Source: an uncultured Acidobacteriota bacterium
Lineage (GTDB): Bacteria; Acidobacteriota; Terriglobia; Terriglobales; Acidobacteriaceae
Length of the DNA: 64,000 nt
Assembly (NCBI GenBank): GCA_963719655.1
Contig: CAVRDQ010000138.1
Location: 6,417-70,416 of the forward strand
Direction of reading: 5' to 3'
Under the pieces are notes generated by a model. That model had not been told where the DNA came from. It saw nothing but the letters and a program-made list of their open reading frames with translations, and did not search any database. Made by a program: the position numbers and the translations under genes. Below, one piece after another: positions 1-64,000 of this stretch. The stretch's first letter is position 1. Each line of letters begins with the position of its first letter.

Positions 1-895
1 TCTCGTCGAGGGTGCGCCGGTAATCGGGATTGTCGTCCTTGCCGATGTCCACGTAAATCACAAAAAACTCGGCGCCAATCCGCTCCGCCATGCGTGCGCT
101 GCGCGCGATGAGGTACTGCGCAACCGGGTTGGAGCTGATGCAGACGGCGATGCGTTCGGTGATCGGCGTGTTGCTGGAGATGTTCTCGCGCTTGCGGTAG
201 CTCTCCAGGCTGCGGTCCACCACGGTGCCCACCTGGCGCAGAGCCAGCTCGCGCAGGGCGATCAGGTTGCCCTGGCGGAAGAAGTTGGAGAGGGCGCGGT
301 CACTGCGCTCCACCGGGTAGATGTCGCCGCGTTTCATGCGCGCCTGCAGAGCCTCCGGCGTCAGGTCGGCCAGCACGATCTCATCCACGCGCTGTAAGAC
401 CCAGTCGGGAACGGTCTCCCGCACCACCACGCCGGTGATGCGGCCCACCAGTGGCGTCACGCTCTCAATGTGCTGCACGTTCATGGTGGAGACGACGTCA
501 ATCTCGGCGTTCAGCAGGTCCATCACATCTTCGTAGCGCTTGCGGTGGCGGCTGCCCTCGATGTTGGTATGGGCCAGCTCATCCACCAGCACGATCTCCG
601 GATGCAGGGCGAGGATGGCGTCCACGTCCATCTCGTCAAAGACGGTGCCCTTGTACTCCAACTGCTTGCGGGGTACGGCGGGCAGGCGGCTGGCCAGCTC
701 GGCGGTGGCGGCGCGTCCATGCGTCTCAATGATTCCGGCGACGACGTTTTCCCCGCGGCTGTAGCGGCGGATGCCTTCGCTGAGCATGGCATAGGTCTTG
801 CCGACGCCGGGCGCATAGCCCAGAAAGAGCTTGAATAGCCCTCGCTTCCGCGCCGGTGCGGTCTCTTCCAGCCATTGCTCGGGAGTCTTCGACAT
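1..895 (-). CDS. kdpD: KdpD-type sensor, N-terminal cytoplasmic (P-loop) domain plus Usp-like region; gene continues past window start
   Basis: Reverse complement from ATG 895-893 reads MSKTPEQWLEETAPARKRGLFKLFLGYAPGVGKTYAMLSEG..., the typical KdpD N-terminus. The frame stays open to position 1. It is absent from the ORF track because it runs off the window. Confidence 0.8.
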   Translation of the reverse strand, partial: MSKTPEQWLEETAPARKRGLFKLFLGYAPGVGKTYAMLSEGIRRYSRGENVVAGIIETHGRAATAELASRLPAVPRKQLEYKGTVFDEMDVDAILALHPEIVLVDELAHTNIEGSRHRKRYEDVMDLLNAEIDVVSTMNVQHIESVTPLVGRITGVVVRETVPDWVLQRVDEIVLADLTPEALQARMKRGDIYPVERSDRALSNFFRQGNLIALRELALRQVGTVVDRSLESYRKRENISSNTPITERIAVCISSNPVAQYLIARSARMAERIGAEFFVIYVDIGKDDNPDYRRTLDE

Positions 896-951
896 ATGCG
901 GCCTATTGTTGAACAACTCGTCGAAATTGTCGAATAGGGTACAATTCCGCC

Positions 952-2388
952 GTGCTGCGGATCATGAAAAATCAGTACGTGCGTTACGCACTTTCGATGC
1001 TGGTTGTGGCGCCGATGGTCGCGCTGGGCCGGTACACGCACGCCAATGCCAGCACGCAGGGATTCGCCTTCCTCCTGGTTGTGCTCGTGATCTCCGCCGC
1101 CTGGGGATTGCGTTCGGCCATTCTGTTTTCGATCACCGCCACCTTGGCCTACAACTATTACTTTCTGCCGCCCATCGGCACCTTTACCATCGCCGACCCG
1201 CAGAACTGGATTGCCCTGTTCACCTTCCTACTGACGGCCGTCATCGCCAGCCAGCTCAGCGAGCGTGCCCGCCGCGAGATGGCCAATGCCGACAGCCGCC
1301 GCCGCGAACTGGAACAGCTTTACGCCCTCAGCCAGCAGTTGCTGACGGCCGACAACGTGCTCGCGCTCATTAACAGCATTCCCGGCAGCATCGTGTCCAT
1401 CTTTGGAGTCCGGCAGGCGGCGTTGTTTTCCATGTACAGCCGCAAGGCCTACTACTCCAGCCTGGAGGCGCGCGAGCTCATCACCGAAGACGAACTCAAG
1501 CGCGTGGGCGGCGGCGGCGACCCGGTCAGCAAGAAGGACCTGCGCATACGTCCGCTGCGCGTTGGATTGAACTTTGTGGGCGCACTCGGCCTGGAGGGAG
1601 GGCAACTCTCCCTGGAGAGCCTGGTGGCCATTGGCAGCCTGGTGGCGATCGCCATTGAGCGCGCCGGAGCGGTGGAAAAACTGGCGCACTCGGAGGCCGG
1701 CCGTGAGAGCGAGCGCCTGCGTTCCATCCTGCTGGACAGCGTCACGCATGACTTTCGCACGCCTCTGACCTCGATCAAGGCCTCGGCGCAATCTCTTCTG
1801 GAGTCCGGGACGCTCGACGAAGGCGCCCGCCGCGAGTTGCTGACGGTAATCAACGAGGAGAGCGATCGCCTGGACCGCCTGGTGGGAGAAGCGGCGCGCA
1901 TGGCGCAACTCGATGCCCACGCCGTGGAACTTGAGCTCAAGCCGCACGACATCCGCGAAGCCATTGACGCCACGCTCGCGGTCAATCAGAACACCCTGGC
2001 CAACCACCAGGTTCGGGTGGTGGTGCCGGAAGGATTGCCCAAGGCGGTGCTGGATTTGCGCCACACCGAGGAGATACTCTCGCAGTTGTTGGACAACGCC
2101 GCCAAGTACTCGCCGCGCGGCACGCCCATCACCATCAGCGCGGAGCAGCAGGGGCGCATGATCGTCACCAGTGTGGCTGACCAGGGTCCCGGCATCGAGG
2201 CCATTGACGAGAGCATGATCTTCGACAAGTTCTACCGCGGACGCGGCCAGCGCAAAACCGTGCAAGGCACTGGCATGGGCCTGGCCATCGCCAAGGCCAT
2301 CGTGGAAGAACACGGCGGCAGCATCTGGCTGACGACCCAGCCCGGCCACGGATCGGTCTTCAGTTTCAGCCTTCCCATGGCCCGCTAG
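952..2388 (+). CDS. Sensor histidine kinase with KdpD-like membrane domain (DUF4118-like) and HisKA/HATPase_c; lacks the KdpD N-terminal domain
   Basis: 478-aa ORF with GTG at 952 and an alternative ATG at 964. Has N-terminal TM helices, H-box [13 protein letters not shown], and ATP-lid boxes [26 protein letters not shown]. Confidence 0.88.
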
Positions 2389-2625
2389 ACCAGCCGCAGG
2401 GCTGACCGCCAAGGCCTCGGCCACGAGCCGTGAGAGTCTCGTTAGTCATTGTTCCTCAATCACATACAGAGATTTCTGAATCCAGCCCCGCCACTTCGGC
2501 GGATGGACTTGCGCATTTTTCTACCGAGCATTTGGCCACCGCTGGGCGCGGGATTTTCGCCGCTCAATGGATGAACAGCGGTGTGTGATGAAAGTCACGG
2601 CGCGGGCGGGAGCGGGTTTGTTACC

Positions 2626-2662
2626 ATAATGGAAATGAAATTCAATTTCAGAATCATTATGA
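2626..2662. promoter_or_regulatory. AT-rich nested palindrome, Fur-box-like candidate operator upstream of TonB-dependent receptor
   Basis: Sequence ataatggaaatgaaattcaatttcagaatcattat has outer arms ataatg/cattat and inner arms gaaat-tca-atttc. The part gaatcattat resembles the right half of the GATAATGATAATCATTATC Fur consensus. It ends 17 nt before ATG 2679. Confidence 0.35.
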
Positions 2663-2678
2663 ACTGGGACCGTATCGC

Positions 2679-5600
2679 ATGACGTTGTTTCCCGCAGTTT
2701 TCCCTTTCCTCTTCGACCGCTTGGTTGCGAAGTGTTTCCGCCTCTTCCGCAGCTTCCGCTTCTACCGCTTCTATTGCCTCCTGCTGGCCGCGGCGTGCGT
2801 CTTCGGCGCCGTTCCCCTGCAGGCGCAGCCGGCGCCTCGGGCCGCGCTCGGCGGCACGGTGACCGACGCGACCGGGGCGGTGTTGCCCGGCGTCCTGGTG
2901 CGGGCGCAGAGTGGCCCTGCAAAGCCGGAAGCCACTGCCACCAGCGGAGCCGATGGCAGCTATCACATGACGCTGCCCGCTGGAACGTATAGCGTGCGGT
3001 ATGCCTTGGCGGGCTTCTCCACGCAGACGCGGGATTCCGTGGTGGTGGCCGACGGGGAGAGCCTGCACCTGGATGTCATGATGGAGGTCGCAGCGCACCA
3101 GGACGATCTCACGGTCACCGTTCAAGCCGCCCAGGTGGAAACCGAAAATACACAGCTCGGCGGCACAATCTCCGCCCAGGCTATCAGTGCAGTGCCGCTC
3201 AACGGGCGCAGTTTTACCGATCTGCTGGCCGTGCAGCCCGGAGTAGTGCCCACCAGCTCGCAGCAGCCGAATGCGGTCGTCATGTCGGGATGCACCTCCA
3301 CGCCGCCCTCGGGCGACCTGAATCCCGGCAACCTCTCGGTAAGCGGCCAGCGCGAGACCAGCAACGGCTTCAGCGTCAACGGCGCGCGCACCCAGGAAGA
3401 CTTCAACAACGGAACGGCCGTGGTGCCCAACCTCGACTCGATTCAGGACCTGCTGGTGCTGACCAGCGCCTTTGATGCCGAGTACGGCAATTACGCCGGA
3501 GGCCAGGTGATGGTCAACACCCGCCAGGGCGGCAACCACCTGCACGGCTCAGCCTTTGAGTTCTTGCGCAACACGGCGCTGGATTCGCGCAGCTACCTTG
3601 CCAACGAGCGTGCCACCTACCGGCGAAATCAGTTTGGCGGAACCCTGGGCGGAGCCTTGCGCAAGGACAAGCTCTTTTTCTTCCTCGACTACCAGGGTAC
3701 GCGCATGACCGAAGGGCAGGAGACGGGCAACATCACGGTGCCCAGTTTGGACGCGCGCCAGGGCAACCTTACCAGCCTGGCCAGCCAGCTGACCGGCACG
3801 GTCAGCACCGCCTATTGGGCCAACCAGCTCAGCTCGCGGCTGGGGCATGCCGTTTGGCAGGGCGAGCCCTACTACGCCGCGGGATGCACGTCGAGCGCCG
3901 GGTGCGTATTCCCTAATGGCAACCTGCCCACGACGGCATGGTCGGCCCCGGCCACCCATCTTCTGCAATACATTCCGCAGCCGAACGCCGGTGGCCAGAC
4001 CTTTACGGACTCGGCCCACAACCTGACTTTGGATGACAACAAGGGCGGGGCGCGGGTGGATGCCGTAACGCGGCTGGGCAATTTCTCCGCCTACTACTTT
4101 TTGGACCAGTACGGGCTGGACAATCCCTATCCCACGGCCGAAGGCGGAGCCAATGTGCCGGGCTTCAACGCCACCTCGTCTGGCCGCGCGCAGCTTTACA
4201 GCCTGGGCCTGACCAAGGTTTTCGGCGCCAACACGGTGAACGAGGCGCACTTCAGCTACATGCGTTATGCCAATGTGATCGGCCATCCCGTGGGCGGTGT
4301 CGGTCCGACACTGGCGTCACAGGGCTTTGTGGAGGGCGTTGGGACGCTGGGCATCGTTCCGCTGGACAAAAGCATTGAGGGCGTTGAGAACGTTGCATTC
4401 AACGACTTCACCATCGGTGTAGACGTGACCGGCGAAACCCAGGTCAACAACACCTTCCAGTGGAGCGACGCCTTCAGTCACACTCATGGCCGCCACACCT
4501 TCAAACTTGGAGCGGCCTTCCATCTCGACCAGGTCAACATCCACTCCAACTCGATTAACAACGGATCCTTCGTCTTTAACGGTACGGAGACCGGCTCGGA
4601 CTTTGCCGACTTTCTGTTGGGCGTGGCCAGCACCTACGAACAGGGCGATGCGGCGGCCTTCTACATCCGCAACAAGTACATTGGCGCCTACGCGCAGGAT
4701 AGCTGGAAGGCGCGGCACAATATGGTGATCAACTACGGCCTCCGCTGGGACGTGCTGCCCCCCTGGCATGAGAAGTACAACCAGTTGCAGACCTTTGTTC
4801 TGGGCCAGCAGTCGGGTGTCTATCCGGGCGCGCCCCAGGGCATCGTTTTTCCCGGCGATCACGGGATTCCGAACACCCTGGCGCCAACCAAGTGGAACAA
4901 TCTCTCGCCGCGCGTGGGGGTAAGCTGGTCGCCCGCTCCGCAGGACGCTTTTGCCAAATTGCTGCTCGGCGATGCGGGCAAAAGCAGCATTCATGCGGGG
5001 TGGGGAATGTTTTACTCGGCCTTTGAAGGGCTTTCGGCCGGCATTATGAGCGCCAATCCGCCATACGGATATGACTACGACAGCACCAGCGGCGCGCCCA
5101 GCCTTGCCGAGCCCTTTGTGGGAGCCACCACGGGCCTGAGTAACGGGCAGCCGTTTCCGTCGCCAATTCCCAGCCGCGGCGCGACGCTCAACAATCCCAA
5201 CACCAGCGTGGACTGGTCGAAGTACCAGCCGATCACCGGCGACCCGGCTTTTTACTATCGCAACACTTCGCCCTACACCGAGAGCTACAACCTAAACGTG
5301 GAGCGCGAAGTTGCCAAGGGCACGTTCCTCAAGGTGGGGTACGTTGGCTCACAGGCGCATCACCTGCTGGTGCTGACCTCGGCCAATCCGGGGAACGCTG
5401 CGCTCTGCCTCAGCGTCAGCCAGCCGTCGCAGGTGGCGCCGGGCACCGCAACCTGTGGTCCGTTTGCCGAAGGTGGAACCTTTACCCGCGCTGATGGCAG
5501 CACGCTGACCGCGCGAGGCCCGTTCAGCGCCAGCTTCGACGGCATCAGCTACCAGAAGACCGTCGGCTTCTCAAACTACAACTCCATGGAGGTGACCCTG

Positions 5601-6290
5601 CGTCACGCTGGCCGTTCATGGGACGCGCAGGCGGCCTACACCTACGGGAAATCGCTCGATGATTCGTCGAGCCTGAGCGAGGAGGTGTACCCGATGGGCG
5701 CGGCGATGTCCAAGGCGATATCGGCCTTCGACCTGCGACACAACTTTGTGGTCAGCTACCGCTACGCGCTGCCCGTGGCGCACATCTTCCACGCCACCAA
5801 CCGCTGGACCAACGGATGGGCCCTGAGTGGCATCACGCGCTTCGCCACCGGCCTCCCAGTCACGCTCTACAACAATACGGATAGCTCGCTGCTCGGCAGC
5901 ATGCCCAACGGCATCAACAACAATGGAGTGGATACGCCGCGCTACACGCCGGGCAATTTAGAGCTTCGCCACCGGCCGGGCAGCAGTTCGCAGCCGGCCT
6001 TCAACACCAGCCTATTCTCCGTGCCGGACGAAGGAACCCTGGGCAACGCGCGCCGCCGCTTCTTCTACGGCCCGGGCCTCGTAAACTTCGATATGGCACT
6101 GCAAAAGGAGATCGTACTCAGCGCCGGACGCAGCCTGCAACTGCGCATGGAGGCCTTTAACGTCTTCAACCACGCGCAGTTCTTCGGCCCCGCGGCGGTC
6201 AACGGCAACATCAGCAGCGCCGGCTTCGGGCAGATCGTCAACGTGATGCCGCCGCGCCAGGTACAACTGGCAGCCAGGTTTGTCTTCTAG
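2679..6290 (+). CDS. TonB-dependent receptor with N-terminal carboxypeptidase-regulatory-like domain
   Basis: 1203 aa with a signal peptide (...VFGAVPLQA). CarboxypepD_reg-like stretch GTVTDATGAVLPGVLV...GSYHMTLPAGTYSV, then a plug and a long beta-barrel ending ...QLAARFVF. Confidence 0.9.
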   Translation: MTLFPAVFPFLFDRLVAKCFRLFRSFRFYRFYCLLLAAACVFGAVPLQAQPAPRAALGGTVTDATGAVLPGVLVRAQSGPAKPEATATSGADGSYHMTLPAGTYSVRYALAGFSTQTRDSVVVADGESLHLDVMMEVAAHQDDLTVTVQAAQVETENTQLGGTISAQAISAVPLNGRSFTDLLAVQPGVVPTSSQQPNAVVMSGCTSTPPSGDLNPGNLSVSGQRETSNGFSVNGARTQEDFNNGTAVVPNLDSIQDLLVLTSAFDAEYGNYAGGQVMVNTRQGGNHLHGSAFEFLRNTALDSRSYLANERATYRRNQFGGTLGGALRKDKLFFFLDYQGTRMTEGQETGNITVPSLDARQGNLTSLASQLTGTVSTAYWANQLSSRLGHAVWQGEPYYAAGCTSSAGCVFPNGNLPTTAWSAPATHLLQYIPQPNAGGQTFTDSAHNLTLDDNKGGARVDAVTRLGNFSAYYFLDQYGLDNPYPTAEGGANVPGFNATSSGRAQLYSLGLTKVFGANTVNEAHFSYMRYANVIGHPVGGVGPTLASQGFVEGVGTLGIVPLDKSIEGVENVAFNDFTIGVDVTGETQVNNTFQWSDAFSHTHGRHTFKLGAAFHLDQVNIHSNSINNGSFVFNGTETGSDFADFLLGVASTYEQGDAAAFYIRNKYIGAYAQDSWKARHNMVINYGLRWDVLPPWHEKYNQLQTFVLGQQSGVYPGAPQGIVFPGDHGIPNTLAPTKWNNLSPRVGVSWSPAPQDAFAKLLLGDAGKSSIHAGWGMFYSAFEGLSAGIMSANPPYGYDYDSTSGAPSLAEPFVGATTGLSNGQPFPSPIPSRGATLNNPNTSVDWSKYQPITGDPAFYYRNTSPYTESYNLNVEREVAKGTFLKVGYVGSQAHHLLVLTSANPGNAALCLSVSQPSQVAPGTATCGPFAEGGTFTRADGSTLTARGPFSASFDGISYQKTVGFSNYNSMEVTLRHAGRSWDAQAAYTYGKSLDDSSSLSEEVYPMGAAMSKAISAFDLRHNFVVSYRYALPVAHIFHATNRWTNGWALSGITRFATGLPVTLYNNTDSSLLGSMPNGINNNGVDTPRYTPGNLELRHRPGSSSQPAFNTSLFSVPDEGTLGNARRRFFYGPGLVNFDMALQKEIVLSAGRSLQLRMEAFNVFNHAQFFGPAAVNGNISSAGFGQIVNVMPPRQVQLAARFVF

Positions 6291-6345
6291 CCACGAAGCC
6301 GGTTTCTATGAGCCTCTGCCTGTTTGGCGTTCCGAGGAGCTCAGA

Positions 6346-7764
6346 TTATGGATGGGAGATGGAGAGCCGTGGTGCGGCTGCGGTTGCAAAGGAAACCTGG
6401 AAGGTGGTTCCGCAGTTGAGTGCGCTGCTCACCGTCAGTTCCGTGTGGTGAACGTCGGCAATCCACTTGGCGATGGCGAGCCCCAGGCCGCTGCCATCCA
6501 CCTGTCCGCGCGATGGATCGGTGCGATAGAAGCGCTGGAAGATCAGGGGAATTTCTTCCTCACGGATACCGCTTCCGTTGTCCTTGATTGCAACGATGGC
6601 GTTGGCCTGCTCATGGCGCAGGGTGACTTCGATGCGGCCGTGCGATGGCGTGTACTTGACCGCGTTGTCCAGCAGGATCCAAATCAGCCGCGACAGGCTC
6701 GATGGGTTGGCCAGCACATAGGAAGGCCCGGCATGGTCCATGGACATGGTGAATGTGTGATTCCGTGTCAGCGCCATCGGGCGGATCTTACCGCACACCT
6801 CGCTTAGGATCGCAGTCAGGTCCGAGGGTTCCAGAGGGATATCACATTCTCCGGAGTCGGCGCGCGCCAGGGTCAACATGTCCTCCAGCAGAAGGCTCGC
6901 CTTGGCGCTTTCATCCACTACATCCTGAAATGCCTTCCGGCTCTGTTCCGTGATGGCGGGCTCGCGCATTGCCAACTCGGAGACCATTCGCATGTAAGTG
7001 ATGGGGCCACGCAATTCATGCGACGCATCGCCGGTGAACTGCCCAATGTGGCTTACTGCTCCTTCCAGCCGGGTCAGCACGGCATTAAACGTGTCCGTCA
7101 GCCGCTGCAACTCGTCGCCGGTTTTCAGCGCCGGCAGCCGCTCGCTGAGATTGGAGACGCTGATGGATTGCACGCTGGCCGTGATCCGGTCCACCGGCAC
7201 GAGCGCCTTTCGACTGATGAAGTAACCTGCGGCGGCAGAGGCAATTAATAGAATCGGCGCGGCGGCGAGCAGCACGAAGGTGAAGCGTTGCAACAGCGCC
7301 CGGTTATTGGTAAGCGAGGCGGCAACACTAAGGTATTGCACCTGGCCATCCAGCTCGAAGGGCCGCACCAGCACAAGATATGGCTGCCCGGCGAAGGTTG
7401 TGGTTGTAAAAGACTCAGCGCCCGGCGAGCTGACCTTCGGCCACGGAAAGGCCAGGGCCGAAGACGATGGCGAAGGGTGCAGGCGATTATTCTCAGCGTC
7501 GAATACCTCAATGAGGCCGTCGCCCGTGGCGCTGGCAAACTGATGGAGCTTGCGGGTACGCTCCGGCATGGGCAGTGGCTGCGAGTCGCGCAACACCTGG
7601 CTCAAGCGGTCCACGCGATGCTCCAGCGTTTGCCTGCGCACGGTGTTCAGGGAATGGCGCAGGTCCAGCCACATGGCGGCACCGAAGAGAATCCATTCGA
7701 GGAAGAAGATACTCAGGAACCAGAGGGTGAGGCGGAAGGAGATGGAGCGGTTGCGGATCAGCAT
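6346..7764 (-). CDS. Sensor histidine kinase (2 TM, HAMP, HisKA, HATPase_c)
   Basis: 472 aa with H-box ASHELRGPITYM and boxes LLDNAVKYTP, DNGSGI, GSGLGLAIAK. Its ATG overlaps the stop of the upstream response-regulator gene by 7 nt. Confidence 0.9.
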   Translation of the reverse strand: MLIRNRSISFRLTLWFLSIFFLEWILFGAAMWLDLRHSLNTVRRQTLEHRVDRLSQVLRDSQPLPMPERTRKLHQFASATGDGLIEVFDAENNRLHPSPSSSALAFPWPKVSSPGAESFTTTTFAGQPYLVLVRPFELDGQVQYLSVAASLTNNRALLQRFTFVLLAAAPILLIASAAAGYFISRKALVPVDRITASVQSISVSNLSERLPALKTGDELQRLTDTFNAVLTRLEGAVSHIGQFTGDASHELRGPITYMRMVSELAMREPAITEQSRKAFQDVVDESAKASLLLEDMLTLARADSGECDIPLEPSDLTAILSEVCGKIRPMALTRNHTFTMSMDHAGPSYVLANPSSLSRLIWILLDNAVKYTPSHGRIEVTLRHEQANAIVAIKDNGSGIREEEIPLIFQRFYRTDPSRGQVDGSGLGLAIAKWIADVHHTELTVSSALNCGTTFQVSFATAAAPRLSISHP

Positions 7765-8435
7765 GCGTCCGCCCGAAGGGAGTAGCCGATACCGCGTACC
7801 GTGTGCAGAAGGTTGGCTTCCCCCGGCTTGCTGATTTTGGACCGCAATGCGCGGATGAAGACGTAGAGCGTGGCCCCATTCACCTCCGCGTCGCTGCCCC
7901 AGCCTTCTTCAATCAGCACTGCCTGCGGAACCACGGTGCCGGCGCGGCGCAGAAGGGTCTCCAACAGGGCAAATTCGGTTCGCGTCAATGCGGCGGTACG
8001 ATTGCCGCGCTGCAGTTCACGCGTGTCGCAATTCAGAACAAGGTCCTGAAAACGCAACTCCTGCGCCTCCGCGGCCGGAACGCGCCGGGCCGCGGCACGC
8101 ACGCGGGCCAGCAGCACATCCAGTTCAAAGGGCTTGGTCAGGTAATCGTCAGCGCCCTGGTCCAGGCCGTGGACGATGTCACTCATGGCGTCGCGGGCGG
8201 AGAGGATCAGCACCGGAGTGCGGCGCCGCGCCTCACGCAACTCGGCCACCACGCGAAAGCCATCCTTGCGGGGCAGCATCACGTCCAGCACGATGACGTG
8301 GTAGTTGCGCGCCAGGGCCAGCCGCAGAGCCTCTTCGCCGTCGTAGGCCGCATCCACCGCGTAACCCTCCGCCTCCAGTGCGCGGCGCAGCACATCGGCC
8401 ATACTCCGCTTGTCTTCTACGACGAGGACCCGCAT
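7758..8435 (-). CDS. OmpR/PhoB-family response regulator
   Basis: 225 aa. Receiver domain MRVLVVEDK...VLDVMLPRKDG...LSARD and winged-helix output LTRTEFALLETLL...VRGIGYSL. Confidence 0.92.
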   Translation of the reverse strand: MRVLVVEDKRSMADVLRRALEAEGYAVDAAYDGEEALRLALARNYHVIVLDVMLPRKDGFRVVAELREARRRTPVLILSARDAMSDIVHGLDQGADDYLTKPFELDVLLARVRAAARRVPAAEAQELRFQDLVLNCDTRELQRGNRTAALTRTEFALLETLLRRAGTVVPQAVLIEEGWGSDAEVNGATLYVFIRALRSKISKPGEANLLHTVRGIGYSLRADAC

Positions 8436-8496
8436 GTGTCCATTCTAGGCGGGCAATGTGAATTCTTCGTGAAACGCCAGTGCTGGAGCGGACTTC

Positions 8497-8518
8497 TTTA
8501 GATTCGCTTTAGAATCGC
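8497..8518. promoter_or_regulatory. Tandem 11-bp direct repeat, candidate OmpR-family response-regulator binding site
   Basis: tttagattcgc (8497-8507) is immediately followed by tttagaatcgc (8508-8518) with one mismatch. It lies in the divergent spacer between the RR gene (start 8435) and the TonB receptor (start 8695). Confidence 0.45.
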
Positions 8519-8694
8519 CTGCTCTAATCGCATTGTTCACCAAACATCAAACCGCGTCGCGGAGACGGCGATTCATGGATCCATCTCTCCGTGCCGCCGC
8601 TGATGAGTGTGTTGTGTTCGGGGTTCCGGGGGCGAGAAATACCTGCAACTTTGCTAGATTGCGCACGCCAAGTGCGCCATTGGAGAACCATCCC

Positions 8695-11658
8695 ATGCGT
8701 CGAGTTATAGCCATCACGATTCTCTTCCTGGTAGTCCTTTCCTCCGCCGTCTTCGGGCAGAGTGGCAAGGGCTCCGTCAGCGGCCATGTGGCGGATTCCG
8801 TCAACGCCGTACTGCTGGGCGCGCAGGTGGAACTGTTGCCAAACGCCGGCCAGACCACCACCAACGAGCAGGGTGAATTCAACTTCACCGCCGTGCCCGC
8901 GGGCACCTACACGCTGCTCATCCACTACGTCGGATTTGATAATTTCTCCCAGGAAGTCAAGGTGGCTCCGGGCCAGCGAGTCTTTGTGAAGGCGGTCATC
9001 AAGGTGGCGCAGAAGGCCGATGAAGTCACGGTCTTCAGCGAGCGCGAAAGCGGCGAGGTTGAGGCCATCAACCGCACCCGCACCGCCGACAACATCGTGC
9101 AGATTCTGCCGGCTGAGATCATCACCAGCCTGCCCAACGCCAACGTCGCCGACGCACTCGGCCGCCTGCCTTCCATCACGCTGCTGCGTACGGAAGGCGA
9201 AGGCGAATACATTAGCGTCCGCGGCACCGAACCACGCCTGACCAACGTCACCATCAACGGCATCACCATTCCTTCGCCGGAGCCCACCGTCCGCCAGGTT
9301 CGACTGGACGTGATTCCCGCTGACCTCGTGGAGTCGGTCGAGATCAACAAGACCATGTCCGCCAGCCAGGACGGCGACGGTATCGGCGGCTCGGTGGACC
9401 TGCGCACCAAGACGGCCACCGACCAGCCTCTGGTCAACATCTACGGCAACGCCGGACGCACCGAGATCATGAACGGCCGTGACGTGGCCCAGTTCGGCGG
9501 CACCTACGGACAGCGCTTCGGCAAGAAGAAGCAGTTCGGCGTGCTGTTTGGCGGCACCTACGACTGGAATGGCCGCGGCATTGATAACATTCAGCCCGCG
9601 ATTGATCCCTACTCCACCTACGCGCAGCCTTTCTACGATAACGACACGATCCGAGAATATCGTTACTACCGCACCCGCTACGGCTTTGCCGGCAGTGCCG
9701 ACTACAAACTGGGCGAGTTCAGCAGCATCTATGCCCACGGCCTGTACAGCGATCTGAAGGACTGGGGCGACAAGTGGTACTACGAGCCCGTCTCCAAGGC
9801 GATCTCTCTGGTCGGCGGCGTGCCAACCGATCCCAGCCCGACGGCAACCTCCAGCAGCCCGAAGTTTTACACCTCGAGCAAGCGTCCCAACGCCAGCGTC
9901 GGCTCGCTGATGCTCGGCGGACACCACGTGCAGCCGACCAGCACCATCAACTGGGAAATCTCGGCCTCGCGCTCTTATGAAGTGGATTCGGCCGGCAACC
10001 CGAAGGCCGACTTTGCCTGGGTTGGTCCCAAGGTCTATTGCAACTACGTTCCGCAGGGCGTCACCAACACGCCGACCTTCGGACTCTGCGACGCGGCGGG
10101 CTCGGTGCTGCAGAACTCACAGCTCTGGGCACTGAAGGACTTGACGACCAGCAAGGGCCTGACGGCGCAGTTGAACCTGACGGCCGCCGGCAGCTACGCC
10201 AAGCGCTACGAGGCGGACGGCCATCACGGCACCTTCGAGGCGGGCTTCAAGTTCCGCAACGGACACAAGTATCAGGACGCCACGGAAAACGTTTACGACG
10301 GCTGGTCCACCTCGGGTAATCCGGGACTGTTGATGGCTAACCTGCAAGATAGCTTCCAGGCCAACGACTTCTTCCAGGGACATTATTTCGGTGGAAAATT
10401 TGGCCCGGTGTCGAACTTCCAGAAGTCAGCGAATTACGTTCTGCAGAACCTCTCGGCCGATCTGGACGGATACAAGACGGCCTCCGATGGCGCGCCCAAC
10501 CAGTTTGACATCATTGAGCGCATCACCGCCGGTTATGTAATGAACACCATTGACCTGGGCAAGCTGCACATCCAGACCGGCCTGCGCCTTGAGGCCACGC
10601 AGATGGATACCCTGGGCCACACCGTTACCCTCCTCAATCCCGGCCAGGGTTCATGCCCCAGCTCTGCCTATGGCGGCTGCGGCGTGGTAAGCAGCGTCAC
10701 CAACAACCCCAGCTACATTGATGTTCTGCCCAGCGCGCAGTTCCGCTACTCGCTGACCAAGGACAGCTCACTGCGCGCGGTGTTTGCCCGCGGCGTCGCC
10801 CGTCCGGATGCTTACCAGCTGGTGCCCTACGTGACGGAAGACGACACGGCCAGCCCCACCACGGTGGCGATCGGCAATCCCAGCCTGCGCCCCGAGCACG
10901 CCAACAACTACGACCTGCTGTATGAGAAGTTTCTGAAGCCGGTCGGCATCTTCCAGGCGGGCTTCTTCTTCAAGCAGCTGACCGCGCCCCAGGTGACCGA
11001 GGCGATTCCGGGCAGCATCAGCCTTGCATCGTTGCCTGCGGGCTATCTGCCGCCGACGCTGGCTCCCATCATCGCCCAGTATCCGGGTGATTCCATCACC
11101 ATGACCTTGAACGGCAAGAACGCCTATCTGTACGGCTTTGAGGCGAACTACCAGCAGCACCTGACCTTCCTCGCGGGACCGTTCAGCCACCTGGGCGTTT
11201 CGGCCAACTACAGCTACATCGTCAGCCAGGAAAAGGGCCTGCTGTTGCGCTCGGACAGCCCGGCGTTGCAACAGCAGTCACCGACGGCCTGGAACCTGAG
11301 CCCGACCTGGGACAGCAAGCATGTGTCGTTCCGGCTGGGCATCACCTACAACGGTCCGTGCATCTACCAGTACGCCTACGTCTCGCCCGCGCTGCTTGCA
11401 TCGGGCTCGGGAGCGGACGTCAGCGGCCTCGGTCCGCATGGCCCGCAGGGCGACATCTACACCCTGGCGCACACCCAGATTGACGCGCAGATCAACGTCA
11501 AGGTCAATCAGCACCTCACCTTCATGGCCTACGGACTGAACTTGAACAACGAGGTCTTCGGCTACTACACGGGCAGCACGAACTTTGTGAACCAGCGCGA
11601 GTATTACCGCTCCACCTACGCCGGTGGCGTGAAGTACACCTTCACCCGCGGCAAGTAG
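8695..11658 (+). CDS. TonB-dependent receptor with carboxypeptidase-regulatory-like domain
   Basis: The track ORF starts at 8533, but the signal peptide MRRVIAITILFLVVLSSAVFGQ begins at ATG 8695. Has a CarboxypepD_reg-like stretch (GSVSGHVADS...GEFNFTAVPAGTYTL) followed by plug and barrel. Confidence 0.9.
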   Translation: MRRVIAITILFLVVLSSAVFGQSGKGSVSGHVADSVNAVLLGAQVELLPNAGQTTTNEQGEFNFTAVPAGTYTLLIHYVGFDNFSQEVKVAPGQRVFVKAVIKVAQKADEVTVFSERESGEVEAINRTRTADNIVQILPAEIITSLPNANVADALGRLPSITLLRTEGEGEYISVRGTEPRLTNVTINGITIPSPEPTVRQVRLDVIPADLVESVEINKTMSASQDGDGIGGSVDLRTKTATDQPLVNIYGNAGRTEIMNGRDVAQFGGTYGQRFGKKKQFGVLFGGTYDWNGRGIDNIQPAIDPYSTYAQPFYDNDTIREYRYYRTRYGFAGSADYKLGEFSSIYAHGLYSDLKDWGDKWYYEPVSKAISLVGGVPTDPSPTATSSSPKFYTSSKRPNASVGSLMLGGHHVQPTSTINWEISASRSYEVDSAGNPKADFAWVGPKVYCNYVPQGVTNTPTFGLCDAAGSVLQNSQLWALKDLTTSKGLTAQLNLTAAGSYAKRYEADGHHGTFEAGFKFRNGHKYQDATENVYDGWSTSGNPGLLMANLQDSFQANDFFQGHYFGGKFGPVSNFQKSANYVLQNLSADLDGYKTASDGAPNQFDIIERITAGYVMNTIDLGKLHIQTGLRLEATQMDTLGHTVTLLNPGQGSCPSSAYGGCGVVSSVTNNPSYIDVLPSAQFRYSLTKDSSLRAVFARGVARPDAYQLVPYVTEDDTASPTTVAIGNPSLRPEHANNYDLLYEKFLKPVGIFQAGFFFKQLTAPQVTEAIPGSISLASLPAGYLPPTLAPIIAQYPGDSITMTLNGKNAYLYGFEANYQQHLTFLAGPFSHLGVSANYSYIVSQEKGLLLRSDSPALQQQSPTAWNLSPTWDSKHVSFRLGITYNGPCIYQYAYVSPALLASGSGADVSGLGPHGPQGDIYTLAHTQIDAQINVKVNQHLTFMAYGLNLNNEVFGYYTGSTNFVNQREYYRSTYAGGVKYTFTRGK

Positions 11659-11685
11659 CACGCATCCTTCGATGGAACGCTCCAC

Positions 11686-11722
11686 GGGGTGCATGCGGAA
11701 GATTGCATGTGCCCCGGTTTTT
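11686..11722 (+). terminator. Rho-independent terminator after TonB receptor
   Basis: Stem ggggtgcatgc / gcatgtgcccc (two G-U pairs), loop ggaagatt, followed by ggttttt. Confidence 0.6.
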
Positions 11723-11828
11723 GTCTGCACCAACGGGCCGTGGGAACTCCGCTGCGTGATGCACAACTGCGAGTCTGGGTGGGCAGGTCACTGAAGTTGC
11801 GAAAGACTGAGATGGGAAAAACACTGAC

Positions 11829-13103
11829 ATGAAGATGCAGGCCATGATTCGCCGGTTCCATCTGCCGATGTTCGCCATTGCCGTTCTGTTGTATTCGGCC
11901 ACGCTTGTGGCACAGCCGGCCACGCAGCCGCAACGCATCATCCTGACCTTGACGGCCGACCCCGCGCACTCCATGGCGGTCACATGGCGCAGCATACAGG
12001 CCGTGCCGCAGGCCGGGGTGCAGATCGCCGTGGCCTCGCCCGCGCCCACCTTCCCGAAAGATGCGGCCACCGTGCAGGCCACTTCCACGGCCGTGGCCAA
12101 CACCGAGCTCAAGCTCTCCTACTCCGCTGTGCTCAAGGGGCTGAAGCCCGACACTCAATACCTGTACCGCGTCGGCGCCGACGGCGCATGGAGCGAGTGG
12201 AACTTCTTCCGCACCGCCCAGGAGCAGCCTGCGCCTTTCCGTTTTCTCTATCTAGGCGACGCGCAGAACAGCATTCACTCCATGTGGTCCCACACCGTCC
12301 GCGCGGCCTACGCCGCGGCCCCCGACGCGCGCTTCATGGTGCATGCCGGAGACCTGGTGGCCGAGGGCTTTGACGACAAGCTCTGGGGCGAGTGGCATGA
12401 CAGTCTTGGTTTTATCGCAGCCACCATGCCCAGCCTGCCCGTGGTCGGCAACCATGACCTGCACCTTGCGGCCTCCGGCGACGGGGACGGCAAGGTGAAA
12501 AATATCTTCGCCGCGCCCCTCTGGACGGCGAACTTCACTCTCCCTGCCAACGGTCCCGCCATCCCGGAAACTCCCGGGCAGAGCTACTACGTGGACTACC
12601 AGGGCGTACGCTTCATCGCCCTGGACGCAAACGTCTGGGCCAATGACAGCTATCGCCCTGAGCAGCGCGGACGTGTCAGTGCCGCCGAGTTGAAATGGGT
12701 GGAAGAGCTATTGAAGACGAATCCCAATCGCTGGACGATTGTTGTGCAACACCAGAGCCCATACTCCGTGGGCAAGGACCGCGACTACGACGCGATGCGT
12801 GCCGCGCTGGTGCCGCTCTTCGACAAGTATCACGTGGACCTCGTCCTGATGGGCCATGACCATTGCTACGCTCGCACCCGGCGCATCACCGCCAGCAAGC
12901 CTTCAGCAAACGGAACCATCTACGTGATCTCCGTCAGTGGCCCCAAGATGTACAAGGTCAGTGCTCGCCACGCCGAACTGATGGAAGTTGTGCGGGAGAA
13001 CACGCAGATGTACCAGGTCATTGACGTTGCCCCCAACCGCCTGAAGTTTTCTGCCTACGACGCCAGGGGCGGCAAGGTGGATGAGTTCACACTGGAAAAG
13101 TAG
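11829..13103 (+). CDS. Secreted metallophosphoesterase, purple-acid-phosphatase-like
   Basis: 424 aa with a signal peptide. Calcineurin-like motifs GDAQN, HAGDLV, VVGNHD, MGHDH, and an N-terminal PAP-like beta domain (ILTLTADPAHSMAVTWRS). Confidence 0.85.
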   Translation: MKMQAMIRRFHLPMFAIAVLLYSATLVAQPATQPQRIILTLTADPAHSMAVTWRSIQAVPQAGVQIAVASPAPTFPKDAATVQATSTAVANTELKLSYSAVLKGLKPDTQYLYRVGADGAWSEWNFFRTAQEQPAPFRFLYLGDAQNSIHSMWSHTVRAAYAAAPDARFMVHAGDLVAEGFDDKLWGEWHDSLGFIAATMPSLPVVGNHDLHLAASGDGDGKVKNIFAAPLWTANFTLPANGPAIPETPGQSYYVDYQGVRFIALDANVWANDSYRPEQRGRVSAAELKWVEELLKTNPNRWTIVVQHQSPYSVGKDRDYDAMRAALVPLFDKYHVDLVLMGHDHCYARTRRITASKPSANGTIYVISVSGPKMYKVSARHAELMEVVRENTQMYQVIDVAPNRLKFSAYDARGGKVDEFTLEK

Positions 13104-13410
13104 ATCGGCGGAGCCGGAGGAGTGACCTTCGGCTCCTTCTTGCTGGAATTCCTCCAATCAAGCTGCGCTATCAGGGCAATTCCGCTGACGATGGCCCGCG
13201 CCGCTTCACGTTTCACAGTTTATTTACCTCTGATTCATAACCTCAACTGCATCACTGGTTGAGCATGGCCAGCAGTGATCTCCTGTCTTACGGCAAGTGC
13301 TCTGGTATGCCACGGACGGTCTCACACAACCCGCACCGATTGGTGCGGGCCTGCCAGTGGTTCCCCATGCGAGGAGTCGCGGCAGGAATTTTCCACTACA
13401 TGGAGAGGCC

Positions 13411-15780
13411 ATGAAACACTGCTCGTCATTCTTCGGAATTGCCGTCCTGCTGCTTGCCCCGCTCGGGATGTTTGCCCAGCAGGCGGGCGGCCCATCCCAG
13501 CCGCCTGCTGATCCCGGTACTCCGCCCGCCAAGATTCAGGTATCCGACAGCATTTCCGTCACCGCTCCCGGCGAAATACGCACGGAACAGACCGTCAGCG
13601 AGCGCGTGATTGAAGAAGCGGCGCCCGGCACCAGTCCCATCCGGATCGTCTCGCAGCTGCCCAGCGTCAACTACACCTCGGCCGACCCTTACGGCGCCTA
13701 CGAGTGGGCGGTACGCATCTCCATCCGCGGCTTCAACCAGAACCAGCTCGGCTTCACGCTCGATGAAGTTCCGCTGGGCGACATGAGCTACGGCAACTGG
13801 AATGGCCTGCACATCAGCCGCGCCATCATGGACGAAAACATCGGCCGCATCGTCCTCTCGCAGGGCACCGGCTCGCTGGAAACGGCCTCGAACAGCAACC
13901 TGGGTGGCACCGTGCAGTTCTACTCGGTGGACCCCTCGGACAAGCGTTCGGTCACCGTGGACCAGAGCTTCGGCAGCTTCAACGCCTACCGCACCGTGGC
14001 CCGTTATGAGAGCGGCCTGCTGCATGGCAACACCAAGTTCTACATCGCCGGCGTCAGCCAGCTTACCGACAAGTGGAAGGGCGCAGGCAACATCAGCCAG
14101 GATTACTGGCAGCTGAATGCCAAGATCGTTCATTACTTCGGCAGCAAGGGTGTCCTGACGGCCTTCGTGGACTATAGCAACCGCCACGAAACCGACTACC
14201 AGGATCTCTCCAAAGCCTACGTCAAGTACCTGGGCTACAACTGGGACAACTACGGCAATTGGGCGAACTCTTTGCAGGCTGCCAACGCCTATAACGGAAT
14301 CGGAAATTATCCCGGCAAAGTGGCGAACCTGCCGGCCGCCGACGACCAGGTGGACGCCGCCTACTATGCCGGCGCCGGTCTCCGCAAGGACACCCTTGCC
14401 GGAATCACCTACAAGGCCCAGCTCACCAGCAATCTGACGTGGAAGACGACCATCTACGGCCACGGCAACGATGGCATAGGACTGTGGTTCACGCCCTACA
14501 CGCCGACCTACAACTCCAGCTACACCGGCATCGTCTCGCCCATCTCCATGCGCAGCTCGGAGTACGGCATCAAGCGTGGTGGCATCCTGAGCTCGCTCAA
14601 ATATGAAACGAACCGCAACCGCCTGGAAGGCGGTGTGTGGTTTGAGAAGGAAGACTTCACCCTGGCCCGCCGCTACTACGGTACCAGCCTCAGCGGTCCT
14701 GACCAGACGCTGGACAGCTTCCCGAAGAACCCTTTCTACACGCAGTGGGCCTACGACTTCCCCACCACCGTTTACCAGATTCACCTCCAGGATCAGTTCA
14801 AGGTCACCAAGGACCTGACGCTCTCCGCCGGCTTTAAGACGGTCGAGACCACGACCACTGGCACGCTGGTTGCCCACGATGCTCCGGCGCTGACCGGCAC
14901 TCCCGCATCCAGCTATGCGCAGGGCCAGCTGACCAGCGGCAATCCCTTCCTGCCGCAGTTCGGCGCCAACTACAAGCTGGACAAGAAGAGCGAAGTCTAC
15001 GGCGATGCGGCGTACAACGTGCGCGCCTACGTGGCCGGCGGCAACGGCTTTGGGCCGGCTCCCTGGGGCACCACCCAGGCCGCTTTTGATTCCTCGAAGG
15101 ACACCATCAAGCCGGAGACCAGCTGGACCGAAGAGTTCGGTTACCGTTACACCAGCGACCGTGTAACGGCCGAGACCAGCTTCTTCCACGTCAACTTCAG
15201 CAACCGCCTGCTCGCCTTGCAGCAGGGCCCGTCCATCGCCGGCAACGCCAGCGTGCTGGTCAACGTCGCCGGTGTCACCACCAACGGCATTGACGCGGCG
15301 GCCACCGTGCAGCTCGGCCACGGCTTCTCGCTCTACAACGGCATCACCTGGAACCGTTCCACCTACGATGACAACGTGACTGCGTATATCGGCGGCGTGG
15401 AGTCCACTCTGCCTTTCAAGGGCAAAATCGCCGTGGATACGCCGGAGTTCATGTGGAAGACGTCGCTCGGTTATCACAACCACGGCTTCTTCACCAATCT
15501 GGACGCCGACTATATGTCCGAGCGTTATTACAGCTATGACAACACCGGCAGCGTGGACGGCCGCTTCCTGTCGAACTTCGCCGCTGGCTACAAGAAGTCT
15601 GAGGTTGGTCCGTTGCAGGACGTCAAGTTCCAGTTGAGCGTCTACAACCTTTTTGATGAGAAGTACTACTCGTCGATTGGGACCAACGGCTTCGTCAACA
15701 CCGATCCGACGGGTGTGGTGAACACCATGCAGGTGGGCTCGCCGCGGACCTTCGTCGGCTCGCTCTCCGCGCGCTTCTAG
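13411..15780 (+). CDS. TonB-dependent receptor
   Basis: The track ORF starts at 13297, but the signal peptide MKHCSSFFGIAVLLLAPLGMFAQQ begins at ATG 13411. Plug region (IRIVSQLPSVNYT...RGFNQNQLGFTLDEVPLGD) and barrel ending ...GSLSARF. Confidence 0.9.
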   Translation: MKHCSSFFGIAVLLLAPLGMFAQQAGGPSQPPADPGTPPAKIQVSDSISVTAPGEIRTEQTVSERVIEEAAPGTSPIRIVSQLPSVNYTSADPYGAYEWAVRISIRGFNQNQLGFTLDEVPLGDMSYGNWNGLHISRAIMDENIGRIVLSQGTGSLETASNSNLGGTVQFYSVDPSDKRSVTVDQSFGSFNAYRTVARYESGLLHGNTKFYIAGVSQLTDKWKGAGNISQDYWQLNAKIVHYFGSKGVLTAFVDYSNRHETDYQDLSKAYVKYLGYNWDNYGNWANSLQAANAYNGIGNYPGKVANLPAADDQVDAAYYAGAGLRKDTLAGITYKAQLTSNLTWKTTIYGHGNDGIGLWFTPYTPTYNSSYTGIVSPISMRSSEYGIKRGGILSSLKYETNRNRLEGGVWFEKEDFTLARRYYGTSLSGPDQTLDSFPKNPFYTQWAYDFPTTVYQIHLQDQFKVTKDLTLSAGFKTVETTTTGTLVAHDAPALTGTPASSYAQGQLTSGNPFLPQFGANYKLDKKSEVYGDAAYNVRAYVAGGNGFGPAPWGTTQAAFDSSKDTIKPETSWTEEFGYRYTSDRVTAETSFFHVNFSNRLLALQQGPSIAGNASVLVNVAGVTTNGIDAAATVQLGHGFSLYNGITWNRSTYDDNVTAYIGGVESTLPFKGKIAVDTPEFMWKTSLGYHNHGFFTNLDADYMSERYYSYDNTGSVDGRFLSNFAAGYKKSEVGPLQDVKFQLSVYNLFDEKYYSSIGTNGFVNTDPTGVVNTMQVGSPRTFVGSLSARF

Positions 15781-15804
15781 CCGATTGCTGTTGAGCACTA
15801 ACAT

Positions 15805-15842
15805 GCAGGGTGCGGATTCGTCCGCGCCCTGCGTTTCATTTC
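15805..15842 (+). terminator. Rho-independent terminator after TonB receptor
   Basis: Stem gcagggtgcgga / tccgcgccctgc (one G-U pair), loop ttcg, followed by gtttcatttc. Confidence 0.6.
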
Positions 15843-15914
15843 ACCTACGGTTGAAATCAGTGTGTTAACGTCGCCCATCCGGTGACGAAGTATTAGCCTA
15901 AGGGGGAAGCACTC

Positions 15915-17285
15915 ATGTTTCAGGGGAAATTGGCTGCCATGCGTTCGCTGGCTCTGGTCTTTCTTATCGGTGCGTGTATGAATACAGGATTCTGCCAGGG
16001 CACTGCAAAGACCGGTGCAACTGTACTGCTGATTAGCGTGGACGGGTTGAAGCCGGAGGCCGTTCTGCATGCGCAGGAGCACGGACTGGTGCTGCCGAAC
16101 CTGACCCGCCTGCTGCAGGATGGCGTCTACTCCCCGGGCGTGCACGGCGTGCTGCCCACGGTCACCTATCCCAGCCACACCACGCTGCTGACCGGAGTAT
16201 CACCGGCGCGGCACGGCATCGTGGCCAACACCACGTTTGATCCCTACAACAAGAATGACAAGGGCTGGTACTGGTACGCGGAAGACATCAAGGTCCCGAC
16301 GCTTTGGGATGCCGCCCACGCCGCGGGGCTCACCACGGCCAGCGTGTATTGGCCCGTCAGCGTGGGAGCCCACGTTGACTACAACCTGCCGCAGATTTGG
16401 CGAACCGGCACCGAGGACGACCTGAAGTTGCAGCGCGCGCTCTCCACTCCGGGGTTGGAGGCGGAATTGACGTCCAAGCTCGGCCGTTACCCCGGAGGCA
16501 TGGAAGAGACGGTGGATTTCGACGAAGTTCGCACCCGTTTTGCCATTGAGATTCTCGAGCGCAAACATCCGGCCTTTATGACCGTTTACCTGACCGGGCT
16601 CGACACCGAGCAGCACGCCACCGGCCCGTGGAGCCAGTCCTCCAACGCGGTGCTGCAGCGCCTTGATGCACTGGTCGGTCAGCTCCGCCAGGCGGCCGAG
16701 AAGAACTCGCCCGGCGCGGCCTATGTTTGCGTCGTCAGTGACCACGGCTTCGCCCGGGTACAGCACGACGTAAATCTCTACGCTGCTTTCCTGGCGGATG
16801 GTCTTTTCACTCTGGATGAGGCGCACAAAATTGCTTCGTGGAAGGCAATACCGTGGCCTGCCGGAGGCGCGGCCGCCGTCATGCTCGCCAATCCGAACGA
16901 TGAGGCAACGGCCCGGCAGGTGGACGCACTGCTGCACAAGCTGGCTTCCGATCCAGCCAGCGGAATTGACCGCATCCTCAACCACGAGGAGTTGCAAAAG
17001 GCCGGAGGCTTCCCGGAAGCGTATCGCTATGTTTCATTCCAGATTGGATTTGAGCTTGGCTACGGTTTCACGATGCCGCTGATCAGCGCGCCTTCGAACC
17101 TGGGCATGCATGGCTACCTGCCAAGTCAGCCGGAGATGCGCTCCTCGTTCTTCCTCGTCGGCCCCAACGTGGCGCATGGAAAATCCCTGGGCGAAATTGA
17201 CATGCGTCAGATCGCGCCTACCTTGGCAAACATTCTCGGCGCCAGGCTACCCGACGCGGAAGTCGGCCCGCTCTCAGTCGAGTAG
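15915..17285 (+). CDS. Secreted nucleotide pyrophosphatase/phosphodiesterase (alkaline-phosphatase superfamily)
   Basis: 456 aa with RBS aaggggga upstream. LLISVDGLKPE...LPTVTYPSHTTLLTGVSPARHGIVANT is typical of the type I phosphodiesterase/NPP family. Confidence 0.85.
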   Translation: MFQGKLAAMRSLALVFLIGACMNTGFCQGTAKTGATVLLISVDGLKPEAVLHAQEHGLVLPNLTRLLQDGVYSPGVHGVLPTVTYPSHTTLLTGVSPARHGIVANTTFDPYNKNDKGWYWYAEDIKVPTLWDAAHAAGLTTASVYWPVSVGAHVDYNLPQIWRTGTEDDLKLQRALSTPGLEAELTSKLGRYPGGMEETVDFDEVRTRFAIEILERKHPAFMTVYLTGLDTEQHATGPWSQSSNAVLQRLDALVGQLRQAAEKNSPGAAYVCVVSDHGFARVQHDVNLYAAFLADGLFTLDEAHKIASWKAIPWPAGGAAAVMLANPNDEATARQVDALLHKLASDPASGIDRILNHEELQKAGGFPEAYRYVSFQIGFELGYGFTMPLISAPSNLGMHGYLPSQPEMRSSFFLVGPNVAHGKSLGEIDMRQIAPTLANILGARLPDAEVGPLSVE

Positions 17286-17646
17286 CCGCCAACCAGCAGG
17301 CGTGTTGTCTACCTCGGGAACTTCGACGGACCCGATCGTGTTCTCCATCGGCCGGACGCGAAACTGCAGTTCTGGTGAGATGAGTGTGATGATGACGTGC
17401 CCGAGGTGGTCGAAGCTGTACTCACAGAATCATGGGGAGGGGAAGCCGAAGCCAACTCTGTTCGCGTGAAACTCTCGGCAGGCGTACTGACAGCAAGCCA
17501 TGGGTACTCAAGGCATTAAGGATGACCGGGAATCCACGTAAGCGTAAGAAATAATGGTTGGCTTTGGCGGACGATTTTAGAACTCTCTGGCTATGGATCG
17601 GATGGTCCAAGACTCTTGATAAAACTGGTAAGCAGCCACATAAGAG

Positions 17647-17907
17647 CTAGGAGTGAGTGGCGATGATATGTCCACTGAGTTTCTCAAGCGATGCCTGCGT
17701 CCGGTCCTGGCCGGTGGGTGCAGTGACCTTTGCAGCCGCTTCCAAGGCGGCGATCACTGTGTCCACTTCCAGCTCTCCGGCGATACACGCCTCGGCGAGA
17801 GGTTTACGGCCGCCACAGCAGTAGTCGATCCCGTAATGTTCAAGCACCCGGATAGAGGACGGCTATTCCAGTGCAATCTCGCGGACGGTCTTGGTTGTGG
17901 TGGTCAT
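17647..17907 (-). pseudogene. ric: Remnant of ric/scdA (repair of iron centres di-iron protein): in-frame TAG plus 3' truncation
   Basis: After RBS aaggag, the ATG at 17907 reads MTTTTKTVREIALE-TAG(17865-17863)-PSSIRVLEHYGIDYCCGGRKPLAEAC...LSGHIIATHS-stop. The ScdA_N motif GIDYCCGG is present, but the hemerythrin-like C-terminal two-thirds are absent. Confidence 0.7.
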
Positions 17908-18001
17908 GGCAATCTCCTTGAAACACAATCCAAGGGATTGCGGGCTCGCCCACAGAGACTTCAGCCACTCCAGCCCGACTGAAAAGCCAGCGATGATTGC
18001 C

Positions 18002-18017
18002 TGTGACTTAAGTCGCT
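18002..18017. promoter_or_regulatory. CRP/FNR-family-like site TGTGA-N6-TCGCT upstream of hcp
   Basis: tgtgacttaagtcgct is centred about 72 nt before the hcp ATG. The core gtgac-ttaa-gtcgc is a near palindrome. Assigned by resemblance only. Confidence 0.25.
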
Positions 18018-18081
18018 GTGGCACTTCCGGCCCCACCGTATTCTCAGCCCAGATACCAATCCATACAGGAAGGCTCACACG

Positions 18082-19725
18082 ATGTTCTGCTATCAATGTG
18101 AACAGACCTCCAAGGGCGACGGATGCCGGACGCTCGGGGTTTGCGGTAAAGACGAGACCACGGCGACGCTTCAGGATCTTTTAATCCTCGCCGCCAAGGG
18201 CATTTCCATGTACGCACACCGGGCAAGGCAGCACGGTGCATCGGACCCGGAGATTGACAGCTTCACCATCCGCGCCATCTTCGCAACGCTCACGAACGTC
18301 AATTTTGATCCTGAGCGACTTGTTGAACTGATTCATCAGGCAATAGCGACGCGGGATGCAGCACGTGCCTTATACGAACAAGCCTGCGCCAAAGCTGGCG
18401 TCATTCCAGTCAAGCTGGATGGCCCAGCCGTATGGCTGCCGGCCGCCACTCTGGAAGGACTTTTGGCGCAGGGGCAGATGGAAGTTCTTCCCGCACGCTT
18501 CCTGACCGAAGGCAAGGAAATCGCCAATCTGCAGGAATTGGTGCTATATGGCGTCAAGGGTGTTGCCGCCTACGCAGTCCACGCGCTCGCACTCGGCGCC
18601 GGCGATCCGCTCTCCTACGCGAAGATTCACGAGATCCTCGACTCTCTCACCCATCCTTCGCCTGCCGCCGAAGAACTCCTGACAACCGCTCTTGCTGTGG
18701 GCGAGTTGAACTACCGGGTCATGGAAGTGCTGGACAAGGCGCACACCGAAACCTTCGGCCATCCCACGCCCGCGAAGGTCCGTCTGCAGGCACGCAAGGG
18801 CAAGGCCATTGTTGTCTCAGGACACGATCTTCACGATCTGTATGCGCTGCTCGAACAGACCAAGGATCTCGGCATCCAGGTGTATACCCACGGTGAGATG
18901 CTGCCCGCGCACGGCTATCCCAGGCTGAAGGCATTTGCGCACCTCGCCGGAAATTACGGCGGAGCGTGGATGGACCAGGCGCAGGAGTTTGCCGAATTTC
19001 CGGGCGCGATCCTGATGACATCGAATTGCATCCAGAAGCCGGAAGTCGCCTACAAGGAGCGCATCTTTACATCGGGTGCGGTGGCGTGGCCGGGAGTCAA
19101 ACACATCGCCGACCAGGATTTTGCGCCGGTAATCGCGGCGGCCCTTGCGGCGCCTGGCTACTCCGAAGACGGCTCCGGTGAGGAGATCACCGTCGGCTTC
19201 GGACACAACGCAGTGCTCGGCGTAGCCGGCAAAGTGATTGACGCCGTGAAGGCCGGCGCCATTCGCCGCTTCTTCCTCATCGGAGGATGCGACGGGGCGC
19301 GCCCCGGCAGAAGCTACTACACCGAGCTCGCCGAGTCGATTCCAAGCGACTGCCTGATCCTCACCCTGGCGTGCGGGAAGTTCCGCTTCAACAAACTCGA
19401 CTTCGGAGAGATCGGCGGACTGCCACGCCTGCTCGACATCGGCCAATGCAATGACACCTATTCCGCGCTGCAAATTGCGCTTGCCCTCGCCAAGGCTTTT
19501 GAATGCGGGGTCAACGAGTTGCCGCTTTCCCTGGTTTTATCCTGGTACGAACAAAAGGCTGTCGCTGTCCTGCTCACCCTGCTGCACCTGGGTGTCCGCA
19601 ACATTCGCATCGGACCGACATTGCCGGCATTCCTGTCGCCCGCCGTGCTCGACCTGCTCCATGAGAAGTTCAACCTGATGGCGATCAAGACTCCGGAAGA
19701 GGACCTGGCCGCGATGCTTGGCTGA
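18082..19725 (+). CDS. hcp: Hybrid cluster protein (hydroxylamine/NO reductase)
   Basis: 547 aa with the N-terminus MFCYQCEQTSKGDGCRTLGVCGKDETTATLQDLLI characteristic of Hcp. RBS aggaagg lies upstream. Confidence 0.95.
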   Translation: MFCYQCEQTSKGDGCRTLGVCGKDETTATLQDLLILAAKGISMYAHRARQHGASDPEIDSFTIRAIFATLTNVNFDPERLVELIHQAIATRDAARALYEQACAKAGVIPVKLDGPAVWLPAATLEGLLAQGQMEVLPARFLTEGKEIANLQELVLYGVKGVAAYAVHALALGAGDPLSYAKIHEILDSLTHPSPAAEELLTTALAVGELNYRVMEVLDKAHTETFGHPTPAKVRLQARKGKAIVVSGHDLHDLYALLEQTKDLGIQVYTHGEMLPAHGYPRLKAFAHLAGNYGGAWMDQAQEFAEFPGAILMTSNCIQKPEVAYKERIFTSGAVAWPGVKHIADQDFAPVIAAALAAPGYSEDGSGEEITVGFGHNAVLGVAGKVIDAVKAGAIRRFFLIGGCDGARPGRSYYTELAESIPSDCLILTLACGKFRFNKLDFGEIGGLPRLLDIGQCNDTYSALQIALALAKAFECGVNELPLSLVLSWYEQKAVAVLLTLLHLGVRNIRIGPTLPAFLSPAVLDLLHEKFNLMAIKTPEEDLAAMLG

Positions 19726-19732
19726 CATTTCC

Positions 19733-19770
19733 GCCCGGAGGGGAGTTCCCTCTCCGGGCGCGTTTTTCTA
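19733..19770 (+). terminator. Rho-independent terminator after hcp
   Basis: Imperfect hairpin gcccggagggga-gtt-ccctctccgggc followed by gcgtttttctatttt. Confidence 0.6.
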
Positions 19771-20129
19771 TTTTGTGAATGCCTCCCAGCCGCGGGTAGC
19801 ACGTAATGTGGCACAGGCCGCAGACGCAGGCCCGCAACCAACACATACCGCGCTGACCCTGGCTGCCACCCCGCCCGCAGGACTTTAATTCCCATGAAGA
19901 TGTAGCGTGAAGAAATTGCGCGAGACCTTCATTCAAATCTTAGGATTGCGCTCCAGCGTCGTCATGACGATGAGGACGATTGCGGTTTTATTGCGATCAT
20001 CAGGGCAACGCCGAAAACAAACTTCGCGCCACTGAGACTTAAGTCATAGGGCGCGCCTTCCAACTGTAGTTTCCTGATATAGTATGCCGCCACGGTGATT
20101 GTGAACCTAGCGGTAAAGGGGAACTCACA

Positions 20130-21299
20130 ATGCAGTCCCGACCCTCTCCCAAGCTACAACTGGCCCTCGGCACCGGTGCGTTTGCCTTTTGCTTTGCGGT
20201 CTTCGGCTCACTTTCGGCGATGATGCCGATCCTCAGCAGGCAGATGCATCTGTCACCTGTGCAGAAGAGCATTGCCGTGGCCGTGCCGGTTCTCCTGGGC
20301 AGCCTGGGGCGCATTCCGCTTGGCATGTTGACCGATCGCTTTGGAGGCCGCTCGGTCTTCAGCGTGGTGATGCTGCTCTCAATCATCCCGGCGTTTCTCA
20401 TGGGAACTGCGCATGATTATCGCCAACTGCTTTTGTACGGCTTCTTCATCGGGATTGCGCTGGCCAGTTTCTCCGTTGGCGTGGGTTTTGTCAGCGGCTG
20501 GTACAGCGCGGAAAAACAAGGTTCCGCCCTGGGCATCTATGGAGCCGGTAATATCGGCCAGTCACTGGCAGCCTTCGGCTCTCCCGTGATCGCCGCCGCA
20601 GCCGGAGTGCGTTGGGGCTTCTGGACATTCGGCATCCTGCTCACACTGTGGCTTGTGCTGTTCTTGCTGCTGGCGCGTAATGCCCCGCGGCGTGGGGCGA
20701 TCAAGTCCCTCCGGGAGACGGTGCGTCCGCTGAATGATTCCCGCAGCTGGGTGCTGAGCCTTTATTACTTTCTGACCTTCGGCGGCTTTGTTGCCATGGC
20801 CGTGTACCTGCCCATCTTTTTGACGGAGACGTTCAAGCTGACGCCGCAGGACGCGGGATTCAGAACGGCGGGCTTTGTCGTTCTAGCCACGCTGATGCGT
20901 CCCGTGGGCGGAACGCTGGCGGACAAAGTTGGCGGGCGAACCATCCTCAAGTGGGTCTTCCCAGCCACGGCCGTGATGTCGATCTTCCTCGCATGTCCCA
21001 TGATGGTGACCTTTACCATCGGCGCGCTTGGAATGGCGACGATGATCGGGCTGGGCAACGGAGCCGTCTTCAAGCTGGTGCCGGAGTATTTTCCAAACTC
21101 CGTGGGCAGTGTGACGGGGTTGGTGGGCGCCGCGGGAGGACTGGGCGGCTTCTTCCCGCCGCTGTTGCTCGGAGTCATCAAGCAGCAGACCGGAGGCTTC
21201 ACACTGGGATTTGCGCTGCTCGGAGTCTTTTCCCTCTTCTGCCTTGCCGTTCTTCTCTGGCGGCCATTGCGTCCTACCGTGGCGGAGGTTCTTTCCTAG
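20130..21299 (+). CDS. narK: MFS nitrate/nitrite porter (NNP family)
   Basis: 389 aa, polytopic. NNP signature-like motifs [11 protein letters not shown] and [15 protein letters not shown]. Confidence 0.85.
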
Positions 21300-21306
21300 G
21301 TGACGA

Positions 21307-22395
21307 ATGCGACAGCCTGAGTATCCAGTACGAGGTTCCGACACCGTGCACGCTTTTGTATGGGGATGCATCGTCGCACTCTCGCTCATCTCCGGAATCT
21401 TCATCGGCAGCCGGGGGCTGAAGGATTTTGATCCGGCGCTGGTTTCCTATGCTGGAGCGACCGTCTTCGCCGCCTTCGGGCTTGGCTACCGCTATGCCAT
21501 GTGGCTGCGCCGTCCGCCCACGCGGTTGTACTGGTATCGCGGCTGGCAGCTCTTTCTAGCCCCCAGCAAGTTGCCCAAGAACATCGCGCATCTGGCCGTG
21601 ATTCTTTGGAACAACATCTTTCTCCAGCGCTTCATCGGACGCCGCTCGCGCATTCGCTGGACCGCGCACTGGTTCCTCGCCTGGGGATGCCTGCTGGCCG
21701 CGGCCGTCACCTTCCCGCTTTCGTTCGGCTGGGTACGCTTTGAGACGGCGCCCGACAACCAGAACGTCTATCGCGCATTCATGTTTGGCATTCCCATGGG
21801 CAGCTTCCCGCTGAACAGCCTGATGGCCGAGCTTACCTTCAACATTCTGGACATTGCCGCTGTGATGGTGTTGACTGGCGTCTTCTTTGCCCTGTGGCGC
21901 CGTGGCCGCGACCATGATGCGCGTACCGTGCAGCAGTTTTCCAATGACCTGTTGCCGCTCATCATGTTGTTCGCTATTTCCATAACCGGGTTATTTCTGA
22001 CGGCATCCACGCATCTGATGCATGGCCTGCACTATGTCTTTCTCTCGCAACTGCACGCCATTACCGTTATCTTCACGCTGCTGTATCTACCCTTTGGCAA
22101 GTTCTTCCACATCTTTCAGCGTCCGGCGCAGCTTGGGGTGGACTTTTACAAGAAGGCCGGGGCCGAGGGCGAGCAGGCAATTTGCGCACGCTGTGGCCAG
22201 GCATATGCCTCCCTTCTGCAGATCAACGATCTGAAAGCCGTGCAGGCTGCGGTGGGAATCCAGTTTCAGTTGGCGGATGGAACTCATTACCAGGAAGTCT
22301 GCCCGGCGTGCCGCCGCAAGAATCTTGCGCTGACGCAGGACGGGCTTTGGAAGTCTCTCGGCATGGATGTGCGCGGGATGGGAAAGGAAATTTAA
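21307..22395 (+). CDS. Polytopic membrane protein, NarI/HdrE/DsrM-like cytochrome b candidate with C-terminal CxxC...CxxC tail
   Basis: 362 aa with about 7 TM helices. His residues lie in the helices, and the last helix [15 protein letters not shown] resembles the conserved NarI/DsrM C-terminal helix. Cytoplasmic tail is CARCGQ...CPACRRK. The family assignment is not verified. Confidence 0.6.
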
Positions 22396-22397
22396 AC

Positions 22398-24617
22398 GTG
22401 GCAAAGCTCCCAACAGATATTCCATCCATCGTGAAGCAGTACGGGCCGACCTTGCACACGGTTCCTCCTGGCGGCTGGGCCCACACCGGCGAAGACGAAA
22501 AGCTGGTGAAGACCCATTGCTGCTTCTGCGGCCAGCAGTGTGGAATCCAACTGCGCGTGCGCGAGAACAAGATTGTTGGATTTGAGCCGTGGGAGGAATT
22601 TCCTTTTAATCGCGGCAAACTCTGCCCGAAGGGCGTCAAGCGCTACATGCAGGATGAGCATCCCGACCGGCTGAAGAGCCCGTTGCAGCGCGTGGAGGGC
22701 AAAGGTTTTGCTCCAATCGGCTGGGACGCGGCCATGGAGCGAGTCGCCGGCGAGATTCGCCGCATTCAAGAGAAATATGGCAATGACGCGTTCGCAGTCC
22801 TCACCGGCGCTTCATTGACCAACGAGAAGGCTTACCTGATGGGTAAGTTTGCGCGGGTTGCGTTGAAGACCGCCAATATTGACTACAACGGCCGCCTCTG
22901 TATGGTCTCCGCTGGTGCAGCGTCCAAGAAAGTCTTCGGAATTGATCGCAGCGCGAATCCGTGGAGCGACATAACCAAGGCGCAGGTCATTCTGGCCGCC
23001 GGGGCAAACATCGCTGAATGTGCGCCAATCACCACCGACTACCTGTGGCAGGCCCGCGAAAAAGGCGCCAAGCTCATCATCCTCGACCCGCGCATGACGC
23101 CCATTGCGCGCAACGCCGATCTGTTCATCCCGGTGCGCTCCGGCGGAGATATCGGCGTCTTCAACGGAATGCTGCATGTGATGATCGAGCGCGGCTGGAT
23201 TGACCGTGAGTTCATCGCCCAGCACACCACCGGTTTTGAGGCCGTGATGGAGACGGTGAAGAAGTACACGCCGGAGTATTCGGCAAAGATCGCGGGAGTT
23301 CCGGCGGAAATGATCGTCAAAGCCGCTGAACTTTGGGGGCCCGCGCCGACCAGCTTTCTGATGCATGCGCGCGGCATTGAGCATCACTCAAAAGGGGTGG
23401 ATAACTGCATCGCCGCCATCAATCTGGTCATTGCCAGTGGACGTATCGGTCGCGAAGGTTGCGGCTACGCCATGATCACAGGTCAGGGCAACGGGCAGGG
23501 CGCTCGCGAGCAGGGCCAGAAGTGTGACCAACTTCCCGGCAGCCGCGATATCAGCAACTCTGAGCATCGCAAGTACATCGCCGGCGTCTGGGGTGTGCCG
23601 GAGGAATCCATTCCGCAGAAAGGCCTGTCGGCGGTTCCGCTGGTCGAGGCGATTCATGAGGGCAAGATTAAGGGGCTGCTATCCATCTGTTTCAACCCTT
23701 CGGTCTCCCTGCCCGATGGCAACTATGTGCGCGAGGCGCTGGAGAAGCTGGAGTTCTACGTCAACATTGATTTCTTCCTCTCCGAGACTGCACGCTACGC
23801 AGATATCGTGCTTGCCGGCTCTCTGATGGAAGAGGACGAGGGAACGACCACCAACGTCGAAGGCCGCGTCATTCGCCACCGCCAAGCGGTCAAGCCGCCA
23901 GATGGGGCGCGCGAAGACTGGGCGATCATGAATGAAATTGCCACACGCCTCGGCCATGGAGACAAGTTCACCAAAGGACCACCCGATCTGTTTGAGGAAA
24001 TTCGCGTAGCCTCGAAGGGCGGAGTCTCCGACTACTCCGGCATGACGTGGGAGGGCATTGACCAGAGCAACGGAATCTTCTGGCCTTGCCCTGAGCCGGG
24101 CCATCCCGGGACTCCGCGACTGTATGAGGGGGGCAAGTTCGGCCATCCCGACGGCAAGGCTCACTTTATTCCCATTGAGTGGCGGCCTTCGGCAGAGATG
24201 CCCGACGAGGAATATCCGATCATCCTCACCACGGGCCGCGTCGTCTCGCATTTTCTCTCCGGGACGCAGACGCGACGCATTGGCGGACTGATGGATCAGT
24301 ATCCGCAGCCCCGTTGTGAGATGCATCCCCGGCTGGCGGAAAAGCTCGGCATTGCGGACAACGATTTTGTGAAGGTGGAGAGCCGTCGCGGGGAAATTGT
24401 CGTACGCGCACAGGTGGTCAAGACCATCCGGCCGGACACCGTGTTTGTGCCCTATCACTGGCCGCTGGGCCGCTCGGCCAACAACCTGACGGTGCGGGCC
24501 ATTGACCCGGTATCGAACATCCCGGAATTCAAGATCTGCGCCGTGAGGGTTAGCAAGACCGACGCGCCGACCGACGCAATCGCGCAGTTGGAGATGGGAG
24601 CGGGAGGCATCCGATGA
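22398..24617 (+). CDS. Molybdopterin oxidoreductase, Nas/NarB/Nap-type nitrate reductase catalytic subunit (no Tat leader)
   Basis: GTG 22398 sits 2 nt after the upstream stop with ggaaaggaaa as RBS; the track ORF from 22182 overlaps the previous gene. [4Fe-4S] motif [10 protein letters not shown]...KLCPKG, and [17 protein letters not shown] (Cys Mo-ligand context). Confidence 0.88.
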
Positions 24618-25237
24618 GCGAACGGGCATTCTTCATCGACCACTCGCGCTGCATCGGCTGCCAGTCCTGCGTGCAGGCCTGCGGCGAGTGCGACACGCAT
24701 CGCGGCGTCAGCATGATTCATCTGGAGACGATTCAACGCTCCGACAGCGTGCAGACCGCGCCACAGGTGTGCATGCACTGCGAGGATCCGATCTGCGCCC
24801 GCGTATGCCCGGCCGACGCCATCAAGAAAACTCCCGATGGCGTGGTGCAAAGTTCGCTAAAGCCGCGCTGCATCGGCTGTTCCAACTGCGTGCTCTCCTG
24901 CCCGTTTGGCGTGCCAAAGTACCGGGCGGAAATTGATCAGATGATGAAGTGCGACATGTGCTACGACCGCAGCAGCATCGGCAAGAAACCAATGTGCGCC
25001 ACAGTCTGTCCATCCGGAGCACTGACCTTTGCGACCATGGAGGAGATTCAACGTACCCGCAGTGGAATCCCCATTAACTCCTGGCGTTTTGGCAATGAGC
25101 TGGTAACGACCAAGGTGTATGTCATGGTTCCCCGAGAGGTGGAGCAGGTGGATGTGGAACTGGTGCAGATTACCTCCACTCCGGCCGCCCTCCCCGATGA
25201 TCCCTACGATATTGCGTTGATGCTGGAGGACGCATAG
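24614..25237 (+). CDS. 4x[4Fe-4S] ferredoxin-type electron-transfer subunit (DmsB/NrfC-like)
   Basis: 207 aa with four Cys cluster motifs: [44 protein letters not shown]...CATVCP. Its ATG overlaps the upstream stop (ATGA). Confidence 0.9.
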
Positions 25238-25752
25238 TGACAGACGAAAAGAAAGAGTGTGCCTGCTGCAACCAGGCTCCGAAGTGGAAGCGCGATTTCC
25301 CCATCGAGTGGGAGGGCGACCATTACGTCACCCGCCGGGAGATCGTGAAGTTCATGACGCTCGGCTCCGTGCTGCTGGCTGTTGCCAGTTGGGTCACAGC
25401 CATCGCCGGAAGGTTTCTGCGCCGGGGCAGCCGGGCGGAGCGAGAAATTGGCATCGTCACCACGCTGGAGAAAACCGGATCGCTCCTCTTCCGCTATCCG
25501 ACGGACCAGGATCCATGCATTGCGGTGCGAACTCCAGAGGGCAAGCTGGTGGCATACTCCCAGGTTTGCACCCACCTCTCCTGCGCCGTGGTTTACAGCA
25601 AGGCAGAAAACAAGCTGCTGTGTCCATGCCATAAGGGCGAATTCAACATCAACATGGGCACTCCTGTAGCGGGACCGCCGACACGGCCACTGCCGCGCAT
25701 CAAACTCGAACAGCGTGGCGACCGGCTCTTTGCCACGGGATTGGAGGCGTGA
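25237..25752 (+). CDS. Membrane-anchored Rieske [2Fe-2S] protein
   Basis: 171 aa with a GTG start overlapping the upstream TAG. TRREIVKF plus a TM helix forms a Tat-like signal anchor. Rieske boxes CTHLSCAV and CPCHKGEF. Confidence 0.88.
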   Translation: MTDEKKECACCNQAPKWKRDFPIEWEGDHYVTRREIVKFMTLGSVLLAVASWVTAIAGRFLRRGSRAEREIGIVTTLEKTGSLLFRYPTDQDPCIAVRTPEGKLVAYSQVCTHLSCAVVYSKAENKLLCPCHKGEFNINMGTPVAGPPTRPLPRIKLEQRGDRLFATGLEA

Positions 25753-25979
25753 TGAGCGTACGCACCCAGGGGACGACGCTGTTTACAGCAATTCTTATCC
25801 TGGTCGGCACAACCGTAGTGGTGCAGCTGTGGCTGCTTACCGTGGCCATGGAAGCCCTGCTAGGTGGTGAGGCAAAGACGCTGGTACCCGCGGCGCTGGG
25901 CTCAACATTGCTGCTGGCGATAAACGCTTGCCTGCTGCGGTACGTCTTTCGTTTTGATCGCGACGTGGAGCGAGAATGA
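25749..25979 (+). CDS. Small two-TM membrane protein, translationally coupled to the Rieske gene
   Basis: 76 aa. GTG 25749 or ATG 25752 overlaps the Rieske TGA. Two hydrophobic helices (LFTAILILVGTTVVVQLWLL, LVPAALGSTLLLAINACLL). No family recognised. Confidence 0.5.
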   Translation: MMSVRTQGTTLFTAILILVGTTVVVQLWLLTVAMEALLGGEAKTLVPAALGSTLLLAINACLLRYVFRFDRDVERE

Positions 25980-25980
25980 T

Positions 25981-26148
25981 ATGAACCGTCACCATCCTGC
26001 GGTGGTCGATCTGGTGATGAAGTCGGATGAAAAGAAAGAAGGGCAGGTAGATCAGCAGACGACCGAAGAACCGCGGCGGATGCTGTTCAAGGCGGATGCC
26101 AATCCCGCGCCATTGGCGCCCCAACCAACGCCCCAGTACCCATTGTGA
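25981..26148 (+). CDS. Possible small hydrophilic protein (55 aa)
   Basis: ATG 25981 lies 1 nt after the upstream stop, with ggag about 11 nt upstream. Third-codon positions look G/C-rich. No motif recognised. Confidence 0.3.
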   Translation: MNRHHPAVVDLVMKSDEKKEGQVDQQTTEEPRRMLFKADANPAPLAPQPTPQYPL

Positions 26149-26191
26149 TGCACTTTCAGTTTGGTATTGAGCCGTAAGCCTAAGAAAATAA

Positions 26192-26268
<77 letters not shown>

Positions 26269-26335
26269 ACACGAAAACACGCGACTGGCGCCGCGCAGAA
26301 ACAATTATAGCAGAGCCGCACGATTGCGCAAAAAA

Positions 26336-26359
26336 CGGATGCCTCGCGCATCCGTTTTT
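26336..26359 (-). terminator. Hairpin terminator (A-run/T-run flanked, potentially bidirectional) after the erythrin-VIT1 gene
   Basis: aaaaa-cggatgc-ctcgc-gcatccg-ttttt. Confidence 0.55.
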
Positions 26360-26444
26360 GTTTTGCTTCACCGCGCAATCGCCGTCCGGGACGTGATCGA
26401 GCGCAATCGCTTTGAACTCTGTGGCGCTCGCACCAACCTCATCG

Positions 26445-27689
26445 CTACGCGCCAAAGTGCCCCAGCCCGACGCCGATCAGGTACGTCACCACGCCCTCGA
26501 TGGCGCCCACGGCCGTCATCTCAAAGCCGCTTGCCCACCAGGAGCGCACGGTAATCAGGCTCTTGGCTGCGCCCACCGCAAAGTGTGCCGCCAGGCTGAT
26601 GATGGCCGAGGCGATCACCGCCGGGTAGCCGCCCCAAAAGAAGAATGGAATGATCGGCACGAAGGCGCCCACGGCCGTGCTCAGCGCGCCGCTGAAGGCC
26701 GAGGTCATGGGATTGCTCAATGCCTCTTCGGTGGAGTTCAGCCGTTCGGAGGCCAGTGCGCGCAGCATCTGCTCCGGGTCCTTGGCAAGGTGCTCCACCA
26801 CGCGGTCGGAATCTTCTTCGGGCAGTCCCTTCACCTGGTAGTACAGCGAGAGCAACTCTCGCGCCTCAATGTTGTTCGTCTGGATGGCGTCGCGTTCGCG
26901 GGCCAGCTCGGCCTCGTAGATTTCGCGTTCACTCTTTGCCGCCAAGTAGGCTCCGCTGCCCATGCTGAGCGCGCTGGCCACCATGCCTGCGATGCCCGCC
27001 AGCAGCACGTAATGCGAGTTGCCCAACGTAGCGCCGCTGACGCCGCTGACGATGCCGAAGATCGCGCCCAGGCCGTCGTTCACGCCGTAGATGGCGTCGC
27101 CAATCCACCCCGCGGCCTGTTTGCCGGCGTTGCGCCGCTTGGAGAGCAGTTCGTCAATCACCGAGCGCGGATCGCTCTTCGTCTCCGCCACCGCCGACTT
27201 GGGATAGTGGTTGCGGATCAGCTCGCCCAGTTCGCGATAGTGTTCCTGCTCGTCGGCGATCACCTGTTGCAGGATGGCCACGCTCGGCTCGTCGCCCAGC
27301 TCTTCAATCTGGCGGCCGTACTTGGCAATGTCGCGGCTCTCGTCAATCTCCAGCCGCCGCAGAGCCATGCCGGGCCCGCCCACTCGATTCGCCAGGGTGT
27401 CGGCCTCGCCGCCAGCCTTGCCTTCGTATTGAGGAATGTTGCCGCCCAGCTCGTGGATGCGTTTGGCCCACAGCGCGGCGTGGCGAGCCTCGGCCTGCGC
27501 CATGTGGTTCAGCGTGTGCTTTCGTATGGGGTCGTGGTCGCGCTCGGCCAGGGTCTTGTAGGTGTGGAAGCCGCGCATCTCGGTCTGCCAGTTTTGTGAG
27601 AGCGCATCGAGGATTTTTCGCGTTACCGCCGGATTATCAGAGCCTTGTGCCATGCGGCCATCATAATCGTGATGCGCCGCATGCGGCAA
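26445..27689 (-). CDS. mbfA: Erythrin (ferritin-like) domain fused to VIT1/CCC1 iron-transporter domain (MbfA-like)
   Basis: 414 aa, with an alternative ATG at 27653. Di-iron ExxH motifs AQAEARHAALW and ADEQEHYRELG, then the VIT1 region GDAIYGVNDGLGAIFGIVSG and C-terminal TM helices. Confidence 0.82.
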   Translation of the reverse strand: MPHAAHHDYDGRMAQGSDNPAVTRKILDALSQNWQTEMRGFHTYKTLAERDHDPIRKHTLNHMAQAEARHAALWAKRIHELGGNIPQYEGKAGGEADTLANRVGGPGMALRRLEIDESRDIAKYGRQIEELGDEPSVAILQQVIADEQEHYRELGELIRNHYPKSAVAETKSDPRSVIDELLSKRRNAGKQAAGWIGDAIYGVNDGLGAIFGIVSGVSGATLGNSHYVLLAGIAGMVASALSMGSGAYLAAKSEREIYEAELARERDAIQTNNIEARELLSLYYQVKGLPEEDSDRVVEHLAKDPEQMLRALASERLNSTEEALSNPMTSAFSGALSTAVGAFVPIIPFFFWGGYPAVIASAIISLAAHFAVGAAKSLITVRSWWASGFEMTAVGAIEGVVTYLIGVGLGHFGA

Positions 27690-27695
27690 TTCCGT

Positions 27696-28652
27696 CTAGA
27701 AGTCCCTGCGCAGATCCATCCCCTTGTAGAGCGAGGCCACAAAGTCTCCGTAGCCGTTGAACATCAGCGTCTCGCGACGGAAGAGCTCGCCGATGCGACG
27801 TTCGCGCGCCTGGCTCCAGCGCGGATGGTCCACCTTAGGATTCACGTTGGAGTAAAAGCCGTACTCGCTCGGATTCGCTTCGTTCCAGCTCGTTGGCGGC
27901 ATCTTCGCGGTCAGCGTAATGCGCACAATGGATTTCGCGCTCTTGAAGCCATACTTCCACGGAACCACCACGCGCACCGGCGCGCCGTTCTGGTTGGGCA
28001 GCACCTCGCCGTAGAGTCCCACGGTCAGCAGCGTCAGCGGATTCATCGCCTCATCCAGCCGCAGTCCTTCCTTGTACGGCCAGTTCAATACGTCGCGCTG
28101 CTGCCCGGGTAATTCCCTGGGGCGCGACACGCTGGTAAAGGCCACATAGCGCGCCTGCCCGTTGGGTTGCGCGCGGTCCAGCAACGTCTTCAGCGGGAAG
28201 CCCGTCCAGGGGATGACCATGGACCAGCCCTCCACGCAGCGGTGCCGATAGACGCGTTCTTCCAGTGGCGCCAGCTTCAGCAGCGCATCGTAGTCCAGCT
28301 TCAGCGGATGCCCGACCAGCCCGTCAATCTCCAGCGTCCACGGCAGCGGATGAAAACTCGATGCGATGCGCGAGGGCATCTCCTTGTCCGTGCTCAGCTC
28401 GTAGAAGTTGTTGTAGGTGGTCACGTCCTGGTACGGCGTCAGCTTCTCTCCGGTGGTGCTGATGGGGCTGCGCTCGGCGGAGAGGCGAGTGCCGGCCTCA
28501 ACCGTCAGAGGATGGAGCAACTCGCTCACCTTCTCCGCGCCCAGGGCGGCCGCGCCGATTCCGGCCGCTGCGGCCAGAAAGCGCCGCCGGCTCAGGTACA
28601 GCTCGCGCGGGGTGATCTCACTGGATTTTGGTTGCTCAATTCGGTTCTTCAC
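27696..28652 (-). CDS. msrP: Protein-methionine-sulfoxide reductase catalytic subunit MsrP (YedY), Tat-exported molybdoenzyme
   Basis: 318 aa with Tat leader [37 protein letters not shown] is characteristic of YedY/MsrP. Confidence 0.9.
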
Positions 28653-28818
28653 GACTGGTCTCTCCCCGCCCTTGGACAGCTATCTGCCCAGCCCTAGTTG
28701 GATGGAAATCCGCCCCGGAAGTTACAGCCAAAATCGCGCACCTCTGCCAAGTGCATTAGGCAACTGGATATGCAACAGTGGGTTACGGGGAAGTTCGCAA
28801 GAACGGATAACGCGCGGG

Positions 28819-29403
28819 TTAGCTCTTTTTCAGCTCCACCAGCACCTGGCGGGCGATTTCCTTCAGTGTCTCAAACACTCCAACGCCCTGCGATGCGATG
28901 GATTCAAACGTAGGCTCGCCGCGGCGGCAGAGCTGGTTGCGCATCTCCTCTTCCGACAGGATGTTCGGCAGGTCGCGCTTGTTCAGCTGCAGCACATAGG
29001 GGATGGTCGCAAAGTCATAGCCGTGTTCCTGCAGGTTGCCCACCAGGTTGTCCAGGGCTTCCACGTTGGCGTCGGCGCGCTCGGTCTGCGAGTCGGCCAC
29101 GAAGACCACGCCATCCACTCCGCGCAGAATCAGCTTGCGTGAGGCGTCGTAGAAGACCTGTCCGGGGACGGTGTAGAGGTGGAATCTGGTCTTGAACCCG
29201 CGGATGGTGCCCAGGTCGAGGGGGAGAAAATCGAAGAACAGGGTACGGTCGGTCTCCGTGGCAAGACTGATCATCTTGCCCTTCTGCTGCTCTCCCGTTT
29301 TGTCGAAGATGTGCTGCAGGTTCGTCGTCTTGCCGCCCAAGCCGGGGCCGTAGTAGACGATCTTGCAGTTAATCTCGCGGGCAGCGAAGTTGATGAAGCT
29401 CAA
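28819..29403 (-). CDS. mglA: Ras-like small GTPase MglA
   Basis: 194 aa with a TTG start preceded by gagga. [29 protein letters not shown]...[11 protein letters not shown]...[34 protein letters not shown]...NKRD is near-collinear with Myxococcus MglA as recalled. Confidence 0.92.
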
Positions 29404-29624
29404 GGAGTCCTCGTTCGGTTCCCGACTCGGCGCCGCCCCTGTGGCGGCCGTCCGTCACCGTTCGCTCTTCCAGCGGTACTTGCCGGGGGCGCGCGCGGGT
29501 CTTCCGGTGTTTCGTGACTGAAAACGCTCTTCAGCGGTTACTTGGGTTATACCACAACCCCGGGTCGCCGGGAGGCCACAACCCAACCTCCCGGAACCAC
29601 GGTAATATCAATTTCAGCCGATGG

Positions 29625-30950
29625 TTACTGCTTCTGCGGTGCCGGGTAGTAACCGTCGCGCGCAAATACCTTCAGGCTGGGGCCGTAGCCGCCCACACGC
29701 ACCTCGATCTTGCGGTATGCGGTGGAGGCCGTCGCGTCCGTGTAATACACCAGCGTGTACTGGCTGCGCGATTCTTCCATGGCGCTGCCGTAAGCAGATT
29801 CCAGCGCGGCGGCCGTGAACTCCGTGAAGATCTCTCCACCGGTGGCCGAGGCGTACTTGGGCAGGATGTTGGCATACCCCTGGGTGGGCAGGTGGATGCG
29901 GGCGATCTTGTTGTAGTACTTGATGGCCGACGCGTCCAGAGCCACGCCGTACACCACCACATTGTTGGTCAGCAGAACCTTCCGCACGTCGTTGTAGCTG
30001 GCGTGGCTGCCATACTCGCGTCCGTCGCTGAGCACAAAGATCACTCGGCGCCGTGCTTTTTCGCGGCGGCTCAGGTCGCGTGCCGCCTGCAGAATGGCGT
30101 CGTTCAGCACGCGCGAAGGCTCGGCGTCCTTGGGCGGCGCGCCCTCAATGGGGTTGCGCATTGTGCCGGGATCAAAGACACGTCCGTTGATCGAGGGGCC
30201 GGAGGTCATCGGGTTATACACCCCCGGTCCGCTGGCCGTGCCCTGTAACTGCTGGATGCGGGACAGCGTGCGGCTGGTGCTGTCGCCCAGGGCGGCCAGG
30301 TAATCCTGCTGCTGCTTCACCGTGTTGCCGTAGGTGTACACCGCCAGCTCGTCGAACTGGCTGAAGCTGCCCACCAGTGCGCTGACCGTCTCCTTCACCT
30401 TGCGCAGCGCGATTTCCGGCATCCCCACGTCAATGATGACGGCGGCCGAGACCGGGAACGGATCGCTGGTGAAGAAGGCGATGCGCTGCTTGGTGCCGTC
30501 CTCGTACACCGTGAAGTTTTCCTTCGTCAGGCCGGGGAAGAGTCTTCCCGTGGCGTCCTTGACCGTCACCGAGATGGGCACGGCGTTGACGTTCACGGAG
30601 ATCAATCCCTTGGTCTCGTCATAGCCGCTGCTGGTGGTGTTGGCCCGCCGGTTGCTGGGCATAATGCGTCCCGGAGGAGGAGCGTTCGGCGGCGGTGTCG
30701 CCTGCTCGGCGTTGATCTCAGCCTGCGTCCTGGTGTCCACCGAAGTCGCCTCGCCCGTCTGCGGCGTGGTCTGTTCGCTGGGCACGGCCGTCGCGGTGGG
30801 CAGGGTGCGGTTCGGAGCCGGTGCGTCGGGCAGTCCACTGGCCTGGCCCTGCGGCTTGGGCGAATCCGGCAAACCCTGCTGCGCCATAAGCGCCAGTGGG
30901 AGCAGGAGCAGGATCGAAAGCAAAGTGACGGAAAGCCGTAGGCGCTGCAT
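29625..30950 (-). CDS. Secreted VWA-domain protein, Acidobacteria VWFA-related type (paralogue 1)
   Basis: The signal peptide MQRLRLSVTLLSILLLLPLALMAQQ begins at ATG 30950 (track ORF starts at 31004). Pro/Ala/Thr-rich linker, VWA core (AAVIIDVG...FVLSDGRE), C-terminal ARDGYYPAP. Confidence 0.8.
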   Translation of the reverse strand: MQRLRLSVTLLSILLLLPLALMAQQGLPDSPKPQGQASGLPDAPAPNRTLPTATAVPSEQTTPQTGEATSVDTRTQAEINAEQATPPPNAPPPGRIMPSNRRANTTSSGYDETKGLISVNVNAVPISVTVKDATGRLFPGLTKENFTVYEDGTKQRIAFFTSDPFPVSAAVIIDVGMPEIALRKVKETVSALVGSFSQFDELAVYTYGNTVKQQQDYLAALGDSTSRTLSRIQQLQGTASGPGVYNPMTSGPSINGRVFDPGTMRNPIEGAPPKDAEPSRVLNDAILQAARDLSRREKARRRVIFVLSDGREYGSHASYNDVRKVLLTNNVVVYGVALDASAIKYYNKIARIHLPTQGYANILPKYASATGGEIFTEFTAAALESAYGSAMEESRSQYTLVYYTDATASTAYRKIEVRVGGYGPSLKVFARDGYYPAPQKQ

Positions 30951-31116
30951 CAGGAATACCCTCCGCGGATGACGATTGCCGGATTCAAGATTGCCAAACT
31001 GCAAATTCTAGTGCTCCAGGCGGCCCTTCACAAGCCGCGAATGTCACCGCAGCCCGGGAAAGCCGTGCAAGTCTCCACCCCTCCATACTAGACTACGGGC
31101 ATAGGCGGGAGGAACC

Positions 31117-32286
31117 ATGGGTAAGCTAACGCAAAACAGAATACTCGTCCGCGGGCTGCTGGCCTGTTGTCTGCTTGCCGCGCTTCCTTCCCTGGCGCAG
31201 AGTGATCTCCCCAAGGCCAGCAACGCCCCCACCGACGATGGCTACTCCATGCCCGAGCTGCCCGACCCCAAGGCCCCGCCGGCCGCAAAGCAGCCTGCCC
31301 CGGCCGCTCCTGCAGAGCAGCCTGCCCGCCCGCTCGACTCCCAGCCCGACCTCCAGCCCAATCTGGGCGAGGTCACCCTCTTCTTCAGCGTGCGCAACCA
31401 CCATCACGAGCTGATCGTCGGCCTCAAAAAGAAGGATTTCCGCCTCACCGAAGATGGCGTTCCGCAGTCCATTGAGGACCTCGACTCGGCCTTCGCCCAG
31501 CCACTCACCCTTGGCGTGCTGGTGGATACCAGTGCCAGCCAGTCCCGTCTGTTGCCCGCCGAACGCGAGGCCGGAAAGCTCTTTCTGGCTCACGCGCTCA
31601 CCTCGCGTGATCTCGCCTTCGTCATCCACTTCGACGTCACCGTCAGCCTTCTGCAGGACTGCACCAATGACATGCCCCGCCTGCGCCGCGCCTTCGACCG
31701 CGCCGACCTCAACGATGGTGGCGGCAGCGGCGGACGTGGCACCGCCGGCGATGGACGTGGCACCATCCCCGTGCACAAGGGCAGCGGAACTCTTCTTTAC
31801 GATGCCGTCTACCTGGCCGTGGCCGAGAAGCTGCAAAAAGAGAGTGGACGCCACGCCATCCTCCTGCTCACCGATGGCGACGATCATGGCAGCCAGAAGT
31901 CCCTGGCCTCGGTCATCGAGGCCGCGCAGCGCGCCGATACCGCCGTCTACGTCATCCTTCTGGCCGACCATTCGCCCAACGAGCATCCCCGCTTCCACGA
32001 TGGTGAAAGCCAGGTGCGCCGGCTCGCCGAGCAGACCGGAGGCCGCGTTTTTGATGTCGGTGACAGCGTGAAAAAGCTGCGCGCCGCCCTCGAAGAGCTG
32101 GCGCTGGAGCTGCACGGCCAGTACATGCTCACCTATCTGCCCACGCGCCTCAAGGCCGACGGACACTTCCGCCACGTCGAAATCAAGGCCAATGACAGCG
32201 ACTTCCGCGTGCTCGCCCGCCGTGGCTATTGGGCTCCCAAGGCGCCTGCACAGGATTCGCCGGAGAATAGCGCTCCGGGGAAATAA
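31117..32286 (+). CDS. Secreted VWA-domain protein, Acidobacteria VWFA-related type (paralogue 2)
   Basis: 389 aa with RBS gggagg and a signal peptide. Pro/Ala-rich linker, VWA core (LGVLVDTSAS...LLLTDGDDHGS), C-terminal ARRGYWAPK. Confidence 0.8.
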   Translation: MGKLTQNRILVRGLLACCLLAALPSLAQSDLPKASNAPTDDGYSMPELPDPKAPPAAKQPAPAAPAEQPARPLDSQPDLQPNLGEVTLFFSVRNHHHELIVGLKKKDFRLTEDGVPQSIEDLDSAFAQPLTLGVLVDTSASQSRLLPAEREAGKLFLAHALTSRDLAFVIHFDVTVSLLQDCTNDMPRLRRAFDRADLNDGGGSGGRGTAGDGRGTIPVHKGSGTLLYDAVYLAVAEKLQKESGRHAILLLTDGDDHGSQKSLASVIEAAQRADTAVYVILLADHSPNEHPRFHDGESQVRRLAEQTGGRVFDVGDSVKKLRAALEELALELHGQYMLTYLPTRLKADGHFRHVEIKANDSDFRVLARRGYWAPKAPAQDSPENSAPGK

Positions 32287-32360
32287 GCCAACAAAAAGGC
32301 CACCGGAATCGCTCCCGATGGCCCAGGTGAATTTCTCTAGAATCCTTACTTGCGCGGCTT

Positions 32361-33629
32361 CTATTTTCGTTTCGGTGCGTAGTATCCCTTGCGCGCCCTC
32401 AGCTTCACCCCGGGCCGTCCCACGGCATCCAGGGTCACCGGGCGGTAGCGGCCGTCCTCGTCAAAGTTCTGCGGCTTGTAGGCCACCACGTACTGGCTGC
32501 GCAGCTCGTCCTGTATCTCGGCAAAGGAGTTGGAAACCTCTTCGATCCGCAGCGGGAAGAAGACGCGTCCTCCGGTCTGCTCGGCGAACTGCTGCAGCAC
32601 CTTGTCGCCCTTGCGGTCGCTGTCGCCGACGTTCGTGCTGATGACGAAGATGATGAGGTCGGCGCGCAGGGCGGCTTCAATGGCCTCGGCCCGGGTGTGG
32701 CGGCTCTGGTTGTCGTCGCCGTCGCTCAGCAGGATGATGGCCTTGCGTGACGGTCCCTTGACCTGGGTGTGCGCCAGCTTGTCGCTGGCCTGGATGACGG
32801 CATCAAACAGCGCCGTTCCGCCCCCGGGGCGCAGAACCCTAACACCGCGCGCCAGCAGGTTCGTGTCGTCGGTAAAGTCCTGTGTCAGGTCGCTCAGCGA
32901 GTCAAAGCCCACCACAAACACCTGGTCGTTGCCCCGCCGCACCGTCTGGTTCAGGAACTCCACCGCCGCATCCTGCTCAAAGCGGAAGCGGTCGCGGATC
33001 GAGTTGCTCGCGTCAATCAGCAGCCCCACCCGCAGCGGCAATCCGGTCTCGCTCTCAAAGGCCTCAATGCGCTGCGGCGGCTTGCCCTCGTCCAGCAGGC
33101 GCACGTCCTCGCGCTTCAGATCCTTGATGTAGCGGCCCTTCTTGTCCACGGCGGTGAAGATCATCGCCACCAGGTCCACGTCCACGCCGATGCGGTATTC
33201 GGCGTCGCCCCCTGTCTCCGGCTCCACCTGGTTCGGATGCTGCACGCGCGGCGGCGCGGCCGTCACCGGCGCGAAGGCCGAAGACGGGTCCATTGGTTTG
33301 GGTGCGGCCTTGGGATTCGCCGGCACGCTCTCCGTTGCCGGAATCTGTGCCGTCGGTGCGCTCTGCGTAGCCGCCGGCTGTGCCGTCGCATCCTGTGCAG
33401 GAGTAACCGTTGGCGGGGCGGGCAAATCGCGTACCGGAGTGGCCTGCGGCTGCGCGCTCTGCGCCTGCGGCGGTTGCGCCGGAGCGCCCGGGAAGCGCGG
33501 TTGCGCCGGAGCGCCCGGGAAGCGCGGTTGCGCCGCCGACGGCGCTGCCGGCAAATCTTGCGAACTCTGGGCCGCCAAAGGGACAGCCAGAATCAGTGCA
33601 GTAAGCAGGGTATAGGCCAGCTTTTTCAT
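32361..33629 (-). CDS. Secreted VWA-domain protein, Acidobacteria VWFA-related type (paralogue 3)
   Basis: 422 aa with a signal peptide. Pro/Ala/Gln-rich linker containing the AQPRFPGAP repeat, VWA core (VGLLIDASNS...ILLSDGDDNQS), C-terminal ARKGYYAPK. Confidence 0.8.
   Translation of the reverse strand: MKKLAYTLLTALILAVPLAAQSSQDLPAAPSAAQPRFPGAPAQPRFPGAPAQPPQAQSAQPQATPVRDLPAPPTVTPAQDATAQPAATQSAPTAQIPATESVPANPKAAPKPMDPSSAFAPVTAAPPRVQHPNQVEPETGGDAEYRIGVDVDLVAMIFTAVDKKGRYIKDLKREDVRLLDEGKPPQRIEAFESETGLPLRVGLLIDASNSIRDRFRFEQDAAVEFLNQTVRRGNDQVFVVGFDSLSDLTQDFTDDTNLLARGVRVLRPGGGTALFDAVIQASDKLAHTQVKGPSRKAIILLSDGDDNQSRHTRAEAIEAALRADLIIFVISTNVGDSDRKGDKVLQQFAEQTGGRVFFPLRIEEVSNSFAEIQDELRSQYVVAYKPQNFDEDGRYRPVTLDAVGRPGVKLRARKGYYAPKRK
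33471..33534. repeat. 27-bp tandem repeat (about 2.4 units) inside VWA paralogue 3
   Basis: cggttgcgccggagcgcccgggaagcg occurs at 33471-33497 and 33498-33524, then a partial unit. It encodes the repeated PAQPRFPGA peptide on the minus strand. Confidence 0.9.
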
Positions 33630-33671
33630 GCCATAAGTGTATAACGGGCCGCTTTGCCTTTGCTGCTACGG

Positions 33672-33705
33672 TGTCATCCTGAGCGGAGCGCAGCGAAGTC
33701 GAAGG
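33672..33705 (+). repeat. Intergenic repeat, 'tgtcatcctgagcg' core family
   Basis: tgtcatcctgagcggagcgcagcgaagtcgaagg. The same 14-nt core recurs inverted at 45937-45954 and 49398-49419. Confidence 0.8.
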
Positions 33706-33729
33706 CCCCCTACCTCTCATGTAACGTCA

Positions 33730-33770
33730 CGGGTGCCCCATCTCTGGCCTGCCTTTGGCCAGAGGTGGGA
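33730..33770 (+). repeat. REP-like hairpin element (cgggtgcccca... family, variant stem)
   Basis: In cgggtgccccatctctggcc-tgccttt-ggccagaggtggga, the arms cccatctctggcc and ggccagaggtggg pair with one G-U. Confidence 0.7.
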
Positions 33771-33789
33771 GGCAGAATACAAACGATGG

Positions 33790-33889
33790 TCGGGTGCCCC
33801 ATCCTAGCCGTTGTTGCTAGGGTGGGGTAGTTGCTCTTGTCGGGTGCCCCATCCTAGCCGTTGTTGCCAGGGTGGGGCAGTTTCTCTTG
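33790..33889 (+). repeat. Two tandem 50-bp REP-like hairpin units
   Basis: tcgggtgccccatcctagccgttgttgc(t/c)agggtgggg(t/c)ag...ctcttg occurs at 33790-33839 and 33840-33889. Each unit contains the hairpin ccccatcctagc/g(c)tagggtgggg. An inverted copy lies at 49432-49487. Confidence 0.85.
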
Positions 33890-33911
33890 CTCTTAAATTT
33901 CGAGGATAAAA

Positions 33912-35384
33912 CTAGCCGATGCTCTCCGCCGACTTCCGCAGCCGTTCCAGGAAGTCCTGCAGTTCCTTCGGCAGTGGAGCCTCAAAGTCCATCGCCTTGC
34001 CCGTCGTGGGATGCACAAAGTGCAGCCGCGCCGCGTGCAGGAAGTTGCGCTGCAGGTTCAGGGCGGCCGCTCCGGCGCCATGGCTCTTGGTGCGGCGAAC
34101 CTGGGTGCGGACGCTGATGGCGTTGCCCTGCTGCTCGCGGGAGAGCGTCCGGGGCAGCAGATACTCCGGCGCGCCGTACAGCGTGTCGCCCACCACGGGA
34201 TGCCCGATCGAACTCATGTGCACGCGAATCTGGTGCGTGCGTCCGCTCTCGATCTTCACCTCGACCAGCGCAAAGCGCCCGTAGGGGGTCAGCAACTTCT
34301 CCAGCACCTTGTAATGCGACAACGCGTTGCGCGGATCAATGCCGGTCACGCTCATGCGGGTGCGGTTCTTCGGATCGCGTCCAATGGGATCGTCAATGCT
34401 GCCCGTGTCGGACTGCGGCCAGTTGTGCACCAGCGCCAGATAGGTCTTGCTCACCTGACGGCTGCTGAACTGCTCGGCCAGCTTCTGATGGGCGCGGTCG
34501 TTCTTGGCTACCACCAGCAATCCGCTGGTGTCCTTGTCCAACCGGTGCACAATGCCGGGACGCAGATCGCCGCCCACTCCGCTCAAATCTCGAAAGCGGT
34601 AGAGCAGGGCGTTGACCAGGGTGCCGCGGTTGCGTTCGTCCTCGGGACTTCCCGCTCCGGCGTGTACCACCATTCCGGCCGGCTTGTTCACCACGGCCAG
34701 GTTGCGGTCCTCAAACACCACGTCCAGCGGAATATTCTCCGGGATGGCCTTCAAGGCCGGGGCTTCCACCTTGCCCGTCACTTCGATAACCTCGCTGCCC
34801 TTCAGCCTCAGCGATGCCTTCGCCGGCCGCTCATTCACCAGCACCTTGCCCTGCTCAATCAGCTGCTGCACGCGTACGCGGCTCACCTCTTGCAGCCGCG
34901 CCACCAGGAAGTGATCGAGGCGCAGCCCGGCGTCTTCTTCGCCGGCGTCAAAGCTCCGCAGCTCGGCACCCGGCAACTCAGGGGTCAGCAACTCTGGGGT
35001 CAGCAGCTTTGGGGTCATCAATTCCGGGGTCAGCAATTCTCGACCCGGCAACTCCGGCACTTCGACGATAGGAAGAATCGGCTCGGCGATGACCTTGGCC
35101 TTCTCTGTTGGCTTCGCCTTCGCCTTGGCCTTAACGACTGGCTTGGCTTTGACGACTGGCTTGGCCTTGACGACTGGCTTGGCCTTGACCTTGGCTATTG
35201 GCTTGGCTGTTGCCTTGGCCTTCGCCGCCGGCTTCGCCTTGGTCTTGCTCTTGGCTTCCGGCTTCGCTTTGGCTTTTGCTGTTGGCTTCGCCTTGGCCTT
35301 GGACTTCGCTGTTTGCTTCGTCTCCGGTTTGGCTTTGGTTGCCTTGCGCTGGGCTTTCGGGCGGGATGTGGATTTACTGGGCAT
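33912..35384 (-). CDS. rluD: RluA/RluD-family 23S rRNA pseudouridine synthase with long Lys/Ala/Pro-rich repeat N-terminal extension
   Basis: ATG at 35384 (track start is TTG 35390). C-terminal S4 domain plus catalytic core (...GIVHRLDKDTSGLLVVAKN..., ...GRTHQIRVH...). The N-terminal ~150 aa are KAKP/KPVV and LLTPE repeats. Confidence 0.85.
   Translation of the reverse strand: MPSKSTSRPKAQRKATKAKPETKQTAKSKAKAKPTAKAKAKPEAKSKTKAKPAAKAKATAKPIAKVKAKPVVKAKPVVKAKPVVKAKAKAKPTEKAKVIAEPILPIVEVPELPGRELLTPELMTPKLLTPELLTPELPGAELRSFDAGEEDAGLRLDHFLVARLQEVSRVRVQQLIEQGKVLVNERPAKASLRLKGSEVIEVTGKVEAPALKAIPENIPLDVVFEDRNLAVVNKPAGMVVHAGAGSPEDERNRGTLVNALLYRFRDLSGVGGDLRPGIVHRLDKDTSGLLVVAKNDRAHQKLAEQFSSRQVSKTYLALVHNWPQSDTGSIDDPIGRDPKNRTRMSVTGIDPRNALSHYKVLEKLLTPYGRFALVEVKIESGRTHQIRVHMSSIGHPVVGDTLYGAPEYLLPRTLSREQQGNAISVRTQVRRTKSHGAGAAALNLQRNFLHAARLHFVHPTTGKAMDFEAPLPKELQDFLERLRKSAESIG
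34981..35040. repeat. 15-bp tandem repeat x4 within rluD-like gene
   Basis: Units ggggtcagcaactct / ggggtcagcagcttt / ggggtcatcaattcc / ggggtcagcaattct encode (E/K)L(L/M)TP units on the minus strand. Confidence 0.9.
35130..35183. repeat. 18-bp tandem repeat x3 within rluD-like gene
   Basis: (c/t)tt(a/g)acgactggcttggc occurs three times and encodes KAKPVV units on the minus strand. Confidence 0.9.
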
Positions 35385-35491
35385 TCTCAACAGGATAGCA
35401 GTTGCCAGCGCGAAAAGCTGTGACCCCCGGCTTCCCGCCCATTCAAGCTCCTGCCCACCCCTGCCGATAGGGCAGCCTGGTGCAGCTTGCG

Positions 35492-35920
35492 ATGAACGCC
35501 CTCAGACTCAGTATCGCGCAATCCTCGGCCACCCTTGACGCGGCCTCCGACGCACGTTCGACGGCCCTCACCCTGGTGCGCCGAAACCTGCTCGCCACGC
35601 GAGCTGCCAGCGGGACTAACTCCAGCTCCGCCAACAGCCTGGCCAACTCCACCACCTACCTCAGCCGCCCCGTGGATAGTTATAACTGGAGCGTCGCCGT
35701 CGCCACCTACGGCGCGCAGGGCGCCTACGCGGCCAACCTTGTGGATGGCACATATCAGGCTTCGCAGAGCAATGAGGGAGAGAGCTTCTCAGGAGAATTC
35801 GCCGCGCTCGTTGCCTACGCCCCCAGCGCCAGCGCGGAGACCGGCGCCGCCGCGCAGTATGGCTTCTACGCCGGCCTCTCCGCCAACGCCACCGCACACG
35901 CCGTGGATATATATGCCTAG
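35492..35920 (+). CDS. Hypothetical Ala/Ser-rich protein
   Basis: ATG 35492 lies within a track ORF that starts at GTG 35480. About 142 aa with G/C-rich third positions. No signal peptide and no recognised motif. Confidence 0.35.
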   Translation: MNALRLSIAQSSATLDAASDARSTALTLVRRNLLATRAASGTNSSSANSLANSTTYLSRPVDSYNWSVAVATYGAQGAYAANLVDGTYQASQSNEGESFSGEFAALVAYAPSASAETGAAAQYGFYAGLSANATAHAVDIYA

Positions 35921-35974
35921 TTTCTGATTCTTGAACTGCTTAACAAGACCGCGCGCCGAGAGGCTACTCTGAGG

Positions 35975-36787
35975 CTAGTCGCCCCGGCTGGTCTTGCCCA
36001 CGGCAGCCGAGTGCAGCGGTACCCTTCGCAGGTAGATGATGAAGCCGGTGACCACCAGTCCAATCGCAATCAACTGCGTGCCGGTGATCAGCCCACCCAG
36101 TACCTCACCGCGTCCGGGATCGCCGCGGAAGAACTCGAAGACAAAGCGCTCGCAGCCGTAGACGATCATGAACAGCGCCATCACCTGGCCTTCGAAGCGC
36201 TTGTGTTTGCACAGCCAGTAGAGCCAGACAAAGTTGATGAGCTCGGCAAAAAACTCGTATAGCTGCGTCGGGTGCAGCGGGATATTCAGCGGCGTCCCCT
36301 GGTAGAGGTTGGCCCAGGAGTTGTGGAAGGTGATCCCCCAGGGCAGGTGCGTGGGGCGGCCATAGCAGCATCCCGCGGCCAGGCAGCCAAGGCGGCCGAA
36401 GGCATGGCCAAGGGCCACACCGGGGGCGAAGACGTCGGCGGCGGAGAGAAAGGAAATCTTCTGCGTGCGCAGGTACCACCAGCCCGCGACAAGAGCCGCC
36501 ACCAGTCCTCCGGAGAAGACTCCGCCGGATTGCAGGGTGGCCAGGCTGAAGATGCGCCCGGGCTCGGCCGCGTACTCGCGCCAGTCCACCAGCAGCATGA
36601 GCACCTTGGCGCCCACGATGCCGCTGAAGGCGACCAGCCCGCCGAGGCTCCACATCTGGTCGGGGTCCAGGCCGCGGAAGCGCGCCAGGCGGAAGATGAC
36701 GGCAAGGCCTACGAGCATGCCCAGCGCGGCCATCAGGCCGTAGGTGGGCAGGGAAACGGATCCGAAGTGGAAGAAGTGTGGGTACAC
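35975..36787 (-). CDS. lgt: Prolipoprotein diacylglyceryl transferase
   Basis: 270 aa with a GTG start. ...LPTYGLMAALGMLVG..., ...GHAFGRLGCLAAGCCYGRPT..LPWGITF are typical Lgt motifs. Confidence 0.92.
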   Translation of the reverse strand: MYPHFFHFGSVSLPTYGLMAALGMLVGLAVIFRLARFRGLDPDQMWSLGGLVAFSGIVGAKVLMLLVDWREYAAEPGRIFSLATLQSGGVFSGGLVAALVAGWWYLRTQKISFLSAADVFAPGVALGHAFGRLGCLAAGCCYGRPTHLPWGITFHNSWANLYQGTPLNIPLHPTQLYEFFAELINFVWLYWLCKHKRFEGQVMALFMIVYGCERFVFEFFRGDPGRGEVLGGLITGTQLIAIGLVVTGFIIYLRRVPLHSAAVGKTSRGD

Positions 36788-37774
36788 CGTTCCATTGTAG
36801 ATGCTGAAGAGGCGTTAACGATGATCGTAGAGGGCGGGAAAGGTGAAACGCCGGTGAAACCCCGTGGCAATTCGCACGCCAGGAGAAGGTACAAGAAGGG
36901 CCGGCCCGCTTAGCCGTGTGTGGCGGAGGTTCTGTGAACCCGAATCACCAGGTGGGAGCCCGCCGAGGTCCTTTAGGCCGATCCGACTGGGGATCAGCAC
37001 ACCAGACCGTTATGTCGAGCAGAGCCCCCGATCGTTAATTATCGGTCCGCAGTGGTGTTCCGCCTCAGCACCAACGTTGCAGGTCGGCGCCTTCAGGTGA
37101 GGTAGATGCTACGAAACGCCGGGGCGGTGCGCAAGTCCCGGGCTGTGAATTCCCGCCGGCAGTAACCTTGGCGGGAAAAACCCGTGGGGCTTGGGCGATT
37201 CCGGCGCTGGACGGGGCGGCGATACCCCCTCCCCCGCTATATTTCCCGGTATAAATTTGAGAAAGAACGAGTTAGCGGTGCCCAATGTCTCCGGGGGTTG
37301 AAAACAAAACTTCAGAAGGCGAATGCCGCAAGGGCTGGTTGCCTGCCCCTACATCCAGAATAGCAATTTGCAGGGGGGTGTCCCCTCAGCGGATGAGCGG
37401 TTTATATCTCATGCGAAATCATTCGGTTGGGAGGATTCTCTGGAGAAACGGGGGTTGACAGGAATTCGAAGCCTGCAACTTTCGGGGCGAACTCGCGCCT
37501 TTTCGAGCTGTTCCTGGGTGCTGTGCGGGCAAAATCAGGGCAGTTTTGGGGAGTGTTTTCATGGGTTCTTGGCTGCCGGCAGCCCTGCGCCGCAGCGGAA
37601 TTTCGTGTGGCCCAGATCCGCATAGATTCCTGTATTCGGAATTTCGTTCGTGCGCTATGATTCGGTCCTCCGGGTTAGGCCGCCGTAAGTCTGTCCCTGC
37701 TTCGCTCATCTCCCAACCCGAAGGTGCCCCCAGCCGGTTTCGGGAGGCGATTTTCACTTGGAAGGGATCGTCAA

Positions 37775-38857
37775 ATGAAGTTTTCGCTAAAGAATCTTGC
37801 AGTCACCTTTGCTGTGCTGGCCGTTGTCGCTTCGCTCGCGGGTTGCGGAGGCTCCAGCAAAACCTGGCCGAGCGGGGATCGCTTGTTCTTTGCCTACCTG
37901 GCGGACAGCAGCTCCATTCCTACGGCAGCCACCACTCCCGCGGCGCACCCTGCTCTCTCTGCTCACGCCCGGCAGATGACCCAGCATGCCCACCACGCGG
38001 CCGGACCGCGCGCCAATTCAAGCGTGGACATCCAGACCGGCTCTCTTGACGTTTACGTATGGGACGTTGACGCCGCCACCTCGGTAAAACTGAACACCAC
38101 CAGCGCCGCCTATCAGTCCATTTTCCTTTCTGCCGATTACAAGACGGTGTACTTCACGGCATACGACAGCAATGGATACAGCCAGGTCTTCTCGGCCCCC
38201 GTCACCAACTTCAACTCTCCGACGCAGTTGACCACGGGCACCTCGGAAGATCACGACACGATTACCGTTTCGAAGGATGGAAGCCTGATCGTTACCGGTG
38301 TTACCACCGAAACAGGAGAAGAGATCGCCCTGATGCCGAGCAGCGGCGGCACGGAAACCCTCTTGCTGCCGAGCGGGCTGGAATACGCCTGGTATCCCAA
38401 CATAGCGTCGGATAACTCCACCATTGTCTTTGAAGGTCTGGTCACGGATGGGTACGCTGGAATTTATTCCGTGCAGAAGGATGGCAGCGGGCTGACGCGG
38501 CTTACCAACAATGGCAGCACGGGTACGGAAGGCGCCTATTGGGACTGGATTCCCTCCCTGTCGCCGGACGGCACGCAGTTCAGCTTCACGCGGGAAACTG
38601 AGGACGGCGGTGGGGAGAACATCTACGTGGTCAGCATCGCCGGAGAGACGAACACGATTCAGTCCCTGGCACTTACCACCGATGGAGACAGCCTGCAAAG
38701 CTTCCATCTCGGCGACTATGTGGCCTATACGAGCGATCGGAATACCATCAATGGAAGCCATAACTACCAACTCTTCCAGGTGACACCGGCCGGAACCGGC
38801 ACAACCCAGCTCACCACGGCCGACGAGGCGATCTGGTTCATGTTCTTCGGCGAGTAA
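37775..38857 (+). CDS. Lipoprotein with TolB-like (PD40/WD40-like) beta-propeller repeats
   Basis: ATG 37775 gives MKFSLKNLAVTFAVLAVVASLAGC (lipobox LAGC). PD40-like repeats follow (SPDGTQFSFTRE, SDNSTIVFEG, SKDGSLIV). Confidence 0.78.
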   Translation: MKFSLKNLAVTFAVLAVVASLAGCGGSSKTWPSGDRLFFAYLADSSSIPTAATTPAAHPALSAHARQMTQHAHHAAGPRANSSVDIQTGSLDVYVWDVDAATSVKLNTTSAAYQSIFLSADYKTVYFTAYDSNGYSQVFSAPVTNFNSPTQLTTGTSEDHDTITVSKDGSLIVTGVTTETGEEIALMPSSGGTETLLLPSGLEYAWYPNIASDNSTIVFEGLVTDGYAGIYSVQKDGSGLTRLTNNGSTGTEGAYWDWIPSLSPDGTQFSFTRETEDGGGENIYVVSIAGETNTIQSLALTTDGDSLQSFHLGDYVAYTSDRNTINGSHNYQLFQVTPAGTGTTQLTTADEAIWFMFFGE

Positions 38858-38862
38858 CTTCG

Positions 38863-38901
38863 GCGAATAACCCGGGCGGGCGAATAACCCGGGCGGGCGA
38901 A
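38863..38901. repeat. 17-bp perfect tandem duplication (about 2.3 units) between stop codon and terminator
   Basis: gcgaataacccgggcgg occurs at 38863-38879 and 38880-38896, followed by a partial unit gcgaa. Confidence 0.85.
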
Positions 38902-38909
38902 GTCAAACG

Positions 38910-38945
38910 AATGGGCGTCCTTTTACGGGGCGCCCATTTACTTTG
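38910..38945 (+). terminator. Rho-independent terminator after lipoprotein gene
   Basis: Stem aatgggcgtcc / ggggcgcccatt, loop ttttacg, followed by ttactttgg. Confidence 0.6.
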
Positions 38946-39015
38946 GCGCGCGGCCGGGCGGACGGAAAGATAGAATGGTCGAACGTTTTGGCGGAATGAC
39001 GGAGGGATGATAACG

Positions 39016-39522
39016 ATGACGACTACTCCTGATTCGACGATGACCAGCCAGTTTCTTGCCTACTCCCGCAGCAAGCTGATGGCACAGTGTTGGCCCCGGA
39101 TGCGGCAGTGCGTGGAATCGCTGACCCAGGAGCAGCTATGGTGGCGTCCGAATGAGGCCAGCAACAGCGTGGGCAATCTGCTGCTGCACCTGAACGGCAA
39201 CGTGCGGCAGTGGCTGGTCGGCTCGTTCCAGCAGCTGGAAGACACTCGGAACCGGCCCGTGGAGTTCAGCACGCAGGAGGGCGCGTCGGCGGCTGAACTG
39301 CTGGGAAAGCTGGGGCAAACCTTGGACGAGGCCTCGGAGGTTCTGAGCCGGCTGACCCAAGCCGAGCTGCTGCGGCGCTATACGATTCAGGGCTACGACG
39401 TGAGCGGATTAGAGGCCGTTTACAAGGTCGTGGAACACTTCATGCTGCACTATGGACAGATTCTGTACATCACCAAGATGCTGCGCAGTCAGGACTTGGG
39501 GTACTTCTCCGAATCGAAGTAG
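39016..39522 (+). CDS. DinB-superfamily (DUF1572-like) protein
   Basis: ATG 39016 has better spacing from ggaggg (39001-39006) than the track start at 39007. QLWWRPNEASNSVGNLLLHLNGNVRQWL and ...VEHFMLHYGQI.. form a DinB-like His triad context. Confidence 0.78.
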   Translation: MTTTPDSTMTSQFLAYSRSKLMAQCWPRMRQCVESLTQEQLWWRPNEASNSVGNLLLHLNGNVRQWLVGSFQQLEDTRNRPVEFSTQEGASAAELLGKLGQTLDEASEVLSRLTQAELLRRYTIQGYDVSGLEAVYKVVEHFMLHYGQILYITKMLRSQDLGYFSESK

Positions 39523-39549
39523 AAGGTGTAGAGCAACGCAATACAGAGT

Positions 39550-39978
39550 CTAATTTGCCAGGGACTTGCGCTCTGCAACCCAGCTTTGGATGCGGGCGGC
39601 AATCTCGTCCCGCACCTTGCGGAAGAGGGCGATTCTCTCCTCGGGCGTACCTGTGGCTTCTGCCGGGTCCTGAAAGGGCCAATGCATGCGCACGGCAGGC
39701 CCTGGGAAGATGGGGCAATTCTTCGCTGCGTTATCGCAGACGGTGATGATGACCGGAAAGTGCTGGCCGAGGTATTCCGTCACGTTCTTGGAGCGCTGAT
39801 GAGAGATGTCCACGCCGGCCTCGCGCATTACCTCGATGGCCAAGGGGTTGACCGCGGATGGTGTGGTGCCGGCGCTGTGCGCCTCATAGGCATCTCCTCC
39901 GTAGGCGCGCAGAAAGCCCTCGGCCATCTGGCTGCGGCAGGAGTTTCCGGTACAGAGAATCAGAATTCTAGTCTTCAT
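39550..39978 (-). CDS. arsC: Arsenate reductase, LMW-PTPase (thioredoxin-coupled) type
   Basis: 142 aa. [17 protein letters not shown] is the P-loop CX5R, with downstream Cys residues in [13 protein letters not shown]. Confidence 0.9.
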
Positions 39979-41066
39979 TGTTCACCTCCGATGGTGGATG
40001 AGCAGCAGGGCTGCACCTGAAAGGGCGGAGCCTGGGGAAAGTATTTTCGCTGGAAGTAGAAGGCCACGTTGACCAGGGCAATCATCACGGGAACCTCCAC
40101 CAGTGGGCCGATGACGGCGGCAAAGGCCGCGCCGGAGTTGATTCCGAAGACGGCGACGGCGACGGCAATGGCGAGCTCGAAGTTGTTGGAGGCAGCCGTG
40201 AACGACAAGGTCGCGGTTTTGGCGTAGCTGGCTCCTAGCCGCTTGCCCATGTAAAACGAGATGACAAACATCACGACAAAGTAGATGAACAGTGGAATGG
40301 CGATACGCAGCGCGTCCAGGGGGAGGCGCACGATGTAGGCACCCTTGAGCGAAAACATCACGACGATGGTGAAGAGCAAGGCGATCAACGTCAGTGGGCT
40401 GATGCGCGGCAGAAACTGGTGCTCATACCACGTGCGGCCCTTCGCGCGGAGCAAGACCACGCGGGTGAGGAATCCGGCGAGGCACGGGATGCCCAGGTAG
40501 ATGAAGACGCTCTTGGCGATCTCCGCGATGGAGACATGCACGGTCATGCCGCGAAGTCCGAGCAACGGCGGCAGCACAGTGATGAACACCCAGGCGTAGA
40601 GCGAGTAGAAGAGCACCTGGAAGATCGAGTTGAAGGCGACCAGTCCCGCGGCATACTGCGTGTCGCCGTGGGCCAGCTCGTTCCACACAATCACCATGGC
40701 AATGCAGCGGGCCAGGCCGATCATGATGAGTCCGGCCATGTATTCCGGATAGCCATGCAGAAAAACGATGGCCAAGACGAACATGAGGATGGGACCGATG
40801 ACCCAGTTCTGCACGAGCGACAGGGCCAACACGCGTTTATCGCGGAAGACCTCGTGCAATTCCTCATAGCGAACCCGCGTGAAGGGTGGATACATCATGA
40901 GGATGAGTCCCACGGCGAGCGGAACCGAAGTGGTGCCGACGCTGAAGCGGTCCAGCAAGGGCACAATGCCGGGAAAAGCCCATCCGGCGCCAACGCCCAG
41001 CAGCATGGCGGCAAAGATCCATCCGGTCAGGTAGCGGTCGAGAAAGCTAAGGCGGCTATTGCTCAT
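39975..41066 (-). CDS. acr3: Arsenite efflux permease, ACR3 family
   Basis: 363 aa, about 10 [22 protein letters not shown]...[17 protein letters not shown] is typical ACR3. Has 4-nt overlaps with arsR and arsC. Confidence 0.92.
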
Positions 41067-41497
41067 GGACGGCTCACTTTTTTATTGCGCTTGGCAGGCG
41101 AGGGGCCGCAGATGGCAGTGGGCCGGGGAGCACCCTGAAGGTTGACGAACGCCCTCGTCGAGCAGCAGGCGCGAGTGAGTTGGGCGCGCTCGCGGCGCAT
41201 AGCTGCGTCGGTGGCCAGCCCGTTGAGCACGACCGAGAGCAACTGGGCGGCAAAGGGGTTTGCCTGCGAAGCGAGGCGATAGTGCATCCACTTTCCCTCG
41301 CGGCGGGCGCTGACCAGCCCGCAGCGTCGCAGATAGGCGAGATGGCGGGAGATGACCGGCTGCGAAAGGCCGAGAATCTCCACAAAGTAGCAGACGCAGA
41401 CCTCCTGGTCGGCCATCAGGTTCAACAGGCGCAGGCGGGTGCGGTCCGCAAGGCCCTGAAAAAGTTGTTCGATGGGAAGTGCCGTTTGACCAGCCAT
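41063..41497 (-). CDS. arsR: ArsR/SmtB-family metalloregulator
   Basis: 144 aa. [47 protein letters not shown] is an HTH with a CVC motif. The C-terminal tail carries CC and a further Cys. Confidence 0.88.
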
Positions 41498-41504
41498 GCG
41501 AGAA

Positions 41505-41538
41505 GCTTAACACATATGCGTAAGCATATGTGTTAAGC
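41505..41538. promoter_or_regulatory. Perfect 15-bp inverted repeat (4-nt spacer) just upstream of arsR: candidate ArsR operator
   Basis: gcttaacacatatgc-gtaa-gcatatgtgttaagc lies 8-41 nt upstream of the arsR ATG (41497, minus strand). Confidence 0.6.
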
Positions 41539-41580
41539 GAAGAAAAATGCCGGGTGAAGAAGAGTGTGCGTACGTCGCGT

Positions 41581-42375
41581 TCAGGCCGTTACGCTGGCCG
41601 GGATGTTGAAAATTCTGGCGGCGTTATCGAACAAGTAAGCTCGGCGGGCGGCGGGGCTGAGTGGCACCATCTGTGCCGCGGGGACGGCCGCTCCCCACTC
41701 CTGCGGATGCGAGCGGAAGGCCGTGCGCTCGCGCCCCTGCAGTTCGGCGAATTCGCAGAGCACAAGGTCGTTCTCCAGGTCGCGCGGGTTCAGCAGCACC
41801 AGCAGTTGGTGGAAGCGCTCCATGAGGCGCAGGATGGTGGCGCCCTCGGTGCCGGGCGGCGGCGCCAGCACGATTTGCAGATTGGGAAAGTCGGCGGCGA
41901 CGACCTCGACCTGGGGACGGTGGCGGAGCCAGCGCTCCTGGCTGTTGAAATCAATCACGATTGGGATGCGGAGCTTGTCGCAGGTGCCGTAGAGGGGATA
42001 CATGCGGGGCGCGTTAAGTCCGCTGACGCAGCATTCGGCCTGGGCATAGGCGCCGGAGAGGCTGCGGTCGGCGATGGCGTCGTCAATCCAGCGCAGGCTT
42101 TCAGCCATGCGAAGAGGATCGTAACTGGAAAGTCCAAACAGTTGACGCGGATTCGCTTTGACCACCTGGCGGACCTCTTCGGTACGCTGGTCGGCACAGT
42201 TCCACTGGTGCGGGCATTGATGGCAGTTGCAGGGGGCTACGATGGCGGCGGCCACGCCATGGGCGCTCATCGCCGGTGCGAGATCCTGGGTAAAGGCCTG
42301 GCAGCGGCCGGGTTGGAAGCTGCCCACGTTCTTAGGAATGCAGTACAGCGCGTCAATGACATTCGGCACGGCCAC
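41581..42375 (-). CDS. Amidohydrolase-2-like (TIM-barrel metal-dependent hydrolase) protein
   Basis: 264 aa. The overall pattern (…IPIVIDFN…, C-terminal …YLFDNAARIFNI) resembles Amidohydro_2 members. The substrate is unknown. Confidence 0.65.
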   Translation of the reverse strand: MAVPNVIDALYCIPKNVGSFQPGRCQAFTQDLAPAMSAHGVAAAIVAPCNCHQCPHQWNCADQRTEEVRQVVKANPRQLFGLSSYDPLRMAESLRWIDDAIADRSLSGAYAQAECCVSGLNAPRMYPLYGTCDKLRIPIVIDFNSQERWLRHRPQVEVVAADFPNLQIVLAPPPGTEGATILRLMERFHQLLVLLNPRDLENDLVLCEFAELQGRERTAFRSHPQEWGAAVPAAQMVPLSPAARRAYLFDNAARIFNIPASVTA

Positions 42376-42482
42376 GACACACCTCGATCAATCAGAAAAC
42401 GCTTCAGCGTAGCCCGGGCCGCGGGGTCGCGCTGTGACCGCGGTCACCGGGCAGCTTGCTCTGGCTACGAGTGAATTGTGCC

Positions 42483-42520
42483 GAAAGAACGCAAGCCCAT
42501 TACCGGAAAGGCAATGGGCC
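42483..42520 (-). terminator. Rho-independent terminator after apt
   Basis: On the minus strand: ggcccattgcc-tttcc-ggtaatgggc (one mismatch) followed by ttgcgttctttcgg. Confidence 0.55.
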
Positions 42521-42544
42521 TGAGGACGAAAAATGCTGACAGGG

Positions 42545-43117
42545 TTACTTGTCGTAGTGCAGGAGGGAAAAGATGTCATAAGGCGCAAGGCGCTTGCGTC
42601 CGTTGAGGAAGTCGAGTTCGACGACGAAGCTCATGCCGCAGATGTTGGCGCCCAGCTTGTTGGCCAGCTTGGCGGCCGCTTCGGCCGTGCCTCCGGTGGC
42701 GAGCAGGTCGTCCACGATGAGAACGCGCTGGCCGGGCTGGATGGCATCCTTGTGAATCTCCAGGGTGTCGGTGCCGTACTCGAGCTCGTAGGTGTAGCTG
42801 ACGGTCTCTCCGGGCAGCTTCTTGGGCTTGCGCACGGGGATGAATCCGGCGTTCAGGCGATAGGCCATGGCGGGTCCAAAGATGAAGCCGCGTGCCTCCA
42901 TGCCGAGCACGAGATCAATGTTCAGGCCCAGGTAGGGCGAGGTCATGAAGTCCACGACACGGGCAAAGCCGACGCGATCCTTGATGAGGGTGGTGATGTC
43001 GTAAAAGAGAATGCCCGGCTTGGGATAGTCGGGAATTTCACGAATGAGCTGCTTGAGGTCTTCGGCAACGACGATCTTCCGGGTGTCAGGCGTTTGAGTT
43101 TCAGACAAAGGAGTCAC
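42545..43117 (-). CDS. apt: Adenine phosphoribosyltransferase
   Basis: 190 aa. [17 protein letters not shown] and the PRPP motif [14 protein letters not shown]. Confidence 0.92.
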
Positions 43118-43404
43118 CGTGTTTCTTCAATTTGGAATGTCTTGTATCCGGTAAAGGGAGCAGCTTCTTCCACCTCGACGCGATCCACGCGGGCGGCGCG
43201 GGGGCCTTCGGCCAGGCGGTCGTAGAGTGCGCTGTGCTGCTGGTGTGTGCCCATGACGAGGACCTCGACCGAGCCGTCATCGCAGTTGCGCACCCAGCCG
43301 CCGACGGCGAGCAGTTGCGCCTCGCGCTCCACAAACCAGCGGAAGCCGACGCCCTGCACGCGGCCCTTGACGACGTAACGGCGATAAGCGGTCAACTGCG
43401 TCAT
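43114..43404 (-). CDS. acyP: Acylphosphatase
   Basis: 96 aa. [14 protein letters not shown]...[13 protein letters not shown] are the signature motifs. Has an ATGA overlap with apt. Confidence 0.88.
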
Positions 43405-43464
43405 GTGGAGAAAGCTCCGAAAGGGCCGCGGGCGGCGCGGATGCAGTCCGCCCGGGCCGGCTGG

Positions 43465-44025
43465 TTATGCGCGCGAGAGGTAAACGCCCTCGGCGGTATC
43501 CACCTTGATCTTTTCGCCTTCGTTGACGAAGGGCGGCACCTGCACGATGAGTCCGGTTTCCGTCTTGGCCGGCTTGGTGACCGAGCTGGCGGTGGCCGAC
43601 TTGAGGCCGGGTTCGACCTCGACGATCATGAGCTCGACGGTCTGGGGAAGGTCAATGCCGACGGCCTTGCCGTCATAGAACTCGACGGTGACGTGAAGGT
43701 TGGGCGTCAGGTAGTCAACGCTGTCGCCAAGGACGTCGTGGTTCAGGGCCGTCTGCTCGTAGTTGTTCAGGTCCATGAAGTAATAGGTATCGCCGTCGTT
43801 GTAGAGATACTCCATCTTGATTTCGTCCACGACGATCTTGTCAATGGCGTCGCCGGAGCGGAAGCGATGTTCAAACATGGCTCCGGTGCGGATGTTGCGC
43901 AGCTTGGCTTGGATGAAGGCGCGCAGATTGCCGGGGGTGCGATGCTCCACGGTAAAGACCGAGTGCAGCTCGTTGTTGTGCTTGATGATCATGCCGGGAC
44001 GCATTTGGGTGGCATTGATTGCCAT
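43465..44025 (-). CDS. efp: Translation elongation factor P
   Basis: 186 aa, collinear with E. coli EF-P as recalled (…YLYNDGDTYYFMD…, …VEPGLKSATASSVTKPA…VQVPPFVNEGEKIKVDT..G.Y.SRA). Confidence 0.95.
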   Translation of the reverse strand: MAINATQMRPGMIIKHNNELHSVFTVEHRTPGNLRAFIQAKLRNIRTGAMFEHRFRSGDAIDKIVVDEIKMEYLYNDGDTYYFMDLNNYEQTALNHDVLGDSVDYLTPNLHVTVEFYDGKAVGIDLPQTVELMIVEVEPGLKSATASSVTKPAKTETGLIVQVPPFVNEGEKIKVDTAEGVYLSRA

Positions 44026-44209
44026 GGCGGATGATGCTCCAATCTTTCAACTTTTTCGAAAATTTCGCGGCCGCGGGCGGTCAAACCGGCCCGGCAGGCG
44101 GGTCAGGCCCCGGAGGGAGAACTCCACTGGGGCGAACCCTTTCATTTTACCTTGGGGCGGCCGGAGATGGGAACCCGGAAGGGTTCGCAAGGGGGGCGTG
44201 GCGGCCAGG

Positions 44210-44250
44210 AAAGCCTCCGAAAGCCCGGCAAAAAAGCCTCCGAACGCCCG
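44210..44250. repeat. 18-nt direct repeat in efp / secreted-protein divergent spacer
   Basis: aagcctccgaaagcccgg (44210-44227) and aagcctccgaacgcccgg (44233-44250) are separated by caaaa. Confidence 0.7.
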
Positions 44251-44302
44251 GTGGACGCCCGCCGGGCGGCATGCTAGCATTGCGCCCCGCGGAGGGAAGA
44301 CC

Positions 44303-44734
44303 ATGCGGAAAGCACTCCTACTTGCAGTGACCTGCGCGCTGTTTGCGCTGCCATTATCATCCGTGGCCGGCGAGCGTTTTGACGGCAAATGGCTTACCAA
44401 AATGAGCTGCCCGGCCAAGGGCAACACCCAGGGTTACACCTGGACGTTCGTCAGCACCATCCAGGCCGGCACCCTGCACGGCGAGCGCGGCACGGCCGGC
44501 GAGGGCGGCTACTTTACCCTGGACGGAAAGATCAAGGACGACGGCACCGCCAAGCTGGACGCCAACGGCGTGGTGGCCAGCCGTGAATACGCTCGCGGAG
44601 TGTTTACCTCCAAGGGCTCGGATTACGGCTACAAGGTGAAGGCCACGTTTACTGAGACGACAGGCACAGGCACGCGCGACGTGGGAATGAGCATTGTGGG
44701 CCGCCCCTGCACCTTTGAGTTCACCAAGCAGTAG
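44303..44734 (+). CDS. Secreted hypothetical protein
   Basis: ATG 44303 follows ggaggg and gives the signal peptide MRKALLLAVTCALFALPLSSVAG. The track ORF from 43817 overlaps efp antisense. Confidence 0.6.
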   Translation: MRKALLLAVTCALFALPLSSVAGERFDGKWLTKMSCPAKGNTQGYTWTFVSTIQAGTLHGERGTAGEGGYFTLDGKIKDDGTAKLDANGVVASREYARGVFTSKGSDYGYKVKATFTETTGTGTRDVGMSIVGRPCTFEFTKQ

Positions 44735-44851
44735 CTGTCGGAATATACCCGGGAAAATTTGCTGGCTGAAATGGCAAGCGGAGGCCGTGGGCCTCCGCTG
44801 TGGGTAGGGTGTGCGCTGTAGGTTGAGAATGGGCGCGAGTTTTCTTGGCGC

Positions 44852-45286
44852 TTACTTTCTTCCGCTGGAGCCGAAGCCGCCATCGGCGCGGCTACTGTCG
44901 CTGAGTTCGGCGACCACCTCGACGGGAGTGGTGAGCACGGGGTAGGGGATGAGGTTGACCAGCTTATCGCCCTGGTGAATCTCCTGCGGCTGGTCTCCGA
45001 GGTTTTCCATCAGCACGCGGATTTCGCCGCGATAGCCGGAGTCAATGACGCCTCCGGTGCAGGTGAGGCGGCGGGCGGCCATGCTGCTTTTGTCGCGCAA
45101 CAGGGCTCCCAGGGGATGGCCGTCGGCGGTGGTCAGCTCGATGGCCACTCCGGTGCTGACCACGGCGTTGCCGCGCGCGGCGATGGTGACCGGCGCGCTG
45201 GCAAAGAGGTCGTAGCCCAGGTCCTCTCCGGGATGAGCGATGGTGGGAGCCTTGGCCGTGGGGGTGAGAAGTTTTACTTTCAGCAT
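44852..45286 (-). CDS. dut: dUTP diphosphatase
   Basis: 144 aa with the five dUTPase motifs, including GEDLGYDL, GVIDSGYRGEI and the C-terminal ..RADGGFGSSG. Confidence 0.92.
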   Translation of the reverse strand: MLKVKLLTPTAKAPTIAHPGEDLGYDLFASAPVTIAARGNAVVSTGVAIELTTADGHPLGALLRDKSSMAARRLTCTGGVIDSGYRGEIRVLMENLGDQPQEIHQGDKLVNLIPYPVLTTPVEVVAELSDSSRADGGFGSSGRK

Positions 45287-45392
45287 GAGGAAAAGTGTAG
45301 CAGGAGGGGTGCGTACCTTCAGAGTTGAAAAAAGTCAGACACGAAGCAATGGCGGGCTTGTGTTGTGAAATAAATCGCGCTAAGTTCACCGC

Positions 45393-45794
45393 ATGAAACG
45401 AACGGCTGCTGCTGTGTTCATCTTAGTGATGTTAGCCATGCCAGGCGTAGATGGCAGTGCGGCAGGCAAGAGACGCATCCCCTGCAAGACTCCCGAGAAT
45501 GCTTCAACTTGTTATCGGACCCATGGGCGGCTCTCAATTAATAACGGTACACCGTCCTTTCGACTATGGAAGATAGGGACACATCGGATTCTTGCGGTAT
45601 ACAGTGGTCCCTCGGTTGATCGCGATTCTGACAACGAAAATCCTGAGCTGCCCGTATCAGTTGCACGGGTTATGACGCTGGGCACATGGGTCTATGCGGA
45701 CTTTGAGGTATGCCCATTGGAAGAAGAAAAACCAAGAGTAATGCAAGCAATTTGCATTGAATCCGCACAGCACATTTTCGCGGATAAACCCTGA
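45393..45794 (+). CDS. Secreted hypothetical protein, visibly lower G+C than neighbours
   Basis: 133 aa with the signal peptide MKRTAAAVFILVMLAMPGVDG and several Cys. No recognised family. Confidence 0.55.
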   Translation: MKRTAAAVFILVMLAMPGVDGSAAGKRRIPCKTPENASTCYRTHGRLSINNGTPSFRLWKIGTHRILAVYSGPSVDRDSDNENPELPVSVARVMTLGTWVYADFEVCPLEEEKPRVMQAICIESAQHIFADKP

Positions 45795-45814
45795 ACCCTT
45801 ACGATCAAAGGGTT

Positions 45815-45938
45815 ATGTCTTCCTTCAAACCTGTTGACGAGCAACTGGCCTACCTGCCGCAAAGGGTCGGTCGAGATTATTCGCGAGAGCGATCTGCGTG
45901 AGCGCCTGGAAAAGTCGCTGAAGAGCGGGCGCGCCTGC
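45815..45938 (+). pseudogene. Frameshifted duplicate of the first ~40 codons of tyrS
   Basis: atgtcttccttcaaacctgttgacgagcaactggcctacctg... parallels the tyrS start (47772...). It includes a 38-nt identical run (45885-45922 = 47841-47878). Indels break the frame after ...QLAYL, and a stop follows after 28 codons. Confidence 0.8.
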
Positions 45939-45954
45939 TGCGCTCAGGATGACA
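45937..45954 (-). repeat. Inverted copy of 'tgtcatcctgagcg' repeat core
   Basis: gctgcgctcaggatgaca is the reverse complement of tgtcatcctgagcgcagc. Confidence 0.7.
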
Positions 45955-46021
45955 ACTGAAAACAAGATCAAGAACAACCAACCCACTCATGCCAACCGAA
46001 GGCTTGGATGAGGAACCCAAC

Positions 46022-47644
46022 CTAGGGTTTGGAGCTGGCCAGCTCTGCGCCGGCGGGCATGGATGGGGGCGAGGTGCGCTCGTAGAGCCACCAGTGGCCG
46101 TCGTGGGCGCGGAGTTGGACCTCCGGGAGGGAATCAAACAGCGTCGTCGCCGTGGGTGAGTGCACGACGAAGTATCTGTAGCGCCAGCCATCGTGAAGCT
46201 GCCACTGGAACTGCTCGGGGTGGTACTCAAAGCTGGAGACGCGGACGCGCGGCAGGGCCTGCGGGCGGTAGAGAACAAGATCAACATTGCCGCAGGCGAA
46301 GCTGGGGTCCACCACGCCACCCTGGAGGGCCGCGTACCAGGCGGGAAAGTGCAGGAAGACTCTCGCCTCGAAGACCGGGGAGCGCGTCTCGTAGTTGAGA
46401 GAAAGGGCGCGCTGGTTGGGTTCCATGTGGAGAAGCAGGGTGGCGAAGCCGCGCGATTCGCGCTCGAAGACCTGCATGCGCCAGGCGTACCCGGCGGTCC
46501 AGACGAGGGAGAACACGACAAGAAAAGCGATGGCCAGCGGGCCGCGGCGTCCGGGAGCCTGCGCGGGAGGAACCAGGATGAGAGCGAAGCAGGGCAGGAA
46601 GAAGATGGCAAAGCGCTGGTAAAGCTCCTGGACTCCCAGGATGCCACGCGGCGCCAGCATGGCAAGGGCGAAGCAGAGGCCGGCCAGAACGTAGTAACGG
46701 CGCCGGCGGCGGACTCCGAGCAGGAGGCAGATGGGCACGAGCAGGGCCAGGATGGCAATGGCGGCCGTAAAAGGGCTGGGCAGGCCGGTGATGTCCTGAA
46801 AGAGATTGGGCAGGCGGTCGAGTTCGAGGTCCCAGTCGAGGCGGGCATGGGCCAGGGTGTGGGGATTGGAGGCCACCGAGGCGATCCACCAGATGCCGGC
46901 CGCGAGGATGGCGCAGACGAGCGGCAGCCAGAGACGAAGATCGCGGCGCGACGGGCGTAGCGCGAGGTGATAGGCAAAGGCCAGCGCGACGGTGAAAGCG
47001 GCAATCAGCGCATGGCAGAAGAAGAGGCCAAAGAAGGCCACTACAAGAAGGACGACCCGCGCGACGGTGGGACGGCGAAAGGCGGGCAGGGCGCAGAAGA
47101 GGAAAAACAGAATGCCGAGGGGCGCAGCCGCGAGAAAACCGAGGAAGCCCCACTGGAAGGGGTATCCGTAGAAGGCGGGGATGACGAGAATGGCGAGACG
47201 TGGATCGCTGTGGAACTCCTCCAGCAGGCGGGCAGAGGCCAACAGGATGGCAAGCAGGGCCGCGGAGGCGATGAGCTTGGTTGCAGCCAGGGCTCCGATG
47301 AAGGGCGACAGGAGCAGCAACAGGGCATAGCCAAGCAGGTTGGGAATCAGGGAATGGCGCTCGAACTGGAGCGCGTAAGGCGAGGCGGGATCGGCAAGTG
47401 CTGAGAACAGAGCCGTTTGCGAGGCGTGCTGCGGCGCATCGCACATGGCCGGGAAAGTGGGAATCCAGAGAGGAATGAGCGCAACCAGGCCGAGCAACGC
47501 CACGAAGGCGTACAGGCGGGTACGCCGGGCGGTGGAGACAGATGGGGGAAGCTCTGCCAAAGGGTCCATCGGGTTCTGTAAAGCCTCATGACCGCCCATG
47601 GGCGGCTTGGAGATTTGAATTTGATGGGCCGGGCCGTACGCCAT
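46022..47644 (-). CDS. Polytopic integral membrane protein (>10 TM) with C-terminal soluble domain; function unknown
   Basis: 540 aa with many hydrophobic helices. The C-terminal ~180 aa are non-membrane (…FLHFPAWYAALQGG…WWLYERT). The architecture is reminiscent of lipid-linked glycosyltransferase or polymerase-like proteins, but no motif was recognised. Confidence 0.72.
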   Translation of the reverse strand: MAYGPAHQIQISKPPMGGHEALQNPMDPLAELPPSVSTARRTRLYAFVALLGLVALIPLWIPTFPAMCDAPQHASQTALFSALADPASPYALQFERHSLIPNLLGYALLLLLSPFIGALAATKLIASAALLAILLASARLLEEFHSDPRLAILVIPAFYGYPFQWGFLGFLAAAPLGILFFLFCALPAFRRPTVARVVLLVVAFFGLFFCHALIAAFTVALAFAYHLALRPSRRDLRLWLPLVCAILAAGIWWIASVASNPHTLAHARLDWDLELDRLPNLFQDITGLPSPFTAAIAILALLVPICLLLGVRRRRRYYVLAGLCFALAMLAPRGILGVQELYQRFAIFFLPCFALILVPPAQAPGRRGPLAIAFLVVFSLVWTAGYAWRMQVFERESRGFATLLLHMEPNQRALSLNYETRSPVFEARVFLHFPAWYAALQGGVVDPSFACGNVDLVLYRPQALPRVRVSSFEYHPEQFQWQLHDGWRYRYFVVHSPTATTLFDSLPEVQLRAHDGHWWLYERTSPPSMPAGAELASSKP

Positions 47645-47771
47645 CCACTTAAGTGCTACAAATATACGACAGAATCCTGCGTTGGCGGGGGCTCCAAATT
47701 TGCCGGCAGAAGGCGGATGTGGAGCTCCGGGTTTACCTGCACAAGCAGCTTCACCTTATAATCAATAGGTT

Positions 47772-49016
47772 ATGGCATCTTTTCTTCCTGTTGACGAACA
47801 ACTGGCCTACCTGCGCAAGGGTGCGGTCGAAATCATTCGTGAGAGCGATCTGCGTGAGCGCCTGGAAAAGTCGCTGAAATCCGGCAAGCCGCTGCGCATC
47901 AAGGCCGGCTTTGATCCCACGGCGCCCAACCTCCACCTGGGCCACACCGTGCTGATCCGCAAGCTGAAGCACTTTCAGGACCTCGGCCACACGGTCATCT
48001 TTTTGATTGGCGACGGCACCGGCCTGATTGGCGACCCGACGGGACGCAACGCCACGCGGCCTCCGCTGACGCGCGAGCAACTGGATGCCAACGCCGAGAC
48101 CTACAAGGCGCAGGTCTTCAAGATTCTTGACCCGGTGAAGACCGAGGTGCGCTACAACACCGAGTGGCTGATGAAGCTGACGTACGAGAGCTTTGTGCGT
48201 TTGACCGCCAAGTTCACGGTGAGCCAGATGCTGGAGCGCGAAGACTTCAGCAAGCGCTTCCAGGAAGAAAAGCCAATCAGCGTGCACGAGCTGCTGTATC
48301 CCATGATGCAGGGCTACGACAGCGTGGCCTTGGAGTGCGATGTGGAGCTGGGCGGCACGGACCAGAAATTCAACCTGCTGATGGGACGCAAGCTGCAGGC
48401 CGACTACGGACAGCCAGCGCAGATTGTGCTGACCATGCCGCTGCTGGAGGGGCTGGACGGCGAGAAGAAGATGTCGAAGTCGTATGGCAACTACGTGGGC
48501 ATCACGGAGACGGCCCAGGAGATGTTCGGCAAGCTGATGAGCGTGAGCGATCCGCTGATGTGGCGCTACTACGAGCTGCTGACCGACCTGACCGTTGCCG
48601 AGATTGAAAAGCTGAAGGCCGACGTTGCGGCCGGCGCGCTGCATCCGATGCGGGCGAAGAAGGATTTGGCGAAACGCATCATCGCCGATTTCCATTCGGC
48701 GGCAGAGGCCGAGGCTGCGGAAGAGAATTGGGCGCGGCAGTTCCAGAAAGATGAAGTGCCGGAAAATCTGGAAGAGATTACGCTGGCGGCCGCTGAGTTG
48801 GGCACCGTGGAAGGCTCGAAGGCGAAGGTGAACCTGGGCAAGGTTCTGGCGCAGGCCGGGTTGGCGGAGAGCAACAGCGACGCGCAGAGGAAGATCAAGG
48901 CGGGCTCGCTGAAAATTGATGGCGAGGCGTGCAAAGAACTGTTTTTGGAAATTGAGCTGGGCGCGGCGAAGGTCTTCCGCGTGGGGCGCAAGATGAAGAA
49001 GGTAACTGTTCTTTAA
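47772..49016 (+). CDS. tyrS: Tyrosine--tRNA ligase
   Basis: 414 aa. HIGH-type motif PNLHLGH, KMSKS motif KMSKSYGN, and a C-terminal S4-like domain. Confidence 0.95.
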
Positions 49017-49034
49017 AGGGTTAAGAGCAAGAGC

Positions 49035-49076
49035 AATGCCTCCGGCGATGGACGATGCCGGAGGCATTCGCTTTAT
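49035..49076 (+). terminator. Rho-independent terminator after tyrS
   Basis: Perfect 12-bp stem aatgcctccggc / gccggaggcatt, loop gatggacgat, followed by cgctttat. Confidence 0.65.
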
Positions 49077-49086
49077 ACTGTCCCCT

Positions 49087-49344
49087 ATGTTCTCCCGCAG
49101 GATTCGCGTTGAGTACGACGAGGCTGGCGTGTCCACCTTGGCGCCGCTGAAGTGGCTGGATAACTTCGCCATGCGCAGCTTTACCAACGATTCCGTCTTT
49201 GACGACACCCTGCCGGTGGCCGACGGATTGATTGAGATTGGCACGCGGGTGCCGCTGGCGCTGCTGGACGAACGCATGACCGATTGGTTCCGTCGCAAGG
49301 GATACTTGAAGGCGGGCGAGGGGCTAAAGCTGCGGGAGTTGTAG
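49087..49344 (+). CDS. Hypothetical protein (85 aa)
   Basis: ATG 49087 lies downstream of the tyrS terminator; the track start at 49036 lies inside the hairpin. Third positions are G/C-rich. No family recognised. Confidence 0.45.
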   Translation: MFSRRIRVEYDEAGVSTLAPLKWLDNFAMRSFTNDSVFDDTLPVADGLIEIGTRVPLALLDERMTDWFRRKGYLKAGEGLKLREL

Positions 49345-49397
49345 CGCTTACGCTGACGATAGGGGTCCTTCGACTGCGGCGACGCGCTGGCGCGCAT

Positions 49398-49487
49398 CGC
49401 CTTCGCTCAGGATGACAGCGTAGAAGCAACGGCAAGAGCAAGGTCAACTACCCCACCCTAGCAACAACGGCTAGGATGGGGCACCCG
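49398..49487 (-). repeat. Composite intergenic repeat (inverted copy of the 33672-33839 elements)
   Basis: cgccttcgctcaggatgacagc is the reverse complement of the catcctgagcg core. 49432-49487 is the reverse complement of cgggtgccccatcctagccgttgttgctagggtggggtagttg..cttgctcttgc. Confidence 0.85.
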
Positions 49488-49557
49488 CGCCACGAATCAA
49501 CTGCGAAGCGCAATTATCCGGAGCGGCAAACTCCAAACGTATAATCAAACCTCTGCC

Positions 49558-51366
49558 ATGGCACAGGAATGCGAGGACGATCGTCGCACGCCGCGGCCCG
49601 CGCTCTGCGTGGGGCTGATCGTGCTGCTGTGGCTGGTGCTGTATGGGCCGGGAGTGTGGACTCCGCCGCTGTTGGACGACGCCGACAGTGTGCACGCCGA
49701 GGCCGCGCGAGAGATGATGCAGCGCGGCGACTGGAGCACTCTGTACGTCAACGGGCTGCGGTACCTGGAGAAGGCTCCGCTGCTGTATTGGGCGATGGCC
49801 ACAAGCTACCGGGCGTTTGGCGTGACGGATTGGGCGGCGCGGCTGCCGCTGTGCCTGGGCGTGCTGTGGCTGCTGCTGGCGGCGTGGGCGGTGGGGCGGC
49901 ATCACTTTGATGATGCCGCAGGACTGTACGCGGCGCTGGCCATGGGGCTGTCGTTTGGACCCTACATTTACACGCGGATTCTGATTCCTGACATATTGGT
50001 TGCCTTGTGGCTGTTGCTGGGCGTGCATTGCTTCCTGCTGACCTTTGAAGGCCATCGGCCATCCCGCGCGGCGTGCTGGGGACTGGCCGTGACCGCGGCC
50101 TTGAATGTGCTGACCAAGGGACTGATCGGAGTGGTGTTTCCCGCGGCGATTGTTGTGATTTATCTGCTCATCACGCGCAACCTGCGCCACCTGCTGCGCA
50201 TGCGGCTCGGGTCGAGCACGGCGATATTTTTACTGGTGGCCGCACCGTGGCACGTTGTGGCTTCCCTGAGGAATCCCGCGGCCGGCGCGGCAAGGGGATT
50301 CTTCTGGTTCTACTTCATCAACGAACATTTTCTGCGTTACCTGGATAAGCGGTTTCCGCGGGATTACGACACGGTGCCGCTGCTGCTTTTCTGGGCGCTG
50401 GCCGTGCTGTTTCTGCTGCCGTGGACGGCCTTTCTGTGGAAGGCTCTGCGGGCAGTGTCGTGGCGCGGGCGTGACGCTGCCACAACTGCGGGCCGTGCGC
50501 TGCTGGTGATGGCCGTGGCGGTGCTGGTGGTGATGGGCTTTTTCAGCTTCAGCACGCGGCAGGAGTATTACGTGCTGCCTGCGTTGCCGATGCTGGCGCT
50601 GATTGTGGGCGCGTGGATGAGCCGCGAGGAACGGTCTGCGATCGGGTCTCCGGAGCGGCGCAGCGGACGGCGCGTTGCCGCCAGCGTGGCCGTGGTGTGC
50701 TGCGCGCTGGGCGCGGCCATGTGGGCGCTACTGTGGTGGGCGCAAAGGGTTCCACCGCAGAGCGAACTGGCCGAGCTGCTGACCCGCAATCCGCAGGAGT
50801 ACGCGCTGAGCTTCGGCCACATCTTCGACTTGACGCCACGTGCGATGGGGTTGTTTCGCCCCGAGCTGATGGCGCTGGGCGTGGCCCTGCCCGTGGGCGG
50901 CGTGTTGTGCTGGTGGTGGCGGCGTGGCGGTCGGGTGATGTTGTCCAACATGGCGCTGGCGGTGATGATGCTGGTGTCACTGGGGGCGGTGCATGCGGCG
51001 CTGGTGAAGTTTGCGCCCATCCTTGGCTCGCGGGCGCTGAGCGACGCGCTGGTCGAGCGCTGGCAACCGGGCGACGTGGTAGTGGTGAACGGCGCGTACG
51101 AGGATGCCTCGACGTTAAGCTTTTATGGACACCTGCCGCTGCACGTGCTGAACTCACGCGAGAACGGCAACCTGTACTATGGCTCGCTGTTTCCGGACGC
51201 TCCGCAGGTATTTGAAGATGACGCCAGCTTCGCGCGGCTATGGAACGGCGGTGGGCGCGTCTACGTCTTCAGCCAGGAGAGCGAACTGCCGGCGATGCTG
51301 CGCAAGGGTGGGTACAAATTGGTGGCGCGCAGCGGAGGAAAGATGATCGTGGTGAACGGGCGTTGA
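49558..51366 (+). CDS. ArnT/PMT-like glycosyltransferase family 39 membrane protein
   Basis: 602 aa, polytopic. The N-terminal loop PPLLDDADSVHAEAAREMMQRGDWSTLYVNGLRYLEKAPLLYW is typical of the ArnT/PMT_2 family. Confidence 0.86.
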   Translation: MAQECEDDRRTPRPALCVGLIVLLWLVLYGPGVWTPPLLDDADSVHAEAAREMMQRGDWSTLYVNGLRYLEKAPLLYWAMATSYRAFGVTDWAARLPLCLGVLWLLLAAWAVGRHHFDDAAGLYAALAMGLSFGPYIYTRILIPDILVALWLLLGVHCFLLTFEGHRPSRAACWGLAVTAALNVLTKGLIGVVFPAAIVVIYLLITRNLRHLLRMRLGSSTAIFLLVAAPWHVVASLRNPAAGAARGFFWFYFINEHFLRYLDKRFPRDYDTVPLLLFWALAVLFLLPWTAFLWKALRAVSWRGRDAATTAGRALLVMAVAVLVVMGFFSFSTRQEYYVLPALPMLALIVGAWMSREERSAIGSPERRSGRRVAASVAVVCCALGAAMWALLWWAQRVPPQSELAELLTRNPQEYALSFGHIFDLTPRAMGLFRPELMALGVALPVGGVLCWWWRRGGRVMLSNMALAVMMLVSLGAVHAALVKFAPILGSRALSDALVERWQPGDVVVVNGAYEDASTLSFYGHLPLHVLNSRENGNLYYGSLFPDAPQVFEDDASFARLWNGGGRVYVFSQESELPAMLRKGGYKLVARSGGKMIVVNGR

Positions 51367-52652
51367 TGACTACTTCAGCATTTATCCCAGTGCTATTTGT
51401 CCCCGGTTTGCTGCCGCAGGTGCCGATGATTATGTGGATACTCGGGTTGGGCGTGGCCGTGGGTGGAACGGTGGCTTCGACCATCTCACTGGCGCTGGCA
51501 ATGGTGGCGGCCCGGGGCTTCCGCAAACGGATTGAGCAGGACGATGCCGCGCGGGGAGTTCAGCAGAACGCGCATGGTGAGAACTTGCAGAGCGCGCCGC
51601 GGGTAACCGTGCTGAAGCCTCTGCATGGCAGCGAGCCGCGGCTGGAAGAAAACCTGGAGAGCTTTTTCCGCCAGCAGTATGCAAACTACGAGATCATCTT
51701 CGGCTGCCGCAGCCAGGACGATGCTGCGGTGGAGGTTGTACGGCGGCTGCGTGAGCGCTATCCGCTGGTTTCGGCGACGCTGGTCTTCAGCGGAGAGCCG
51801 CGATGGCCGAGCGCCAAGGTGTGGTCGCTGGAGAAGATGATCTCGCGCGCAACCGGTGACGTGCTGGTGATCAGCGACAGCGACATATTGGTGGAAGAGG
51901 ATTTTCTGCGCCGCGTGGTCGCGCCATTTGTCACGCCTTTTGCCGAGCCGAAGGTGGGGCTGGTGACGTGCCTCTATCGCGGCATTCCCGCCAGCGGGGT
52001 GTGGTCGTCGCTTGAGGCGCTGGGCATGAGCGTGGAGATGCCGAGCGGCGTGCTGACGGCCGAGATGCTGGAGGGGATGCGCTTTGCCCTGGGCGCGGTG
52101 ATGGCCGTGCGGCGCGAGGCGCTGGTGAAGATTGGCGGCATACGCGTGGCCGCCGAGTATTACTCCGATGATTTTGTGCTGGGCGCGCGCGTTGCCGGGG
52201 AAGGCTACCAGGTGCAGCTGAGCACGGTGCGCGTGGGCCATGTGCTGGCCGAGACCAGCCTGCGGCGCTCCTTGGGCGGGCAACTGCGCTGGATGCAGAG
52301 CACAAGGTATTCGCGTCCGTGGGGGCATCTTGGCACGGGGCTGACCTTCGGCACGCCATTCGGATTGCTGGGGCTGGCGATGGGCTTCGGCATGGGTTGG
52401 GGGTGGTTCGGCGTGGCGCTGTTTGCGTGGAGCTGGCTGAGCCGCATGTGGCAGTCGGCGTACGTGGGCGGGCGGGTGATTGGCGACCGGCGCGCGTGGA
52501 AGCTCTGCTGGCTGTATCCCGTGCGCGACCTTTTGGGATTTTGCCTGTGGGTGGCGAGCTACGCGGGCGGCAGCGCGTTCTACTGGCGCGGAGAGCGCTA
52601 TCTGTTTACTCCCGGCGGAAGGATTGTGGCCGTGGGGAGGAGTAAGCGCTAG
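51366..52652 (+). CDS. Membrane glycosyltransferase, GT2 clan / GT21 (ceramide glucosyltransferase, HpnI-like) type
   Basis: ATG 51366 overlaps the upstream TGA (TGATG). VTVLKPLHGSEP...YEIIFGC...VISDSDILV...GLVTCLYRG...QLRWMQSTR are family-typical motifs. Confidence 0.82.
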   Translation: MTTSAFIPVLFVPGLLPQVPMIMWILGLGVAVGGTVASTISLALAMVAARGFRKRIEQDDAARGVQQNAHGENLQSAPRVTVLKPLHGSEPRLEENLESFFRQQYANYEIIFGCRSQDDAAVEVVRRLRERYPLVSATLVFSGEPRWPSAKVWSLEKMISRATGDVLVISDSDILVEEDFLRRVVAPFVTPFAEPKVGLVTCLYRGIPASGVWSSLEALGMSVEMPSGVLTAEMLEGMRFALGAVMAVRREALVKIGGIRVAAEYYSDDFVLGARVAGEGYQVQLSTVRVGHVLAETSLRRSLGGQLRWMQSTRYSRPWGHLGTGLTFGTPFGLLGLAMGFGMGWGWFGVALFAWSWLSRMWQSAYVGGRVIGDRRAWKLCWLYPVRDLLGFCLWVASYAGGSAFYWRGERYLFTPGGRIVAVGRSKR

Positions 52653-53803
52653 GCCTTGGTCAGGCGTCCGTCTTTCAGGTGGAATCGCTCGCCGCGCCAG
52701 AGGATGGTGTTGCCGGCGAAGCTGGCAAACCAGATGCCGAGGCCGATCGCGTCGCGCAGGGGAACCAGCCAGAGATCGCGCAGGGCGTGGCGGTCATGCA
52801 GGATTGGCCCGGCGAGCAGGGCGGCCGAGGCGAAGCGCGCCGCAGCGACGATCCCCAACAGAATTAAGGACCACGCGGCACCCGAGGCGCAGAGTGCGGC
52901 CAGCAGTGCCCAGGGCAGGGCGAAGGTCATCAGCAGGCCGAGGTAGCCCCACTTGCGCAGGTCGCGCACGGTGCGGGCCCAGCGAAGTTGATGCTGAATC
53001 ATGGCGCCCCAGCCGTAGCCGGGCAGGAAGGTTTCCACCACAACGTCACTCAGAATGCAGCGATAGCCCCTGGCGGCGATCATCTTGCCGAGCTCGTGAT
53101 CGTCGGCGAGGTGGTCGAGGAGCGCCTCAAGGCCTCCGATGGACTGGCAGGCCGCGCGCGGGAAGGCCAGCGTGCTGCCCAGTCCGAAGTGCAGGCCGCC
53201 CTCCATCTGGCGCGCGCAAAGGACGCCGCCGGCGAAGTCGGTGGCGATGGTGATGGCCTCGACGCGGCTGGCCAGGCTGCCGCCGCTGTTGGCGCGGTAG
53301 AGGCAGGTGACCAGTCCGACCTGTGGATCGCGCATGGGGGCCACGATGCGGCGGAGGTAGTCGGGCGCGACGCGAATATCGCTGTCGTTGATGAGAATAA
53401 AGTCGTGCGCGGCGTGGGGGAGCATCTGCGCCAGGGTGCTGACCTTGCGGTTGCTGCCCAGCTCATCGGTGCACAGCAGCAGGCGGATGCGGCGCGCGGG
53501 GAATTCACGCTGCAGGCGCTCGACCTCGGCGATGGCCTCGTCGTCGGCGCGGCTGACGCCGAAGAGAATCTCGTAGTCGGGATAGTCCTGCAGACAGTGC
53601 GAGCGGAAGCCCTCGTACATTTGGCGGTCGGTGCCGCGCAGGGGCTTCAGGATGCTGATGGGCGGAGTGAAATCCGCGGGCGCCGGGCGCGGCTCGGTCA
53701 GCCAGCGCAGCTCGCTCCACAGGCTGAGGCCGAGGTAGCCGAGGCCGCAGGCGGCGAGCAGGGCAAAGGGCCAGGCCGCGTATTGGAGGAGTTGAGTGAG
53801 CAT
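52649..53803 (-). CDS. Membrane glycosyltransferase, GT21 (HpnI-like) type, paralogue of 51366-52652
   Basis: 384 aa. ISILKPLRGTD...YEILFGV...LINDSDIRV...GLVTCLYRA...QLRWARTVR. Its stop codon overlaps the stop of the convergent paralogue in the palindrome ctag. Confidence 0.82.
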   Translation of the reverse strand: MLTQLLQYAAWPFALLAACGLGYLGLSLWSELRWLTEPRPAPADFTPPISILKPLRGTDRQMYEGFRSHCLQDYPDYEILFGVSRADDEAIAEVERLQREFPARRIRLLLCTDELGSNRKVSTLAQMLPHAAHDFILINDSDIRVAPDYLRRIVAPMRDPQVGLVTCLYRANSGGSLASRVEAITIATDFAGGVLCARQMEGGLHFGLGSTLAFPRAACQSIGGLEALLDHLADDHELGKMIAARGYRCILSDVVVETFLPGYGWGAMIQHQLRWARTVRDLRKWGYLGLLMTFALPWALLAALCASGAAWSLILLGIVAAARFASAALLAGPILHDRHALRDLWLVPLRDAIGLGIWFASFAGNTILWRGERFHLKDGRLTKA

Positions 53804-53915
53804 TGCCGCCCTTGAGCTTACCGGACGCGGCGCGGGGCTCCAAGTGCGGGGGCGGATTCCTTCTTTTCCGGGGCGGAGCTTTCAGGCATACTCAAGAGGG
53901 TTGACGAGGAGCCGG

Positions 53916-54254
53916 ATGATGAAGATCCGTCCATGGCACGGGGTTGCGCTGGTGGTGTGGCTGGGAGCCTGCGGAGCCATTTTCTTGCAGAATTACCGGG
54001 TCACCGAGGGGCGCAAGACCTTTGAAGGGCTGAGCTGTCCGAGCTGTCATCTGGCGGGCGGCGCGCCGTCGCTGGAGCACGTGGGCAACAAGTACGACCG
54101 CGCCACCATCAAGGAGTTCATCACCAACCCGGACGCGGTATACGAGCGCAAGGGGAAGCGGCCGCTGAACGTGGGTTACGTGACCATGCCCAAGCCGAAG
54201 GCCACGCCGCATCAGATTGAGATGATTTCGTATTTTCTGGCGGCGCAGCAGTAG
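53916..54254 (+). CDS. Membrane-anchored mono-haem c-type cytochrome
   Basis: ATG 53916 follows gagga. Has an N-terminal TM helix and the haem motif CPSCH. Candidate distal Met in YVTMPKP. Confidence 0.72.
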   Translation: MMKIRPWHGVALVVWLGACGAIFLQNYRVTEGRKTFEGLSCPSCHLAGGAPSLEHVGNKYDRATIKEFITNPDAVYERKGKRPLNVGYVTMPKPKATPHQIEMISYFLAAQQ

Positions 54255-54322
54255 GTGCCGGGTTTTCTGTGATTCGATGCCGAGCAGCGGTTTTTAACCT
54301 TTTGGATTGTGAGGACTTGTAA

Positions 54323-54652
54323 GTGGGCCGTTCCTGGAAGTGGATCATCCTGTTGCCGATTGCGGTGTTTGCCGTGTGGGCCGCCGTTCACACCTACCAA
54401 CTGGAAGTTGGCAAGGAGAGTTTTGCGCGGCTGGGCTGCGCCAGTTGCCACTTGAGCGGCGGCGGACCGAACCTGGCCCGCATTCTGCCGCAGTACGACG
54501 AAAAGACGGTGGTGGATTTCATCCGCGACCCCGAGGCCGTTTACAAGAGGCTGGGACGCAAGCCTTTGAATCCCGGCTTCGGCGTGATGCACCGGGTGAA
54601 CGCCACGGATTTTGAAGTGAACTCCATGGCCAAGTATCTGAAGACCTGGTAA
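54323..54652 (+). CDS. Membrane-anchored mono-haem c-type cytochrome, paralogue of 53916-54254
   Basis: 109 aa with a GTG start, a TM helix and the haem motif CASCH. Shares F(I)xDPEAVYxRxGxKPLN with its upstream neighbour. Confidence 0.68.
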   Translation: MGRSWKWIILLPIAVFAVWAAVHTYQLEVGKESFARLGCASCHLSGGGPNLARILPQYDEKTVVDFIRDPEAVYKRLGRKPLNPGFGVMHRVNATDFEVNSMAKYLKTW

Positions 54653-54720
54653 CGGCTTGCGGAGTTCCCGGATCCTGCGGCGGGTGAGGCTGCGGGGTAG
54701 GATTAGCAAAGAGGCTTGCC

Positions 54721-55212
54721 ATGAAGCTGCGATGTCTGCTGATGATCATGCTGCTGGCCTCGGCCGCGATGGCGCAGGAGGCTGCGCGGCCGGTGGTGTC
54801 CACCAAGGCACGCCTGATGAATGCGCGCACCATCTTCATCACCCACTCCGGCGGCAGCATTCCCAACGACATTATTGACGAGGCCTTCCACGGCTGGGGA
54901 CGGTATCGCGTGGTGAATCGCCGCGAGGATGCCGACATGGTGGTGAGTATCGAAGGCGTGCTGGCCAACTCCGGCTTTGAGGTCAGCGGCGGCGGCCCCG
55001 GAGGTACGCGGCGTGAGATTGTCGTCAACGGCGCGGTCACCAGCATCCGGCTCTTCATTCGGGACGCCCACGACGGCGCCGTCCTGTGGGCGGGCCGGGA
55101 GCTGCCCAAGAGCACGCACAAGGGCGACAGCCGGGAGGATCGCGAGGTCGAGGCATCGCTGCGCCTCTTCCGGAGCTTCCGCGAGTACATTGAGCCGGAG
55201 CCCAAGCCCTGA
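54721..55212 (+). CDS. Secreted hypothetical protein
   Basis: 163 aa with the signal peptide MKLRCLLMIMLLASAAMAQE. No recognised family. Confidence 0.6.
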   Translation: MKLRCLLMIMLLASAAMAQEAARPVVSTKARLMNARTIFITHSGGSIPNDIIDEAFHGWGRYRVVNRREDADMVVSIEGVLANSGFEVSGGGPGGTRREIVVNGAVTSIRLFIRDAHDGAVLWAGRELPKSTHKGDSREDREVEASLRLFRSFREYIEPEPKP

Positions 55213-55870
55213 ACAGGCGCTTCGGGCGGGATTTTCCACAGCTCTCCACAGCAAATGCGGCTTAGCAACAGCATTCCCACACGGGCGGCGGAGATTCCTT
55301 CTCCACGCGAGGGCGGGCTGTTGCAGTCTTGAGTTAACGCGAATGGCGCACTGGCCGACGCGTGGCGCTTCCCGGTGCGGGAGGCGGCGAAACAGGAAGA
55401 GTGGAAGCGAGCGGACGGGCGCAAGCCAGCCGGGCTGGAAAGCCGGGCACAGCATCCTGAGACGGCGCAAGCAATTGCAGCCCTCGGAGGCAGAGCGGGC
55501 GCCGCAATCGCAATCCTTCACTCTCCCCCTTGGCAACAGGGTCGCCAGCGGATCGCACCGGCAGGGGAGCCGGGCCCACCGGGCCTCCGGTAACGGACCA
55601 AAGTCCGCGGAGGAAGACCGAGGCCCAGGCTTCCGGTTTCCGCAAAGGCGGCGGAGATAGGCTCAACCACGCAGAGGACGGAGCACTGTTCCCGGCCCGG
55701 AGAGGCTGGCTGGCCTCTCCGGGCCACACTTGTCAGCAGGGAATTTTTCCTTTGGCAGTAGACGCTTAGAAAGCTTTCCACAGAGTGCCTCTTTCCGCAT
55801 CGTCCAGCCGGCACTACCATCGGGAAAGTGAAGGAGCCGCCGGCGCCGCCGCGGTTGAGTCAGCAGAGCC

Positions 55871-57247
55871 ATGGCCACCACCGATTACAGCCTCGAACGC
55901 GGAATGCCCTCGAGCCCCGAGGCGGAGCGCTCCATTCTGGGCGCGATTCTGCTGGACAACACGCTGCAGAACGAGGCGCTGTCGTCGCTGAAGTCCGAGC
56001 ACTTCTTTCTGGACGCGCACCGCCGCATCTACCAGCGCATTGCCGACCTGAGCGAGAACAACCGGCCGATTGACATCGTCACCCTGACCGAAGAACTGCT
56101 GCGCTACAAGGAGCTGGAAGCGGTGGGCGGCGCGGCGTATCTGGCCTCGCTGACCGATGGCGTGCCGCGGCGCAGCTCGATTGAGCACTACGTCCGGATT
56201 GTGCGCGACAAGGCCATGCTGCGGAACCTGATCCACGCCGCCAACGGCGTCATCAGCCAGGCCTTGGAGCAGGCCTCGACGGCGGCCGAGGTGATTGACT
56301 CGGCCGAGAGCAGCATCTTCAACATCAGCGAGGAGCGCAGCGGCACCCAGCTGACCGACATCAAGACCATTGCGCAGGAGAGCTTCGAAGGCAACCTCGA
56401 CAAGCTCTTCCAGCGCGGCGGACGCATCACCGGCGTTGAGACCCACTACCAGGATCTGGACGAGATGACCAGCGGGTTGCAGAAGAGCGACCTGGTCATC
56501 ATCGCCGCCCGACCCTCGATGGGAAAAACCGCGCTGGCCATCAACATGGCGGAGAATGCCGCGATTCTGGGCGGCAAGAGCGTGGCGGTCTTCAGCCTGG
56601 AAATGTCAAAGGAAGCGCTGCTGAACCGCATGCTGTGCAGCCAGGCGCGGGTGGACGCTCACAAGATGCGCACCGGCTTTTTGGGCCGCGATGACATTGG
56701 CAAGCTGCGCGGAGCCTTGGACAAGCTGCTGCAGGCGCCCATTTTTATTGACGACACGCCGGGCATCAGCCTGACCGAGTTGCGCGCCAAGGCCCGTCGC
56801 AAGGCCGGCGACAAGACCGGGCTGGACATGATCGTGATTGACTATCTGCAGCTGATGAGCGCCAGTGCACCGGGTGGACGCCGTTACGAGAACCGCACGC
56901 AGGAGGTTTCGGCCATCTCCCGCGGACTGAAGGCGATTGCCAAGGAATTGAAGGTTCCGGTGGTGGCCTTGTCGCAGCTGAGCCGCGCTCCGGAGACTCG
57001 TGGCAAGGACACGGAGCCGAAGCTGAGCGATCTGCGTGAATCGGGCTCCATCGAGCAGGACGCCGATATCGTGATGTTCATCTACCGCCCGGAGTATTAC
57101 GACCGCACCCGTCCGGAGCTGGAAGGCAAGGCCAAGATCATTGTGGCCAAGCAGCGCAACGGCCCCACGGACACCATCCAGTTGGCCTTCCGCAAGGAGA
57201 GCACGCGCTTTGAGACGCTGCTCCGTTCGGACTGGATTACAGATTAG
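55871..57247 (+). CDS. dnaB: Replicative DNA helicase
   Basis: 458 aa. PSSPEAERSILGAILLDN, Walker A ARPSMGKTA, and ...DYLQLM..., ...ALSQLSR... are typical DnaB motifs. Confidence 0.95.
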   Translation: MATTDYSLERGMPSSPEAERSILGAILLDNTLQNEALSSLKSEHFFLDAHRRIYQRIADLSENNRPIDIVTLTEELLRYKELEAVGGAAYLASLTDGVPRRSSIEHYVRIVRDKAMLRNLIHAANGVISQALEQASTAAEVIDSAESSIFNISEERSGTQLTDIKTIAQESFEGNLDKLFQRGGRITGVETHYQDLDEMTSGLQKSDLVIIAARPSMGKTALAINMAENAAILGGKSVAVFSLEMSKEALLNRMLCSQARVDAHKMRTGFLGRDDIGKLRGALDKLLQAPIFIDDTPGISLTELRAKARRKAGDKTGLDMIVIDYLQLMSASAPGGRRYENRTQEVSAISRGLKAIAKELKVPVVALSQLSRAPETRGKDTEPKLSDLRESGSIEQDADIVMFIYRPEYYDRTRPELEGKAKIIVAKQRNGPTDTIQLAFRKESTRFETLLRSDWITD

Positions 57248-57393
57248 AACTGAGGCCAGCAAGACTGGCTTTGCGCGGCTTTTCCACGCTTCTTGCCGCG
57301 AAGGTTTGCCCCATTCCCCGGGCCAGGCGCTATACTGAAATCAGTAAAGGTCTGATTCTCTTGTCATCCACACAGCAGAAATTTTCCGTGCAT

Positions 57394-58521
57394 ATGCGGC
57401 CGAACTGGGCAGAGGTATCGCTTGCCACGTTGGCCGAAAACTACAAAGTTGTCGCCCGCCACATCGGCCCGGGCGTGACGCCGTGCTGCGTGATTAAGTG
57501 CGACGCCTACGGCCATGGAGTGATTGAGAGCGCGCGCGCCCTGGAAGCCGCCGGTGCGACGTTCCTCGGCGTGACCAGCACGGAAGAGGGTATTGCCGTG
57601 CGTGAGGCCGGCGTGAAACTGCCCGTGCTGGTGATGACCGGCTTCTGGAGGGGCGAAGAACGGGCTCTGCTGGAGCATGGGCTGACCCCGGCGATTGCGA
57701 CGCTCGAGCACATCGAACTGCTGGAGAAGGCCGCCGCCGCGCTTGGCATCGAGCATCGCATTCCGGTGCATTTGAAGGTGGATACCGGGATGGCGCGGCT
57801 GGGCGTGAGCCTGGAGGATTTGCCGAAGCTCGCGGCGCGCATCGCGGATTCGAAGTACATCGAGCTGGAAGGCGTGTTCAGCCACCTGGCGGAGTCCGAG
57901 GTGCTGGACTCGGCCTTTGTCGGCGAGCAGAGCAAGCTGTTTGCACGGGCGGTGGCCATACTGGCTGGAGCCGGGCTGCGTCCGCGTTACTGCCACCTGG
58001 CGAACACGGCGGCCACCGTGGCGAGGCCGGAGATTTGGAACGACATGGCGCGTCCCGGGCTGGCGCTGTATGGCTACAACCTGCAATGCGAGGGTCCGGG
58101 AGCGGAGAAGGCCGTGCTGCCGGTCAAACCGGTGCTGACCTGGAAGACCAGGATCATTGCGCTGCGCGACATTGCCGCGGGCACCAGCGTGGGCTACAGC
58201 CGCAACTGGCGTGCCTCGCGGCCGACGCGGCTGGCAGTCATCCCGGTGGGCTACGGCGATGGCTATCCGCGCTCGCTGAGCAAGGGCGGACGCGTGATTG
58301 TCGCCGACCACTATGCGCCGATTGCCGGCAACATCAGCATGGACCTGACGATGATTGACGTAACGGACATTCCCACGGCGCAGCTGGGTGACGAGGTGCT
58401 GCTGATTGGCCGCAGCGAGCACTGCCAGGTGGGCGCCGACGAGCTGGCGCGGCTGGCGGGAACGATCACGTATGAAATTCTGTGCGGGCTCTCGCCGAGG
58501 GTGCCGCGCATCTACGTCTAG
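57394..58521 (+). CDS. alr: Alanine racemase
   Basis: ATG 57394 gives MRPNWAEVSL... with the PLP-Lys context VIKCDAYGHG and a C-terminal ...YEILCGLSPRVPRIY. The track ORF starts at 57271. Confidence 0.92.
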   Translation: MRPNWAEVSLATLAENYKVVARHIGPGVTPCCVIKCDAYGHGVIESARALEAAGATFLGVTSTEEGIAVREAGVKLPVLVMTGFWRGEERALLEHGLTPAIATLEHIELLEKAAAALGIEHRIPVHLKVDTGMARLGVSLEDLPKLAARIADSKYIELEGVFSHLAESEVLDSAFVGEQSKLFARAVAILAGAGLRPRYCHLANTAATVARPEIWNDMARPGLALYGYNLQCEGPGAEKAVLPVKPVLTWKTRIIALRDIAAGTSVGYSRNWRASRPTRLAVIPVGYGDGYPRSLSKGGRVIVADHYAPIAGNISMDLTMIDVTDIPTAQLGDEVLLIGRSEHCQVGADELARLAGTITYEILCGLSPRVPRIYV

Positions 58522-58531
58522 CGGAAGGCGG

Positions 58532-59185
58532 CTACCAATCTGTGGGTTTTGTGATTGGATTGCCATTAGCATCGATCACAGGGTGTGAAAATTGGCTTGA
58601 TCCAAGGTGACCCTGGATGTGCCTGATTTCCGATACCAGGGGTCGCAGGGTACCGGCTGGATTGCCGACTGGCGTAAGCAATGTAACTGGTAATCCAGCT
58701 TCCTCTCGGACGATCCGCAAAGGCTCGGCCAAGTCCGTGTCATTCGTGATCACTGCTGCATGCTCGAACGTACCTCTCAGAGCATCCCTAACTAGGTGAA
58801 CTCCAAGATTGACATCTGAGCCCTTTTCTTCCGTTTTCACCACCCGTGCAAAATCGGGGTTCGGGGATGCTGGCACTACGCTATCCGGTCGTAATTGCAC
58901 AGGTTGAACCAGAAACATCCATTTCTTCGTCACCTGGAAATTTCCCAAGTGAATATTCAGATTAGGTATTGTTTTGAGTGCTTTTAAGTACGCTACCTGA
59001 TCGGCTGGAGCAGTTGGAGAACGCTGGCTGGAGACTCGCGCGGTGTAGTAATTGATTGCACTTATTGTGCAGGCTTTTGGAAGTGTGGCTTGGCATAACC
59101 GCATAAGATCAAGCCACTTATATTGTGTTCCCTGCAGCGCTCGATAGTAGAGGTTGAACCCATCTACGTAGACAATGGTTTTCAT
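58532..59185 (-). CDS. NYN-domain (PIN-like nuclease fold) protein, in lower-G+C islet
   Basis: 217 aa. MKTIVYVDGFNLYY..., ...EEKGSDVNLGVHL..., ...AAVITNDTDLAEP... show the acidic-residue pattern of NYN/LabA-like nucleases. Confidence 0.78.
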   Translation of the reverse strand: MKTIVYVDGFNLYYRALQGTQYKWLDLMRLCQATLPKACTISAINYYTARVSSQRSPTAPADQVAYLKALKTIPNLNIHLGNFQVTKKWMFLVQPVQLRPDSVVPASPNPDFARVVKTEEKGSDVNLGVHLVRDALRGTFEHAAVITNDTDLAEPLRIVREEAGLPVTLLTPVGNPAGTLRPLVSEIRHIQGHLGSSQFSHPVIDANGNPITKPTDW

Positions 59186-59220
59186 GTGGGAACGCCAATT
59201 GAAATTGCCCTAAATGCGAA

Positions 59221-59272
59221 AAGCTGCTGTACATGAGCACAGCAGCTTAACGAGCCTGCGGCAAGCCGCAGG
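59221..59272 (-). other. Two stem-loops in the leader of the NYN gene (first is terminator-like on the minus strand)
   Basis: aagctgctgt-acatgagc-acagcagctt (10-bp stem; on the minus strand it is followed by ttcgcattt) and cctgcgg-caag-ccgcagg. Confidence 0.45.
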
Positions 59273-59444
59273 TGAGCTGCATAAACATAGCCTTGCAAGC
59301 TGATTCATGTCAACTGGTTTGTGGACAGCGACCCTCCATTGATCACCCTAAGTGCCCCATTCAACATGAGATATCGGCCAGTGGCTGCGCGTGGCTCCAC
59401 GCGGGTAAAGCCAGCTTGTTACACTCGTTGTAACGGCCATTATT

Positions 59445-60638
59445 ATGATTCGCACTCGTTATGCACGCTGGATGAACGACTGGGAGTTCCGCCTGGAGAC
59501 GCGCGACAGCAATCGCGTGGTGCGTCCCTTTGAGTGGGGACTGGACTGGGTTGCGGACTTTCCCGGCGCCGGGCAGCCGCCGGCCGCAGACGCTTCCAAG
59601 GAAGAGATCAAGCGCTATTTCTTTGCCTTGAACGATCACCTCATCGCCCACGGCGACGAGTTTTACAGCTACAAGACGCCCACCGACTTCCGCCTGGAGC
59701 AGCGCCAGATTCGCGTGCACGGCACGGGCAGCCATGCCAATCCGGAAGTGGATGACGCGCCCTACAAGGGAAAGTTCGGAACCTTCCTGCGCTTCACCTC
59801 GCCGGTGCGCTCGCCGTATCCGGAAAACGACGTGGTGAACGCGCGCTGGTTTCCCGCTCCGGCGGCCAAGGGCAAGCCGAAGCGCGTGATGATCATCATT
59901 CCGCAGTGGAATGGCGACGCCTTGAGCCACAACGCATTCGCGCGCCTCTTTCACATGTTCGGCGTCAGCACATTGCGGCTCAGCATGCCGTACCACGACA
60001 TTCGCATGCCGGGCGAACTGCACCGCGCCGACTATTCAGTGAGCAGCAACATCGGGCGCACCATCCACGCCGCGCGGCAGGGAATCCTGGACATACGCTG
60101 TTGCCTGGACTGGCTGGAGCAGCAGGGCTACACCGAGTTCGGCGTGCTGGGCACGAGCCTGGGCTCCTGCTATGGGTTTATCGCCAGCGCGCACGACGAG
60201 CGGCTGCGGGTGAACATCTTCAACCACGCCTCCACTTATTTTGGCGACGTGGTGTGGACCGGGTACAGCACCCGGCACGTGCGGGCCGGCATTGAGCAGG
60301 AGCTGAACGGCGACGAACTGCGGCACGCGCTGGCCTCGGTGAGCCCGATGAACTATTTTGACAACTTTGAGCGCTGGCCGAAGCAGGTGCTGATGATTCA
60401 CACGGCCTACGACCGGACGTTTCTGCCCGAGTTCAGCGAGCGTATCGCCAGCGAATTCCGCGCCCGGCGCATGGAGGCCGAGATTCGCAAACTCCCCTGC
60501 GGCCATTACACCCTGGGCGAATCGCCCTACAAGTACATGGACGGCTACCTGGTGACGCGCTTCGTGGCCAAGGCCTTCAACCGCGCCTACGCCCAGGGCA
60601 GCCCGGCCCCGGCCAGCGAACTACAGGCCACCAGCTAG
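59445..60638 (+). CDS. Alpha/beta-hydrolase-fold protein
   Basis: 397 aa. Nucleophile elbow GTSLGS, and the late His context KLPCGHYT. The subfamily is not identified. Confidence 0.72.
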   Translation: MIRTRYARWMNDWEFRLETRDSNRVVRPFEWGLDWVADFPGAGQPPAADASKEEIKRYFFALNDHLIAHGDEFYSYKTPTDFRLEQRQIRVHGTGSHANPEVDDAPYKGKFGTFLRFTSPVRSPYPENDVVNARWFPAPAAKGKPKRVMIIIPQWNGDALSHNAFARLFHMFGVSTLRLSMPYHDIRMPGELHRADYSVSSNIGRTIHAARQGILDIRCCLDWLEQQGYTEFGVLGTSLGSCYGFIASAHDERLRVNIFNHASTYFGDVVWTGYSTRHVRAGIEQELNGDELRHALASVSPMNYFDNFERWPKQVLMIHTAYDRTFLPEFSERIASEFRARRMEAEIRKLPCGHYTLGESPYKYMDGYLVTRFVAKAFNRAYAQGSPAPASELQATS

Positions 60639-60691
60639 GCAAAAGCGTTTTTCCTTTGGCCGCAGGCGCACGGTTTATTACAATAGTGCGT

Positions 60692-61138
60692 ATGAAGCTT
60701 GCTCTCGGTGCCGATCATGCCGGATATCTGCTGAAGGACCGCATCCGCCAGTATGTGCTGGATCGCGGCCACGTCGTGGTGGACGAAGGCACCAACACGT
60801 CGGATTCGGTGGACTACCCGGACTTTGCCCAGCGCGTTGGGGAAGACGTCAGCGCCGGGAGGGCCGAGCGCGGCATCCTGGTCTGCGGATCGGGCATCGG
60901 GATGGCGATTGCCGCCAACAAGGTTCCGGGGATTCGGGCGGCCAACATCAGCAGCGCGTATGAAGCGCAAATGTCCCGTGAGCACAACGACCTGAACGTG
61001 CTGACCCTGGGCGCGCGCATTCTGGATGAAGCCGACGCCATGCACATTGTGCAGATCTGGCTGGACACGCCGTTCTCCGGCGGTCGCCACACCGGGCGCA
61101 TCACCAAGATTCAAGAGATCGAAAAGACCCGTCCCTAA
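60692..61138 (+). CDS. rpiB: Ribose-5-phosphate isomerase B
   Basis: ATG 60692 gives MKLALGADHAGYLLKD...GILVCGSGIGMAIAANK..GIRAA...HNDLNVLTLGAR, the RpiB/LacAB signature. Confidence 0.92.
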   Translation: MKLALGADHAGYLLKDRIRQYVLDRGHVVVDEGTNTSDSVDYPDFAQRVGEDVSAGRAERGILVCGSGIGMAIAANKVPGIRAANISSAYEAQMSREHNDLNVLTLGARILDEADAMHIVQIWLDTPFSGGRHTGRITKIQEIEKTRP

Positions 61139-61140
61139 GG

Positions 61141-62181
61141 TTAGTGGGACTCCTCGGCGCGGTTTCTGGCCTGCAATGTCGCCAGGACTTCGTCCAATCC
61201 AGCCTGCTTGCTGACGGTCGGGCTCCAGCCAAGAAGGTTGGCGGCCTTGGTAATGTCAGCCACAAAGTAGCGCTGATCTTCCGCCCGCCAGGGCAGGTGG
61301 CGCACGTTCAGACGAACCTTCAATCGCACACTCAACTCATCCAGAAGCTCAGCCACGGACATGCTGTTGGCCACGCCGCCGCCGATGTTGAAGGCCTGTC
61401 CGGAGACCTGCTGAATCTTCTTATGGGCCATCAGGTAGCAGCGGATGGCGTCGGTTACGTGCAGCAGGTCGCGCACCTGTTTGCCGTCACCGTTGACGGT
61501 GAACTCGTGACTGGAGCCCTGAAGGGTTGCGAGGGCCTGCTGGCAGAACCAGCCGATCCACCCCTGGTCGAAGGTGGAGAACTGGCGGCCGCCGTAGATG
61601 GTCGAATGGCGAAAGACGACGGTGCGCAGGGCAAAGCTCCGCGCATACTCCAGCACATACTGGTCGGCCGCGCCCTTGGAGCAGCCATAAGGGGTGCGGA
61701 AGTCGAGTGGGGCAGCCTCGTCCACGCCGGCGCTGTTGGCGGTGGGAGTGTACCGTGTGGGCGCCTCCACGAGTTCGAGGCCGTTGAGTTCTCCGTACAC
61801 CTTGTTGCTGGAGGCGTAGACGACGGTCGCCTCCGGGGCAGAGGCGCGCACGGTGTCGAGGATGTTCATGGTGCCGACGACGTTGGTGTCGAAGTCCTTG
61901 CGCGGCTCACGCAAGGAGGTGGTCATGGCCACCTGGCCGGCGAGATGAAAGACGCAGCCGATCTTCCTTTTATGGAAGGCCTGGGCCACCTGCGAGAGAT
62001 CACGGGTGTCGCCCTGCAAAAACTCCACGGGGCCGAGCGAGCGCAGCCACGCGAGGTTTTGCTCACCGCCAATGCGGGAAAGATTGTCGAAGACCAGCAC
62101 CTGTTCACCACGGCGCAGAAGTTCGGCGGCGATGTTGCTGCCGACAAAGCCGCAGCCTCCGGTCACTATATAGACCATCAA
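61141..62181 (-). CDS. NAD-dependent sugar epimerase/dehydratase (extended SDR)
   Basis: 346 aa. Rossmann motif VTGGCGFVGSN and catalytic YGCSKGAAD (YxxxK). Confidence 0.88.
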   Translation of the reverse strand: MMVYIVTGGCGFVGSNIAAELLRRGEQVLVFDNLSRIGGEQNLAWLRSLGPVEFLQGDTRDLSQVAQAFHKRKIGCVFHLAGQVAMTTSLREPRKDFDTNVVGTMNILDTVRASAPEATVVYASSNKVYGELNGLELVEAPTRYTPTANSAGVDEAAPLDFRTPYGCSKGAADQYVLEYARSFALRTVVFRHSTIYGGRQFSTFDQGWIGWFCQQALATLQGSSHEFTVNGDGKQVRDLLHVTDAIRCYLMAHKKIQQVSGQAFNIGGGVANSMSVAELLDELSVRLKVRLNVRHLPWRAEDQRYFVADITKAANLLGWSPTVSKQAGLDEVLATLQARNRAEESH

Positions 62182-62921
62182 TTGACCTCCCGGCCGGCTT
62201 CGGCCAGAACCCGGCGGCGGAATGCATAGAGCCGGCGAATGGACTTCACGTAGCTGATGGCAAACAGCAACAGATTGCGCTTGCTCTTGCCGCTCTTGCG
62301 CTTTTCAAACGTGACCGGAACCTCCAGGTAGGAGGACTTGCAACGGCCGAAGACCAAAGCTATCAGAATCTCCTCGACGAGCTCAAAATTATCCGACACC
62401 AGCGTCAGCGAGCGCACCTGCGCGCCGCGATAAAGGCGGAAGCTGTTGGTCACGTCGCGAATGGGAAGGCGGAAGACCAGTCGGTAAACCAGGTTGACGG
62501 CAAAACTCATCAGGATGAGGATGGCGGAGTTTTCCGTATTTCCACCGGGCGAATAACGCGAGCCGATGACGATCTCCGCATCGTTCCGGCGCTGCCACAG
62601 GCGCGGAACATCGGCGGGGCGATGCGAGCCGTCGGCATCCATGACGAGGACGAACGCCCCGAGACTTTCTCGGAAGCCGGTGCGGATGGCGTCTCCGTAA
62701 CTGTTGCCGCCGGTGCGGAAGACATGGCGCACGCCGAAGCGGCGGCAGACCCCGGCGGTGTCATCCACTGCGCGCTCGGCGTCCACGACGACGACCTCCC
62801 AGGGGACGCCGAGAGACTGGAGTTGCAGGATCAGCGACGGCAGAAGGTTACCGAGCGTCTGCTCCTCCTTGTAGGCGGGGAGTACGACGCTGAGCTCACA
62901 TTCCTGCGCGGTCGAATTCAC
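62178..62921 (-). CDS. GT2 polyprenol-phosphate glycosyltransferase (DPM1/ArnC-like)
   Basis: 247 aa. LSVVLPAYKEE..., ...VVVVDA..., ...VLVMDADGSH..., ...IGSRY... Has a 4-nt overlap with the downstream epimerase. Confidence 0.86.
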   Translation of the reverse strand: MNSTAQECELSVVLPAYKEEQTLGNLLPSLILQLQSLGVPWEVVVVDAERAVDDTAGVCRRFGVRHVFRTGGNSYGDAIRTGFRESLGAFVLVMDADGSHRPADVPRLWQRRNDAEIVIGSRYSPGGNTENSAILILMSFAVNLVYRLVFRLPIRDVTNSFRLYRGAQVRSLTLVSDNFELVEEILIALVFGRCKSSYLEVPVTFEKRKSGKSKRNLLLFAISYVKSIRRLYAFRRRVLAEAGREVN

Positions 62922-63870
62922 GGTTGGGCTCCGAAAGAGGAAGGCTGGGTGCGACTTCTTTTGCTAACTGCCATACAGCGTACGCCAGATTGGTGGAGGG
63001 CTTCCATCCCAGTTCGCGGCCCGCGCGAGTGATGTCGGCCACCAGCCATGAGGGTTCGAAGGCCGGCAGGGGACTGTCACCGAAGCGCAAATCTACCTTG
63101 AGGTTCAGCTCACGGCAGACGCGCTCCACCGTGTCGCGGATGGAGTCGGCGCGGCCGCTGCCGATGTTGAAGACCTCCGCCTGGGACGCGGGCTGGCGCT
63201 GCACACTGGCCAACACGGCACTGGCGACATCCTGCACGGCGCAGAAGTCGCGAATCTGATCTCCGCGGGTGAGAGAAAAAGGCCGCCCCTGTACGGCCGC
63301 GCGCAGAAGTCCGGGGAAGAGGCGCTCGCTGCCATCCTGGATTCCGGTGAAGGCAAAGGGACGCAGAATGGTGAGAGTTCTTTCGAACTCGGCGGCGGCG
63401 GAGAGCAGAAGAGAGTCGGCGGCGGCCTTGCCTGCGCCATAAGGATGAAGGGTGCCGACCGGATCGTCTTCGCGCAGCGGGCGCGGCTGCACCTGGTAGA
63501 CCAGTCCGGTGCTGATGTAGAGGAAATGGGCCGCGCGGGGAAGCGCGCAATAGGCTTTGAAGAGGGCGATGGTTCCGGTCACGTTGAAGCCGAACATCTC
63601 AAACCACTCGGAGCGCGGAGGACGCACGCCGCTGGCGGCACAGTGCACGATGACATCCGGGTTGATCTGCTGCACCAGACGATCGGTCGCCGGTTCATCC
63701 GTCAAGTCATGGACGATGAATTCAACTCCCGGTCCCAGCTGGTCGAGGAAAGGCATGACTCGGCGCACGGGGGCGAAGACCTGGAAGCCCGGTGTGGCTA
63801 CAAACTGGCGGATGGCACTGAAGCCGAGGGTGCCGGAGCCGCCGGTGATCAAAAGTTTTCGAGGCGTCAT
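62896..63870 (-). CDS. NAD-dependent epimerase/dehydratase (extended SDR)
   Basis: 324 aa. Rossmann motif ITGGSGTLG and YGAGKAAAD (YxxxK). Has a 26-nt overlap with the downstream GT2 gene. Confidence 0.84.
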   Translation of the reverse strand: MTPRKLLITGGSGTLGFSAIRQFVATPGFQVFAPVRRVMPFLDQLGPGVEFIVHDLTDEPATDRLVQQINPDVIVHCAASGVRPPRSEWFEMFGFNVTGTIALFKAYCALPRAAHFLYISTGLVYQVQPRPLREDDPVGTLHPYGAGKAAADSLLLSAAAEFERTLTILRPFAFTGIQDGSERLFPGLLRAAVQGRPFSLTRGDQIRDFCAVQDVASAVLASVQRQPASQAEVFNIGSGRADSIRDTVERVCRELNLKVDLRFGDSPLPAFEPSWLVADITRAGRELGWKPSTNLAYAVWQLAKEVAPSLPLSEPNREFDRAGM

Positions 63871-64000
63871 CGTATCGCTGTCCCAGCCGGGGAGTGGGTG
63901 AAGGCAACGGCAGCCCAGAAAAACGCACTACCCGGAATCCACGAGTTCAGTCTTGATTTGTTTGCATTGTATCGTGGCGGCCGCGGAGGAGAACTGCAAA

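Follow-up and report, generated by a model that had tools for sequence, protein, structure and literature searches.

A conserved NarK-linked operon in a soil acidobacterium encodes a putative membrane-bound nitrate reductase complex built on a Nas-type subunit

In the window (the whole 64-kb stretch of soil acidobacterial DNA that was analysed), we identified an operon of six translationally coupled genes spanning positions 20130–25979, in the order narK, membrane protein, Mo subunit, FeS protein, Rieske protein and DUF6755 protein (Table 1). All six open reading frames, and every junction named in an earlier reading of the sequence alone (the sequence-only reading), were found. The narK stop codon (TAG, 21297–21299) precedes the ATG of the membrane-protein gene at 21307, and the stop of the latter (TAA, 22393–22395) precedes the GTG of the Mo-subunit gene at 22398. 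The other junctions are an ATGA overlap between the Mo-subunit and FeS genes (24614–24617), a TAG/GTG overlap between the FeS and Rieske genes (25235–25239) and GTGATG between the Rieske and DUF6755 genes (25749–25754). The operon had been drawn to position 26148; we moved its end to 25979. The open reading frame at 25954–26148 was rejected as a member of the operon, as it is not conserved and abuts a tRNA-Pro gene.

Table 1. Features of the operon and its surroundings, with the matches or remarks that identify them.
Feature	Position	Strand	Match or remark
CRP/HcpR-like palindrome GTGACTTAAGTCGC	18003..18016	.	~70 nt upstream of hcp
hcp (hybrid-cluster protein / hydroxylamine reductase)	18082..19725	+	NCBIfam NF003658, 775 bits
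Second palindrome copy GAGACTTAAGTCAT	20034..20047	.	~85 nt upstream of narK; candidate operon operator
NarK-family (NNP) nitrate/nitrite MFS transporter, 389 aa	20130..21299	+	TIGR00886 E 8e-65; MFS_1
Membrane subunit, 362 aa, six TM helices (N-in, C-in)	21307..22395	+	family profile, NCBIfam, AF2, Foldseek
Mo-bisPGD catalytic subunit, 739 aa, Nas-type	22398..24617	+	Molybdop_Fe4S4 + Molybdopterin + Molydop_binding
Four-cluster [4Fe-4S] protein (FCP, DmsB/NrfC/FdnH class), 207 aa	24614..25237	+	Fer4_11 2e-20; DmsB 2e-29
Rieske [2Fe-2S] protein, 171 aa, one TM helix	25237..25752	+	PF00355
Two-TM small subunit, DUF6755, 76 aa	25749..25979	+	PF20540 3e-19
tRNA-Pro gene	26192-26268	minus

The membrane subunit is composed of a NarI/DsrM/EtfD-like core, predicted to be a dihaem cytochrome b, and a cytoplasmic Cys4 tail (CxRCG...CPxCRR). 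It had been described as a protein of about seven TM helices with a NarI/HdrE/DsrM-like last helix. The count had to be revised to six TM helices plus cytoplasmic amphipathic helices, based on the AF2 model (pLDDT 87.7) and the NarK fusions described below, whereas the NarI-family homology stood as weak but specific. E. coli NarI was the best PDB match of the family profile (E 1.6e-3), in which H250 and H268 align with the “RLH” and “LIH” histidines of NarI; these are both TM5 haem histidines, which we take to be H187 and H205 in NarI numbering. Foldseek searches with the model returned EtfD (9ojn) with a probability of 1.0 and NarI with 0.91, at E-values >0.05. The NCBIfam matches to QmoC (3e-7), TmcC (5e-6) and TcuB (4e-4) all lie far below the family cut-offs, and the match to the Pfam NarI family (18.8 bits) is below its gathering score of 22.9. 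Because the NarI homology is weak in Pfam, in the PDB profile search and in Foldseek, haem binding by this subunit is put forward as a prediction. H121, H250, H268 and C293/296/332/335 were invariant in 81/81 sequences. H179 and H236 swap perfectly between clades (0/54 versus 26/26), which argues that a histidine is needed at the outer haem site. The cytoplasmic face is conserved, and in 30 of 82 related loci narK is fused in frame to the membrane-protein gene. Because these fusions fix the N-terminus inside, the invariant Cys4 tail also lies inside and both termini of the protein are cytoplasmic.

The catalytic subunit features an N-terminal [4Fe-4S] motif, Cys168 as the Mo ligand and the expected Mo-ligand context (GRLCMVSAG). 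As had been noted, it has no RR leader; its family-specific N-terminal extension of ~35 residues, which is absent from Nas, is devoid of a Tat motif. The best NCBIfam match, over the full length, was NasC (802 bits, below the equivalog cut-off of 1100), followed by Fdh-alpha (632 bits, cut-off 666) and NapA (299 bits), with only 165 bits for the AioA HMM and 68 bits for NarG (TIGR01580). The nearest relatives outside the family (42–48% identity) are enzymes of classical nas-nirB operons; identity with E. coli NapA is 27% (BLASTP). Cys-Met is kept in 69 of 70 sequences, as is T/V-G-Q (Thr in 53, Val in 16, Gly-Gln invariant). The Cys-Met and Thr-Gly-Gln motifs are common to E. coli NapA and the nas-operon enzymes, and are replaced in FDH structures by Cys/Sec-His and Arg-Gly-Gln. 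The active site of the Mo subunit is of the nitrate type.

The FeS protein had been proposed to be a DmsB/NrfC-like 4x[4Fe-4S] protein, and its conserved cysteines indeed make four cluster motifs, with all four groups kept in 67 sequences. It also lacks an RR leader, or any signal peptide, and its best HMM matches (DmsB, FdnH, HybA, NrfC and DsrO) are mostly periplasmic FCPs. In the Rieske protein we confirmed the CTHLSC and CPCH motifs. Its conserved N-terminal segment, with an invariant RRxΦxKF motif, accompanies a bc1/b6f/Aio-type domain, and the RR, K, CxHxxC, CxCH and both disulfide cysteines were invariant in 64/64 sequences. Foldseek searches with the AF2 model matched AioB (1g8j_B, E 2.5e-8, TMt 0.73) and PetC3 (TMt 0.89); the top 17 structural matches were all P-side Rieske proteins and soluble dioxygenase-type ferredoxins appeared only from rank 18. 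The pNar Rieske protein (NarB) of H. mediterranei, which resides in a Rieske-cyt b-narGH cluster, shares 36% identity with this domain. The small subunit matches DUF6755 with 69 bits (cut-off 27); in 76 loci its gene comes after the Rieske gene, and its family alignment contains no conserved redox ligands. The FeS, Rieske and DUF6755 genes behave as one unit in gains, losses and relocations. The AioB-like Rieske domain, the periplasmic-type FeS matches and this trio inheritance fit a periplasmic sub-complex equally well; a Rieske protein outside with the rest inside would leave the Rieske electron acceptor unexplained.

The membrane protein is encoded in at least 596 species genomes from about eight phyla, with Deinococcus, Edaphobacter and Herpetosiphon among the cultured hosts. 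For the comparison of gene order ~160 loci were fetched, and the order membrane protein-Mo-FeS-Rieske-DUF6755 was kept in almost all loci of sufficient length, in Acidobacteriota, Chloroflexota, Planctomycetota, Myxococcota, Gemmatimonadota, Deinococcota and others, even at 34–38% membrane-protein identity. Its recurrence in ~160 independent loci of sufficient contig reach is far beyond chance. Chthonomonadaceae loci carry only narK, the membrane-protein gene and the Mo-subunit gene, without Rieske or FeS genes, and their Mo subunit has the same signal-less N-terminus. Four points on which the sequence-only reading had staked itself were each tested and none went against it: the Mo subunit groups with nitrate reductases and not with a non-nitrate clade (HMM scores, active-site motifs), the cytochrome-b-like and Rieske genes accompany it across phyla even where membrane-protein identity falls to 34%, the membrane protein has NarI-family homology, and no description of this architecture was found in the literature searched.

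We propose that the products of the operon form a membrane-bound nitrate reductase of previously undescribed composition, namely a NarGHI-like menaquinol:nitrate oxidoreductase built on a Nas-type subunit whose active site faces the cytoplasm; our estimate of the probability of this reading as a whole is about 0.55. A quinol-linked reductase around a Nas-type subunit had been suggested before; the Nas type and the nitrate motifs are now secured, whereas the quinol link is one that we infer. NarK would import nitrate and export nitrite, a role taken by a SLAC1-type channel in loci without narK. The six-helix cytochrome b would oxidise menaquinol at its outer face, and electrons would cross the membrane via a distal haem (H250 with H179 or H236) and then a proximal haem (H121 with H268). 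They would leave through the cytoplasmic Cys4 domain to the four [4Fe-4S] clusters of the FeS protein and pass via the [4Fe-4S] cluster of the catalytic subunit to Mo-bisPGD (Cys168), where nitrate would be reduced to nitrite in the cytoplasm. The outcome would be a NarGHI-like redox loop. The Rieske and DUF6755 proteins may form an accessory membrane module, with the Rieske [2Fe-2S] domain most likely at the outer face near the distal haem and taking part in quinol oxidation (Qo-like); the conserved N-terminal peptide of the Rieske protein may tether the FeS protein at the inner face. This conserved combination, present in hundreds of bacterial species, probably passes respiratory-chain electrons to nitrate.

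The topology puzzle raised by the sequence-only reading, a Rieske domain outside and catalytic and FeS subunits without export signals, is real: the Rieske protein looks periplasmic, whereas the Mo subunit is predicted to be cytoplasmic from the NarK fusions, the absence of Tat motifs in both the Mo and the FeS subunit and the Rieske-less Chthonomonadaceae loci. In an alternative that we consider unlikely, the Rieske, FeS and Mo subunits would fold and assemble first and then leave the cytoplasm by Tat hitch-hiking on the twin-arginine N-terminus of the Rieske protein, as AioA does with AioB. Nitrate would then be reduced outside by an analogue of pNar, with the Rieske protein taking quinol electrons (Qo-like) and the b haems serving a Q-cycle. 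This would account for the invariant RRxΦxKF motif and disulfide cysteines, the AioB and other P-side structural matches, the resemblance to H. mediterranei NarB, the translational coupling of the Mo, FeS and Rieske genes and the FeS-protein matches. However, NarK fusion, and the substitution by SLAC1 (present only in narK-less loci), would be pointless for nitrate reduction outside, and the invariant Cys4 tail and conserved cytoplasmic face would be left without a partner. The Chthonomonadaceae Mo subunit, with the same signal-less N-terminus, lacks Rieske and FeS genes beside it and therefore has no Rieske protein to hitch-hike on. In addition, no NapD/TorD/NarJ-type chaperone gene was found near the module in the genome loci examined, and the Mo subunit is most closely related to Nas enzymes, which are cytoplasmic.

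The genomic context bears on the physiological role. The hcp gene adjoins the operon, as had been stated, and forms its own transcription unit, followed by a strong terminator-like stem-loop at 19732–19760. The palindrome core GACTTAAGTC occurs only twice in the window, upstream of hcp and of narK, and fits the HcpR consensus wTGTGAnnnnnnTCACAw (PMC1274295). In 22 related loci, the region upstream of the operon contains a GTGAC-N4-GTCA[TC] box (expected 0.024 per 350 nt). The operon and the nitrosative-stress gene hcp appear to be under the common control of a CRP/FNR-type (HcpR-like) factor. Across loci, the neighbours of the module include hcp, RIC, NnrS, hemerythrin and Crp/Fnr genes, with NrfA or multihaem cytochromes close by in several. 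Based on this context, the role is most likely dissimilatory, in hypoxic respiration or redox balancing; in keeping with this, Acidobacteria that reduce nitrate to nitrite with only “nasA” have been recorded (PMC5900883). The module could instead be a membrane-anchored Nas in which the quinol pool replaces NAD(P)H or ferredoxin and nitrite feeds ammonium assimilation. The Nas-type catalytic subunit and the mostly aerobic heterotrophic hosts suit this reading, and comparative genomics classed such genes as nasA (PMC5900883). We regard it as improbable in general: homologues of NirB, NirD, NirC or CysG were found beside the module in 0/81 genome loci, the neighbours are NO-stress and anaerobic-regulator genes, the operator-like palindrome is common to the operon and hcp, and locus L176 carries a complete classical nasA-nirB-nirD-ANTAR cluster beside the module. 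Because the module also occurs in aerobic Deinococcus, and a NirB or CysG homologue lies in the flank of two metagenome loci (L162 and L154), assimilatory use is possible in some hosts.

It is also conceivable, and in our judgement distinctly improbable, that the whole chain is cytoplasmic. The Rieske helix would then run N-out/C-in and the Rieske domain, a tethered counterpart of Paracoccus NasG, would mediate between the haem b/Cys4 exit and the FeS and Mo subunits. No electron would be stranded in the periplasm, the FeS, Rieske and DUF6755 genes are inherited as a unit, and net charge favours the C-terminal helix flank (+2.9 versus +0.2), with equal K+R counts on both sides. Yet this orientation would put the invariant RR...K just before the helix outside, the boxes are of the disulfide-bearing respiratory CxHxxC/CxCH type and not of the soluble-ferredoxin CxH...CxxH type, and soluble ferredoxins rank behind 17 P-side structures. 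That the Mo enzyme is an FDH or reduces another oxyanion (chlorate, selenate, arsenate or tetrathionate) is extremely unlikely, since Met and Thr occupy the positions of the catalytic His and Arg of FDHs, a pattern shared with NapA and Nas, and the genes are tightly linked to NarK/NNP transporters and nitrite/NO-stress genes; the Fdh-alpha score is just below its cut-off, and FDHs (FdhF of HDCR, 518 bits) top the sequence matches among solved structures because no Nas-type nitrate reductase was among the structures searched.

Several known systems share parts of the proposed complex. Haloarchaeal pNar loci also combine a nitrate reductase with a Rieske protein (NarB) and a b-type cytochrome (NarC). 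However, pNar consists of NarG/NarH, with a Tat signal on NarG and the active site outside, and a bc-complex-type cytochrome b, whereas the module has a NarI-like cytochrome, a signal-less Nas-type Mo subunit and NarK fused to the anchor. AioB, the best structural match of the Rieske domain, is likewise a Rieske protein that pairs with a Mo-bisPGD enzyme, and its twin-arginine signal serves both proteins; AioA differs in its [3Fe-4S] cluster, the lack of a protein ligand to Mo and its oxidative direction, and AioBA is not known to have an FCP, a membrane cytochrome or a transporter. The Nap locus of Caldithrix abyssi contains Rieske and cytochrome b genes with a proposed function in quinol oxidation, but that locus combines a periplasmic NapA with NapGH, NapM and a bc1-type cytochrome b, and a nitrate transporter was not found in the genome (PMC5317091).

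DsrM, HdrE, QmoC, TmcC, TcuB and mycobacterial EtfD, the best HMM and fold matches of the anchor, all link a cytoplasmic FeS module to the quinone pool by electron transfer; they lack a Cys4 knuckle tail, are not fused to NarK and have neither a Mo enzyme nor a Rieske protein as partner. NasC/NasA/NarB form the closest family of the Mo subunit, with identical DYNGRxCM and TGQGNGQG motifs in nas-operon enzymes and no Tat leader. In contrast to these enzymes, the module has membrane and FeS/Rieske partners in place of NAD(P)H modules, ferredoxin or flavodoxin, is unlinked to nirBD/nirA and coexists with a classical nas cluster. NarG (1247 aa) and NarH (512 aa) of the E. coli-type NarGHI system are far larger than the Cys-ligated, Nas-type catalytic subunit and the FeS protein; the anchor differs from NarI in an extra N-terminal helix, the Cys4 tail and a distal haem ligand placed in another helix, and the module is without NarJ and has two extra subunits, Rieske and DUF6755. 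The proposed complex and NarGHI nevertheless both adopt the three-part “complex iron-sulfur molybdoenzyme” layout, in which a NarK-linked, cytoplasm-facing Mo enzyme is joined by a four-cluster FeS relay to a NarI-fold haem-b anchor, whose last helix bears two histidines 18 residues apart that align with the TM5 haem histidines of NarI.

The six genes lie on the plus strand between 20130 and 25979, and all the junctions claimed in the sequence-only reading are present in the sequence. The first gene encodes a NarK/NNP transporter (TIGR00886, E 8e-65 in a profile search) and the third a molybdopterin oxidoreductase (Mo subunit), the GTG start of which is preceded by the Shine-Dalgarno-like stretch GGGAAAGGAAA. 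Two details of that reading were revised. The last ORF that it had included, which is abutted by a tRNA-Pro(CGG) gene on the opposite strand, is not conserved, and the operon ends with the DUF6755 gene; the membrane protein, credited there with about seven transmembrane (TM) helices, has six. Because a terminator stem follows hcp, the latter forms a separate transcription unit. A scan for sigma-70 promoters gave nothing useful.

Coordinates of the module, its surroundings and selected features of related loci (window positions unless a locus is named)
Feature	Position	Strand	Remark
ric/ytfE (ScdA_N) remnant	17653-17895	minus	divergent from hcp
In-frame stop in the remnant	17863-17865		
Palindrome GACTTAAGTC, first copy	18005-18014		77 nt upstream of hcp ATG
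hcp	18082-19725		
Terminator stem	19732-19760		12 bp, GC-rich, 3' of hcp
Palindrome GACTTAAGTC, second copy	20036-20045		94 nt upstream of narK ATG
narK	20130-21299	plus	stop TAG 21297-21299, next ATG 21307
Membrane subunit	21307-22395	plus	362 aa; stop TAA 22393-22395, next start GTG 22398
Mo subunit	22398-24617	plus	739 aa; ATGA overlap with FeS gene 24614-24617
FeS protein	24614-25237	plus	207 aa; TAGTG overlap with Rieske gene 25235-25239
Rieske protein	25237-25752	plus	171 aa; GTGATG junction with DUF6755 gene 25749-25754
Rieske residues 1-18	25237-25290	plus	extra CxxC (CACC)
DUF6755 protein	25749-25979	plus	76 aa
Non-conserved ORF	25954-26148		
Rubrerythrin-VIT1 fusion, then MsrP	26445-28652	minus	fusion of 414 aa
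Cumulative GC skew minimum	near 36 kb (about 34000-38000)		steady rise after
L030 (Chthonomonadaceae)	1-3865		narK-membrane-Mo
L033 (Chthonomonadaceae)	117-3419		narK-membrane-Mo
L032, radical-SAM/SPASM gene	11005-12177		between membrane and Mo genes
L175, Mo gene in two pieces	10032-12252		432 + 324 aa, overlapping
L176 (Terriglobales MAG), classical nas cluster	1-8991		complete

The membrane-protein family comprises more than 6000 proteins at 90% clustering and 1112 clusters at 50% identity (E <= 1e-3), none of which carries a precomputed Pfam domain. A genome scan with a query alignment of 10 sequences and one genome per species identified the protein in at least 596 species. The best 80 of these loci represent all classes of Acidobacteriota together with Chloroflexota, Planctomycetota, Armatimonadota, Myxococcota, Gemmatimonadota, Dormibacterota and Obscuribacterales, and their hosts include Herpetosiphon sp. 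NSE202 (Chloroflexota) and the cultured Edaphobacter aggregans DSM 19364. When the six window proteins were used in tblastn searches, the order membrane-Mo-FeS-Rieske-DUF6755 was found in essentially all loci with a long enough contig (membrane-Mo pair in 150 loci, Mo-FeS in 110, FeS-Rieske in 100 and Rieske-DUF6755 in 76). The association of the five genes first noticed in the window is kept across phyla, and in metagenomes the first four also occur together where the membrane protein belongs to the family's most divergent branch, which shares 34-38% identity with that of the window. In cultured Deinococcus species, megaplasmids carry the module with a nitrate/nitrite transporter; in RefSeq its genes bear generic names and the cytochrome-like subunit is labelled "MFS transporter".

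The exceptions to this order divide the module. In both Chthonomonadaceae loci the module stops after narK-membrane-Mo, the FeS, Rieske and DUF6755 genes being absent downstream; L033 continues with a gene in the opposite orientation. In two other loci (L032 and L163) the FeS-Rieske(-DUF6755) block has been relocated as a unit to the other side. On the basis of these exceptions we distinguish two sub-modules, (NarK)-membrane-Mo and FeS-Rieske-DUF6755. In 30 of 82 loci a stop-to-stop frame test showed NarK and the membrane subunit to form one in-frame polypeptide joined through the C-terminus of NarK (L040, L042-L044, L047-L049, L051, L058, L059, L061, L063-L065, L071, L072, L076, L078-L080, L083, L084 and eight metagenome loci). 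Such fusions, of which the family member P0122 is a full-length example, are found in Vicinamibacteria, Bryobacterales, Thermoanaerobaculia, Obscuribacterales and others, and probably explain why PGAP calls the unfused subunit an MFS transporter. Two apparent membrane/Mo fusions (P0214 and P0218) were considered as topology evidence and discarded; their junctions contain frameshift-like junk, and none occurs in the 150 loci.

Two further loci show local peculiarities. A radical-SAM/SPASM protein gene separates the membrane and Mo genes of L032; related genes lie near the module elsewhere (cluster c13, six loci), and the protein may be a maturation factor. The Mo gene called as two overlapping pieces in L175, where the module is otherwise intact, suggests a frameshift or an assembly error.

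The membrane subunit from the window gave weak matches only (QmoC, E 3e-7; TmcC, 5e-6; TcuB, 4e-4; Nitrate_red_gam, 1.4e-3), and its PF02665 score of 18.8 is under the gathering score of 22.9. For a profile of 38 diverse members, E. coli NarI was the best PDB sequence (E 1.6e-3), with the "LHA..." segment of the family aligned onto "RLH...FPFSRLIHIWSVP" of NarI. NarI has five TM helices and four haem-ligand histidines (H56, H66, H187 and H205). In the profile alignment, H250 and H268 of the membrane subunit fall exactly on both TM5 haem histidines of NarI (H187 and H205 in E. coli numbering). The AlphaFold model (pLDDT 87.7, pTM 0.80) gave no Foldseek match with E < 1e-3 and mostly GPCR noise; the meaningful matches were mycobacterial EtfD (probability 1.0) and NarI (0.91, TMt 0.44). 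Seven residues are invariant in 81 of 81 sequences: the H56-like H121, H250, H268 and the cysteines C293, C296, C332 and C335 (CxRCG...CPxCRR). An equivalent of NarI H66 is absent (A131 in 79/81), and H179 or H236 is found instead. Position 179 is a histidine in 54 sequences and Asn/Asp in 26; His236 occurs in all 26 of the latter and in none of the former. This clean exchange between the outer ends of neighbouring helices is as expected if a histidine is obligatory there, and H179 or H236 would then be the second ligand of a distal haem.

The fusions also orient this subunit. The C-terminus of NarK is cytoplasmic, as known from NarK/NarU structures, and the N-terminus of the membrane subunit fused to it is therefore cytoplasmic as well. 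With six helices, according to the AlphaFold model and the charge distribution, the Cys4 tail must also be cytoplasmic, so that both ends lie inside. H121 and H268 would then lie towards the cytoplasmic side of the membrane, and H179, H236 and H250 towards its outer side.

The Mo subunit contains the Molybdop_Fe4S4, Molybdopterin and Molydop_binding domains (Pfam) and an N-terminal Cys4 cluster motif. Its best HMM is NF047855 NasC (801.8 bits over the full length), yet it misses the equivalog cut-off of 1100 and is therefore placed in a sister clade of Nas rather than among its orthologues. Other models scored lower: Fdh-alpha TIGR01591 632 bits (below 666), haloarchaeal NasA 396, NapA 299 (cut-off 904) and narG TIGR01580 68 (1084). 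The nearest relatives outside the module are enzymes of nas operons (42-47% identity), and we compared the classical operons of Paenibacillus (nirB, then nitrate reductase) and Skermanella (narK-Mo-nirB-Rieske/NirD-GS). Among solved structures the top sequence matches were formate dehydrogenases (FDH), because the library searched holds no Nas/NarB structure. The motifs GRLCMVSAG and ITGQGNGQG align with the Paenibacillus and Skermanella enzymes and with E. coli NapA (27% identity by BLASTP), which carries the matching HCMASA and LTGQ...ARE. The window protein thus has Cys168-Met and Thr-Gly-Gln, whereas the five best FDH/ForC structures have CH, UH or CQ at the Mo ligand and RGQ or RGH later. 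Cys-Met is present in 69 of 70 module Mo subunits, as is T/V-G-Q (Thr in 53, Val in 16), in which Gly-Gln is invariant. These residue alignments settle the predicted chemistry of the subunit as that of a nitrate-type active site. It differs from Nas enzymes in about 35 additional, conserved residues at its N-terminus (MAKxP...YGPTLH..PPGGW), which include no twin arginine.

The FeS protein (Fer4_11) retains all cysteine groups of its four conserved cluster motifs and is closest by HMM to DmsB, FdnH, HybA, NrfC and similar proteins; the narH HMM gave 33.6 bits vs 524. In the Rieske protein, the CTHLSC and CPCH boxes and both disulfide cysteines are invariant (64/64). Its modelled domain is closest to AioB (E 2.5e-8), as well as to PetC3 and to Chlorobaculum, Kuenenia and b6f Rieske proteins, and its sequence also resembles that of the Rieske protein encoded in the Haloferax mediterranei Rieske-cytochrome b-narGH cluster. 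The single helix is preceded by a conserved segment, PxW(R/K)xDFP(I/V)xWxxDxYVxRR(E/D/Q)ΦxKF(L/M)xL, in which RR, K and F do not vary among phyla and a Tat consensus is recognisable by eye. The TAT_signal HMM (TIGR01409) misses this N-terminus; it finds MsrP in the window and also misses genuine AioB (8.1 bits) and haloarchaeal NarB. These controls show that the model does not recognise Rieske signal anchors, which makes its negative result uninformative. In Terriglobales-type Rieske proteins an extra CxxC lies a few residues ahead of the W(R/K)xDFP part of this segment; other clades have no such motif and possess longer, different N-terminal extensions. The DUF6755 protein has two helices (69.4 bits vs a gathering threshold of 27, Pfam), and we identified no conserved redox ligand in it. 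PGAP also names the Deinococcus orthologue DUF6755, and a literature search found no mention of the family.

The genomic context of the module is of dissimilatory type. Recurrent neighbours across loci are a Crp/Fnr regulator, RIC (ScdA_N + hemerythrin; di-iron repair), NnrS, hemerythrin, a NapH-like FeS membrane protein and a radical-SAM/SPASM protein, and a SLAC1-family anion channel occurs in loci without narK. E. coli queries detected no NirB, NirD, NirC or CysG homologue within 10 kb in any of 81 genome loci. Three of these loci include NrfA and one has canonical NarGH as a direct neighbour, whereas NapB, NapD, NapF and NapG were found in none of the 81. In further loci, the module is followed by genes for NrfA/NapC-like or multihaem cytochromes. 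L176 carries a classical cluster of Mo enzyme, NirB, NirD and HEM4/GAF/ANTAR regulator genes, directly followed by ClC-narK-membrane-Mo-FeS-Rieske-DUF6755; the module therefore provides that genome with an additional nitrate reductase, distinct from that of the cluster. The palindrome GACTTAAGTC occurs exactly twice in the 64-kb window, upstream of hcp and of narK, and GTGAC-N4-GTCA(C/T) is found at the same place in 22 related Terriglobales loci (0.024 expected per 350 nt). As judged from the sequence, both fit the consensus wTGTGAnnnnnnTCACAw of the CRP-like regulator HcpR (PMC1274295). As tblastn found no Crp/Fnr gene in the window, the cognate regulator should be encoded elsewhere. Together, the neighbours, absent nir genes, L176 arrangement and palindrome indicate an anaerobic nitrate/nitrite/NO regulon and not nitrogen assimilation. 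An FNR box (TTGAT-N4-ATCAA) upstream of narK was rejected, its 18 matches being not above chance (12.4 expected).

Several other features surround the operon. The ric/ytfE remnant, of which the N-terminal approximately 80 residues are recognisable, has an in-frame stop, lacks the hemerythrin domain and is probably a pseudogene; intact RIC genes accompany the module in at least 14 other loci. MsrP, encoded after the rubrerythrin-VIT1 fusion, has a clear Tat signal (TIGR01409, 18.3 bits), and no MsrQ-like partner is evident alongside. The GC skew minimum may reflect the origin or terminus of replication, or simply a change in the orientation of genes.

We favour a NarGHI-like menaquinol-to-nitrate chain with cytoplasmic nitrate reduction and an outer-face Rieske/DUF6755 pair, to which we assign a probability of roughly 0.55. 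The cytochrome would oxidise menaquinol at its outer face, and electrons would cross the membrane via two b haems, exit by way of the Cys4 knuckle domain, which resembles a rubredoxin or zinc ribbon, and pass along the four-cluster FeS protein to the Mo subunit, which would reduce nitrate delivered by the attached NarK. The Rieske cluster would lie outside, next to the distal haem, in a Qo-like quinol site, and the conserved N-terminal Rieske peptide would tether the FeS protein inside, which would explain the joint inheritance of FeS, Rieske and DUF6755 genes. Judging from the Chthonomonadaceae variant, the Mo subunit may receive electrons from the cytochrome without an intermediate.

That variant also bears on an Aio/pNar-like alternative, in which the Rieske, FeS and Mo subunits would hitch-hike on the Tat signal of the first to the periplasm. 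The catalytic subunit of haloarchaeal pNar is periplasmic. So is that of Caldithrix Nap (PMC5317091), and the twin arginine of the module's Rieske protein is compatible with such export. The Mo subunit itself has no Tat leader (N-terminus MAKLPTD..., without RR), as the sequence-only reading had stated, and the Chthonomonadaceae loci suggest that its location is independent of the Rieske signal; we consider periplasmic export unlikely. A quinol-fed enzyme that is nevertheless assimilatory would suit the kinship with nas-operon enzymes and sits poorly with the regulon described here; it appears similarly improbable.

If the Rieske cluster is outside and all else inside, as in the favoured menaquinol-to-nitrate chain, the acceptor of its electron is a puzzle, which sharpens the topology question raised in the sequence-only reading. 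One doubtful solution is a two-branch Qo-type site made up of the cluster and the distal haem b on a NarI-type scaffold, that is, a new quinol-oxidising complex. One electron would pass through the haems and serve nitrate reduction in the cytoplasm, and the other would go via the Rieske domain, on the periplasmic side, to an external acceptor such as NrfA, a multihaem cytochrome or a copper protein; in another version, the Rieske domain would receive electrons from an external donor. Either version, if true, would define a new class of Rieske/cytochrome b complex, unrelated to the bc1/b6f cytochrome b, and link two nitrogen-oxide reductions across the membrane. The puzzle would not arise if the Rieske domain were cytoplasmic and served as a tethered mediator similar to NasG. 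The K+R counts on both flanks of the Rieske helix are equal in 64 sequences, which leaves the positive-inside rule ambiguous. However, Rieske ferredoxins of the NasG/NirD type are soluble, of about 110 residues, with CxH...CxxH boxes and no TM helix, whereas the window protein combines CxHxxC/CxCH boxes with a TM helix, and the NirD HMM was not among its matches; we regard this reading as rather remote. A substrate other than nitrate, for which the FDH matches might speak, is highly improbable in view of the active-site motifs.

Genes of the module are routinely counted in soil metagenomics as "assimilatory nitrate reductase (nasA/narB)"; if the enzyme is dissimilatory, such counts partly misassign a respiratory function. 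If it is quinol-linked, and energy-conserving or redox-balancing, it would represent an unrecognised nitrate-to-nitrite route in many Acidobacteriota, Chloroflexota, Planctomycetota, Gemmatimonadota, Deinococcota and others. Several of these phyla are among the most abundant in soil. Estimates of the producers of nitrite, and hence of NO and N2O, in soils would have to be revised. In a comparative study of Acidobacteria, conversion of nitrate to nitrite was noted for Granulicella mallensis and strain KBS 96, which lack Nar and Nap and have only "nasA" (PMC5900883). The module, which is present in a Granulicella MAG (L016), is a candidate explanation for this activity. Since cultured hosts exist, decisive experiments are feasible.

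Full-text searches found no description of the module in the literature covered; in databases one subunit is known only as a Pfam DUF and the RefSeq names are generic or wrong. If our model is correct, it constitutes a fourth wiring of nitrate reductase, beside Nar, Nap and Nas. The module would work like NarGHI, but its Mo and FeS subunits do not qualify as NarG and NarH, and its membrane subunit resembles NarI by half, with a predicted NarI-like haem arrangement plus one extra N-terminal helix. With respect to Nas, the catalytic subunit is a close sister that scores below the NasC cut-off, is encoded without the nirBD genes and soluble donor of those operons, and is partnered instead by membrane, FeS and Rieske proteins. 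E. coli NapA differs in its Tat leader (MKLSRRSFMK), and FDH in its Sec/Cys-His and Arg motifs, where the window protein has CM and TGQ. The Rieske protein is of the Aio/bc1 type and the anchor belongs to the wider NarI/DsrM/EtfD fold; we know of no earlier case in which a NarI-fold cytochrome b is paired with a Rieske protein. Nitrate reductases accompanied by Rieske and cytochrome b genes have precedents in haloarchaeal pNar and at the Caldithrix Nap locus, in both of which the cytochrome b is of the bc type. The module fits the general plan of the complex iron-sulfur molybdoenzymes (CISM), in which a Mo-bisPGD subunit, a four-cluster protein and an anchor are encoded together; it keeps this three-part layout across phyla and extends it by a Rieske protein and a small subunit.
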